Positions 1 to 64,000 of a stretch of 64,000 bases of DNA are shown in pieces. Under the pieces are notes generated by a model. That model saw nothing but the letters and a program-made list of their open reading frames with translations. It was not told the origin of the DNA and did not search any database. The translations under genes were made by a program, and so were the position numbers. The stretch comes from Malacoraja senta (lineage: Eukaryota): the NCBI GenBank assembly GCA_038087875.1, contig CM075987.1:18414001-18478000 (forward strand), in the 5' to 3' direction. Numbering within the stretch: position 1 is the stretch's first letter; the number at the start of each line of letters is the position of its first letter.

Positions 1-1539
1 GCATGCTACTTATCTGAACCAGCCAAGGTATGGATACTTAACAGAGTACCAAAGTGCACCTTGCAAGCTACGTGCACCAATGGCACTGCATTGACTGTAA
101 GCTTCTAGCTGTTTAGTATTGCTGCACCTGTCGTAAATGGAAATAGCAACAAATCAGAACGTAAAGAGCTTTTGCTAGGGCTGCTGAGACCAGAAAATAG
201 TTCTTGTGTGATCTATTTGGTAATTGTATGAGTCCACTTGAACAATAACGCTTTTGCATTTTGTTACATCTGCAAAACACCCAAACTACTAAAAAAAACT
301 CCAGCTGATGCAGAGCAAGAGCCTTGGGATAACTAATGACTCATTCAAGGATTCAGAACAGAACACTGCCAAATTCAAACTTAGCATTGAATGCATAAAT
401 GGTGATAAGTACCAGTTCAGACATACGTATAAAATAACTTGTCACCGAATTTTAAAACCTGCATGCATTTAGTATTTGGGTGTTGGCAATAACTCACTAA
501 GAATGATTTCCCTCCCACAATTAAACAGTGGGAGGACATTAATGATACTCTCATTCTGATTTAGTGTCAATTTATTCCACCTCCCCACTTCATTCCCCAC
601 TGGGGCCCCTCACTCTCCCAAGCTTGGCCTCTCTGCTGAATGAATATGTTGCAATACTACAGATGAAATGCCTTGATGTTTTTACATGAATTACAGTCAA
701 TCTGATCAGATTTCCGCAGATTGTTTGGTTTACAACTGGAGTAACAACATATCATTTTGGGGAGAAGCGAATTAAAAATTATTTTTAACAGCATCTATTT
801 TGTGCAATGCCATTCTTTAAAACAGAACTATCATTACATATTATATGAAAGTGTGTCTTTTTCATCACGTATTTTAAAGAGACCATTGAATTTGATACCT
901 GTTGCCTGTGATCTTCCAGTGCACCTCCCATTTTTCCAATTGCAGACAACATATTAAAGGATTGTTTTTACTTTTTTCTTGTACCTCTCAACTGTAATAT
1001 ATTGCTTTGAAAGAAAAGTGTCATAATTTTATACTGTTAAATGAAGTGTCCATGAATGTTAAAATCAGAAATAAATTGCTGCATGCAGCCAATGATTGAC
1101 TTTCAGGAAGAATTGTTACACTCATGTACTTTGTGATCCTTACGGCAAAACCAAGATCGTGATGTGCGACAAAACCAAAGGGTAAACAGAAAAGTCGCAG
1201 CAAACCCGATAGCAACTGTTGTGATGGAGATGAAAGTAACATTTAACGTCACAAGTTATAGGAGTAGAATTAGGCCATTCGGCCCATCGAGTCCACTCTG
1301 CTATTTAATCAATGCAATGTCGGGTGATGCTTCATTCAGACCGCTGATGATAGTTGGATCGTGCCCTGGCGAACTGGGGCTAAAATGATGGGCTTCAACT
1401 ACAAACAGGTACATGTTTTTGCGTTAGATATGACTCCAGCTGGAGGAGAGTATTTTGCTTCCGATTCTTTCGCTTCAGTTATCGCAGGGATCCTGTTTGA
1501 ATGGTTTAGTTAAACTGGTCGCACCAAAGCTATAACAAG

Positions 1540-1719
1540 AAGGTAGACACAAAAAGCTGGAGTAACTCAGCGGGACAGGCAGCATCTTTGGAGAGAAGGG
1601 ATCAGTGACGTTTCTGTCACCCATTCCTTCTCTCCAGAGATGCTGCCTGTCCCGCTGAGTTACTCCAGCTTTTTGTGTCTATCTTCGGTTTAAACCAGCA
1701 TCTGCAGTTTCTTCTTACA
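1540..1719. mobile_element. Short palindromic non-autonomous Penelope-derived element
   Basis: Inverted repeat of about 65 bp; flanked by the direct repeat CAAAGCTATAACAAG (1525-1539, 1720-1734); similar to the terminus of the PLE at 32403-32530. Confidence 0.75.
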
Positions 1720-2433
1720 CAAAGCTATAACAAGGTCTGGAATTGAATGGTCTTGAGAGAAACAAGAATCAGTGATTCATAACCTGTTGGTGATTGTAAG
1801 TAAGTGCTGCTTTCTTATGCAAAGGATGATACCTTCCAGCATTTAGCTGATGATTTGGAGCAAACTGATGATGGTAATTGGTTCCATTGGATATGTTTAG
1901 TCAGTTTTTCACACTGATTTGTTTCTTCAGCAAGACTTTCACTCTCCAGCTTCAGTGAGATGGGGATATTCAATGAACCTTCTCTTGCAACTCATTTAAA
2001 ATGCCGCATCCATTACTGGATATGTCAGGAATGCAATTTTTTTACGTAATGCATTGGATTATGGAATAATTTACTCTGCTTAAAGCCTGATGCTTCTGCT
2101 GTCTTGTAATATTATCATGAGATTGATCAGAACATTTGGTTCAGATCAAATTCTCCTCTTCTACACTTTGTAGACCAGGGTTGGCACGCGCCTTGACGAC
2201 AAGGTTAGAAATACGCCAGGACAGGGGACTGACAATAACCTCACAAATGGCCAGTCTTGAGTTGCAAGCCGTATTATTAATATATTCTGTTTTACAGTTT
2301 TGTAATGCTCCAGAATACAGTGAAAGTCATAAGGAAGGTGGATGTTATCTCACAGCCACTACACCTCTCAGGGACAAATGTGTCAGTGATAGATGAGTGA
2401 GAATGAAGTTGAGTGGATCTCCCCATGTTGGTT

Positions 2434-2838
2434 ACATAGATACATAGAAAATAGGTGCAGGAGTAGGCCATTTGGCCCTTCGAGCCTGCACCGCCATTCA
2501 ATATGATCATGGCTGATCATCCAACTCAGTATCCCGTACCTGCCTTCTCTCCATACCCCCTGATCCCTTTAGCCACAAGGGCCACATCTAACTCCCTCTT
2601 AAATATAGCCAATGAACTGGCCTCAACTACCCTCTGTGGCAGAGAGTTCCAGAGATTCACCACTCTCTGTGTGAAAAAGTTTTTCCTCATCTCGGTCTTA
2701 AAGGATTTCCCCCTTATCCTTAAGCTGTGACCCCTTGTCCTGGACTTCCCCAACATCGGGAACAATCTTCCTGCATCTAGCCTGTCCAACCCCATAAGAA
2801 TTTTGTACGTTTCTGTAAGATCCCCTCTCAATCTCCTC
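2434..2838 (-). mobile_element. CR1 LINE 3' fragment (young)
   Basis: ORF 2526..2843 encodes the CR1 ORF2 C-terminus (RRLRGDL..TRGHSLRI..FFTQRVVNLWNSLP); CATAGAAA-type tail. Confidence 0.9.
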
Positions 2839-3284
2839 ACCATCTGCCACAGCCCAGTCTAACAATGTCCAGAGTCAGTCCACCAACCCCATTATGCTAT
2901 CAACCTATGGTTGATGTTGGAATTTCACATCCAAAGTACTTTCTGTGCCTTTGCTATATCCAGTGGTTCATCCACTTGGTGTTTCTCACAGAGTCCACAG
3001 CTGAGGCTACAGGAAATGTCATTGGCAGGTGTATTCCTTGGGCCATTTAATTTACCACAGGTCTGAAGTTGTTATGGAGGAATTATACAACTGTACATTA
3101 GTGTGTCACCATCTTCAGCAGGTTTGTCCAATTGTTGGTGATGGAGAATGTCAGCTGTTACTTGATACATTTGTGAAATTGATTAGTTGATTACATGTTT
3201 GTACAGATGCAAACCTTGGGTAAGTCTCATTGCACAGAGAAGAGTACATTTAGTCTTTAAGTTCATAATCAAGCAATAACATTT

Positions 3285-3375
3285 TGAAGAAGGGTTTCGG
3301 CCCGAAACGTTGCCTATTTCCTTCGCTCCATAGATGCTGCTGCACCCGCTGAGTTTCTCCAGCATTTTTGTATAC
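3285..3375 (+). mobile_element. Short Penelope-derived insertion starting within a hammerhead motif
   Basis: TGAAGAAGGGTTTCGGCCCGAAACGTT; TSD CAATAACATTT (3274-3284, 3376-3386); lies just 3' of the gene B stop. Confidence 0.8.
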
Positions 3376-3451
3376 CAATAACATTTATAAAACTTGTAAA
3401 TAATTTGACCAAATTAAGTTGATGGGTGACTGAAGAAAATTAACGTGACTT

Positions 3452-5037
3452 TTAATCAAAATCCAATGTTTTCCTCAGATTATGAAACACGTCAATAACT
3501 GTGAGCTCGTCATCGGCTAAATGCTCTCCATGGGTGGGTGGGTTAAGCTTAACAAAGCGCTTGGGTAAATGGATATCCTTCCAGGTTCTGACCACAGTAA
3601 CTCCCTCATCCTTGGTTTGTATCTGATCAGGAGTTGGACTTCCATGGCTCTTTTCAGAGTGAACATTTGCCACCCTATTCCAGTCGACTCCTTCAGGTAC
3701 AGTTAGATTCCATTTCCCAAACCCTGTTCCAAATTCTCCCTTATAGAACCACCGGCTGTAAAATGGACTAAAGTGTGTCGATTTGAGTGCAGGATCAGAA
3801 GATTCAAATTGCTGTAGATTTTTATTTTTGACTGAGAGTGGAATCAAAATATTTTGCAGTTTAAGCTTATCCCTGCTCTCCCCATCACTGAGAATTGGCG
3901 AGTTTTGTGCTGCTTTATTCTGCATTTTCTTTTCTGCAGCTGGAAACTGCACCTCATCCATTAATTTAAAAACTGATTTGTACATTTTTTTGGAATAGTT
4001 TGTATTACCAAAATGCCTTTTGTGCAGATTGGAGTCTCTCCTTTCTTCTGCATTCCTATACAATAATTTCTCTGAATGTGTTGGGCATTGGATGTGTCCC
4101 TGTGGCTCCAAGTCCAATTTCATATTTGTTGAGGCTTTAGTTCTGGCAAAAGTATTTTGGAAACGTGGCTCAGATCTCTTGGTCCATTCCTCCAGATTAG
4201 TTCCTTGGTCTATTTTCCTGGTACTTGATTGCATGGGTGCACCAGTCTTTGAAGAGATCTTCTGTGAGAGGTTTGTCTCAGGCTGTTCTGAAACTGGAGC
4301 TGAATCAAGTGTTGTGATACTTTGTTTCCAAATCTCTTGACTCTGCACACTCCACGCGTAAGGCCAGCTAAATGATGCAGTTGCTGACCCAGCTTGGCTC
4401 CCTTTATCATCAGTAATTGTGTTGTTTGTTAAAGTTACACCACTGTTAGGTCCAGCAAAACTACCCACTAATGAAATGGGCGCTTTAGGGAGGGTGCTAT
4501 TTAACCCCAGTGTGTCTCCATCAGACTCTTTGCCGATAGGCATCTCTATTTCATTTAGCTTGGGTTCATCGTGAGCAAATATTAAAATGGGTCCGGGTGT
4601 CACGCCCGTTCTGGTTATAAATGATATGTTGTTTTCCACTTTCACTGCATCAGAGACATTGAACTCGGAGTCAGGTACTAACTTGGATCTTTTTGTTAAT
4701 TGAGAGCTTTCACTGTGATGCTTACTGCCTTGCAGCAAGTTGTGCTTTTGAGAGGTATTCAATATTGGTTCTTCACACTGATGGCTTTGGAGCAATGTCT
4801 GCTGATACTCAGGCAGTTCAACCCCAACGCTTCCTTCCATCTCAAGTTGTGGGGTATCATTTACTTTATGTTCATTAGAGGACTTGGACACTCGCAAGGC
4901 AGTTTTCTCTTCCTGTGACAGGATAACTTTGCATGGAGTATCTTCCTGCATTTTTTCTTGAAGTTTGCATTGGCCTTTCTTTGTTAACTTCAGGTTGTGA
5001 AGTGAATTGCTGGTGGCTGAGTGGATGGGCATTTTCT
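3452..5037 (-). CDS. Gene B exon 5 (long cytoplasmic tail, stop)
   Basis: The 526-aa ORF 3452..5032 is preceded directly by acceptor TTTTCCACAG|AG-AAA-ATG, in the phase needed to continue exon 4. Confidence 0.8.
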
Positions 5038-8000
5038 CTGTGGAAAATTAAAAATAAGGCATTAGCTGTTCAGGTGTTGTAGGTTAATATAACGTGCAGA
5101 CTCTCCATCAGTTATGCCCTCACCATGCTACTATAGACAAGTAAAATATAAATGCATCAATTGGTGTGACCTGATTTGACTTTCATAGGACAGTTGCTAT
5201 CTGGCCCAGGACAATATAGAGCCTAGAACAAACACTACACAGTACAAGAACAATGTCTGTGCTGAACGCGATGCCAAGTTAAACTAATCTCCTCTGCCTG
5301 CACCTGATCCATTCCCTGTATATATATATCCATGTACTTATCTAAAAGCCTTTTAAATACTTTTGTATCTGCATCCACCATTGTGTAAAAATGCTTGTCC
5401 CACACATCTCTTTTAAACTTAGTCCGCTCACCTTATACCTATGCACATTTCAACTCTGATAAAAAGGTTCTGACTGTCTACCCTATCTATGCCTCACATA
5501 ATTTATATACTTGTATCAGGTCTTCCCTCAACCTCAGAAGCTCCAGAAAAAACAATCCAAGTTTGTCAACACTCTCTTTATAATCGATACCCTGTAATCC
5601 AAGCAGCATTCTGGTACATGTCTTCCACACCTTCTCTAAAGCCCCCATATCTTTCCTGGAATGGGCCAACCTGAACTGAACACAATACTCCAACTGTGGC
5701 CTAGCCCAAGTACTATAAAGCTGCAACAGGACTTCTTGATGCAATGTCCCAACCGATGAAGGCAAATATACCATATAGGCTTCTTGTTTGTCATCTTGGG
5801 TTTGATGTTATTGCAAGGATCCATTTTGCACACATACAAAGAACAAATATTCCCAACAGCAACCTCTTAGACATAATATCTCTTGCAAATCTGATGATTG
5901 AATACAGTCATCAAAATCCACCTGCAAATTTAACTGCCCTACAAGTTAGAAAATGGCCAACCAAATTAAAAATGAATCTATTACCTCTTTCAGTATTTCC
6001 CCAGCTTCTTCCTTTTCCTTCATTCATGATCGCACTGCTAACAATGACTGTCCTTTCATTCTGTATGTGTACAACATTAGCTGCTTGAAGTAAACTGGGT
6101 AACGTTTTACAGGGTCGTAGTCCCTTGTACTTCCCTGCATTGTTTTCCCTGATCTCTCTTTCCATGGCCATCCATGATTCTGTGGGGATCTTTAAAGGTT
6201 CTCCCCCTTGCTCCACTTGGTTACCCTTAACGTTTTCTGTCTCATTGATCATCTGATGTGAAGCAATCACAGAGAGATTGGCAATCAGATCGCTGGCATC
6301 CAATTCCACTGGTGCTTCACTTGATCTTTTTGTTTGTAATGTTCCCTTTGCCTCATTGCTGTCCGTCTTGCGACTCTTCGGGTTTTGCGATCTCCTCCCC
6401 AGCCAGGTAACCAGCCAGATAGCTCCGACCAGTAAACATCCACCTAGGATGGAAAGATCACAGAATCCTGGATTATTGTGCAATAAAAGAAACAATGCCA
6501 CAGCTGCAAAATGAAGTGTAGAAAATACTTTATCGCTCAGAGTTTTCCAAGTGTAGCCGAGTCGTATCCTTTCAAGGCAGTTCCAATTTATGTCAAATAT
6601 CTCTCAAGGCAGGCTTATCCTGCTTGTGCACATTAGGCCTCAATGTTTAGGAGCTCTTGTCTCCTTACTGGCAAACCTACTTTGAATATTTAAACCACTG
6701 TAAAATATAACAGAGTACCATGGCATTTTAGTAAGAGAATGAATAAGAGGGAAATTAAATACTGTATTATCTCCTTGTGGAACAAAATTGTTTTGAGACT
6801 CATTATAATGACAAGAAACAGCCCAACTGTGGGGAACTGACTTCCTATATTTCAATTGTACATAATGATTGGGTCTATGAAATAATCAAATAGACAAAAA
6901 TAGTTAGAGGCTGAAAATGTGGGATAAGGTGCCAAGCAGAGCCAACCAGCACAGAAACTGTCTCTTCGATACACTGTGGCACCCATTTACCCAGGTTGAG
7001 TCTGCAGTCTTGTGTAGTTGCTGATGAAAGGGCATGACTGTGTATCATCAGTAACTGTCAGTCCACTGTGTTTGCTCAGGCCTGCGGGAACAGCAAGGCG
7101 CAAGCACTGATAAGATCTGAATGGAACCTTCTGAACTATTAATTTGAAGGAGGCCAAAGCAATCTTGTTCAAATTCTCACCTACAAATAGCACCTACAAT
7201 GTCTGAGGCAGCAATCGTAAGAGAAGGTGGCGGGCCAAGAAGATAAGATCCAATTGGAGAGATTAGGATCGAGATCGGTGATGAAAGAATGTAATTATCA
7301 AAATTCACCTGCAAACATGACTCCCTTGTAAATCAGAATATGGCTGACAAAATTGGGAATCAATCCATCACCTCTCTCAGTATCTCCTCTGCAGTCCGGC
7401 CCAATTTCATACATAAACAAATCATTGTGCCATGTTGCAACCACCTCACATTTGGTCCCCGTTCTATACTTGACTTCAGCAGTCCTTTACCTTCTGGACT
7501 ATGAAATATTTAAAAAGACCGAGTACATTCACCTACTAACAAATATAGGCTGAACTTTGAAGGGCTGTTGACCAGACCAAGACCATTGTTTAAAATTCAT
7601 AGAATTCCCAGATTATTAACTGTTTCCCCCACCTCCATAGATAAACATGTCCCATTGTTGAATTATTAACTTATTTTAATTTACAATTGTTTAAAAAATA
7701 TTGTATAAACTATGCCATTAACTGTTTTTAAAATACAGTAGTTTAACATGTAAATAATCAGATGCAAAGAATCCGTTAGTGCTACACAGACTTCCAGCTC
7801 ACATACAGTGTTGCTTTTAGTCCACAGACATTTGAACCCAATTTGAAAGGGTTTAGAAACAAAGACCACTTTGAATATTTGCCTCTGGAAGGACATTCAT
7901 CATTAACAATTTCAGCCAAGTTGCTTACTAATAATGATCTTTATTTCCTTACAGTCATTGGCCAAAAACGACTCAAATTCCTATGATCATATAACTTAGT

Positions 8001-10920
8001 GGCCAATGCACCTACCATCTCTGGGATGTTATATTTGAGATTGTAAAAAAGTAATATATTCTCACCAATGAATCCATAAAGCACAGCTTGAGCACCTGGG
8101 GCAGGAGTGACGTGTGAGGCTGTAGTTGTTGGCACTGGGGTTGTGGTTGAGCATTCAGTGGAATGCAGGTCCAGGATGAGTTTTCCTTTCAGTGGGGACG
8201 GGTTCTCACACACGAGACTACCTGCATCCTCCACAGCCTTTCGCCGTGATTCCAGCAGCATCATCAACTGGCAGCTGCACTCCCAGGGATTGCAATGCAA
8301 CTGCATCTTCTGCACAGACTCGGGGACAGTAGCCAATGTCATAAGCTGGTTGCCATACAGATTCAGCTTCGTCAGATTGTGAAAGGGTTCAAAGGCATCG
8401 CTGGCAATGAAAACAAGCTTGTTGTTAGACAAATCCAGCTCATAGAGGGCTCCCAGGCCGCAGAATGTGTCTGTGAATATGTATTGGATGAGGTTCCTAG
8501 ATGCATTAAGTATTTTCAGCAGCCTCAGTGTTGCAAATATGCGCGGCGGGAGATAGGAGATCTTATTTGATTGCACATTTAATGTGTGAAGCGAGGCCAG
8601 GTCTGCAAACCAGGGTGCCTTCAGCACATCCAGGTCATTTTGGAACAGGTTGAGTGTGGTCAGATTTGACAGGCCCATGAAGGCTGAGCTTTCCACGTTG
8701 CAACTGGAGAGATTGTTTCCGGTGAGTTCCAGCAGCTGCAGGCTGCTCTGTCCGCCCACTGACCCATAGAAGGCGTGGCTGGAAAGCGAGAGCCTGAACT
8801 CAGTGATGGACATGTAGTGCAGGTTGGAGAAGTTCTGCAAAGCTCTTGGTTCAATCCTTGCGACTTGTGACAATCCTTGCCCCTGAAGCAAGATCGTTTG
8901 CATAGACTTTGGTAAATCTGTAAGCACTTACACAAAGAGACAAGAGGATAAATGAATACTAATTTTCAGGAGCCATTCACTTCCACTGGTCCCCACTGAC
9001 ATTTCGCCTCCTCCCACCCTCCAGGTATCAGCATGACTGTCTAAACTGCTGGTTCCCAACCTCTGGCCATGGACCACAATTGGGCAGTGAAGGATCGACA
9101 CTGGGTCATGCAGGGATTCAAAATTGTTGAAAATTATAGCAAAGGTTGGTGGAAAAGTCCAGCAAAAGACATGAAACTGGTTTGTCACACAGCTTTGCTG
9201 CTCTTGTGTAAGATTTAGCACACAACGAGCAGGAGAATTCAAGGTCGTTGCCATATTCATTGCGAGTCTGTGAGTGAATCCTTCCAGGTTTTTCCAAGCC
9301 CATTAACAGAATTCTTTCCCCTCTTATTTCATCCTTTAATTTTGTTTTCAATTTTTTTTAACAATTATTTAATTTTGTGATTGACAAGGTTGCAAACTCA
9401 AATCATTTTGACAGAATTATCAATTTATTTAACCACACCATCTTAAAATACTAAATTTTGCTCAAGAATGATAAAGGTCAGGAGCCACTGGTCTGAACCA
9501 TCCTCCCTCTTACGCTTGCTTACCCAAGGAACCTACCTATGCCTCTAACTCCTGTTGAAATCCCCACTTACCTGGTTGCAGTGAAGGCAGAGACTTACAA
9601 TTGGCCACACCTTCAGCACAGGTGCAGAAACTGGGACAGTGCTGAGCAGCAGCGGACAGTAGCACTGCAACGAGACACAGGAACACAAAAATATCTGTTG
9701 AGAGACACAAAAGGGATGTGGGAGTCTAGTGCCAATGTGTAATCCACCATTTAATTAGATCTTGGCTAACCTTCACTTTTTTCACCCACCATTGTTACAA
9801 AGATATATATTTTGCCAAACCAAGGTCTATCACTTAATTTCCTATCTACAGCTTATGGGTGGGAGAGAATTGCCAATTTCCACAGCTTTTGTCCTAGGAA
9901 ATAAGCTTCCTGATATCACCCCTGTATTTAAGATGATGCCTCCTTATTCTGAAATTTTACAGTAACCAGTTTAATGAGGTCATAACTTTAATTACATGAA
10001 CTTAAAATAGTAGACAATGTTCAATGTTAATGGCTGATTGGACCCAAATTCCTGCCCAACTCCACTAACCCCGTTTCTAAGTGTACAACTGCAACATAAT
10101 AACCCATTTTTTATGCTCGATGGCACAACAGGTGTACTAAATTCCACTTTTTCCTATCCCATCTACCTGTGTTACCATTTCAGGGAGCTATGTACTTGCA
10201 CAAATAGGTCTCTCTGTACATCAACATTGCCAAGATTCCTGCCATTTACTTTACATGCCCTGCCAGAAAGTGGCTGCCCAAAATGCTACACCACACATTT
10301 ACCTGGTTCCATCTGCTACTGCTCTGCCTATCTTTCCAGCTGACCCATGTCCCACTTTCTTCACCACCTAGAACTCCACCAATTTTCATGTTGTCTGCAA
10401 ACTCACTAATTATATCCCCTATATTCTCATCCAACTCGTTTATATACATACACATTCAATACAACATAGATCCCAATCCCTGCGCTACACCACTTGTGAG
10501 ATCTCCAGTCAGATAAACTTCCTCTAACCTTAAAGCTATTGTCTTCAGTGCTGGACATTTCCACTCCAGGGAAAAGGTTCTGACCGTCTGCACTGTCTAT
10601 GCCTCTTATAATTTTATATACTTCAATCAGGTCTCCCCTCAGCCTCCAACACTCCAGAGAAAAATATCTAAGCTTTTCCAACGTCATAGCTAATGCCCGT
10701 TAATCCAGGCAGCATCTTGAGAAACCTTTTCTGCACCCTCTCCTAAACCTCCACATCCTTCCTGTAATGGGACAACCATGCAAACATAACATGTAAAAAA
10801 AAAGTGAAGTGCGCTGGAGTATAAATGTTCTGGAAAAGCTGCAGAACCACAGAAATATGAAATAATGAATATAAAGGTATGATTGTACTTACTGTTCATC
10901 TTTCTCCTATAAACAGTCAT
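3452..10920 (-). CDS. LRR single-pass transmembrane receptor gene B, complete 5-exon CDS join(10893-10920,9572-9694,8066-8926,5985-6443,3452-5037), 1018 aa
   Basis: All four introns are GT-AG and phase 1, and the exons sum to 3057 nt without an internal stop. Product: signal peptide (MTVYRRKMNNIFVFLCLVAVLLSAAA), LRRNT (CPSFCTC..C), about 9 LRRs, LRRCT (NPWECSCQL..C..C), Thr/Pro stalk, TM (AVLYGFIGGCLLVGAIWLVTWLG-RR) and a tail of roughly 660 aa. Confidence 0.8.
5214..5785 (-). mobile_element. Degenerate CR1 LINE fragment
   Basis: ORF 5487..5774 has LYSTWARPQLEYCVQF..LRLREDLIQVYK. Confidence 0.8.
5985..6443 (-). CDS. Gene B exon 4 (TM + juxtamembrane tail)
   Basis: Lies in ORF 5911..6501. 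Acceptor TTTCCATCCTAG|; GCLLVGAIWLVTWLG is followed by an RR stop-transfer; donor G|GTAATA is in phase with exon 5. Confidence 0.8.
8066..8926 (-). CDS. Gene B exon 3 (LRR array, LRRCT, Thr-rich stalk, start of TM)
   Basis: Lies in ORF 7941..8927. LxxLxLxxN repeats (LQLLELTGN, LTTLNLFQN, LYELDLSNN, LTKLNLYGN) and NPWECSC; acceptor TTTGTGTAAG|, donor G|GTGAGA. Confidence 0.92.
9572..9694 (-). CDS. Gene B exon 2 (signal peptide + LRRNT)
   Basis: Acceptor CTCAACAG|, encodes IFVFLCLVAVLLSAAAQHCPSFCTCAEGVANCKSLPSLQP, donor G|GTAAGT. Not in the ORF track. Confidence 0.85.
10030..10780 (-). mobile_element. Degenerate CR1 LINE fragments
   Basis: Peptides YINELDE..ISEFADNMKIGG (RT motif) and FSLECWRLRGDLIEVYKI. 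Confidence 0.8.
10893..10920 (-). CDS. Gene B exon 1 (start, MTVYRRKMN)
   Basis: ATG at 10920, then a perfect A|GTAAGT donor. Phase 1 matches exon 2. The second ATG in the exon is an alternative start. Confidence 0.6.
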
Positions 10921-11156
10921 TTCACAGAATGGAATTCCATCAGCTTCTCCAAGACCGTTTCAGATCTGTTCTCCACCGTCTGCTGCGTCTGGTGATTGTT
11001 GTCTGATGGCAGGTACCTGGGATTCTCAATAACTGCAGCATTTATTCTCAGATGGTCTCTGCTTCAGTGCAGATGTTAATGAGCCATGTTACAAGATATA
11101 AACATTAACAGTGTTGACAGCCCCTAGAGCGGCAGGAAGGCGGGCAAATTGGGACT

Positions 11157-11178
11157 GGGCATGAGTCATGACATGTCC
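11157..11178. promoter_or_regulatory. Overlapping AP-1 / p53-p63-like element upstream of gene B
   Basis: GGGCATGAGT-CA-TGACATGTCC (two imperfect RRRCWWGYYY half-sites) contains a perfect TGAGTCA; about 240 bp upstream of the gene B ATG. Confidence 0.3.
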
Positions 11179-12856
11179 TGATATTCTTAATTACTTTAGT
11201 TAATGAGTTAAATAACTGATCAGAACCTCAAGGAGCCTGTAGCAGGAATCTGAAAGGTTTAATGAGCAAATAGCTCTCCCACGACACTGTTTAAGATCGT
11301 TGCTTAGTTGCTAAACTGAGCTGTCTAAGATGATAACTATCACTATCTGAGGTACGTACATACCTAGTCAACTTGCTTTATCTATTTAATGCTAGTTCCT
11401 CACCATTTTCTCCTTATCACTACAACCATAGGAGAGAGTTTGTCCTTTCTAATTACATCAATGGACTTTGCCGATAATAGAGTACAAGATTGACTTTAAA
11501 GCACTTTAGTTCAGATTGTAGTTTGAGTTTAGCTTGATTGTATTATGTATGGTATTTATCTGATCCGATTGGACAGCATGCAAAACAAAGCTTTCCAATG
11601 TACCCCAGTACACGTGGCAATAATAGATCTGAAAGCTCAAGGGAAACTTTAAAAACTAACCACCAAAATGATTTAAATAATTATTTTTTTTGCAGATGTG
11701 AGGACGGAGGGAAGTAAATGTTGGTGTTGGGGGGCAGTGAGATTGAGAGTGATGAGAGGAGGTGGGTCGGGGGGGGGGGGGGGGGAGAGAGAAAAAGAGA
11801 GAGATTAAATGTTCCTGGGCAGTTTGATCAGGATTTTATCTCAATATGTTGAAGGAGACTTTAAACAAAATCACTGCACATCACATTCCCCAGAAAGCCA
11901 TACTTGCAATTTTCAAAGTTACCTTTGTATTGAAACAAGCATACACATGTAGTCAGGAGAAGAAATTATGAAGGAAAAACACAGGCCACACTAAAGGCAC
12001 AGTATATTTCAACTAAAGCAAATCATTTATTGCAAAGTAATACAGAAATTACAAAGAGAAACAAAACAAAAAATCACAATTAAGCATACGTATTCATTTA
12101 AATTTTAAGGAAATACTAGCATTTTTATAATACTCTTTTCAAATCTAATCATGAATGAAAATTATTATTTTCATAATTAAAAATCTTCTACTATTAACAT
12201 GATAAAAATTCAATTCACCATAATAATCCATGAATGTGGCATGCTGCCTCAGTTAGGATAAATTTGATCGATTATAGTCCTAACATGAGCAACAAGGGGC
12301 AAAGCCGTTTTCTAGGTGACTTGCAAGTTTGACATAACTGCTTTAAAGCACAAATGAGGCAATTATTTTTCTCTCCGAAGGTCGAGAGTGACCACAAAAT
12401 TACTGAATTATTGTAAAGACACATCTCTCATACCACAGTAAAACAAGTCTGCTTTCCTTAACCAATCCGGAACATATGTGACTTTAGCCTCAACAGCTTA
12501 GCTCCTCAACACAACACAGAGCCTCAACAGCAGCAAATGGGCAAACTCGTTACAGTTAATGATACCAGATCCCATAATTGAATAAAAATTGTAATCATGA
12601 ACCACTCACCGTATGTTGAAAAGTGAAGTGGTTCTGGGCTTCGGGCCGATGCAGCTCATTGAATCTGTTGGTGAATGGTGACGTGCAGATACAGAGTAGC
12701 CATAGGGTTTGTTCACCTAGTGACACTGAGGACAAAAGCTGCCAAATCTGCTAAGATTCTTTTTCTAAAAAGCCAAAAATTTACCTAAAAATTGGGAGGA
12801 GCCATTTAACTTTAAAATATGTTAAAGATTTGGGCACATGTTGAAGACTTCACTCA

Positions 12857-13013
12857 ACATAGAAACATAGAAAATAGGTGCAGGAGTAGGCCATTCGGCC
12901 CTCCATTCAATATGATCATGGCTGATCATCCAAAATCAGTACCCCGTTCCTGCTTTCTCCCCATATCCCTTGATTCCGTTTGCCCTAAGAGCTAAATCTA
13001 ACTCTCTCTTGAA
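12857..13013 (-). mobile_element. CR1 3' end
   Basis: Near-identical to the 3' end of the element at 2434-2600, with CATAGAAA tail. Confidence 0.85.
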
Positions 13014-13137
13014 AATTAGCTCTTAACCCGCACTATTTGACTAAGTCTCAAGGGTACTGCAACTAAAGCATGACTGGTCAACCTTGCTATGTCCCAGAAA
13101 CCAATTATTACAAACCCGAACATTGCTTCACAAGTGA

Positions 13138-13222
13138 GGGGCGGCACAGTGATGCAGCGGTTGTTGCTGCCTCATGGTGCAAGAGATCTGGGTTCGATCC
13201 TGACTACGGGTGCTGTTTGTAC
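13138..13222 (+). mobile_element. tRNA-derived SINE head
   Basis: A-box-like GTGATGCAGCGG and B box GGTTCGATCC. Confidence 0.7.
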
Positions 13223-13248
13223 ATTTTGACATTTTGAAAAGTAAAACA

Positions 13249-13254
13249 TTTATT
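13249..13254 (-). terminator. Candidate poly(A) signal of gene A
   Basis: AATAAA on the minus strand about 900 nt after the stop, followed by U/GU-rich sequence. A second AATAAA lies at 12026-12031. Confidence 0.35.
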
Positions 13255-14150
13255 ATGCTAGAATAAAGAAACACTCATCCTCGCATTTTCACTTGCCTGG
13301 TCATGCCCTATATACTCTGCAGCTTATTCTCTCTTGTATGCAACTCTGCTCAAGTCTTTTGATATTTCTCTGCACTGGGGGTAATTTACAGTAGATAATT
13401 GATCTACCAGCGTATCATTATGACGTGGGAGGGAAGCTGAGTATCCAATGGAAATCCATTGTGCTCCTGTCAACCATCACATTTGACTGAAACATACAAA
13501 ATCCTGAAGAGATTGAATCTGCAGAAGGGACTCGACTGGAAATGTTGCCTGTCCCTTCCCTCCACAGATGCCAAGTTTGTCCAGCATTTTGTGTTTTGCT
13601 CAAGATCCTCAAGGATTTGGGTGGGTCCTGGAATGTCCACTTGTGGGAGAATCTACAACAAAGGGTTTAAATACAAAGAGAAACCCGAGGCAGAGATGAG
13701 GCTTCATTTTCCTCTGAAGGCAAGGAGTCTTTGAAAATCTCTTTTTCACAGGACAATGGATGCAACATTTCTAAATATTTGAGGCATTGGGTGATGTTCG
13801 ATAAGCAAGGTTGGATGGTTACCATAGTTAGGCAACAATGCAGAGACGAGATTAAATCACGTTAGCCATGACGTTATGAATTGAAAGAGCAGGATTGAGA
13901 GCCTAATCCTGCTTCCAATTCACACATTTACATATTCATATGCACATCTTCTAAACATTTTTAGCACATTTAAAATGCTGCAGCCATATCATAATTCAAA
14001 CCATCCCAAGGACTATCAGGAGGATAGTCATTAGCCATTGACTATGATTAGTCATTGTACAACAGATGGACAGACTTTCAACTGAAGAACTGAGGCTCAC
14101 ATCAAACTTCCCATCTAAATCTGCAGACGATAGCCTGAAAGTTATTACAT

Positions 14151-15259
14151 TCAATGGGTTATTTTGAATCGCTGGCTTTGTTTCCATCGCTCTCTGGTAC
14201 GGCGTCCTTGATTTGCCACAATTTCATGCAGAAGATTAACATATCCATATTCACTGTCCCAGGGAAGATTATCCCTGGTTGGCGAGCCTGTATCATCTGC
14301 TGTTTCACTGTTTGCTGTGGCTGGATCACATTTTGAGCCAGGAAGTGTCACAGCCTGAGGGTTCAATTGGCCTTTTTTCACTCTATTCTCATAATTCTTT
14401 TGTCTCAAATCCTTTCCTCGGCCACCCACAAATCCTCTTTTGACTTGCGAGATATTTTCTTGACTTCCACCTTCCTCTGGTCTTTCACTTTCCCTGCCAT
14501 ATTGTCTTTCAGTCACACTGCTCACCGCACTGATTGAATCACACGTCTCACCGGCATCTTCTTTTCTCACCTTTGCTCTTGCCATTGAATTTCTCTCTGT
14601 ATCGTGCCTACCATTCTTCACTGTCGTAGTTAGAGCTTGCTTCGCCGAAGGATTCACATTTGTGCGATTGATGTTATCATCAGTTGCCACTTTGGACAAT
14701 GGTACAATTGTTCCTACAGGTTTGTCATTCCCATTCCTATCCCATTTTATTACATAGAACCCTTCCTGGTTCTGGGCCAATGCTTTTGAATTGTTCACTG
14801 TTCCATAATCAAGAACTCCAGCAGATTGACTTTCAAAGACTGTTGAGGATGGATCACAAGTCTCCTGGCAAGGACTGGCATTGCTCCTTAATTTTTGTTC
14901 TTTACTCGTGACCATCTTGTCTTTTTCACTCTCCCATTCCTCAATCAAAAACTGAGACGTTGAAGCATTTGTATTTGATATCTCTTGATTGTAATGTGTT
15001 AATTCAGCCAGATCCTTGCGAGCAATTTCATTTACCTGATGAACCCCTACTTTTGTTGATGCTTTATGTTTTTTGTTCCCATCCTCTCCCGACATTGAAT
15101 TAATTGACTGACCTTCAGCATTAGATTTTTCTTCCCGAGACTCCTTTTCTGGGTCACTTTCCTGTTTTTTGCATGTTTGCCTTCTCGGTATGATCTGCTT
15201 CTTTTCTTGTTTCCTTTTCAAAAGCAGAAGAACTAGTAGAAGGGGAATGGCGAGCAGCC
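14151..15259 (-). CDS. Gene A exon 5 (TM + cytoplasmic tail, stop)
   Basis: Lies in the 377-aa ORF 14151..15284. Acceptor CTTCCTCAG|; LLAIPLLLVLLLL is followed by KRKQEKK. Confidence 0.85.
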
Positions 15260-18200
15260 CTGAGGAAGCATAGTGAGAACGCATAGGTTAGAGCTGAAAT
15301 TGAAAGGCCCTTCCATCACTTTCCAGGAAAAAAAAGAAACTAGGGGCAGAAAGGAAAACTTGCAAAGACTTATGTTTCACCTCCAGCACATGGGATAAAA
15401 TGGACAGAACAAAGCAAACATCTTCTTTTCCCAGTGTCATTGGCATTCGGGCACAGTGCCATTTGGGCAAAGTGAATGCAGCAAAGAGAGGCAGGGACAT
15501 CTGCCCATCCCTGCGCCATTCATTATGTGCACTCCAATCCAATGGTTCCAAGAGGAGAAGATGGAAAATTTGATTTCACCCCTCACTTTCACTGAAAAAA
15601 CTTAAGAATTCTCAAAATTGAAAATAGAAATTTCGCAATGGTGGGGAAGGTGCAGATCAGATACTAACTGAAGATTGAACTGGTTTGTCCCTCCCCACCA
15701 GCTAGTGTTATTCACAGGGACATGGAAAAAAATGATGAAATATTCATTGTTACATTCAAGTTCACCATAACTGATAACCAAATGAGTTTAAAGGAAATGT
15801 TACACAAAGTCTAGCATACAATAAACATTTGTAAAACATACCTAGCAGCCCAAGTAATTTAGGAAGCACTTTCCTAGAAGGAGGGTGTTGATAAGGCTGG
15901 ATTGTACTTGTGGTTGTCTCACAGCCAAAATCAGATATATTCCAGACTGGGGTTCCTAGTAAGTTGGGAGGGTCAAGGCAAGTAACAGAATACTCCTCGT
16001 CAAGAATAGATTTATTCATAAAGTCTGGAAATATTAAAGGTCAAATTATTGAGAGAGCTGTACCGGAACACTATAAAGATACATTAAAAATAAAAACAGC
16101 AAACTCATCGGGCATTGATATTGACAGAGAATTAGGACTTTACAACAACACCATCAACTTCCACAGATGTTGCCTCAACCTGTTGACTATTTCTAGTACC
16201 TACAATATTTTGCATGTGGTTTCCCATTCTTTCAAGATATAATCATACCTACATTTATGTCATGGATCGTTTTTGCATTTATTTAAAGATTATGCAAGAA
16301 AGGGAAGCATGAAATAGCTAAACAGCACTTCCACGCACAATGAGATATTTTACCTCAAATCCAGTTACCTCACCAATCTCCATATTTCTTGGTTCCCTGA
16401 ACATTCAAATATTGCTAAATTTGAACTCTAGAACTGCTCATTATTTAGTAAAATATATTATATTGAAACACATTGTTAATCTGTTAATATGGTGGAAGAG
16501 CAGTACAACAATTACCTTACTGATCTAACTATTTAGAAGAAGGAATGAATGATATACAAATTGAATTCAAACCTCAACATGGCACCAAGGAGTATTTCAA
16601 AATCAAGATCATTAATTTAATAAATCGGAAATAAATATCAATAATTGTGATCATCAATAAATTTGGTCATAATTACAAAATTATCTTTCCATTCTTATCT
16701 GGCCAAGATTTCATGCAGCCAGACAGGATGAGACAACAGACAGATGCTGGAATCTTGAGCAAAACACAAAGTGCTGGAGGAACTCAGTAGTTCAGGCAAC
16801 ATCTGTTGAGGGAAATGGCCAGACAACGTTTCGGTTCGGGACCCTTCTTCGGACTGCTTGGAGTGGAAGTGGGGGGGGGGGGGGGTTGGAAAGGGAAGAG
16901 AAGTAAAGAGGTGGGGGTGAGACAAAGCCTCGTAAGTGGGTACAGGTGAAGGGGTGATGCTAGATCGGTGCAGTAAGTGACAAAAGCTCAAGGTGAATAG
17001 GAGACAAAAGTGTGTCAGATAAGCAGAGGAGTGAAATGTGAAGCCAGAGGGTGGGATATGTGTGGAAGGAGGGGGAGGGGACACAGGAGGAGAAATAAGG
17101 GGAATAAAAGGAAAATGTGGGATGCAGGGATGGGAGATGGGTATACAAAGGAGAGGATGTAAGCATGGTAACTGGTGGGTGGGAGAAATAGGAGCACACT
17201 GGGGTGGGGAAGGGACATGGGAAAGAGAGGAGACTTAGGGTTGATATAGCTTAAAATTACACAATTCATTGTTCATATCATTGGATTGAAAGCTGCCCAA
17301 GAGGAAAATGATGTACAGTTCCATCAAATTACATGTGGCAATGGAGGAGGCCCCTGGACAGAAAAGTCGGCATCAGAATGGGAAGGGGTGTTAAAATGGT
17401 TCACGACCAGCAGCTACAACAGGATATGATAAAATATCTCTACTAAGGTTGTCCTGAAGTGACCCAGAAAACAATCAATTGTTCCCAAGCTTTATGTTGA
17501 AGGAAAGTAAGAATAAAGATGGGAGAGGCCTCCTTACATGGATATTAAGTCACGTTCAACTGCTACAGTTTTGCCATCAAATGTTAAATATTTCTAACAC
17601 CAACAATATTTTGCACTTTAATTTCCGATTCGGCCCAGATTGTAGGAAGTCAGCAAGAATCACGTAATGTCCATTAAAAGAAATTACCTCTGAGGAAGAT
17701 TGCCAAACCAGCAAGTTCACAGGAGCAACACCAAGGATTGCCCTGGAGACCAAGCCTCTTGGGATGAAAGTCTACAAATGTCTGTATCCTCAGCAAGGTC
17801 AGGTTATTATTGGCAAGATTAAGGAAGGACAGCTTCAAATTATTCCTGAAACTCTGGTCTGCTATGGTTCTAATCATATTTTGAGAAAGATCGAGTTCAG
17901 CCAGATTGGTAAAGTTGGACAGGGTGGTCTCATCAATGGCGTAAATTCTGTTTCTGACCAAAGAAAGTTTAACCAGGCTTGCAGGGCTGGTGAACCAGGA
18001 GGCACTGATGGCAGACAGTTTATTATTGTCTAGAATCAGGACAGCTACACTGAGGAAAGAATTGAAAGCTCCTTGCTCGATACTTGTGACATCACTGTCG
18101 ACGATTGTTAAGTTGGTGACAGAGGAGAGGCTTGAGCTGTTGAACATGGTGCTGTTGATAGGTCCAATCCCACTCCCCACTTTGAACAAAAGGTGTTTCA

Positions 18201-21103
18201 CGTTGGAAGGATACAATGAAGCTGAAAAACAAAGCGTTTTGAAAGTCACAAGTTTTACTGGCGAAGAAAGGAAGCTTCATTACCTGGGCTTCAACAAGGC
18301 CCCAAAAATTCTCAAAACGGATTTCACATGGAACATTGCAGACAGAATTTTCACTGGTAACATTGTAGGTAATGGGCACAATTAACAATGGCATTGCCTG
18401 TAACATCCATTATTCATGAACAGAAATAACAAGACAAAATGTTGTTGCTGCTTCTGAATACAAGAAGCAGATTCAGAAGTGACCCATTTGGCTCTGGGCA
18501 TTTTTCACAGTAAAAACCAATACCTGAATATCATTTTCCAGCCCTATCCCCATGTACTTAATTAACTATCCCATGTACATAGCTTAAATTTGCCCAACCA
18601 AATTAATGTCTGAAATCACATTCCTTGGCATAGGAAAATCCAAATATTTACCAATATCTGAGTGAAGAATTTATCCTCATTTCAGGATTGAAAGGCCTTC
18701 CCTTATTTTGAGATTATTATTCCCTTGTAAAATCCTCAGCAGAAAAAATATCCTTGCTGCATTTATCCTGCACAGCTTTTTATAAAGGCAAGTAGGTGCT
18801 CTCATTCTCTGAACTCTTTTTTTAAAGCATAGTTTATTCATTCCCTTCACATGACAGACTGATGATTGATTGAATTGAAACACAGCATGGAAACAGGTCC
18901 GTTGGCCCACCGAGTTCACACCGGCCATCGACCCACCCGTTCACACTAATTCTACATTATCCCACTTTTGCATCTAAACCCTACACACTAGGGGCAAATT
19001 ACAAGGGGTAATTAACCTATAAATTGGATCCGGATCAAACCCAGATCTCTGGTGTTGTGAAGCATCAGCTCTACCAGAGGCACTGCTGTGCCACCCGTCA
19101 GGCAAATTTGGACAATATTCCCTCCATAATAAAGCCAATCTACTCAGAAAGAGTACACGGTATTTTTAAAAATGTGGACAGACACCACACCATCATCGAC
19201 CAATAAAAGTGGAGCAAATTCTCCAGAAATATTTAGTGAATGCAAGATAATTATATCTGGATTTTAATAATGCAGCAACGCCAAGCCAACCATCCAATAA
19301 TCCCACTTTATTTCCTCACCTTCCATCAACTCCCCGCCCCAACCCTCCCATTAACCTGTACAGTAAGACCACTAGTGGAAAATTAACCAAGCAACCCCTG
19401 GTGGGAGGAAACCAGAGGAACCTCATATGGCCAGAGAGCCAAACTCTACAGAGATGAGTAGGTGCCAGGATTGAACCAAGGCCACTGTGGTGAGAGACAC
19501 GAGCTCTAACAGCTATGCTTCTGTGCTGCCCGTTTCATGCACTTTAACTGTGTGGTCGGCGAGATTGATAGGATTCAACCTCTCAGTCTCCCCTCTGCCG
19601 AGGATTAGCATTGCTCCTCTTGTGTGTAAAGGTCTGGACAGACTTTGAAATTAAATTTATTTGCCTGATTACAGTACGGTCAGATGAGAATAACTGACAT
19701 AATGATACTTACCGTGCGGTATAACGGTGCAGAGGTATACATTATTATTTACGTTTACGCATGGATCACTGGCCTCGCACGATGAATGCAGCAGACTCCA
19801 AGCATAAAGCACTGACAGCAATACTGGGATGAAAAATAGGACAACATTAATCAACAGGGAATACGAGGTTCAAGAGACGATCCGGGATACGAGGTTGAAG
19901 TGACGAATAATAATAATAATATTATGATTCAAATTATTATTATTATTTTGACGACGTGAATGAGAAGCTGCAGTTGTCGGATGGGGTGGGGGGTCGTTTT
20001 CACTCATTTCACCCAGTGTTTCCCTTTACGGATCACTGCCAGAGTTAACCCCATTAACCCCTTCTCACGGGGCGGATTTCTTGTTACTGACGGCGCGACC
20101 AACTCAGAGAAAGCCCTAATACATGGGCATCACTGTGCGGACTGGAGAAGGTGGTGGGAAGGAAGTGGTCGTTACACTAGATCGTCTCTTCAACTACCTC
20201 TGACGGCGAGCACTCGCCCCTTTCACGCGTCCACTGACTCAGCGCCTCGGAAAAGGTCCAGGTTATGGTCCAACTGTTTGAACAGGTGTTTAGGAGACAC
20301 AAGGAATTGCAGATGCTGGAATCGTCAGCAAAACACAAAGTGCTGGAGGAATTCAGTCGGTCAGGCAGCATCTGTGGAGGGAAATGGACAGACGACGTTT
20401 CAGATGGGGACCATTCTTCAGACTGGGGAGAGGGGGGTCTGGAAAAGAGAGTCAGAGCCCTTCGACCCAACTAGTCCAAGATGCCCCACCTACGCTAGTC
20501 CCATTTGTCCGCGTTTGGCTCATTCGCTCTAAACCTTTCCGATTCATGTGCCCGTCCATGCACCTTCTAAATGCTGTCAACGAGGAGTTTAATTGTTATG
20601 TGGACGGTTGTCCATACACACGATAATTAAACTCTCTTGACTCTCGATCTGTGGAGGGAATGCAGAACGATCGAGTTTGAGGAAGGGTCCCGACCCGAAA
20701 CGTCGTCAATCCATTCCCTCCTGGGATGCTGTCCGAATGGCTGAGTTACTCCGGCATCCGGTGAGCATCTATCAGTGCATCGATCAGGCGTGGGTGCATT
20801 AGAGTTTCAAACACAAACAGCGTTATACCTGTACTAAAATTTAATCGGTATAAGAACAAGTACTTACAATTCGGGTGCAGCAGCATCTATGGAGCGAAGG
20901 AAATAGGTAACGTTTCGGGCCGTCTGAAGAAGGGTTTCGGCCTGAAACGTTGCCTATTTCCTTCGCTCCATAGATGCTGCTGCACCCGCTGAGTTTCTCC
21001 AGCATTTTTGTGTACCTTCGATTTTCCAGCATCTGCAGTTCCTTCTTTAACACTTACAATTCGGGTTTCGCGTTCGAGCGGTTGCCTGCGGCATCGGGAA
21101 CAT
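14151..21103 (-). CDS. LRR single-pass transmembrane receptor gene A, complete 5-exon CDS join(21058-21103,19713-19823,17688-18221,15842-16024,14151-15259), 660 aa
   Basis: Four GT-AG phase-1 introns and a 1983-nt open frame. Product: signal peptide (MFPMPQATARTRNPNLLLSVLYAWSLLHSSCEA), Cys cap, about 7 LRRs, LRRCT split over exons 3 and 4, TM (LLGLLGLLAIPLLLVLLLL-KRK) and a tail of roughly 350 aa. Confidence 0.8.
15842..16024 (-). CDS. Gene A exon 4 (rest of LRRCT, stalk, start of TM)
   Basis: Lies in ORF 15762..16019. VTCLDPPNLLG..GC completes the LRRCT cysteines; acceptor TATTTCCAG|, donor G|GTATGT. Confidence 0.85.
16736..17405 (-). mobile_element. Penelope-like element 3' fragment (gene A intron 3)
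   Basis: Terminal repeat with a mutated hammerhead motif (16825-16856), and a decayed GIY-YIG C-terminus (17230-17405) similar to 32608-32770. Confidence 0.75.
17688..18221 (-). CDS. Gene A exon 3 (LRR array + start of LRRCT)
   Basis: Lies in ORF 17674..18249. Repeats VAVLILDNN, LVKLSLVRN, LAELDLSQN, LSFLNLANN, then GNPWCCSCEL; acceptor TTTTTCAG|, donor G|GTAAT. Confidence 0.92.
18878..19096 (-). mobile_element. tRNA-derived SINE with CR1-type tail
   Basis: Reverse-strand B-box variant (GGATCAAACCC on +) and a GGAAACAGGCCC-type tail. Related copies lie at about 19330-19530, 29720-29850 and 55445-55702. Confidence 0.7.
19713..19823 (-). CDS. Gene A exon 2 (signal peptide + Cys cap)
   Basis: Acceptor TTTTTCATCCCAG|, encodes LLSVLYAWSLLHSSCEASDPCVNVNNNVYLCTVIPH, donor G|GTAAGT. 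Confidence 0.78.
20877..21051 (+). mobile_element. Palindromic Penelope-derived element inserted at the gene A exon 1 donor
   Basis: 15-bp direct repeat ACTTACAATTCGGGT (20862-20876, 21052-21066); internal inverted repeat; hammerhead core CTGAAGA..GAAACGTT at 20924-20951. Confidence 0.85.
21058..21103 (-). CDS. Gene A exon 1 (MFPMPQATARTRNPN)
   Basis: ATG at 21103 in a CpG-rich region, donor T|GTAAGT. Phase 1 joins exon 2 to complete a signal peptide. Confidence 0.6.
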
Positions 21104-21818
21104 CGGGAGAAAGTTGGATAATGCTGTAATCACATCAATGGACATGCAACCGGGTTAAAACTCCCAGCAGACTCTGAAGAACCGGTGGTCCGTCTCTTGA
21201 TTCCAAAACGTCGGAACTTGTTTTAATACCATGCATGTTTACATGGACTGTTCGACTCCACGAGCAGCGGTGTGTGTCCATTAACGGCAGGGGACATGGG
21301 CCTGCTACAAACCCACACACCGAGATGGGTCAAGTTGCTATGCTCTGTTACACTTTAAAAGGTACTGATCTTTGTGCACGGTTTTGGTTGAGAAGTCAGT
21401 AGTGATTGCCTCCCAGGGATTGTGTAATATTGCAACTCATCAACAAATATATCGCTCAAATTGCAAGAAAAATGCACCGTTGTACACAAAAAAAAACCTC
21501 GCTGCAGTCGGAACGGAAAAGAAATCTCACTCCGGGCGGGCAGCGGGGATTTTATGGCCGGAGTTGGTAATGGACTGATTCACCCCACCCCAATCATGTA
21601 CCCGTCTTCATCAGAAACACCAGCAAATCATCAGAGTTCACAGCTATTATTTCAGTAACTCTCCATCCATTCAGTCTTAACTCCCAGCATTGTTTGTAAT
21701 CACTTTTGGAAGAACTAACTTATTTTACACACGGAGTCCAGTGAAATATCGTAACGGATCCACTTCAAACTCGACCAAATATCCAATCTTAAGGAAATTA
21801 AGTATCTATTTTAAGGAG

Positions 21819-22205
21819 ATCATAAGACATGGGAGTAGAATTATGCCAGTCAGTCCATCGAGCCGGCTCCACCATTCGATCATGGTTGGTCTGTCCCCCC
21901 CCCCCCCCCCACCCATAACCATTCTTCTGGCTTCTTTCTCCCTGTAACATTTGACGCCATTACTAATCAAAAACCTGTCAATCTCCGCTTTAAATATACC
22001 CAATGACTTCGCCTCCGCAGCCATCTGTGGCAATGAATTCCACAGATTAACCACTCTCTGGCTAAAGTAATTCCTCATCATCTCCATTCTAAAGGTATGC
22101 CCGTTTTATTCTGAGGCAATGTCCTCTGGTCCTGGACTCTCCCATTACTAGAAACATCCTCTCCACGTCCACTCTATCTTGGTCTTTCACTGTTCGGTAG
22201 GTTTA
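21819..22205 (-). mobile_element. CR1 LINE 3' fragment
   Basis: ORF 21806..22087 has EMMRNYFSQRVVNLWNSLPQ. Confidence 0.88.
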
Positions 22206-23789
22206 AGTGAGAACATTTACTTTGGATTATAATGCCTCCTAGTATAAATAGAAACGATTGAATAAAACTGGGAAATAGCTAAAATATGTACATTTTCTAA
22301 TAAAGGTGGACATTTAATTAGTTAATAACTATAAAAAGTTCTACCTGTGTCTCCAAATGGCACCATCTTAGTATATTATCCATGAATGTGGTCAGTTCCA
22401 TCATCCAACGGTGACTAGAACATGGGAGTTCTGTGATCCCCACTCCCAAACATTACTATTAATCATTATTTGCCTACAAAAATGCAACCAATTTCAAAAT
22501 TGCCTTCCAGGCATAGAAAGATTCTTATTAAACAGTCTGTATGACATTTTGTCATTTTTTGAAATGTATTAATTAGGCAAGCTGTATCCACCAATCACTT
22601 AGTCAGGCGTGCCTTTCTTTTCTGAAAACTGTTCGAGGCGTCTCTAATTGGGACAATGATGGCTTAATTGGTAACAGATGCGCATTTAAGTAAAAAAGAT
22701 TAAAGCCCCACTGCAGAAATCAGAGCACAAAATTCCACACCAATCCCTCTTGATTACAAGATTTGTTAACAATTAACACATCCTTTTCCACTTCTTTGTA
22801 GCAACCTAATGAAATGTTAGTTTGGTTCAATGGTAACACATCACCTCTCAGCCAAAAGATTAATCCTATGTAACATAAAACTAGCGAGCATTAATGGCAT
22901 TCTCTGTGTGGTAACTGCATAGAGACCACTGGAGTCTAAAACACAAATGATTAATCTGTGCTCTTCTCTTGTGCTCCCCTCTGCTCTTCCATGGGTCACT
23001 TGGTTGACATACCATGTTGCTCTCTCTCAAGGTTACCACGGTGACTTGTGCATGTTTATCAATACCTGCTTTTTCAGTCCCCTACTGAGCCGAGAGCTCC
23101 ATTCTTAGATGGGAAGGTGTGGAGCCATTTATATCTAATCATTTCTGTAGAAGTGAAAATTATCTAGTATATTTATACAACCTTTAAAAATAAATAGTCA
23201 TTGTTCAAATATCAGAAAATTCTGGTTTAAAACACTTAATATTTGGGAATGTAAGGTCTTTGATCTGAAATATTAACTGTTTGCACAGGTGCTACCTGAC
23301 TGGTTGAAAGTTTCGATCATATACTGCTTTTATTTCAGGTTTCTAGCATCTGCAGTTAGTCTTTAGGATTGGATGTGTGTTAGTTCTGTGGACTAGACCT
23401 TTTAATGCACATACTTCCAGTGATCCATCCCACCCCAATCATTTACCCATCTTTACCAGAAACAACAGCAAATACCCAGAATTTCTTCTTGTTATTTCAG
23501 AAATTTGCCATTCATTTGTTCCTTCTAAGCACCATCATCATTGTCAGTGATCCATTTTGGGGGGACTGTGTTAATTAATTATTGAGATTCCCGTGGTTCA
23601 GGCACAAATAAAACATGAGTCTGCATCGTTGACTGACTTGTACTCCACCACCACCATCACCAACCTCAAACCAAGTTTCAAAATTAGATCCACTTAGAAC
23701 AAAATAATGGACATTTCTGCTTCATCCGCCTTCTTTTCATCAGAAGGTCAAAAGTGGGAATGATTGAAAAGTGTTGCATTCGATTTGCA

Positions 23790-24775
23790 GTTCTTCAGCT
23801 AATTAAGCAACCAGTGCTGCTTCAACAAGACCTCGGCAAAACTGAGGCTGGGTTGATTAGTAGTCAGTAACATGTGTGCCATAACAGTATCAACCATGAC
23901 ATCCCCAATGGGAGAACACCAACAACCTACCATTAACATTAAACGGCATTACGTTTATCGATACCCTCGTCATCAATATCCTGGAGGTCAGTCAGATCCT
24001 TTTTTCGTCCAGGGTGGAAATGTCAAGGACTAGAGGGCATAACTTAAAAAAGTGAGAGGGGTAAAGTGTATAAAGTGTGCCGGGCAGTTTTTTGTTTTAC
24101 AGAGAGCGGTGGGTGCCTGGAACACGCTGCCAGGTGTGATAGTGGAGAGATGCAATAGTGGCATTTGGATATGTAAGGAATGGAGGGATATGAATAACGT
24201 ACAGGTAGAGATTAGTTTTTGTTGGCAACATGTTTGGCATGGGCATTGTGGGCTCAAGGGCTTGTTCCTGTGTTGTACTGTTCTTTCTCCCAGCTACTAA
24301 ACAGATCATGAACATGATAAAATACTTTCCACTTGCCTGGATAACTTGAGTGCCAACAACTCTCAAGCGACTCAGTACCAACCAGAACAAAGCAGTTCTC
24401 TGGAGTAATATTTCTTCACCCTCCTTCAGCATTCACTTCCTCTGCCACTAGTACGCAGCATCTGCAGTTCATACCATTTACAAAATGCACCGCAGTTACA
24501 AGCCCAGGCTACTTTGACAGCAGCACACAACCTTAACCACAGTGGAGGACAAGGGCATCAGGTGCATAGAAACACTATTACCTGCAGATTCCCTCCAAGT
24601 CGTACACCAACTTCACTTGGAAATATATCTCCCGATCTTCATCATCACTTTAACTCAATCCTGAACACTTTGCTTGACAGTACTCAAGAGAGCTTCTTCT
24701 CTAGAGGGTTTGCAGTGATTCAAGGAGGCAACTTCTCAAGGACAATTAGGAATGGTTAATAAATGCTGGGCTTTC
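23790..24775 (+). mobile_element. Old CR1/L2-group LINE remnant interrupted by a younger CR1 3' end (about 24000-24283)
   Basis: The inner piece encodes QRAVGAWNTLPG (CR1 C-terminus). The flanks resemble a decayed LINE 3' region ending in AATAAATGCTGG. Confidence 0.55.
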
Positions 24776-24964
24776 AGGAACACCAAAATTGATATAAATA
24801 ATAAATTACCAGAGACTAAAATGATCTCCCGGCATACACATTAGAGGGTGCTATGATTAATTTACCTTCTGCCTTCCTTTAGGTCACATACAAAGCAAAG
24901 GTGAGGTGCAAAATGGAATGCTTGCAATTTTCCTGTATTACTTACTTAAGACAAATAGCTGTGG

Positions 24965-25172
24965 GAAGGAACTGCAGATGCTGGTTTGATCCGAAGATAG
25001 ACACAAAATGCTGGAGTAACTCAACGGCACAGGCAGCATCTCTGAGAGAGGAATGGGTGTCATTTCGCGTCGCGACCTGAAGAAGGATCTCGACCTGAAA
25101 CGTCACCCATTCCTTCTCTCCAGAGATGCTGCCCGTCCCGCTGAGTTACTCCAGCATTATGTATCTATCTTC
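24965..25172 (+). mobile_element. Palindromic Penelope-derived element with hammerhead motif
   Basis: Long inverted repeat with CTGAAGAAGGATCTCGACCTGAAACGTCA (about 25077-25105) near the apex. Confidence 0.8.
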
Positions 25173-26179
25173 AGGAAAAACAACTGTTTGATTGATATCC
25201 TATCTACCATTCTTATGTACTTCCTCTCCCTTTATGATACTGTAGGTGCAATATATGCCATCTCTAAGATGTACTGTTGCAATGTCACTGAATAAAATAA
25301 GGGTCGCTTATGCTTAAGACTCGGATGTGAATTTTTCTCTTTCATTGTGTATTATATTTTTGGAATGTTTTTTCCTCATTGGGTAGCAGAAGCAGAATCT
25401 TACAATATTTAAAACAAAGGTGGATTGGTTATCAGGGACAGGCTGGTATATAGTCTTCAATCCATATTCCAATCAGATCAGCCATGATTTTATTGAACAA
25501 AAGTCTCAAGTGGCCTAATCCTGCTCCTAAGTGGTGTGCTAATTTGTGCTCAAGGAAAGCCCAGTGTATGCAGAGCAAGCACCTACAAATCGAATGCATT
25601 GAAGGATAGTTACAAGAGAGAAAATAAGTGAGAGGAGTTTTGGGAAGTTCTGGAGACTGGCATGTTGGTATTGATGCTTGGCACCAGTGTTAACCTTATC
25701 CATATTTGGTGTTTTGGGCTGCTGAATTACAAGTCTAGATTTTTTTTATGATTGCATTTGAGTTTAGCATTTGAATATAGCTAATAACATGCAGAATAGA
25801 ATCAAATATAGGAAGGCAAAAATAAGCTTTAAAAATCATTTATAAAGTAATATAAATAAGACATTAATTATATTAAATATTAAATATTAGATTTAGAAAC
25901 CCCAGCACATCATTCTTGACGCTGACTGTTAGCCACAGAATTTCTGCGGATGGACATCTTTTATCCTTTGAATTCACTGCCCTCTGCAGGGCACCTGCGG
26001 CATCTTCAAGCAGCTCAAACAAATGATTGAAGAATCTCACAAGGCCAAGGCAAGAAACAACATAAAGGCAATATAAAATGCATCAAGATAATGTTATTGG
26101 AAGCAAAATGAAGACGGGGTATGGATCAAAATAGAAACATAATACGTCATTTACAAACCCCACCCACCACCACTATAAT

Positions 26180-27330
26180 TTCTCCCCATTCAGTAAGATT
26201 TTGGCTGACCTTTTTTATACATAACTCAACTTTCCTGCACTAACCTCTCATTCCCCGATTCCCATAATAACATAAAATCTATCAATTTTTCACTAACTCA
26301 GCATCGACAACCATCTTGGATAAATAATTCTGAAGATTCTTTGGGTGTAAAAACTTCTTCCCAACTCTATCCTGAACGATTCTCTGGTTCTTAACATTCT
26401 GCCTGGAGAGAAGAAACGTTGCAAAAAAGCATAGCCAAGCCCTTTAAGGACTTTATACATTTTAATGAACGAGTACAGGCCATTTGTTTAATCTGACAAA
26501 TTCACAATTCCCAGAATCAATCTGGTGAGGCATCTGCTGAATCCCTAGAAGTATAGCCTTCTTTAGACAGGGAACACAGATTAGCACACTATAGTCCAAA
26601 TGCAATCTCACCAGGGCCCTATGTAATGGACGCAATTGTCTTGTATCAGCTGCAAAATTGGATGTATTATTGCATTTGATCCCTCATCTATATCACTACA
26701 ACAGATTTTGTGCAGCATAGGCCCTAGAATTGATCCCTGCAGCACCTTCTTAATCATCTTCCCAACCTGCTTACTTCTATCCGTTAACTAATCTTCAGTC
26801 TACCACAGTATATTACCATCAATACTGTGCACTCTAATTTTGTGTGGCACCTCACTGAAGGCTTCTGAAAGTCCAACACACACCACTTTGCTCACCCTTA
26901 CTTATTCTGCAAATTATATCCTCAATTTTAACAAATTCATCAAACATATTTCCCTTTCTCCACCCACTTCTTATTTTCTGGTGCCGTTATCCTTTCCCTG
27001 AATAACAGATTCCAGCAATTTCCCTACTATTGCTGTCAGGCTAACTGGTCTATGGTTCACTTTTTCCTTGCTCTTTTTTGACCAGCGGGTTTACATCTGC
27101 TACTTTACAATCTGTGGGAACCAATCATGAATCTATGACATTTTGAAAGGTGACTGGGCATCTCCTATTCTCATTACCACTTCTTTCAAAACTTTGGAAG
27201 GTAGTTAAAGTCCTGGGGATTTGTTGCCTTTCTGTCCTGTTTATTTCTATACTATTAGTTTATTTTTAACCTACGATATTTTCATTGACTGCCTCATTTA
27301 AGCTTGAACTGCAATCTTCCACTGTCTTCT
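26180..27330 (-). mobile_element. Highly decayed CR1 LINE
   Basis: Recognisable CR1 RT segments in reverse (e.g. TCCCTACTATTGCTGTCAGGCTAACTGGTCTAT); no intact ORF. Confidence 0.55.
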
Positions 27331-28235
27331 ACAAAGACAGAAAATATTTGTTAAATTTCTCCTATAATGGGCCCACATTAATTATTTAATCTTTAGATAT
27401 ATGTTATTAGACTCTTGTGTTTCTTGCTAGCCTGCTGTCATATTCTATCTAGGGTTAATAGTGAAATATTAAATATAAAACCAACAAGGATTTTTTTCAT
27501 ATTCTGTAACATTAAATTTGTTTGGAGGCAGTAAGACTCACGCTTGTAAAATGTACTTTTCAGGTCAGAGAGTTGGGTAACAGTAATTACCACTGAAAAA
27601 TTGTAATTAAGAACATGGCAACTTCTTATTCATCTAGATTATTTTTTTTCCCATTCATCTTCAGCGAGAACAGTTCACACCATAATTGATTCCATGAGCA
27701 AAGGCAGCTACAAAACCCGTCACCACCCGCCCCTTGGAAGAACACGCCATAACTGATAACCACCTCCAAATTTCCATTTAACTGTGAATGTGCAAATATG
27801 CAAGTTGCTTTCATTTACCTGTTCATGAGCTTATTGTTATTAATACAAGAACTTCTGTACCTATTTGTCTCTCAACAATGTGCTGCAAAATGGCAATGTG
27901 CGCTCTCTATGTATCAGTACGGGTACAGGAACATTTGTAGGCAAACAATATCTTGTCACTGGAACATGTATCATGTCATCTCAGTTTTTTCAAAAATAAA
28001 TCACCTCCCTTCAGTGAAAATTAGAAATTGCACTTTGAAATTGAACAACATTTTTCTGCAGCTAAGCAAATTAGCCATTAGTCCTCTTAATTATTCAATT
28101 AGTAGAACCTTCCACGTAGGTCTTGTCCGTTGAATCTGACCACCTTTTTTTGAGTTGGTATGTAAAAATTGGGAATGTGTATCAATGTGTATTTCGATAG
28201 ACTTCCACAACATATTTGATGCAATCATAATAGAA

Positions 28236-29467
28236 TCTATATATATTATCTTATATTACTAAAACTCTCATCTTGTTTGTTTGTATGCGTGTGCGTGAGA
28301 TCCCAAAACTCCGCCAAAACGGTATACGATAGCACTACAATTCTTGGCCAACGTTACTCACCATTGTCCTGGGGGGATGTGCAGTACCAAGTTTTGTTCG
28401 GATTAATGTTACATTTTACAAGTTATTGACATTTTAAACTTTACAAAAATCATTTTTAAAGCACTCTTCCACTTCCCCTGCCCATCAGCCGCATTCAACA
28501 TCACAATGGGATCCCGAATATCATTTTTTTAAATCGCCATTTTCAGTGACATTGATTTTATTCTAAAGAAAAACCCCTTTTAATCAAATTCTTCCGTTTT
28601 CATTAACAGCTAACATTGTCTTTAGGTTATTTAAAAGAAAAAACGCGATTTTCATTGAGAATTTCACTTTTTTGTTTTTTATTGCGATTTTTATTGTGGG
28701 GAGGGTGGGATAGGGGGGAGGTTTCAATAAAAAAATACATCGTGATTTTCATTGTGGGGAGGTGGGATAGAGGAAGAAGTGGGGGAGCAGGGGGATAGAG
28801 GGAGAGGAGGGAGAGGGTGGGGAAAGTGGGGGAGGTGAGGAGGGAGAGTGGGGAGTGGGGGATAGAGAGGAGGGGGAAGTGAGGAGGGAGACTGGGGAGG
28901 TGGGGATAGGGGAGGTGAGGAATGGGGGAGGAGGGGGATAGAGGGAGAGGAGGGGGTATGGAGGAGGGAGGGGTTATGGAGGGAGGGAGTGAGTGACTGA
29001 GGGTAGGGGAAAGGAGAGGGAGGGAGGGAGGGAGTGGGGGAGGGGAGGGGGAAGGGGGAGGATGAAGAGGAGGGGATGAGGATAGGGGCAGGAAGAGGGA
29101 TGGCGAGGTAATGGAGGAGGGGAGGGGGAAGAAGGAGGAGGGGAGGGAGGGGGTGAGGGGAGGAAGCAGAGGAGGGTTGGTGGAAAGGTGGGGAGAGGGA
29201 GGATAATGGAGATGGGGAATAGGGGACTGAAGAGGGAGAGTGAGATGCGTTCACATTGATCTTATATTTTACAGGTTATTGCCATTTTGAACTTTAAAAA
29301 CAGCGCAGTCGCACTCCCTTGCCGGCTGCACCTGCGCAATTGGGGATGGTTGCGTGACTCGCATCACAACAGGAACCCGTCAGCCGCAACTGCACAGTTG
29401 GGGGCTATGGGTCAGTGGTGGAACATTGCCTTGGGGGACGGGTACAACGCGTCTGCTCCTGGTCTAG
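28236..29467 (+). mobile_element. Non-autonomous Helitron
   Basis: Begins A|TCTATATAT and ends CTAG|T after a GC-rich imperfect hairpin; inserted between A and T with no TSD. Confidence 0.7.
28757..29240 (+). repeat. G-rich polypurine low-complexity tract inside the Helitron
   Basis: About 480 nt of almost pure G/A with dozens of GGG runs. This tract explains the Pro-rich ORF 28724..29254. Confidence 0.9.
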
Positions 29468-29949
29468 TACTAGCTAATGTTGAAGCTGGAGGCAAATTAT
29501 TGACCTGGCAAAGAAATTGGTTTAAGGTAGGAAATCAAACCTAAATTCATTTGTCATTACTTAAGTCGAGGAAAACAATGTTATTTCCAAAGTGAAATCC
29601 ATTTTGGACCAAAAAGAATAAAACTTTCCAGGCAGCGATAACATAGAAACATGGAGGAACAGAGAGACAAAGACTCACCTCGCAAAGATATGGAAAAATA
29701 ATCAAGATAGCGAATAGATTGAAAGGATCAGCATGGAAACTGACCCTTCAGCCCACCGAGTCCACACCGACGAGCAGTCATCCATTCATGCGAGTTCTGT
29801 TATCCTACTGTTGTAGCCATTCCCTACACACTAGGGCCGATTTACATATGCTGCCTGACCCGCTGAATGAATCCAGCTGTCTTTGGTTTAGATTTCCAGG
29901 CAGACATATGGAGCAAGATCACGTCATCTCCATGGCAGAAACTCTGCAA

Positions 29950-30260
29950 CGTTAGAGGCGGAAGGGTGACGATAGAAATATACAAAATTATGAGGGGCAT
30001 AGATAGCGTAGAGTCTTTACCTCAGAGTGAAAATGTTAGGTTTAAGTTGAGAGGGGAATTTTAATAAACACAGTAGGTGCCCAGAATGCAGTCAGGAGAG
30101 GAGGTAGAAGCAGTTGAATAGAAACATTAACAGGCATTTGGATAGTCACATGGACTGGGTTGGAATACCAGGATACAGGCAAATAGGATTAGTTAGATCG
30201 GCATCATGGTCAGTAGACACAATGGACTAAAGTGCTTGTGCCTGTGTTGTACTGTTCTCT
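29950..30260 (+). mobile_element. Decayed CR1 3' fragment
   Basis: Peptide IEIYKIMRGIDSV and tail TGTGTTGTACTGTTCT. Confidence 0.7.
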
Positions 30261-32402
30261 GTTCAGACACATTGAAGAGGCTATTTTGTGTTTACTCTAC
30301 TTTTGTGTTTACCCTAGATTACTCCTGATCTTTTCAGCCAAGTTAGTGTCACTTCAGGGCCACTCTTTACAGGATATCTAGCATTTAAGCAATGTGAATT
30401 TTGCCACCTAAATGCCAGTGATGAAGGCAGCATGAAATATGTTCAATTTACCTTACTGTAGCACTTACTGAGTGCAGTAACTGGGGTTACTTGAATCATG
30501 TGCAAAAATGCTGGATGGAGTCCCAAAATAAATGATCTTCACAGATTTTATATAACTTTTACATCAGCTAGAGTTTGTAGTGTATAATTGCAGGGGGGTT
30601 TTCTTCACGGATGCCATAATTTTCATTGTTTGTTGTAAACCAAACTTTTCTCCAATTAATGTGTTTTCAGGAACTTTGATGTGTATAAATACTGCAACAA
30701 AAATGTCAAATAAAAATGACGGAAATCAAAATATACAATGATGTGATCAGTACAGTTCACTGCTCTTTTTTTTAACTTTTCAGTGCTTTTCAAAAATAAA
30801 TATGCTTTATGCGCCAAACATAAAAGCAGGCAACATTTAGGTGATGATGATAAGTATGATAACATTACAAAAACAAGTTATCACTTATTGTGATCTGTGT
30901 AATAATACTCGAACTAAAAAAAAAAAAGCTTCTAGCATGTTCGGATATTTACAGTTTCAACCAGCTACCCATACACTTATTTACAAAATGTTGTAAGTTA
31001 TCTTAACATCTCACTCTGTCACACTTTTGCTTTAAAATTATAAGAAAGCAAAATAAAAATGGAGTGGAAGACAAACTTGCATTTGTTAGCTCAAGACTTC
31101 ACTCTTGACATTTTATAAATTTACATCACCAAATGCATCAGTGCAACCCAATTTGCCTGATGTAAGTAGCTCACTCCAATGTAAACTGATTTGTGTACAA
31201 CTGCATTGAACTCTGACAGCTCATTGTTAAAGTACTCACTTTGAAATTATCTCCTTTTCACAAAAATATCAAGGAAAATTGCACTTCTTTCAAATCAAAT
31301 AACTGTCCATAAGCAGTAAAATTCAAGAATATTATGTGTATACTTAACTCAAGCAAACATCATTTTCATAGCAGTATTATGAATAGGCAAGAGTTTACCT
31401 ATTTTTCACTATTTCCACTGCTTTTCTACTGCATAGAATGGGTGACTAGCTATTCTACTTATCCTCTTATTATACTCCACAATTTGTTTAAATTATTTTT
31501 GCACCAATACAATTATTCATATTCTATGAATTTATATTTTTATTTCCAAAGAACATGGACATTTCGTCATTTTAAAAAGAAACCAAAATACCAGAGTAAA
31601 ATAGTCATTCACAACAGTATCTCACTCCCTTTTATCTGCATTGGCCAGCTATTGAAAATTGTTCTTGACTTTCAAGTCACAAACAGCAAGGAAAGAACCA
31701 GCTTATGTGTCTATATCACCTCAACTTGGTGAGTAAATAACATTCAATGTGAAACACATGGAAATTGAGAAGGAAGTAACTTGGCACATCATATAAGGAT
31801 TACTACCAAAATGAAAATTACTGCAAAACATGCATTACAGCCCAGTGTTCAGGTGAAATCGCTTATGAGGTAACTCTCGGCAATTTATTAGCGTTGTCTT
31901 AATCTCAATACATAATTTGTAATGCACTCATATACATACCATCAGCAAAATGTACAATGTTTTCTTACCTCAACTTTTCTGGTGTATTTTGCTGGTAAAA
32001 ATATTGTGATGGACAAAGCTGCATACCAATTATGATGCATCGGCAAAATTGGTCTGCTGGTCACTGGGGTATAAATGAATGTACAAAATAATCCTGTCTA
32101 GCCATATAATTGTTCTTCATTACTTGTTTGTGGTGTTAACATCATCAAATCTGTTCACATAATTTAAATTTTATTTATTTATGCAAGTTTGGAGATGTGC
32201 ATCCTGATTTACAAATATTGTAGCACAGCTAATTTCGCTTTCTACTTGCCACCCTGTGCATGTTACCAACCATAGACAGCACCAAGGAATTTTAACTAAT
32301 CTATATGGTAAACACATTTAAAATGTTTAGATGATTAGCAGACATACTTTGGGTCAAATATTCGTATATCAGATGTGATCATCACCCAAACTCTGAATGT
32401 TT

Positions 32403-33331
32403 AAGAGGGAACTGCAGATTCTGGAAAATCGAAGGTAGACAAAAATGCTGGAGAAACTCAGCGGGCGAGGCAGCATCTATGGAGCGAAAGAAACAGGCAA
32501 CGTTTCGGGGCGAGACCCTTCTTCAGACTGATGTGAGGGTGGGGGGGTGGGAAGAGGCGGAGACAGTGGGCTGAGGGAGAGCTGGGAAGGGGAGGAGAAA
32601 GCTGGGACTACCTGAAATTAGAGAAGTCAATGTTCATACGGCTGGGGTGTAAACTGCCCAAGCGAAATATGAGGTGCTGCTCCTCCAATTTACGGTGGGC
32701 CTCACTCTGGCCATGGAGGAGGCCCAGGACAGAAAGGTCGGATTCGGAATGGGAGGGGGAGTTGAAGTGCTGAGCCACAGGGAGATCAGGTTGGTTGTTG
32801 CGAACCGAGCGGAGGTGTTCAGCGAAGTGATCGCCAAGCCTAAGCTTGGTCTCACCGATGTAGACCAGCTGACACCTAGACCAGCAGATGCAATAGAAGA
32901 GGTTGGAGGAGGTGCAGGTGAACCTCTGCCGCACCTGGAAAGACTGCTTGGGTGCTTGAATGGAGTCAAGGGGGGAGGTAAAGCGACAAGTGTAGCATTT
33001 CCTGCGGTTGCAAGGGAAAGTGCCGGTAGAGGGGGTGGTTTGGGTGGGAAGGGAGGAATCGACCAGGGAGTTACGGAGAGAGCGGTCTCTGCGGAAAACA
33101 GACAGGGGAGGAGATGGGAAGATGTGGCCAGTGGTGGGATCCTATTGGAGGTGGCGAAAATGTCGGAGGATTATTTGTTGTTTGTGACGGCTGGTAGGGT
33201 GGAAGGTGAGGACAAGGGGGTCTCTGCCCTTGTTACGAGTGGGGGGGGGGGGGGGGGATGGGGAGTGAGAGCAGAGTTATGGGGTATAGAAGAGACCCTG
33301 GTGAGAGCCTCATCCATAGTAGAAGAGGGAA
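32403..33331 (-). mobile_element. 5'-truncated Penelope-like retroelement (Neptune-type) with GIY-YIG endonuclease
   Basis: ORF 32608..32934 has NLFYCI..YIGETKLRLGDHFAEH..VAQHFN..RKLEEQHLIFRLGSL. An upstream Cys linker GTFPCNRRKCYTC lies at about 32987-33025, and the terminal repeat carries a hammerhead motif. Confidence 0.92.
32496..32529 (-). ncRNA. Minimal hammerhead ribozyme motif in the PLE terminal repeat
   Basis: The minus strand reads AGT-CTGAAGA-AGGGTCTCGCCCC-GAAAC-GTT-GCC: CUGANGA core, stem II, GAAA, palindromic ACGT stem III and NUH triplet. Confidence 0.65.
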
Positions 33332-33739
33332 ACATCATACCGAAAGTACACAAATTCAATCATTGTTAGAATATTGATCTTATTTCAACTGATTGCTCAA
33401 TATTGATTCATACAATTTTGACACAATATACTTCACCTCGAACTTTCTAGCCAGCAGGTACATACATTGCTTCAATCTGAGCTGGATTTAAAAACAATTT
33501 AAAGTTTGTATACATTCATCCATAACAATCATTCAACACCCTGAAGCAGTGAGATCCTATTTTAAAGCAAGTTTTCCAAATAATGCACAAGTAAATATTG
33601 ATATCCCTCGACACCTTTTATTTATTTTTTAGAAAAGTGCTTTTACAGAATGATAAATTGCCTTCTAAAGATTATATTCTTGTGCTAAAAAAGAAAGTCA
33701 CCATACACAAGTTGAAGGAACTCATTTGGGTCCAACATA

Positions 33740-34738
33740 CAGTGCTCTCCATAAAGTTTTGGACAAAGACCCATCATTTATTTATTTGCCTTTGTACTCC
33801 ACAATTTGAGATTTGTAATAGAAAAATAAATCACATATGGTTAATGTGCACAGTCAGATTTTATTAAAGGGTATTTTTATACATGTAGAAATTACAGCTG
33901 TGGACAGATGAGATGAAGATTAACATATCAGAGTGATGGCAAGAGCAAAGTGTGGAGGAGAGAAGGAACTGCCCATGATCCAAAGCATACCACCTCATCT
34001 GTGAAACACGGTGGTGGGGGTGTTATGGCCTGGGCATATATAGCTGCTGAAGGTACTGGCTCACTTATCTTCATTGATGATACAACTGCTGATGGTAGTA
34101 GCATAATTAATTCTGAAGTGTATAGACACATCCTATCTGCTCAAGTTCAAACAAATCTCAAAACTCATTGGCCGGCAGTTCATTCTACAGCAAGACAATG
34201 ATCCCAAACATACTGCTAAAGCAACAAAGGAGTTTTTCAAAGCTAAAAAATTGTCAATTTTTGAGTGGCCGTCAATCACCCGATCTGAACCCAATTGAGC
34301 ATGCCTTTTATATGCTGAAGAGAAAACTGAAGGGGACTAGCCCCCAAAACAAGCATAAGCTAAAGATGGCTGCAATACAGGCCAGGCAGAGCATCACCAG
34401 AGAAGACACCCAGCAACTGGTGATGTCCATGAATCGCAGACTTCAAGCAGTCATTGCATGCAAAGGATATGCAACAAAATACTAAACATGACTACTTTCA
34501 TTTACATGACACTGCTGTGTCCCAAACATTATGGTGCCCTGAAATGGGGGGACTATGTTTAAACACTGCTGTAATTTCTATATTGTGAAACCAAAACGTA
34601 TAAAAATGGCCTTTATTAAAATCTGCCAAGTGCACTTTAACCACATGTGATTTTTTCTATTACAAATCTCAAATTGTGGAGTCCAGAGGAAAATAATTAA
34701 ATAAATGGTCTTTGTCTTAAACATTATGGAGGGTACTG
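33740..34738 (+). mobile_element. Internally deleted Tc1/mariner transposon
   Basis: TA|CAGTG..TACTG|TA ends with TIRs over 140 bp. Frameshifted DDE remnants [24 protein letters not shown] and SPDLNPIEH; the N-terminal DNA-binding region is missing. Confidence 0.93.
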
Positions 34739-36879
34739 TATGTTGTGAAACTAAATGCTTCATAGCCATTAAGACAACTTCTTAAATTGAAATATCTGTA
34801 ATTATCACCTAAAGGAATTTTTTAATTTTTTATAAATGTGCTCAAGTAGTGAAAACTTAAAATTTTTAAATTTGAACGTCTCATAAATGTTGCATAGGAA
34901 TGATCCCTCTTAAAACAGGTATCAAACTTGCAAACAATCTGGCATTAACCTATGTTAAGATAACAGAATCCATTAAATCATACTTTTTAATCATTTCCTC
35001 TTTGATCCTGCTTATTAAGAATTAAGCAATTTAAAGATTATCACATCATACTCAAATGTTCAGTCCGTATATGATGCAATCACCTTTACTGATTATTTCA
35101 CTTGGTATTAAAATGCATTTTATAAAACAACAGACGATAACTCTGCCATAATAATGAAAAACTAAAAGAGTATTTGAAAATACATTCATCTGCACCTACA
35201 ATTAAGATATTTTCAAATCCTTACTGGTAATTACATTGATGCTCGCTAAATTTCCATGCCGATTTAGCCAATTTTAGCTGAAATTTTCGAAACATACAAT
35301 TCAATTTGGAGCAATTTCACACTATAAATAAACATAGTTTACTTCTGCATCTTGTTTTAAAGAGAAAGTTAAAGCTATTTCCTTCTGCTAAAGATGTGTT
35401 TACATGTTGGTAGTGTTCAGACTATATGTATAAGTCAGCACTGTCAAAATAAAAAGTGTCTTATTAAGCAATTTTATCTTGCAGGTTTATTACAAGTGAT
35501 TACACAGAATTGCCGTGTCGTGGAGAAAGAATCAAGCTTCAAGGACCATCATTATGATCACACATTTGAGAGTGATCAAATTAGTTTGCTACTATACCGC
35601 ATAATATTAAGATTTCCTTTATTTTAAACAGAACACACACAGCTCCTGACAGGTTGTTAAAAACTCCAGAAGGAAAAATAAATCATAAACATCTGGTGGG
35701 ATAATGTCCATTTTGCAGACAGTAGTCAAGAATGGCAAAATATAATAAATACTGCTATCCCAAAAGAAATAGGCTATGTTCAACAGAATATACATTCTTA
35801 CAAGAGCATACTGCTCATACAGCATGGGAAAATAAGAGGATGTAAGGATTTCAGAATGCACAATGCAATAAAAAGCATTACAATTTGACTGTGACCTCTC
35901 AGTGTGCCTCCACACAGCAATACTGTGCCCTGCGTGATAATACTCTACTTCTACAACAATCTTCCTTACTGGACGAATAACACCCAATCATTACTGCAGA
36001 ACACAGACTTTCTCTAAAATGATGGTATGTATAAAATGTGCCAAATTCACGTTTTTAATAAATCAAATGTTCCAATGAACATAGCATATGCCGTCATCCT
36101 GCCGGCCTGTGCAGATTTGTTCATATGCTTTGCATGATTGTTCTTCCAAGAACTATGGCTGCTGATAAATCGGTCACATTGCTGTCTCAATATATACAGA
36201 TCACAATCCATCACCGTTCACAGCAAGAATACAAGAAAAGTAAGTAACATCGGAATTGCAAGTCAGTTGTCATCAAGTTTCTTGGCAGTTATTAGATTGT
36301 TGTACCAAAGTCAGGCCAGTTTCTTAACCAGTTTCGGAAGATGGCCCACCATTTTGTTCCAATTTCAGGACAAGTTTACCTCAGGCCAAACCCAGTTGCA
36401 ACATTGCCCCATTCCCCCATGGCGATGCCATTCCATAGAGGAATTGAAGGTAAAGTAAAAGTAGAGGAACCTTTTTACAATTACAGTCCACAAATACTTT
36501 TAAGAATCCACTGGCTAGAAAACTTGCCACATGCAAAGAAAAGACAGTTACAAGCCAGAGTAACCACAGTAAAAAAAAAAAGCCATGATTTTGTCACGTA
36601 CCGCCAAATGTCAGCACCCAGAGACCAAAATCCTTCAAAAAAAATCTGACTACTTATTTTGTCCTTTGTGGAATAGATAACATTTCACCGTCTGTGCAAA
36701 CGTACAATAAAAAGTTCCATTCTGTCAAATGCAACAAAATCTGGAGAGATTTGTAGCTCCCAAAACCAAATAGCCAGCAAATCAAATGGAAAAATTGCTG
36801 ATTTCAACACATTCTATTATGAGGAAATAGGGGGAACATTAGATTAATGGAGCACTTGAACCCAAGCATAAAATTCTTC

Positions 36880-37182
36880 TCATTTTCCAGTTGCTTGCTT
36901 CTTTGGCACTGCAGATCGTTTGGCTTGCCACAAATGGTTATGAATCGTGATTGCGTCCACACTGACCGACATGGTTTTCGTAGGTATTAGGCTAAACAGC
37001 TTTCTGTCTGAGCTGTACTTGTAAAGCTTATCGATCATCTTCCTTTGAATGTTTTTTGGCCCTGTGCCAGTTAACTTCTGCATCTCCTCAGAGTCTGGGG
37101 AATAGGCATAAATTGCTCGGAACTGGCAGCCCGCATCACGAAACAAGATGATGTAATGGTTAGCCTCGCATTTCTCAAGCTC
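36880..37182 (-). CDS. CAMSAP1: CAMSAP1 last coding exon (CKK domain, TGA stop)
   Basis: ELEKCEANHYIILFRDAGCQFRAIY..SVDAITIHNHLWQAKRSAVPKKQATGK*. Confidence 0.96.
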   Translation of the reverse strand, partial: ELEKCEANHYIILFRDAGCQFRAIYAYSPDSEEMQKLTGTGPKNIQRKMIDKLYKYSSDRKLFSLIPTKTMSVSVDAITIHNHLWQAKRSAVPKKQATGK

Positions 37183-40100
37183 CTAGGAAGATAAATGGAA
37201 AACAATTTTTAAAGAAATTTTGAACTGTAAATTTGACAGTTTTGTGGTTTAAAAGAAATCCTGTGCTTCCTCTCTTCCTAATCTCACATGCAGAGAGCAG
37301 TAAAATTGGCTTGCTACCTGATTTGGGAGAAAGTTAGCAGTTTGACCCAATTCCCAATATTAGTTGGCTCTGGACATGACCCAACAGTTCTGGTATTGTG
37401 TGAACGGTGCTGTAAAGTTAGATACCCCAGTTATGAGTGCAAGAAATCAGCCAGTTGAACATCCAACTTCATAGGCGGTGGGATAGGTTGAGGACAGATA
37501 CTGTGCATAGACACAAAGTGTCACAATACTTTTCTGAAACATGAAATAGCAATCACATTGGTTTTTAAGCTAAGAAATGCAGCCATTGGTGAAAATCTCC
37601 TACATTAATTTTCATCTATATTCAAAGCTTGATCGCAGGAACATATTAAAAGTTCTTGAACCAACATCAAACACAACATTGTGAGGAACCCTCGTAATTT
37701 TCTTTGCTGTTGAGGATTCCTGGATGATGCCGTGAGATTCTTTTACCAAGAGAGCAAAAACAAAAAGTCCAAGAAGAGATTTTTTTTACAATTATGATTG
37801 GTTTTGATTTGTAAAATTCAGAAATATAATTTGCTCTGGTTAGAAACAGTTGGAGGTAGTCATCAGAAATGACAGATCTGTCAATTTTAAATTATCAGGC
37901 ACATACAAGCATTTAGAATGATCCAGATGAAGGGTCTGAACCTCAAACTCAGCTGGCCATTTCCCTCCTCTGATGCTGGCTAACCCACAGTTCCACCAGC
38001 AGCTTGTAGTCTCCACATCCATAGTCTCTTGTGTCAGCCTTCAGAAAAAAATCCTTTTGGCAGAGGGTTGTTAAGAACCTGGGATGTCTTCCAATGGGCA
38101 ACAGATTTGCCAAAAAATTACTTCTGTTTTAACAATAAGTTGAACAATATGTGAATAAGAGCCTCGTAGTAGGGCATTTAAACTTTGGATTGCTTAAGCA
38201 AAAATCCACCAAAGGTAAAACAATCCTAGTTACATGTGCAGTCATCATCCATGCTAAAAGATAAATTTATTTTGATACCTGGTTTAAATCATATTCCTTC
38301 TTGACATATATTATTCTCTATTTTACAGCATCTTTTGTTGTGACTTATTTTCACATTGATTATATGTACAGTTTTCTACCACTGCCGTACAATTCATGAT
38401 TTTCAATTAGAATGGAGTATCTTTCAAAATCATATCTTAAATAGGGTGCATCAATTATTACATTTATAAGTTCGTACATTTTAGAAATACTTAAAAACTG
38501 AATTTTGAAGGGAACTGTAATACTGTAGGTGGAGTGGGTTGGGGACACAAATCACTTCTTATAAAACTGATTATTAAATGAGTTAAAGAATAGTTGGTGT
38601 CGTGAAGTTGCGATACATTTAAACATATAATTACCTGATCAATGTGTTTACCACATTTATATTGTTTTTCTGTTACTGACCTCAAGTATTGAATTTTTCT
38701 GCGGCTCATTTACTTTTCCCGCAAGACAGCAATGTGAGATAGCATTATGAATTATTGGCTTGTTCGATTTTGAACTTGGTTCCTTAAATAATTTTGGACC
38801 TGGATCAGAACACAAACTTGGTTAAAATCAAAACATTGGTTCTCTCAAGACAAACTTCAAACAAACACAACTTAAGAATTTTGATATTACCAGTGTACTC
38901 AGCTACAGATGCGATCGATGAGGCTGTGGATGCATTTTCCCAGTCTCGTTCCGTGCTCCTACTCTGATTTCGACTCAACACTGAGAAGGTCTCCATGGAG
39001 TCTGTCCTGTATATTAAGAAAATAAAATAACTCTGAACATTTAGCAACCATTAGTTGTAATTCCAATAAACACATTGCTGTGCTAATTGGTTGGGAAGAA
39101 ACGAGTATTAACCAAAAATTACACTTTACATGAGTATGATATAGATCTACTGCGAGAGAAAAAGATAGATAGGGATGGAAAGACAGTAGGGCATGAGCAG
39201 CGGGGCAAAGAGGAGCAAGAGCAAGAACAATTGCATAGGTTGCTTGTGCTGAATTGTCTTTTGCATATTGTGTCTATATTTTTTACAGGAATGTGAAATG
39301 ATTTAATCTATGTCCATTCTAGAACACTTGCATCATGCTTACCTTTGTGAATAACCGCCACTACCACTGCCGCCAGCAGAATTCACACTTTCTGCTTCAG
39401 TGGTAGCGGCGGATGCCAGAGACAGACTCGACCCAAACTGAGTATTGCTCAGATTGTCAGCTAAAGGAAAGGAAACAAAAAACATACTTCACGCATCATT
39501 ATTATGTAAGCAAAACAAACTGCCTTTATACCTCAAATTGACAATTTTATTCCACATTTTATTTCTTTATCAAGTCTTTTGGGTTCCAAAATGCAAAACA
39601 GTAAATAAATGAAATTAAATGGAAAACGAATCTTAACCTCAATTTACTGTTTTAGAAAATATTCGTGACATGTAGAAGATGTAGATTCATGTTTTAGAAT
39701 CATGCTAATTTTTTGAAGATCACCTACTAGCCAGGCAACCATTTCAACCGACAGAAGTAGCCGTTGAGGCAGGTACAATAACAACATTTAAAAGACATTT
39801 GGATAGGAAAGGATTAGAAGGATATGGGCCAGACGAGTGCAAATGGGACTAGTTGGGATGAGGCATCTTGGTCATGCACCTGTTGGGCTGAGGAGTTGCA
39901 ATTTATTCGCTGTCATTCAATGCGGCATTTAAACAGACTCCCATTCTAAGTAATAATTTAATGCTACCTTCCTATAGTTACACAGTAGATTTTTTCCCCC
40001 TCACTTTTCTGTTACTCTTAAAAAATGTTCTAAGATTGTCAAATCATACAAAAAATATAGGGTCTGTAGAAAAAGTGGAAAGAGAGTACATTCTGGCAAT

Positions 40101-43100
40101 GTGATTCATAGCATTTGGGTGCAGTGCAATTTGGGAATCAAACAAGATGAAATATGCTTTATTCATCGAACCTCATTGCAAAACTAAACCAGCTTTAATT
40201 TGTTGCAGTGATATAATTACATCATCCAAAATGACATAACCTGAAGAGTCAATTTCAAACTTTTATACTACTTACGAGTGGAAGGATATCGTGAAGGTGG
40301 TTCGCTATATGATTCTTCCCGATGGACTGATTTTGGACGTTGCTTCTTAACTTTAGGTTTGGGTTTACCAAGGCCTTGCTCTTCCAGTATTTGCTGCTGT
40401 TTACGTTTTAGATATTCCTGTTTGATTAACTCTCTTCGTGCTTTCTCCTCCTCCTTGCGAATGCGGTCCTCTTCAGCCTTACGCCTGCAAAACAAAAACA
40501 ATAATTTTTTTCAGGTGACAACTCAGATACAAATCGAGCATGGACATGGAATGCATGGTGCACTTTTAGATTTTTTTAGGTACTGGTTCCAATGTGCTAG
40601 AGGTAGGATGTGGTATTGAGCAGATTCTCTAGAATGTTGCCTAGATTGGAGGACCTTAGAGGGAGACTTTGGATAGGTTGGGTTTGTTTTCCCCTGGAGG
40701 AATGCTGAGGGATGAGCTGATAATGGCAAATATAACTACAAGAGGTATAGACAGAGTAGATAGTCAGAATCCTCTGGCATGGTAGAGGTATCTAAAACAA
40801 GAGGCCACAGGTTTAACATGAGTTTTAATGGGGATTTGAGACATTTTCTTTTTAAACAAAGTCTGGTTAATATCTGGCATTTGCTGCCAGAATATATCTT
40901 GTGTGTTTTGTTGCTTTTTATTGGTATGATGACTATGGCAAATTAAATTCCTCATATGTTGCAAAACATACTTGGCTAATAAATTATGATGATTCTGATT
41001 ATGATGGACGTGCTGTACAACTCTACGACTCTAAGAATATAGCATAGAATTTTAAATAGTTTAATTTATTTTAAAGATGTAGCTATATTTCAGTCATGCA
41101 TAGTCTAAAAGAGGGTAATGGTCAAAATACTAGGGTGTCTAGACAAAAAAGTCTATCACAGAATCCTCCATTTTATTACAGGCATACGTTGAAAAATCAA
41201 AATGTTGTTCTTTTGATTGGAAAATTAATCAAATAATTTTGATTATTTTGAGTTCAGGTAACCAATATAATTAAGTTCAAAATGCAAACTATCAAAATTA
41301 TTTTGTCAAGTTCTATTACATATTTTGTCAAATTACTTGAAAAGCATTCTCATGTATCCCAAGTATTTCACAAGAGGATTGGAGAACACCACCAGGAAGT
41401 GAAAACCAGTGGCATAAAGGCACTGTTAGGGAGCAACCATAGTCCCCATAGGGAGCAAAAATAGAAAGCAACCCATGTCATGCAAAGCCCGTCGTGGTTC
41501 GGTAGAGTTGAGGTCGCTGAGATGATCGACAGCACAAAATTATTGGACCATAACTAAACCCACATCTAAAACTTTTTTGCCCTTTCCATTTCAAAACTCC
41601 ATTGTCTCACCTTGCTTCATCACGTTTCTGTTCTATCTCAGCATCTAGCTGCTGCCTCCGTAAGCGAGCTTCTTCTGTTTTGCGTTGTTGTTTGAGGAGA
41701 AACGCAGCACGCCTTTTTGCCAACTCATCTTCTGCTTTCTGATCATCCTGCAGGGAAATGAGAAAAGAGCAGTGCATGGTTTAGCACATAAATGAGCAAA
41801 CATGTTAATCCTGAGTTTGAAATAACAGACACACTTGAAATAAAAGTTTCCACCAATCATAATTTTATTTTTTGCTACGAGATAAAATGGCTATTTAGCG
41901 ATGGAAACTGAATTACACCAGGTAATAGAACATGTATTTTTAAAATGTACATTAAAATCTCAACTTGTATCATGTTAGACAGCGCGAGATCAGAAACCAC
42001 CCGACCAATGGGAATTATAAGATTTCAGATCGGGAGGCAAACTGGAGTGGGTATAAATTACTTACGTAAAAAAAAGTTATAGTTTAAAAAATGTTTTTAG
42101 TCATCTTTATGGTTTTTAATCTTTAAATTTAATATTCAGAATTATACATCTTAATAGTAATAGATTTTAAAATGCCTTCATGCCAAAGAAATGTAATATC
42201 TATTAAGCAAGATACAATTGGACGAATCAAATATAAGCATTGGGACATGAATTCAGTTAGGTGCTGGAGGGGGAGATCAAATATAGTCCAGGATCTTGTT
42301 TAGTATTATTTGATGGAGAGGGAGTACAGACAACAAAGTACTGTCACAAACGAGAGATTATTGGAGAATGGAAATTTCAAAACTGATCATGTGCACATTT
42401 GAAGGGTAAAGTATGAATGTGACAATAGAGGACTACAGATTACAGTTGACGCATCAAATTTTAGTATGTTTCAGTGTTAATATGCATTATACACAAAGTG
42501 TAATTATAAATAACAACTCTGGGCAACTGAGTGGAAATGGGAACATGACGCAAATAAGTAATCCACTTCAGTTAGTCATGCTTTGAAGTGCACAAACACC
42601 CTCTATATAAGGTATATGAGTCTATTCAAATTAATCTCTCCTCCACCATACTGCAACACATACTTCTTAATGAAATCAGTTAATGACATCTGTAGCACTT
42701 CCAGATCTGATGTGATGCATCACAAAAGTCTGATTTTTTTTTATTAGTACACCAACAAATCTCCTAGATTTGCAGGTGATGAACACCTTTGTAATAGTGC
42801 ATAAGTATATGATATTGTGTGTGTACTTGTAAGAGAAAAGGACATTATTATTTCATATCACTCCACCCAAGATGGCTTGAAAGAAAAACTAACATAAAAA
42901 ATGATTCCAGTGAAAACCAATGTTTCAGAAACTACTAATTTAGATATTTGAATTTGACTAACCTTGAAAAAAAAGTTCAATCCAGACTTCTGATCTGATT
43001 CACAAATCATTTGACTGGTGGAGATGTCTTGGCTTTCACATACTTCACCTTCTGCAGGTGCCTTCAGTTCAGAAATATCTACTTCAATGAGGTTTGCCTT

Positions 43101-46100
43101 ATTTTTGGAGTGTTCCTCAATAGGAATGTTCTCCTTCCCAGAACTGTCTGAAGAGTTAAGTGAAGTGTGTTCAGGCTTCTTTGGGGTGCTAATTACTGCC
43201 TCGGTGTTAATTTGCTCATAGAAATAGTTATAACTGTCTTTCTGAGATGCGGAGAGCACCAATGGTCGCAGGTGACTGTCCTCACATTGCCTGTGACCAT
43301 CCATATCCTTTGTCCTTTCAGGGGAGAGCTCAGCAGAACCTTTAGAAGTCCTGCCTTCTAAAGCCCCTGCATTAACAGCAGCAGGATCAGTAATATCTTC
43401 AGTCTCAAATTTAAGTGTTTTACTACCTGAGAAAGGTCGCAAATGGGGAAGAGTATCTACACTGTGTGTTGGTGTAATAATACGAAAAGAGCCCTGTGCT
43501 TTAGTATCTCGAGAGACTTTTAGCTCAGTTGGCCTCCCTGCACGAGGGCTTTTTAGTTGCATGCTGCGTGGTTGCTTGCGCACAGTTTGCGTTGGACTAC
43601 TGCCTGTTGGTGACAATGGTTCCACAATCTGTACTGTTTGCTTGATCTTCTGATCCTGCAGGTTGCGATTAATATTTGGTACCGGTGGCACTTGGTCCTT
43701 AAGCTTCATCAGGAGTTCCTGCTGCTGTGAAAGCTTATGCATTTCAAATTGAAGGTTGCTCAAAGTTTCATTAAGTTTTTCAATTGAACGGTTATATTCA
43801 TTCGCATCGACATCTGACATACCATCATCAAAACCACCATTAGAATTCACCCTGTTCTTGTCAACATCAAAGGCAACTTGGGAGGATTCCTTAAACCACC
43901 GCTGTCTAACAGCAGCAATGCTCTCTTGAATATCATCCTCAGTTATTTTCTCCTGTACTTCTTTTGCCCCTACTTCATCCAGTTGCTTCAAGTAATCTTC
44001 TTTGGCTTCTTGGTTTGGAAAATCTTCATCTGTTCTAGGAGGTTGAGAAACAAGAGCAATAGTTTCCACATGACTTGGGCATTCCGCTTCTTTCATGAAG
44101 TGTTCAGGCTTAAGTGGTTGTGGAATCCCTTCATTCTTGCCCTTTTTAACAATATGCAAAAAAGCTGCTTTGCCCAATTTTAGACGTTGTCTGGCAGAGA
44201 GAGCTTCCATTTTCTTTTTCTGAGCTTCAATAATTCTTCTTTTCTCCTCAAGTTGCATGTGAAGTTGAACAAGTTCGGAGGCTAGTATCTGAGCACTGTC
44301 TTTGATCTGTCTACCAGGACTCTGTTCTCGTTTCTGCCTCCATGTCATCATGGGTATGGGGCAACATTCTGACCCATCGGGTGTTGTCTTTTGAGAGCTA
44401 CTTGCACTAGACTTTGCCTCAGTGCTGTTGAGTCTTTGTAATTTACGTTCTGCAAAACTGGTCATTCTAATGCTGGCACTGGTCATGGATGTACTACTAG
44501 CTTGAGATATTGTACTCAAACAAGGGCTGGAACGTCCGCTGGCATCATCTTTGTCCTCGTGTTCTTTTACCTTCATATCGTGATGTAATTTTCTAGATTC
44601 CTCTTCTCCACTGTAACAATTTCCCACGCGCTGCACCTCCTCTTCAGCAACTAGATCTTGTGCAGCCTCTTCCGTATCTAGCACCTCTGAATCAGAATCT
44701 TGGATATTCATTGTGTCCGTAGTGGTTGTATTATTCACTGATATATCATCAAATCTTTTTTCAGCATCTCCAGTATGAAGATAAAAACCTCCAGGCTCTT
44801 CTTGCGTTGAAGCTTCAACACTACTGCCTGCCAAAGGTCTAAAGTTACTCAAAGAAACTCCTGTTGCTTCATTGTGTCTTAAAGACTCTGTAAAGGTTGG
44901 ATCAGCGACAAATGTAAAATCAGAACTGGTTATGGGAGTGAATGTCCTGTTAACATCTGCTTCACCATTGGTATTCACTGCATTTTTGTGTGTTGAAGGC
45001 AAATGTCCATCAGCTATTTTCTTTGCTGTCAAAGGTCTATATTTACATTCTCCATATTCATCACGCTTATTAACAATTAAAAGATTTTCCTTGGCTGGTT
45101 TTAAAACAGCAGGCATTAAAGGTTCTAAGAAAAATCCACATGTTTGGTTTGCTGCTTCAAGGTCATGTTGCTGTTTTGTGGGGGACTTTGACAGCAATAA
45201 TTGATTTGGGGCTTTTGATGAAACATTTTGTAACTCAGGACCACAATTATTAACCATTCCTTCATCTGACTTAATTATTGATACAAGTTCTTCATCGTCC
45301 TCATCTTCTATGTACACATTTCTTAGCAAACCTTTTCCATTGCTTTCTGCAGGTGGCGAAAATAACTGGGATTGATGCTTTGGGGTTACACTGACTATAT
45401 TGGACGCAAGACTGTCTTTGCTGATAGACCTGGCCAAGCTGATGCTATCTCCAGAAGCAACGTCTACATCACTGTCTGTTGCAGAATGAAGGGCAAATGG
45501 CGTTGGCTGAGACAAAGGTCTGGAAAAAAAAAAGAATCAGGCACAAGACTTAAAATGTACAATACATTTACTGTTAAATTGAACATATATTTGGCAATAT
45601 AAACAAAAAATACGAGATACTTAGACCAGGTAACACCTGTAGAGACGGAAACAGAGTTAATGTTTCAACTCACTGACCTCTTAGAAAATTGAGAAAACAA
45701 GTGTGTTTTAAGTACCACAAATTTTGGTCTTTTTAAGAGAGGATGGTCAATGCTTATTATAGGTATGTTACAATACTTACCTTCAGCGGCACTGCAATTC
45801 TGTCACTGGCCGTGTGCGCGATTTTGGCGCCTTTAAGGGGGGGGGGGCGGGCTTAAAACGCGGGTTTCTCCTACCTGGTCCTGTATTATATTTCGTTGGA
45901 GTACAAGCGTTTGCTGAAAAATCGTTCCTAGGGGCGTTTTGTGAATTTTTAATTTTTATTAAATCGTCAATGTCAGCGCTGGAGTTGTTTTAAAATCAGC
46001 TCCTGAAGCCGTCAACGCCGATAACGGGGACGGATTTCACGTATGGGACAGGTAAACGAAAGTGGTTTATTTTAATGTATAAAAGTGCTTCTTAAGAAGC

Positions 46101-49100
46101 CTTTAATTCACATTTTTTCTTGCGAAACGGTGATTTTATTCCCCGAACTAACGGCAGAATTTTTCATGCCGATACGGGGTTAAATTCACCGCAAATCAAC
46201 GTTCCAAATGATCGCGTTCCAGAAATCCTCACTCACAAGATGATTTAAATGCCCATTAATTTACAGGAATTAAACATTCAATTCCTTCCATTTGGCCTGT
46301 AAATTCATGACAACGAGATTTAAAAATTATGTTATATTGTGAATTCTTGTGATAGGGAACAAGATGCTAATTTCCGAGTATGAAAATGGCCATAACTTTT
46401 TTAATACTGAAAATATGAAAATGAATTAGGTGTCAAATTAAACTTCTTTTTATGCTTTATCTGATGGGATAAATTGCAGACTTTATTTTTAAAATCTCAA
46501 AATTTTGTAACATTGCTACTTATTAGCTATAGTTGACTTATCTGAAGGAGTGTAAATAAAGGGGGGTGAATAAGGGCAGCAGAGAGAAACTGAGAAAAGT
46601 ATCAGAGATAATGCTAGAATACTCAGTATATTAAGTGGTATCTGTGGAGAGAGAAAGTGAGTTATTGCTGGAGGATGACTTCAGTCTGGCCAGTAATATG
46701 AAACTGTTAAATATGGAGTCTCCAGGGTTGTAAGAAGGAAGATGAAGTGCTGTTCCTTAGTGCTTCTTCTTGCCTATCAGTTTAGTTATCCATCCCACTG
46801 AGATTACCTTTGTGTTTGCTCTACATATATTGTTCCAAAAACAGCCCAATGTTAGCTTGAGAATAACATTTCACCTCAATCCATGTTCTTGTCAATTTGG
46901 TAATATTAATAATGATCTGCAATGAATTATGGAATTCAACAATAAATAATAACTTTCAATATTATATTATTACTAGTGAAGAGCAATCAATTTTGTTCTA
47001 TACCATTATTTATAGGCATAGGTTAAATCCATGGGAGGTGCTGTGTGCTAGAAAGGGAGCTAGTAGCCAAAAATAAAATCCTGTGGAGAGGATGTTTCCA
47101 GTAGTGGGAGAGTCTCGGACCCAAGGGCACAGCCTCACAATAAAGGATGTACCTTTAGAATGGAGATAAGGAGGAATTTCTGTAGCCAGTGGGCGTGGAA
47201 TCACAGCCTGAAACGACGGTGGAGGCCAAGACACTGGATATTTTTAAAGCAGATGTTGTTAGGTTCTTGATTAGTAAGGGTGTCAGAGGTTATGGGAGAA
47301 AGCAGGAGAATATGATTAGGGGAGGGGGGGGGGGGGGAAATAGATCAGCCATGATCAAATGACGGAGTAGACACGATGGGTCGAATGGCCTAATTCTGCT
47401 CATATGTCTTATGATATAATGACTCATTTATCGCTTACTAGCAGCCCGACCCACTGAATTCCTCCAGCAACTCTCCTTTTTTCCCCTCCAGAAAGGAAGA
47501 TCCTGCTGACCACATGGTCTCCTAAACACATGGCACTCAGACCAATTGGAGTATGTCGCCACTACCAAAACAATATTAACTGAATTAGCCGCTTTCTACA
47601 TGACTCAACTACTTGTTCAGTCTTAAAATACATACAAAACAGAATACATAGGCTAATTGGCTCCTCAAACTACCCACGTTAAATCAATCTTTAGTGTGGA
47701 ATAAGTCTTCATTTTGAAAGAGCTAATTCAAGGAAGGCTAATTCAAGACAGAATGCAACAAAGAGTGGGGATTGGGGGACAGGCCTGCACAGCCAAAAAA
47801 AACTTCAATTAACAATATAAGAATGTTCATTATTAGATTATAGAATGGCATCGGAGAGTGGTGACATTTTACTTGAAGCACCTAATTTTTCTTGAAGCAA
47901 TTGATATTTCTGCACTATTGCGATCTTTACAATCACAAAATTACCCTGTAATTAGATGTTCTATCTGCAGAGAGAAATAAAATAACATAAACAAGTAACA
48001 TTAAGATATTGGGTTAAAATTAAGCATCAAAATATTCCTCTACCTACCTTGGTTTTCTTTCTTGCCAAGCCAAAATTGAGCCTCTTGGCTGCCCATCAAC
48101 TCGAGTAAGGGAATTTGAACGATGCCGGGTATCTAAACAAACATAAAATGAATGTTAATACAAGAAATAAGAGCAGTGAAAGGCACCCTGAGGCTCATCT
48201 TCAAGATCACATCTTACTTAAACTTGACCACAACTCCTCTACTCCTCATAACCCTAATTTGCAGCCCAAAATTTTGTGGACCTCAGCTTTGAACATATTC
48301 AATGATTCAGCTTCTCAGGGGCAGAGAATTCCAAAGAACCTTCCAGTTCAACATGCCTTTTTGAAAATAAATATTCTCTCAACATCTATTCTGTCAAATC
48401 CCTTCAAAAATATTGCATGTTTCATAGTCATACAGTGTGGAAACAGGCCCTTCGGCCCAACATCTCTACACTAGCCAACATGTCCCAGTTACACTAGTCC
48501 CACCTGCCCGCATTTGGTCCATATCCCTCCAAACCTGTCCAATCCATGATCCATGTTTCAATAGGATCACCTCTTATTCTCGTAAACTTGAACAAGTACA
48601 CGTCCAACCTACTCATTTTATCATTGCTAAAAATCCCTTCATCTCAGGAGTGCATGATTGCACCATTTTATTTGTACATATTGACCAATAACACACCTGA
48701 ATGATAATAAACATAAACCCAGGAGTCTCAACAGGGGGTCTCTTTGAATATCTAGTTTGTAATCAAATACCCTGGATCTTATATCTCAGGAAAATGTGCA
48801 ACACTTGTGCATACACATACGGAAAGCCAATCTCACACGGTTGCGTACTCGAAGGGAGGATGTGTCAGAGAAAACCGCATAAAATGCAGCATTATTTGTT
48901 AATCGTTGCTTGCATTGAGTTTTGAACAAGGACTAATGGCAATGATTTTAAAAGGGTGGAACAAATTAAAATAGCAGCTACTGCGCCTTTTGAATCATAT
49001 GAATATGGTGTTGAATCAAATGAATTAATTCCAGTGTCAAATGCCACCACATTGTAACTGCAAAGGCAATAATGTCGGCATGATTTAAACTTGTCAAACC

Positions 49101-52100
49101 GTAAATATAGTATTAGTTCTTTTTATTATTTATAGATAATTTAACCATCCCACACAGATTTAGTTTAGCTATTTTAGTTTTGAGTTGTGATTTTCTACTT
49201 CTCCGAGGTCTTTTAAACACTTTATTCATGAGGAGCATCCAAGTCAAAGGGTTTTCAGATTTGATCCCAACTGTTCATGTCTCAAAGAAGATGAAAGCAG
49301 GATTGTTCGAATAGGTCTCGGGTTCCTAGATTTTTGGGGAATATAAAAACTGAAACAGGTGGTATTAACTCTGCTACTCAGCATTTCCTGATGTCAATGT
49401 GTTTAGTAGGACAAAGTGGATTGATTGCTCATGACTGAATTGCTTTATTAAGGCTCATAGATCAACTGTCACATGAACCATATACCAGAGAATGACTGTT
49501 CATTCTGAAATATACTTGGCAAAGATCAAAACATTTGTAAGCAGGGACAATGGGTAAACACCAATGAAAACATAAAATTACAGTAAAACCAGAGAAACAC
49601 ATTCAATTAGACAATTTGGGAATCAGCATCACGTTCTATATAATTTATCAAATTATATCTGCTTATCAATATCAAAAAAGTGCTTCTTCATCTATAGATG
49701 CGCCGGTTTTAAAGATGATCATGCTTTACTTGAGCATCCTAAATCATTTTAGGAATGGAATCTATTAATTTATGTACTAAGAATACCTTTGTTTCATCTT
49801 TTAGTTAAGGTAACCTGAGCACAACTACTCTTTCCTGCCTGTGGCCCATAAACCTGACTCACATAGCCCAAAAATCTCTCTATTTCTTTGAACATATTCT
49901 ATGATTTATCTTTCACTGCTCTTTGGCATAGAGAATTCTTCCTTGAAAATAAACATCTCCATTCTAGCACCATCAAAAATGTAGTCAAGAACTTAAACAC
50001 TGGCATTTCACTACAATACACAAAAAGGAGCCTTAAGGGCACCCGTCATAGTCGCAGCAGGTCTCCGAAAATGTTCAACATGTTGAAAATCCAGCAGTGA
50101 TCAGCGGGGTGACGCCTGTATGGTCGTGTGTAGTCACCCAAAGAGTAGTACCTTTTTCTGGTCACTGCTGGATTTTCAACATGTTGAACATTTTCGGAGA
50201 CCTGCTGCGACTATGACAGGTGCCAGCAAGTCGCTGAAAAAAATCACGTATGTGGTTCAGGCCCTTTATAATCCAACTAGCTGACATTTAAAGCAACAAT
50301 TTAAAGCAATTGTAGAATTAGCTGGTTGATATCACATTAAATAATCAGCTGGTCATCGAGGTTTTCCAATTGGATTTCTAATACCTTTTCCATGCCACTA
50401 CCATCCCCACCCTCAAAACAAAAAAAAGCAGTTCTAAAATTCTTCCAGTTAATATGCTTCGCAACCGTCTTACCTGGACTGTCTTCATTAGGCAAAGGAG
50501 ATTTATGTTGCCTCTGTCTTAAAGGCAATAATGGGTGGGATGGACTGAAGGCAGGGCTTCCTTTGCTATAGATTAAAAAAAGTATTTGTATTCGACATAA
50601 GATGTAAACAGCTTAATTTAATGAAGGTGGCTTCGATTTTTTAATTTTCCATACATTCTAATTATTAGTGCTAATTTAATTTAAATTCCACATATAATAA
50701 AAGTTTAAATACATACACACACATAAACAAAAATAAATAAAATGAACAGAAACAGTTTTTAGATAACACTGTAACCATGTTGCTCTTGAGTAATGCCAAG
50801 ATGAAGAGGACAGAGACAGACTTACACAAACTCTTCAGGATGCAGGCAATACCTGGTTCCAATCTCTTGGCTACTCTGTGGTGCAGTTGCTGTCACATCA
50901 CCTAAACCATTTGCTGGGCTGACCATAAAGCTACGTTTTGTTGCATTGGAAATTGGAAGAGGCGGACGCGAGTTCTTCTGTTGAAGGAGCATTTTAGCTG
51001 AATAAAGAGAGCAAATACTTGAGAATCTTTTTCCTTTGTAATAATTGGAATGTTATTTACAATGATGAACATTTTGATATCATGTAGCATGTCTAGACCT
51101 TCAGAAGTCAATACTTATATATATTCCTTTGCAGAACAAATCGCAGTAATGGTCAGTTAGTGACTCCTACAAAATGCTAGCCTGAATAGTCACATCACAA
51201 TTACAAGTTACATTTTTTTTAAAGAATATCTAAAAAAAACGTACCATCTTTGATTTCTTGAACTTCCCTTGGTTGCACAAAGTCAGGTTTTACAACTTCA
51301 AACCACCAGAACAATTCGGCAATGAACACCATAATATTAGGCTATAAAGAAAAACGTTATGTTAAGCATATGCTCGTTTATTACTATAGGAATCAAACAA
51401 AGCGGTTACATTACCAGGGCTACAAGAAAAATGATAAGACTTCTTCAGACAGACTAGTGGGATGCTGGGACCAAAACTATTCCCAAACCATATTAATGAT
51501 TAAGCTAAAAGAACTGCCTTTATTGTCAGAGCTTGGTGATAACACAAAGAGAGAATCCATGGTTAGAGCAGCAGAAAGAGCCAACAAAGGAATGAGCAAA
51601 ACACTGGAACATAATTTGAGGAAAAGTGAGGTTGTCCACTTTGGCAGAAAGAATAGAAAAGCAGATTATTTAGAGAGAGGCGACAGAGTACAGTTGTATG
51701 GAGTTATTGTTGATGCGATTTTCCAAAGGATAGCAGGGAGTATTTGCAGCTACAAGAACCATCACCACTTCTGTCCAGGTACAGTCACTCTACATAATGA
51801 AGTGCATTATTAACTAGGGATTCCAAATTAGGCCTTACCTTCAATACTAAAGGACCATATAGCATATCTTCCAGAGTAAGATAAAAACTTCTGTTTAGGT
51901 AATGGTTTGAGAAGTCTATCAGGAGCTGAATATTGTACAAGCTGTCTGCAATTGAAGTCACTTCCTTCAAACAAATATCTACAAAGGAAAAAAATAACAA
52001 AAAGAACCAATTGAAATTAATGTTAAAATCAATCAGTCTTTAATGAAGAAAAACGGCAAATTCCAAACACATTTTTGGAACTTACTATTCGCAATTGAAG

Positions 52101-55100
52101 AATTAGCTTAAAAGATTAAAAGTCGTATTGATGTTGTTTATTTTGCAGATTATTTCTGGTATTTATTCTGTTCAAGGAATAGTTTATGTACACTATTGTT
52201 TTCTACAACATCTTCAATTTTGTGTATTCCATTAACTATTTCCGACCGAAGTGTCATGACGTAACAAGTGCAAGAAAACATCAAGTGAAAAAGTCTAGAT
52301 AAAAATGAAAGTTGTTTCAGGTAGCCAAAGATCGACACAAAAAGCTAGAGTAACTCAGCGGGACAGGCAGCATCTCTGGAGAGAAGGAATGGGTGACCTT
52401 TCAATAGACAATAGACAACAGGTGCAGGAGTAGGCCATTTGGCCCTTCGAGCCAGCACCGCCATTCAATGTGATCATGGCTGATCATCCACAATCAGTAC
52501 CCCATTCCTGCCTTCTCCCCATATCCCCTGACTCCGCTATTTTTAAGATCCCTATCTAGCTCTCTCTTGAAAGCATCCAGAGAACCTGCCTCCACCACAC
52601 TCTGAGGCAGAGAATTCCACAGACTCACCACTCTCTTTGAGAAAAAGTGTTTCATCGTCTCCGTTCTAAAGTGCTTACTCCTTATTCTTAAACTGTGGCC
52701 CCTGGTTCTGGACTCCCCCAACATCGGGAAGATGTTTCCTGCCTCTAGTGTGTCCAAGCCCTTAACAATCTAATATGTTTCAATGAGATACCCTCTCATC
52801 CTTCCTCAGCATATGATCTCCATGCTCCATAGTGTACAAGCCCAGCTGCTCCATTCTCTCAGCATATGACAGTCCAGCCATCCCGGGAATTAACCTTGTA
52901 AACCTACGCTGCACTCCCTCAATAGCAAGAAAGTCCTTCCTCAAATTAGGGGACCAAAACTGCACACAATACTCCAGGTATGGTCTCACTAGGGCTCTGT
53001 ACAACTGCAGAAGGACCTTTGCTCCTATATTCGATTCCTCTTGTTATAAAGGCCAACTATTTCGGGACCCTTCTTCAGATTGAAAGTCATGGGAAAGGGA
53101 AACGAGATATATAGAAGATAATGTAGAGAGATAAAGAACAATGAAAGAAAGATATGCAAAAAAAGAAACGATGATAAAGGAAACAGGCTGTTTGTTGGGT
53201 GAAAATAAGAAGCTGGTACGACCTGGGTGGGGGAGGGATTGAGAGGGAATGTTGGGGTTGCTTGAAGTTAGAGAAATCAATCTTCATACCACTGGGCTGC
53301 AAGCTGCCCAAGCGAAACATGAGATGCTATTCCTCCATTTCGCATTTAGCCTCACTCTGACAATGGAGGAGACCTAGGACAGAAAGGTCAGTGTGGGAAT
53401 GGGAAGGAGAATTAAATTAAAATGGGAAAAGAATTAAAGCAGCCAGGAGACCAGGTAGCCAAAGTTGCCTGAACATGTAAATCACTTCATTCATCTTTTG
53501 TGTATTTAACACAACAGGCTCCCTGAAATGTTGACTTATGGGCCTGTCCCACTTAGGCGATTTTTTAGGTGACTGCCAAGTTGCCGGTTGTCGCCTGAAA
53601 ATCCGGCAACTGGAACGGCGACTGTCAGTGGAACGCACACGAACACACACACACGCATCGCAGGCGGGGGACAGGGCAAACGGGGGGGGGGGGGGGGGCG
53701 CTGTCTGAAATTCACATGGTGCAAAGCACACACCGCGATGAACAGGAAGGTTGCGCTGTAATTAAGACGGCTAAAGCATAGTGTATGGGAAGTGCTTTAA
53801 AAGAGGGAAGGGGGAGTGGGGAGAAGGAGTGGAGACAACTTTTAAGAAGCCAGACAACTTTTAAGAGGCCAGAGATACACGGCTGTGAAGCTCGGTGGAC
53901 ATTTAACATTACCTGTCGGTTATCCTTGGTTTTGAAAACTACTGCTTACATTTTTTTTCGCAATGAGCCAATGAAATTCACCAGTCAGCACCGGCTCTGA
54001 CCTACGAGAACCTCCAAGAACCTTCGACCTCCTGGCGACCCACCTACAGCACGAGAATTCTCGCTACTCTCCATGGCGGCTTCATTCTAGTCGCCACTAA
54101 TTTTTCAACATGTTGAAAAATTCGCGGCTAGTTCCCAGAATGCGGGAACTCCTCACGACCATGAAGGCGACTCCCAGGGCAACCACCCGCGAACATGTGG
54201 CGACCATGTGGCAACTGCATAGTCCCTTGCAGTCGCCTAAAAAGTCGCTTAAGTGGGACAGGCCCCCAAGATTCCAATACCTGATTGATAATTTAAAAAA
54301 CAAAATTAGGCTTTGGAACCCCAGGGACTAAGTCAGCATTTTAGGGTGCCTGATGTGTTGAATACATAACAAATGAATGAAGTGATTAACTTGTTCAAGC
54401 AGTTTTGGCTACCTGGAGTTACCTGAAATAACCTTCAATTTTTCACTTGATGTTTTCCTGTACTTTACATCATGGCATTTCAGCTAAAATTTAAGGTGTA
54501 GAAAATGATAAGTGTATTGCTGAAACAGAATAAATGCCAGAACTAGTGATCTGAAAAATAGTCAGCAGCAAAATTGCTTTCAATCCGATAACTCTTCAGT
54601 TCTGAACGTGCATCATATTATACATTGGATAAATGCACAACAGCATTAAATACAAATATGTACAAAAATCAGATGTTTTCAATATTTGATTTACGATAAT
54701 ATGTAAAATTAAATCTACGTTTACATGCAATAGCAGAAAACGATAAGCATAATGCATAATTTTAGTCATAAATACCTTCTAATTTCATGAGCTCTGGGCA
54801 ATAATAGTGAATAATTGCCAGAAGTGAACAGCCATCGCAAGCATCCCTCATTAGGTCCTCCATTAAAGGGAAAAATGGTAACTGCTTATTCAAGGGATGA
54901 TCTCGCCGATAACGGACCTAACACAAAAGTAGTCAAGATTATGTTCGTGCTTGAAGTTAACTGGTACTCCATTCTGTTTCTTCCTCAAGAAATAACTACA
55001 TTGCAAGGTCCAAATGACATTCTGCTCTGGATACCCTTTCACTGGTCTCATGTTTATTTTTAGATAGATTATCAAAGTGAAAATTTTCACAAGGACTTGT

Positions 55101-58100
55101 AATAAAGTAAAAAAAGATATTAAATCTAACATTCTTACAAGTCAAATGAATTTGATTTTGTGGGATGGATAGTGGATCCCTGTTGGAAGCAAAATGAAAT
55201 CAGCAAAGCAGCAAGTTGCCACTATTGACTCCTGTGTTATTTCCCCCCTAAGAGGCAGGTATGCACTGCTTTATTTAGGAATAAAAGTTTAAACTAAAAT
55301 ATCAAAATATTTAAAGTACAATACTATACCAGCCTGAAAGAGACAGAACCAGTTTGCACTTTTAAGTTTTCTGTCGCATTAACGTGCTGGTAATGCTCTG
55401 TTGTTACAATCTTTACCAGCAAGGATACAAATCTTAGATTTGTGGAAAGATACAGCTAGGAAACAGTCCAGTAACCATGAACCACCTATTTACACTAATC
55501 CAACATTAATTCATTTTTTAATTCTCCTCACATTCTCAGCAACCCCTCCAGATTCTATCAATCACTCACTTTACACACCTAGGGCAAATTACTGGCCAAT
55601 TAATCTACCAACCTGCTAACTCCACACAGATAAGCACCCAAAGTTGAGATTGAATACAGGTCCCTGTCGCCATGAGGCAGCAGCTCTGCTCCCTGTGCCA
55701 CGATATTGCTTGGTGAGCTGCAAATATTTCCTCAGCTTCGTTCCCACAAAATACATTAGGCCAATTTATGTGCGTTGGTGATATTTTTACATTGGAAGTA
55801 TTCATCTCTTTTTTGGAAGTTGTAGAATTTGTTAGTGCCAACCTTACAATATTAATAAATGTTATTAATTTTTTTCTGAAGAATAACAATAATAATATTA
55901 ATAAAACTGGGACTTATTGTGCAAGCTAAGTTGGGTCTTTATTATTTTCAGATATTATGTAATCAAGCTCACAAATGCATGTTAACCTAGACTTGGCACC
56001 CACACATTCTATACTTGGCATTTCCATTAATTCCCTTTTAACAAAATAGTGAAATACTATTCAATGACAACGAATGTCTAGGAGTGGCTGGTATACCAAA
56101 GTGCAATTTAGAAAATAGCAGTTTTTTGATAGCCTCAGATTAAAAAAAACAAATTTGAATCTCTCCAAGTTGGGGCACATCACCCAAGTCTTACATTTCA
56201 GTACTGCACTGAGGCAGACATATAAAAGCTCTCTGAAATTGAAGGGCAACAAGTGCCCTGTCACATACTCTTCAGATTCCAGTCTGCATGGAAATTTCTG
56301 AAATAATACATACAGAAATGCAAGTTGGTGTTACTGCAGAATTAATCTAGATTCGGGGGAAACAATTTTGTAATAAACTATTTTTACGGTTACGCCCAAT
56401 CAAGTACATTGGCCACCTATGTTATACTTCAAGTGCATTAAAGTATAACACTTTACTGATGAAACAAGTAACATGCACAAGTACAATAGTTGTGTACTAT
56501 ATCTGCAACCACGCAATAGTTTCCTCATTATCCCTCTACATTATAAGATTCTAAAAGTCTGAGTGCAATTCTAAGCCTAAGGGTACAAAGGAGTGATGGT
56601 TCCAAAAATAAGTTTAAAAGTAATTTAATTGTTTTTTAAAGCACAACACAACAATAGCAATTTTAATCAAAAACAAGAAAAAAATGAAAGGGATTTTATG
56701 TGGGATTACTACATCAAATTTCAAAAGCATTTTTAAAAAATCATTTGCTCTTGAATGCAAAATAAATTGAAACAATGATCAAATTTCATACATTTTTTTA
56801 AATGTTATTTAAGCAACAGATGTCAACATCATTAGCCTGGAGGAAATGTAAACTGTGCAAAGATTACTATCAATCTGATGTGAACTTTGTCTGCTTCACT
56901 TAATGTGTTGTTATACATGCAAGTATAAATTTATCCATCCTGGCTCGATGGATACTCATCAGTGCTAATGCGATTTTCAACCATATTTCAAATAAATACT
57001 CAAGATTACAAATCTAAGTGCCTACCAAAGATAGCAATGTATTTTTATTTATATTTAGCCAAGTCACATATCATTATATTGGAGATTATAATTTAGATTA
57101 AGCATTTGATGCGATTAAACAGCGCATTCTGCTGTTGATGCCATAGTTGACTCGTTAGAATATGTTAGAGTACATATGCAAACTGCATGAATCAAAGCTG
57201 AGCAAGTAGATGCCGAAGTCAGTAAACTGGCTCAAAAATTGTTTCTAATGACATGTGGAGGTGATTTTATTAAATCACATTCCATTGTGTCTGAAAAATA
57301 TACATTTATGCAAACATGTCCTTTTAAAGGCAGAGATGAATAAACTAACTAATCATTTACATATATCCATTTTAAGGTTTATTTCAATGCCTCAATTAAA
57401 TAGTGCTAGAACATTAGAATTGCTTGCTCTAACTTGGCTTGCTCTCTTTGATGAAAAAGAATGGGTTATTAACAAAACCTACAATTATTATTTTAAACCC
57501 ACAGTGACAAATTAGAGCTTCAATTACTGATAATAGGGAAACTGGATGGTTTTAATGAATTGTGAATTAAAGAATAGTAATAACAGCACTTTCCCATCTC
57601 CACAATTATTTTTCAGAAACGAAAAACATTAATTCATTCAACTCACTGTGCATTACTGTTATACATTGACTAGCACTCTACACACTCTTCATTTAAAGAT
57701 ATGAAGCTTACTGTATGACCCGAGCAAAGTCTTTTGGTTCCAAAATGCATTGGGCTATGGCATGCATCAGATCAGACTAACAAGACAGGAAAAATGCAAG
57801 GCATGCAGAAAACAGTATGCTCGTTTCAACTCAGGACCTGTCAAAGATCCTCATGCTTACTCAGACTTAACCATTTGGTGGATAAATTGAGAAATAGGTC
57901 CTGGGTGCGGTCTTGAAGTGAACTGACATTAGCTGACGGCCACAAGAAGACAGAGGATAAGTTTGGAACAGAGAATATGGACATTAACATTGATTCGGCA
58001 AGTTCCGGGTTTTAAGAAAAAACGATCACTTTTAGTAAATGCAGTATATTCACTAGGAACACTCTCCATTTTGGGAATTTTATATCATATCTGCTGCTTT

Positions 58101-59649
58101 TATTTGGAAAATACCACACTACAGCCCCCCATGAATTTGCAGCCAAAAAACACAGCAAACTCTAGGTAAACCGTTTTAAAAAAAAAACAAGTACATTTTT
58201 GATGAAAGTCTGGGCCAATGGTGCAGTTTGGAATAAATTTTGAGGGTTTTTGACAGTCCCTAGGAGTTTCCTGCTGAAACAAATAATTCCACATCCACAA
58301 AAGTGATGAAAAATACTGCTGAATAAGAGGATTAATGCATGTGCATATCTGACAAAAAAAATGATCTGGCTCAGTAACATTCAGTGCCTGCAGTCAGAAA
58401 ACACACTTGACAATGAATCTACTGAATATTCTCGTAGATTCTCAATGCTTCATTTGTAAATTCAATGTTCTCAGTGGTAAGGTTAAAACAAATTTTAGTC
58501 CAAGAATAATTTTACAAACCATATTCAAAGCATTAAATACAGTATTCTTAATCATACGTGTTAAAAGAGAACATTGTATTTTCCAAATAAACACTTTTGA
58601 AAGCAGTGATGTTCTCTGGAATTATTGCATTTTCAGCAATAAATAACAAACCACCTTCCAACCAAGGAATCTAGTCATCAGAATTACCACTCAAATACAC
58701 TGAATGGTATGAAGTTGCTATACTATCTGAATTCAATTAAATCGATAGAAAGAGGGAATTTCCACTAAATTGAGCACCAGCTATGGAAAATTGGTAGCAT
58801 TCAAACACTTAATTGCAGCAGCAAGAATTTCATTGTTCCATTGCGGGTACATATAAAATTAAACATGCTTGACTCTTTCCGACGAGAGACCAGAGACTAA
58901 ATCTACTTTGTCATTCTAGCACAACACTCGGAAACTGTTGCAGTGTTAGAATGGAATGTACGGCATTATTTTAATTGGAGAGGTTTTGATCCCCAATGAT
59001 CAATTATCTGAGCATTATTATATGGCAGTTGTGTGAGAAGTTGTTCATAACTTTCTACATTACAAGCAATTATACTTTTCAAAAGCATACATTATTGACT
59101 ACAGTATTTTGTAATATCCTGAAATGGAAGTGAAGCTGCTACAAAACAACGCAGGCCTTTCTGCCTGGTTTAACTATCCATTTTAATAGTATGGTAAATA
59201 ACAACAGTAAAACTACCTCCCTTATGCCAAAAAAATAGCCTTTGCATGTGTGCAATTACATTACTTCCAAAGTTACTCTTGCAGATTTTCAAAAACAAAC
59301 AGAATGGCCTTTTGCATTTTAAGAACAATCACCTTTCCTTCAATATTTCACAACATGCAACTGATTTAATATTGAATTTAATACTGATAAGAGTCTGGAA
59401 TATCTGGAAAGAGGTGAAACAATTACCTACTGACTACATTAAAATGTGGAATCTGTTCTTGAGGCAGGAAGTTTTTAAACAATCGAATGCTCGTACAAAA
59501 GTAGATTTATACAGTAATTCCAATAGATACCAGAAAGTGTTTGTTGTTTATTGCTGTTATTAGGGGAGGAATAAATTATGACTGAAATATAAATAGAAAC
59601 TTAATGGCTCACTTACAGGCACCAGTTTCCAATACCATTTTGAAGGAGA
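36880..59649 (-). CDS. CAMSAP1: Calmodulin-regulated spectrin-associated protein 1 (5'-partial; CH domain to CKK domain and stop)
   Basis: 13 phase-consistent GT-AG exons plus alternative microexon(s). Diagnostic peptides: VRYRRDH..EDLMRDACDGCSLLAIIHYYCPE, SQPTPFALH, MTSFAERKLQRLNS, LASELVQLHMQLEEKRR, and CKK domain GPKLFKEPSSKSNKPIIHNAISHCCLAGKVNE..SVDAITIHNHLWQ. Confidence 0.95.
38681..38799 (-). CDS. CAMSAP1: CAMSAP1 exon (CKK domain start, 119 nt)
   Basis: PKLFKEPSSKSNKPIIHNAISHCCLAGKVNEPQKNSILE. Confidence 0.95.
38891..39006 (-). CDS. CAMSAP1: CAMSAP1 exon (116 nt)
   Basis: TDSMETFSVLSRNQSRSTERDWENASTASSIASVAEYT. Confidence 0.93.
39343..39460 (-). CDS. CAMSAP1: CAMSAP1 exon (118 nt)
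   Basis: DNLSNTQFGSSLSLASAATTEAESVNSAGGSGSGGYSQ. Confidence 0.92.
40276..40484 (-). CDS. CAMSAP1: CAMSAP1 exon (209 nt)
   Basis: RKAEEDRIRKEEEKARRELIKQEYLKRKQQQILEEQGLGKPK..RPKSVHREES. Confidence 0.94.
40520..40900 (+). mobile_element. Decayed CR1 fragment
   Basis: CR1-type RT C-terminal sequence (GGAATGCTGAGGGATGAGCTGATA..AAAACAAGAGGCCACAGGTTTAA). Confidence 0.6.
41611..41747 (-). CDS. CAMSAP1: CAMSAP1 exon (CC3, 137 nt)
   Basis: DDQKAEDELAKRRAAFLLKQQRKTEEARLRRQQLDAEIEQKRDEA. Confidence 0.94.
42963..45519 (-). CDS. CAMSAP1: CAMSAP1 large central exon (2557 nt; coiled coils CC1/CC2)
   Basis: Essentially the 885-aa ORF 42858..45515. Starts PLSQPTPFALH and ends GLNFFFK|GT. Confidence 0.96.
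45760..46518. mobile_element. Non-autonomous DNA transposon (hAT-like) with 7-bp TSD
   Basis: TIRs TAGGTATGTTACAA / TTGTAACATTGCTA; direct repeat CTTATTA at 45753-45759 and 46519-46525. Confidence 0.75.
47080..47413 (+). mobile_element. CR1 3' fragment
   Basis: Same family as 21819-22205 in the opposite orientation. Confidence 0.82.
48048..48132 (-). CDS. CAMSAP1: CAMSAP1 exon (85 nt)
   Basis: TRHRSNSLTRVDGQPRGSILAWQERKP; AG/GT borders. Confidence 0.92.
50037..50264. mobile_element. Harbinger-like MITE remnant forming a hairpin
   Basis: Near-perfect inverted repeat of about 65 bp (50037-50103 vs 50158-50224); shares TTCAACATGTTGAA and its terminus with 53540-54265. Confidence 0.7.
50474..50565 (-). 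CDS. CAMSAP1: CAMSAP1 exon (92 nt)
   Basis: KGSPAFSPSHPLLPLRQRQHKSPLPNEDSP; AG/GT borders. Confidence 0.9.
50826..50997 (-). CDS. CAMSAP1: CAMSAP1 exon (172 nt; alternative donor at 50853)
   Basis: KMLLQQKNSRPPLPISNATKRSF..TRYCLHPEEF; donor GT|GTAAGT. Confidence 0.88.
51245..51341 (-). CDS. CAMSAP1: CAMSAP1 exon (97 nt)
   Basis: PNIMVFIAELFWWFEVVKPDFVQPREVQEIKD; AG/GT borders. Confidence 0.93.
51839..51978 (-). CDS. CAMSAP1: CAMSAP1 exon (CH domain, 140 nt)
   Basis: DICLKEVTSIADSLYNIQLLIDFSNHYLNRSFYLTLEDMLYGPLVLK; AG/GT borders. Confidence 0.93.
52327..53416 (-). mobile_element. Penelope-like 3' fragment split by a CR1 insertion
   Basis: The terminal repeat at 52327-52402 resumes at about 53060; GIY-YIG tail FRLGSLQPSGMKIDFSNFK in ORF 53087..53320. 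Confidence 0.8.
52403..53058 (-). mobile_element. Young CR1 LINE 3' fragment
   Basis: ORFs 52780..53004 (YRALVRPYLEYCVQFWSP) and 52494..52757; AATAGAC repeat tail. Confidence 0.92.
53451..54416. mobile_element. Older MITE with ~88-bp inverted arms, hosting a nested insertion
   Basis: 53451-53538 is the diverged reverse complement of 54329-54416 (CCAGGTAGCCAAA...GACTTA). Confidence 0.7.
53540..54265. mobile_element. PIF/Harbinger-type non-autonomous transposon
   Basis: TIR GGGCCTGTCCCACTTAGGCGA / TCGCTTAAGTGGGACAGGCCC; left flank TTA-rich; right TSD not preserved. Confidence 0.8.
54776..54917 (-). CDS. CAMSAP1: CAMSAP1 exon (CH domain, 142 nt)
   Basis: VRYRRDHPLNKQLPFFPLMEDLMRDACDGCSLLAIIHYYCPELMKLE; AG/GT borders. 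Confidence 0.93.
57720..57776 (-). CDS. CAMSAP1: Candidate CAMSAP1 cassette exon (SDLMHAIAQCILEPKDFAR)
   Basis: Strong acceptor TTTTTCCTGTCTTGTTAG| and an open phase-0 frame. The donor is ambiguous: CGG|GTCATA (in frame) or CA|GTAAGC at 57712 (frameshifting). Confidence 0.55.
59617..59649 (-). CDS. CAMSAP1: CAMSAP1 33-nt alternative microexon (SPSKWYWKLVP)
   Basis: Branch point CTAAC, acceptor TTTTTGGGCAG|, donor |GTAAGT, phase 0-0. I recall WYWKLVP as a CAMSAP isoform insert. Confidence 0.85.
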
Positions 59650-62600
59650 CTGCCCAAAAAGCATGGAAAGGAGTTAGAATTCAAGCACAGAAAGGGTAAG
59701 GAGCAAAGCTTGTTAGAACATTACACACAGACCGTCATAAAATACTTCAAATCAGACAGCTAATCCCAATCGATTTCCAATCAACATATTAAAACAGTAT
59801 TACCGTCCTAGTTTGTTACATCAGTTTAGTTAAGTTTTACAGAGAATATTTATGTGTGATGTGATGGAGTGGAATGCATGAGGAAGAAAAGGCTTCATGG
59901 ATCCAGTTGGACCGAGTTAATTATTTTAAATACAGATTAAATATAAAACGCTTACAGAACTAAAATAGAGCAGCATTATTAAATTAAATAATTTAAAGTG
60001 TGGAAGATGGCTAGAATAGCATATGACACTTATCCTAAACCCAACTTAAACCAACATTTAAAAGATTTGTGTAACAAATTTTGCGTAGTAATATTTGCTG
60101 GTAAATATTTCCCTTTTGATTACAGTCATTACATAATTCATATTAATTTGCTCCTTGTGCAACCGATGTTCAATTAAAACAATCAAATACTCATGGAGGT
60201 ACAACATCAAATAGAAAGAACTTCCTCAATGACAGCACAATTTTATTTATCAATGCTGTACCATTTTGTGTAAATGCAGCACTGTTTACAATTGTACCTA
60301 AATACCAAATTATATAGAGGCCACAAATGCAGAAGTGGGTCAAGATAATTTCCCATATCATTTACTAAATCAGCTTTTAGTCTCTGGTGTGATTCTGTGA
60401 AGCAAAGTTGAACAGAATTGTAAGTACCACGCCATGAGAATGAGTATCAAAGTCAGTGGGAGTGCTGCTAACAATCAACTTAAGATATTTTTCATCCAAA
60501 ATGTTTGCCATCGAAATGGAATGTCAGTTTACTTTCTTTCCCATTCAGTTTCATAAACTGGTCAATTTAATCCTTCCAACTGCTGCTTCAAACATATATT
60601 ACACTAGAATATGGCAATGAAATAAATGTCATTTGAGAATGTCTTCTGATATCAAAAAATTGTTTTTTTACAATTGCACATTTGATGCTAATTACTAATA
60701 TGATAGTTCAAAACCAAGCTAAAAGAATTGCAAAATATATAAACGGGGGAAAATATATAATAATAGCACTGCAAAGTACATTTCTGTCAAACAAATCTGA
60801 ACTGACTCAGGTCAAACTGCAATTCACCTCTCCCTTCCTGGGATGTTGCTGAAAGGTGGTATTAAGTAGCTGCTCAAGAAAACAATTTGTTTAGAATAGG
60901 TAAAATACATGACTGTGTACATCAGGCAGTCCACAAGAATAAGAAACCAGTCTATAAAGATTCAAAACTGACGAAGCCTACACATCTGAATTGTCATAAC
61001 TTGCTACCCATTTCACTGACAGCGAGTACCCAACAATGTATTTTGAACATTTTATTTAATCATTTTAAATTTATGATGCATGGCTGGAGAAGGTGGCAGA
61101 TGGTTTGGGCAGTTTGTGATGTAGTGCACTTTTTCCTTAGCCTTCTCACGGCTTCTGTCTGCTTCTAAATCACAGATTTCTAGCTTTTATTTAAAAAAAA
61201 GGAAAATATGAGACAGGCTCCATAATCATGCCAGCTTGGTGCAAGACGACCTTTATACATTCTGAGATGGCTGACAAGGCCAATGAGGGAACTGCAGACT
61301 CTTGCACAGTTGGAGCAGAAGGTGGCAGTTGACATCATCAACAGAGCAACTGAGGCCTCAGTGCCGAGGATGCGGATGTTTGTTTGCTTATCATTGCAGT
61401 GAACTTGGGGGACTCTGTGGGTGACATTTTTCTAGTGCCATAATATGCCTGCTGTAGGCAGTCCAGGTGTCAGAGACTAACAGAACAGGAATTACTGCTA
61501 CCACGAGTTGTGCAACAGGTCTAAAGTCGAAATTCAATTACTCTTTCTCTCTCTTAACCCAGGACTGAGCTGGAGCATTTAAAGGCTATGTTGAATTTCA
61601 TGAATGTCTATCTTTGCTAAGGATTGACTCCAAAAATATAAGAGTGATCCATGTTTTCCAGGGTCTCATCATTCATTCCTATTGTCAGGAAACATTGTTG
61701 CGCAGTGGGACTTTTAGACTCTTGTGGGCTTTGAATGCAAGGTCGATGTACTTTAGCAAAAAAGTAAATAATCTTCTAATTCAGCCACCAAGCATACACA
61801 AACGCAGTAATCATCTGCATACTGTAGTTCCACTACCAAGTATCAGTGTAGGTGCCGTAGACTGAACAGTTTCCCACAATAGCATTTCCTGTACAAAGCG
61901 GCCAGCCATAAAGGCAATGCTGGACCATTGCCTCAAGGTGGCACCAAATGCCTAGTTTATCCTATCAACCACTAAATCTGTGCTTATGTACTTTAGAAAT
62001 TGTCTGCATTTTCCTCCACGTGGTTCAAATAATTCTGACATATGTACTTTTCTCTTTTCCACTATGCCTGATATTCAGACTATGCCTGATATCCAGACTT
62101 TTGTTTTAAATATTATAACAATTCACTTGTACAGTTATACAATTTTTCTGCCCCCAAATCACTGTCCAATTCTTAGTATTTGTTTGTTCCACTGATAAAT
62201 AATGTGTTGCTTTCAATAAGCAAAACCTGGTGACCATAGTCTGTTTGCCATCTGTAGCTTGAGCCTTTCCCTAGTTCCACATTGGACCCCTTCTCCAGTC
62301 TGTTTTAACATTACAGACTTTCTTTCTTCATCTGAGCAGTTTTGCAATTATTTGAGTTTACTAGCTTCTTTTCTTCATGTTAAGACTTCAAATGTCTGAT
62401 TCTTAACCTATTGTATTTAATTGTTCATTCCTTCAGCTTCAATGATTCAGCCTTCAGTCCCAGGGCACTATTTTGCATTATTAAACATTAAAAAGACGGA
62501 ACGAAATAGGAGAGGGCACAACATATCCTTCAGTCCTTTAAACTAAAAAATCATCCTGCTGTTGGTAGGTTATATATTTGGTCAATACTTTGGCCACTAT

Positions 62601-62707
62601 AATGAACCATTATATTGTCCTGTCCAGCTTCTTCAAACAAAATTAGTTAATGGATGCACCAAATTTCAAACCTGTTGCACTGTTTATTGTTTGTACCACT
62701 TCTGATA

Positions 62708-62808
62708 CACTGTGCCCTCCATAATGTTTGGGACAAAGACCCATTATTTATTTATTTGCCTCTTGTACTCCACAGTTTGAGATTTATAGTAGAAAAAAAA
62801 AATCACAG
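62708..62808 (+). mobile_element. Solo left TIR of the Tc1 family at 33740
   Basis: Closely matches 33740-33840 (GTGCCCTCCATAATGTTTGGGACAAAGACCCA). Confidence 0.85.
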
Positions 62809-62818
62809 ATTAATAAAG

Positions 62819-63330
62819 CAGGGCTCGAAATTAACGGTTGCCTGGGTGCCAATGGCGACCTAAAGTCCCGCTGGGCAACCTATAAGCCGTGCCATTTTGC
62901 CCGGCTTGGCAAGCACCCAGGACACGTATCGTTCAACTCTGAGCGGGGGCCCCCCTCTCTATCTCTCTCTCTGTCACTCTACGTCTCCGACCGCCATCCC
63001 ATATCCGTGTCCGGGCTACCGGTTCTCCGCCCGCTCCTCATCCGCCAGCACGCTTGGCCGCCTTGCACATGCACACTGCCACGGCCTGCACATCCTCCCC
63101 CTGCACATGCGCACAAAAACAGCCAACACATCATCGGCCTTGGTTGTGCGCATGTGCCACCATGCACATGCGCACTGCCACGGCAACTGGTCGGCGCCAG
63201 GCACTTTCTCCCTCCCTTTACATTGTGGGAGATCTGGCCGCCATTGCTGTCCGGTCGCCGCCTCGCAGCGACCGCTGAAAACCAACGCAGAATCACTCCC
63301 TGGAGTAACTCTTGCTTCTTGGTTTCCTGA
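62819..63330 (+). mobile_element. GC-rich DNA-transposon-like element (CAGGG terminus, hAT-like), right end not identified
   Basis: Abrupt start CAGGGCTCGAAATTAACGGTTGCC, CpG-rich interior and internal GCACATGC(A/G)CAC repeats. Confidence 0.5.
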
Positions 63331-63374
63331 TCCTCCAAAAATATTACAAATGGAATTAAAACTGAGTGGACCCT

Positions 63375-63585
63375 CCACCTCCAAACTCCAAACTCTGAAA
63401 AATAACAGCCTATTGCACTTTATCTGTTTATTTATTGTGTATATATATGGTCTATGGTATATAGACACACTGAACTTTTATCTCGTGTTCTGTATTATGT
63501 TTTACATATTCTGTTGTGCTGCAGCAAGCAAGAATTTCATTGTCCTATTTGGACACATGACGATAAAACTCTCTTGACTTGGACT
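63375..63585 (+). mobile_element. LINE 3' UTR remnant (Rex1/Babar-like tail)
   Basis: Ends GCAGCAAG..AAGAATTTCATTGT..ATAAAACTCTCTTGACTTG. Similar tails lie at about 58815-58875 and, reversed, at 63878-63955. Confidence 0.55.
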
Positions 63586-64000
63586 TAAGCAAAGAAGGGT
63601 TCTTGGGAAAAAAGAACTGCCTTAAATTTAGTTGCGTCTGGTTGGGTAACTACGGTAGGTTGAAGACTACTCCATGCTTTAATTGTGCGGGGGAACTCCA
63701 TGGAGCAGCCAGCATCTCTGGATAGAAGAAATTGGGTGACGTTTCAGGTAGAGACCTTTCTTTAGATTTCCTCTGGTTTTAGTGTTTTTAAGTTAAATTC
63801 AAAGATACAGCGTGGAAACAGGCCCTTCAGCCCACCGATCACCTGTACACTAGTTCTATCCCACACATTAGCTACGTAAGTCAAGAGTCAAGAGTTTTTA
63901 TTCTCTCACGTCCCAGTTAGAACAATGAAATCCTTACTTGCAGCAGCACAACAGAGGTGGGGGAGGGGGGGGGTGGTGTGTGTGTGTGAGATATATATAT

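Follow-up and report, generated by a model that had tools for sequence, protein, structure and literature searches.

LRRC26, LRRC38, LRRC52, and LRRC55 are single-pass, LRR-only γ subunits of BK (Slo1) channels. GP1BA is encoded by a single coding exon, and its short tail binds filamin and 14-3-3. Human LRRC53 lies at 1p31.1 (1p31) and LRRC66 at 4q12; both are mammalian orphans, for whose function a full-text literature search returned gene-list mentions only. Within the eLRR superfamily, the LRR_Only class comprises proteins with a signal peptide, extracellular LRRs, Cys caps at the N- and C-terminal ends of the repeats, and no other recognizable domain (Dolan et al. 2007, PMC2235866). The Elron cluster is LRR-only, with a signal peptide, an LRRNT, six LRRs, an LRRCT, and one TM helix (PMC2235866), and in the BK γ subunits basic residues cluster just behind the TM helix (PMC4442785).

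Here we describe two genes, A and B, from a 64,000-nucleotide stretch of skate (Malacoraja senta) DNA, referred to below as the window. As read from their sequence, A and B are type I "LRR-only" cell-surface proteins encoded by intact, conserved protein-coding genes. With the Elron/BK-γ proteins (LRRC26, LRRC38, LRRC52, LRRC55, LRTM1/2), A shares the layout of the ectodomain and the presence of basic residues following the TM helix, and A adjoins a Slo-family channel gene. The tails of those proteins are short (tens of residues), whereas those of A and B run to 355−665 aa; with such long tails, and with no γ subunit among the best PDB or Swiss-Prot matches, A and B do not belong to this group. 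GP1BA and GPV resemble A and B in having an LRRNT, LRRs, an LRRCT, a Thr/Pro-rich and probably O-glycosylated stalk, and a single TM helix, and the "GPIb-alpha-like" cluster and GPV are found among the weaker look-alikes. GP1BA differs in that its tail is short and bears no similarity to the long tails of A and B, which also have five coding exons each. Toll-like receptors and receptor kinases were set aside, as neither tail gives a Pfam match, TIR or kinase included, at E up to 0.1 and the model of the B tail is of low confidence throughout.

Gene models and shared protein layout

The pair extends from the ATG of A at 21103 to the stop codon of B at 3452. The first-pass annotation had described two complete five-exon genes, arranged head to tail and encoding 660 and 1018 aa, and our reconstruction from the sequence returned exactly these: five coding exons on the minus strand for each gene, 660 aa for A and 1018 aa for B. 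All of the introns (8/8) are GT..AG and all (8/8) are phase 1. The four public sequencing runs that we found are of genomic DNA, and the exon junctions rest on the sequence and on the models of relatives.

Both proteins have a hydrophobic leader encoded partly by exon 1 and partly by exon 2, and then a Cys cap with three Cys in A and four in B (CPSFCTCAEGVANC). The LRRs come next and are closed by an LRRCT with four Cys; a short Thr/Pro stalk leads to the single TM helix, behind which the tail runs for 355 aa in A and ∼665 aa in B. The TM helix is interrupted at a Gly codon in each (LLGLLG/LLAIP in A, YGFIG/GCLLV in B); the signal peptide spread over two exons and the TM helix split by a phase-1 intron, both claimed beforehand, are thus present in the rebuilt models. 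The earlier count of seven to nine LRRs holds for B (8−9) and is slightly too high for A (∼6−7), while the claim of long, domain-poor tails is borne out, in that Pfam yields LRR families alone for A and B and the tails give no match at E up to 0.1, be it to TIR, kinase, or any other family. Leader, caps, one TM helix, and LRR-only Pfam content place both proteins in the LRR_Only class, and the B tail has no confident fold.

The coding part of A exon 1 (21058..21103, minus strand, as are all features of A and B given below) reads MFPMPQATARTRNPN plus 1 nt, ending at a phase-1 donor. Judged from sequence comparison, this exon and its start codon are the weakest and an uncertain part of the model: the skate ATG at 21103 is in frame, and in the homologous stretch of Pristis two 1-nt indels shift the ATG out of frame. 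A hairpin-like repeat of ∼175 bp (20877..21051) is inserted just 3′ of this first donor, flanked by a 15-bp direct repeat, ACCCGAATTGTAAGT (21066−21052 and 20876−20862), that duplicates the donor site; the insert is absent in Pristis L001. Exon 2 (19713..19823) encodes the hydrophobic core of the signal peptide and the Cys cap (SCEASDPCVNVNNNVYLCTVIPH), is 67−71% identical to Pristis L001 4761−4877, and can be aligned to the N-terminal end of Chiloscyllium P0002. Exon 3 (17688..18221) holds the LRR block (∼6 repeats; Pfam LRR_8, E = 4.7e-26) and the first half of the LRRCT, with 75% identity and a dN/dS of 0.35 relative to Pristis and 39% identity to the LRR exon of the perch A-like gene. Exon 4 (15842..16024) completes the LRRCT with its second half, adds the short stalk, and enters the TM helix, of which it encodes the first half (..KLLGLLG); its junction with exon 5 agrees with Pristis P0001 and Chiloscyllium P0002. 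Exon 5 (14151..15259) supplies the remaining half of the TM helix, the polybasic sequence KRKQEKKQIIPRRQ next to the membrane, and the tail of 355 aa with its stop codon, and is 58% identical to P0001 and 36% identical to P0002. It includes the A-family C-terminal motif DSEYGYVNLLHEIVANQGRRTRERWKQ (14178..14258), which is near-invariant from sharks to salmonids and percomorphs. The junctions of A are supported by P0001, P0002, and the perch gene.

In gene B, the coding part of exon 1 (10893..10920) is MTVYRRKMN plus 1 nt, again phase 1, and is homologous to a Pristis exon ending ..RKMK/GTAAGT and to the N-terminus of Mobula P0005. Exon 2 (9572..9694), with the signal-peptide core and the LRRNT, has an acceptor and a donor that are both conserved in Pristis. 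Exon 3 (8066..8926) encodes the 8−9 LRRs (Pfam LRR_8, E = 2.6e-31), the LRRCT, the Thr/Pro stalk, and the TM helix as far as AVLYGFIG, its first half; this exon is 54−60% identical to its elasmobranch orthologues, and AlphaFold models the B ectodomain as an LRR solenoid (pTM 0.70). Exon 4 (5985..6443) supplies the remaining half of the TM helix (GCLLVGAIWLVTWLG) and opens the tail with its first 137 aa, with both junctions matching Mobula P0005, and exon 5 (3452..5037) is an open frame for the remaining 527 aa and the stop codon. Overall, the protein models of Mobula (P0005) and Heterodontus (P0006) have junctions consistent with those of B. At the C-terminus lies the B-family motif HLADDELTVIDVFHNLRKTLDFD (3455..3523), which is predicted to be helical and is conserved in P0005−P0008 and P0010. 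The AlphaFold model of the exon-5 tail, built from 7 sequences only, is fully disordered, with pLDDT <50 at 527/527 residues. In the B tail, helices are predicted only at conserved islands and no structure is confident; one such helix, at residues 502−523 of the exon-5 model, spans the C-terminal motif.

The CAMSAP1−KCNT block and the two families

A and B occupy an old block of genes, with the 3′ end of CAMSAP1 on one side and that of a KCNT-type (Slo2) potassium-channel gene on the other. The conserved order that holds the skate genes is CAMSAP1 → A → B → ← KCNT-type channel; the order CAMSAP → A → (B) → ← Slo-type channel was found in Mobula, Heterodontus, and perch, and the A → B tandem is present in Pristis. 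The upstream neighbor and synteny anchor, a CAMSAP1-type gene (36883..54917, minus strand), is collinear with its perch counterpart and is recognizable from a CH exon at ∼54.9 kb, an 892-codon exon (45536−42861), and CKK exons (38821−36883), all on the minus strand. Its CKK exon scores 179 bits against CAMSAP1 in the PDB and 112−116 bits against CAMSAP3, which marks it as CAMSAP1-type. In perch, the CAMSAP gene adjoins a single A-like gene at the matching place, A-type and without B. B is the downstream neighbor of A in both sharks and rays.

Sequence comparison identifies A as the skate orthologue of an unnamed family in elasmobranchs and teleosts, its orthologues being those of Pristis and Chiloscyllium and ∼90 teleost proteins. 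The C-terminal motif of this family reads EYxFxDLLHEVVxNxGRWTRERWKQ, with variants covered by EY.[FY].[DN]LLHE[VI]V.N.GR[RW]TRERWKQ; gene A has both this motif and the family's place directly downstream of CAMSAP, and gene B is without the basic GRRTRERWKQ half. With this family, whose members include Perca P0011 and Pristis LOC127581955, A has the locus, the intron positions and phases, and the C-terminal motif in common, at an ectodomain identity of 39−41%. The teleost members differ from skate A in a longer, mucin-like stalk of variable length that comes from extra small exons and that recalls GP1BA and GPV. Some of these teleost relatives are misnamed SLITRK, mucin-5AC, or LRRC24-like. The SLITRK label was rejected, as it needs two capped LRR domains and A, B, and P0011 each have one block with one LRRNT and one LRRCT. 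Orthologues of B occur in Mobula, Heterodontus, Cetorhinus, Rhincodon, and Stegostoma, and a HMMER search with the 527-aa B tail against 1.84 billion representatives gave six matches, of which the five with a source name are all elasmobranch "uncharacterized" proteins. Searches limited by length and shared words found no B outside elasmobranchs and no A in tetrapods. In every exon tested between skate and Pristis, dN/dS is 0.35−0.57. The initial view that neither gene has a named orthologue is upheld, every relative found being an "uncharacterized protein LOC..." or misnamed.

These genes give the LRR-only surface receptors a further vertebrate family that is defined but unnamed, its A-type gene being fixed between CAMSAP1 and the KCNT-type channel gene in teleosts as well as in sharks and rays. 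Without a name or an assigned function, A and B constitute an unstudied family of an ordinary receptor kind. Nothing in this comes as a surprise for the LRR superfamily, and the value of the two genes is mainly for annotation and evolution. If the absence from tetrapods holds, the A family would be a case of a conserved receptor that disappeared in the lineage leading to mammals. The 25-residue C-terminal motif of the A family, barely changed across lineages, is a ready handle for a cytosolic partner.

Origin, mode of action, and alternative readings

We consider it reasonably probable that A and B are a conserved LRR-only pair in which B arose by an ancient tandem duplication of an A-like gene, with ectodomains that bind extracellularly and tails that work through linear motifs. 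After the duplication, the ectodomain and tail would have diverged almost beyond recognition, so that B would be an example of a tandem copy that has drifted very far yet retains its exon plan and a vestige of the motif. The capped LRR solenoid, set on a short O-glycosylated stalk, would bind an extracellular partner, and the otherwise disordered tail may act inside the cell via short linear motifs and not via an enzymatic or death/TIR-type domain. Candidate motifs are the basic juxtamembrane stretch, a few conserved islands, and the acidic-hydrophobic C-terminal helix LLxD[DN]E[YL]x[YFL][IVM][DN][LV]L[HY], which could recruit a cytosolic adaptor or sorting factor. Any ligand, partner, tissue, or motif role that we attach to A and B is one that we infer.

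It is possible, though we doubt it, that A, B, or both are known genes renamed, as diverged orthologues or whole-genome-duplication paralogues of LRRC66 and LRRC53 (B corresponding to LRRC53 and A to LRRC66). The first-pass annotation had noted an LRRC66/LRRC53-type layout, and these two are indeed the nearest named look-alike clusters: they share with A and B a signal peptide, a capped LRR block, one TM helix, and a domainless tail of several hundred residues, and are similar in architecture and length. In a language-model atlas, whose scores reflect overall architecture and serve as leads only, the top clusters for a B orthologue are LRRC53 (0.96, 192 features) and LRRC66, and the best clusters for the perch A-like protein beyond its own are those of LRRC66. 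Macaca LRRC53 also aligns across the whole B ectodomain in Foldseek. However, against the Swiss-Prot models LRRC53 ranks 18th (E = 7e-8, ∼23% identity to the B ectodomain), in a flat list with LRRC15, RTN4R, LRRTM, and LRRC70, and is no better a match than RTN4R, LRRTM, or LRRC15. The B tail shows no detectable similarity to these proteins, its named HMMER matches being confined to elasmobranch uncharacterized proteins, and neither LRRC53 nor LRRC66 is among the word-based search matches of the A tail or the perch A-like protein. The CAMSAP1/KCNT locus differs from the human positions of LRRC53 and LRRC66, and annotation pipelines have given neither name to any relative.

The duplication that we favor has to be weighed against a second, unlikely reading, under which the two LRR-only genes are neighbors but unrelated and their intron phases and C-terminal likeness are generic or due to chance. 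Their ectodomains are 28−31% identical (59−94 bits), a background LRR level that is no better than that of either against Slit, TLR, or CPN2-like proteins; extracellular modules as a rule have phase-1 introns; and perch has A only. Against this, A and B are adjacent on the same strand in sharks and rays and share three phase-1 intron positions (leader, post-Cys-cap, and TM Gly codon), of which all are phase 1 in the perch A-like gene as well, and a short coding part of exon 1. When the tails were compared with hhalign, the best local match was the C-terminal motif of both families in both tests, a short and weak match (P 0.002−0.016) with low probabilities of 13% and 3%. The tandem, the intron positions, and the weak tail motif speak for the earlier claim of ancient paralogues, and the ectodomains speak against it. 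We regard paralogy as plausible but short of proof, since the two ectodomains resemble each other no more than any pair of LRR proteins would.

An obligate heteromeric receptor made up of A and B is improbable, and the first-pass suggestion of a receptor pair or heteromer gains no support. The tandem has been kept for the whole of elasmobranch history, both TM helices have small-residue motifs (GLLGLLG in A, GFIGG..G in B), and a Heterodontus model that fuses part of the A tail to B hints at read-through transcription, yet perch keeps A without B at the locus, and tandem duplicates usually remain adjacent without interacting.

More improbable still is that A, B, or both would be auxiliary subunits of the adjacent Slo2 (KCNT) channel, analogous to the γ subunits of Slo1. 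A Slo-type channel gene adjoins in skate relatives and perch, and A has ∼6 LRRs between its caps and KRKQEKK after the TM helix, a plan like that of the Elron cluster (PMC2235866) and the γ subunits (PMC4442785). However, no BK-γ protein is among the top 60 PDB matches of the A LRR exon or the Foldseek top 30 of B, the tails are 355−665 aa compared with ∼40 aa, and vertebrate gene adjacency rarely implies function. Were it true, an LRR-only partner would have stayed beside a channel gene for >400 million years in fishes and been lost in mammals, and the LRR auxiliary-subunit principle would extend from Slo1/Slo3 to Slo2.

Finally, the notion that one or both genes are pseudogenes or gene-prediction artefacts, to which the duplicated first donor of A and its start codon, not conserved in Pristis, might point, is scarcely credible given open frames in 10/10 exons, dN/dS <0.6, and intact orthologous models in many species.

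Gene models and conservation of A and B

Judged by their sequences and those of their relatives, the tandem genes A and B are real, conserved and unnamed LRR-only receptor genes. The tail exon of A matches Pristis pectinata LOC127581955 with 58% identity and a Chiloscyllium protein with 36%, and the A C-terminus also retrieves a Perca protein. When the tail of B was searched by HMMER against 1.84 billion representatives, six matches were returned, five of which are listed as uncharacterized proteins of 887-1263 aa (Mobula, Heterodontus, Cetorhinus, Rhincodon, and Stegostoma); the remaining match is a Logan contig belonging to a close relative. The B orthologue sequences read through the predicted B junctions. 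Between skate and Pristis, dN/dS lies at 0.35-0.57 in every exon tested, which indicates that selection is purifying, if fairly relaxed. The first-pass annotation could assign neither gene to a named orthologue, and both word-based protein searches and the exhaustive HMMER tail search likewise returned none.

The exon boundaries were inspected and the exons joined, giving reading frames for both genes on the minus strand from 21103 to 3452. Gene A (660 aa) comprises exons 21103-21058, 19823-19713, 18221-17688, 16024-15842, and 15259-14151. Gene B (1018 aa), in which the first exon and the exon 3 acceptor follow orthologue proteins and Pristis DNA, comprises 10920-10893, 9694-9572, 8926-8066, 6443-5985, and 5037-3452. 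GT..AG boundaries and phase 1 are found at all eight introns. Both protein lengths proposed earlier are thus reproduced exon by exon, as are the leader split over exons 1 and 2 and the TM helix broken by a phase-1 intron in each gene. For B, a 7-nt first exon at 9792-9786 was discarded in favor of 10920-10893, as it shows no conservation in Pristis, and an exon 3 acceptor at 8917 was discarded because the orthologues match a site 9 nt upstream. The splice junctions of A and B rest on homology, since the four public runs found to hold DNA of the window are all genomic, with contigs that are collinear through the introns at even depth and contain no spliced joints.

Exon 1 is the weakest part of the A model. 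Its homologue in the Pristis DNA carrying the A-B locus (L001, 4090-4181) is alignable, and two single-base differences shift the ATG out of the exon 2 frame; the Pristis RefSeq model of A (P0001) begins no earlier than the stalk. Either the start of Pristis A lies elsewhere, or the assembly or gene differs. In the skate, a ∼175-bp hairpin-like repeat sits directly 3' of the first donor of A (window 20862-21066). Its flanks are a 15-bp direct repeat, the target duplication ACCCGAATTGTAAGT, as a result of which the donor GTAAGT occurs twice, at 21057 and 20867. The Pristis locus lacks the insertion. Pieces of related repeat are also present at other places in the window, such as near 3317-3439 and 47431-47595.

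Protein architecture and known families

Both proteins carry an LRR ectodomain with caps, cross the membrane by one TM helix, and end in a tail that has a few conserved islands and no recognisable domain. In each, a hydrophobic leader precedes a Cys cap, the LRRCT holds four Cys, the Thr/Pro stalk is short, and a single segment is strongly hydrophobic. The 7-9 LRRs counted at first pass hold for B, which has 8-9 repeats and a tail of ∼665 aa, but A has slightly fewer (∼6-7, followed by a 355-aa tail). A Gly codon interrupts the TM helix in both genes (A, LLGLLG/LLAIP; B, YGFIG/GCLLV). LRR is the only Pfam family in either protein, and the tail exons have no Pfam match; a resemblance of the A tail to a cadherin cytoplasmic domain (Atlas score 0.87) was set aside, as it has no Pfam backing. 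AlphaFold predicts an LRR solenoid for the exon-3 ectodomain of B (pTM 0.70, core pLDDT 85-96), and for its 527-aa exon-5 tail a pLDDT below 50 throughout, with helices predicted at the conserved islands only. The LRR surface of A and B may bind a ligand or counter-receptor, and signalling or sorting would run through short linear motifs, of which the acidic-hydrophobic helix at the C-terminus and the basic juxtamembrane segment are the main candidates.

A has relatives in teleosts. A search with P0011 of perch at full length (846 aa) retrieved ∼90 proteins of teleosts (percomorphs, salmonids, and killifish), beyond which the score drops abruptly to generic LRR matches such as Slit. Nearly all of them are annotated as "uncharacterized", with a few misnamed SLITRK, mucin-5AC, or LRRC24-like. 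The description of the genes as uncharacterised was right. The skate A ectodomain is 39-41% identical to these proteins. Skate A and the perch gene have phase-1 introns in common at three places (leader, downstream of the cap, within the TM helix); a basic juxtamembrane stretch is common to skate A and the teleost proteins, and the C-terminal motif EY[GA][YF][VIM][DN]LLHE[IV]V.N.GR[RW]TRERWKQ is almost unchanged between them. A literature search on six of the teleost LOC identifiers found nothing functional. In the teleost A-type proteins (P0011, P0049, P0054), LRRCT and TM are separated by a mucin-like stalk that varies in length; this array of repeated ..TTPP.RPTSETKTSVQPKPSD.. units is encoded by additional small exons, and protein length is ∼640-990 aa.

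A and B fit the LRR_Only class of Dolan et al. (PMC2235866). The LRRC66/LRRC53-type layout noted at first pass agrees with the language-model look-alikes, which are the LRRC53 and LRRC66 clusters for the B orthologue and, beyond its own cluster, LRRC66 for the perch protein. However, membership of either family is not established, because the exhaustive HMMER search with the B tail contained neither LRRC53 nor LRRC66, LRRC53 came only 18th in a flat Foldseek ranking against Swiss-Prot models, and the synteny of LRRC53/LRRC66 differs from that of the A/B locus. A and B thus look like LRRC53/LRRC66 in architecture only. PDB sequence searches gave generic LRR matches, and the literature searched on LRRC53/LRRC66 yielded nothing functional. 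The Elron/BK-gamma cluster (LRRC26, LRRC38, LRRC52, LRRC55, LRTM1/2) resembles A in ectodomain plan and in the basic stretch after the TM helix, and the adjoining gene is a Slo-family channel, which could make A and B gamma-like partners of that channel. We hold this reading at low probability, since the tails of A and B are ten times longer and no specific similarity to the cluster was seen in the top 60 PDB sequence matches of the A LRR exon or the top 30 Foldseek matches of B.

Paralogy and pairing of A and B

The earlier suggestion that A and B are paralogues is plausible, and we consider it likely, but it is unproven. In its favor, the genes of sharks and rays stand in tandem and share a strand, three intron positions and phases are common to A and B, one of them the intron at the Gly codon of the TM helix, and both have a very short coding part of exon 1. 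In profile-profile comparison, the best local match between the tails of the two families is a C-terminal motif (last 120 residues, P 0.002; last 350, P 0.016) with a consensus of roughly P..E.LL..[DN]E[YL].[YFL][IVM][DN][LV]L[HY][EN][VL]. Against it, the statistics of this motif are weak, and identity between the ectodomains is 28-31% (59-94 bits), a background level that equals either one against Slit, TLR, or CPN2-like proteins. The most conserved island of the B tail (residues 712-730, ∼window 4330-4390, SFSWPYAWSVQSQEIWKQS) ends in WKQS and echoes the A C-terminus. RERWKQS of A and QEIWKQS of B were rejected as a second common motif, given that WKQS is not kept in the B orthologues (W[SN]QS instead); the resemblance is probably due to chance. 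A heteromer of A and B, also proposed at first pass, is unsupported; the perch locus holds an A-like gene alone. In the Heterodontus francisci B orthologue (P0006), residues 1-85 contain an A-type tail piece NPTSLIRGDMSTAKR joined to B (compare Pristis A, NPTSLIRGDLSTTKR), which suggests either A-into-B read-through transcripts or a chimeric gene model.

Neighbouring genes and repeats

The upstream neighbour of A, also on the minus strand, is a CAMSAP1-type gene, most of which is visible (36883-54917). It has a CH exon at ∼54.9 kb, an 892-codon exon (45536-42861), coiled-coil exons at ∼41.7 and ∼40.4 kb, and CKK-encoding exons (38821-38660 and 37182-36883); its protein terminates in ..HNHLWQAKRSAVPKKQATGK. 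Against PDB CAMSAP1 the CKK exon reaches 179 bits, compared with 112-116 against CAMSAP3. In Pristis, A is followed by B as in the skate, and the called genes of Mobula and Heterodontus run from an LRR gene to B to a convergent Slo-type channel (Ion_trans_2/RCK/BK_channel_a). The perch order is CAMSAP, one A-like LRR gene, and a convergent channel gene, with CAMSAP exons collinear with those of the window and no second LRR gene at the locus. Taken together, the CAMSAP1-like CKK scores and the neighbour orders in relatives identify the locus as the CAMSAP1/KCNT block. In human, the convergent genes CAMSAP1 and KCNT1 adjoin at 9q34.3, and no LRR gene is known to separate them.

An open frame at 32608-33369, in a region of strong GC skew, contains a GIY-YIG-like motif (..CQLVYIGETKLRLGDHFAEHLRSV..) and resembles the endonuclease-coding end of a Penelope-like retroelement. 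Transposon debris is found at 34168-34485 (plus strand) and at 5487-5774, 10427-10687, and 52497-53043 (minus strand), and includes a C-terminal piece of a Tc1/mariner transposase as well as several reverse-transcriptase tail fragments of CR1/L2 type (..RPQLEYCVQF.., ..LRGDLIEVYKI..); two pieces of this debris lie inside or beside introns of A and B. CT-rich low-complexity tracts at 16695-17269 and 28587-29275 produce long Pro/Ser/Leu-rich pseudo-ORFs and strong GC skew (0.19-0.32); neither is a coding exon of A, and the first lies within A intron 3.
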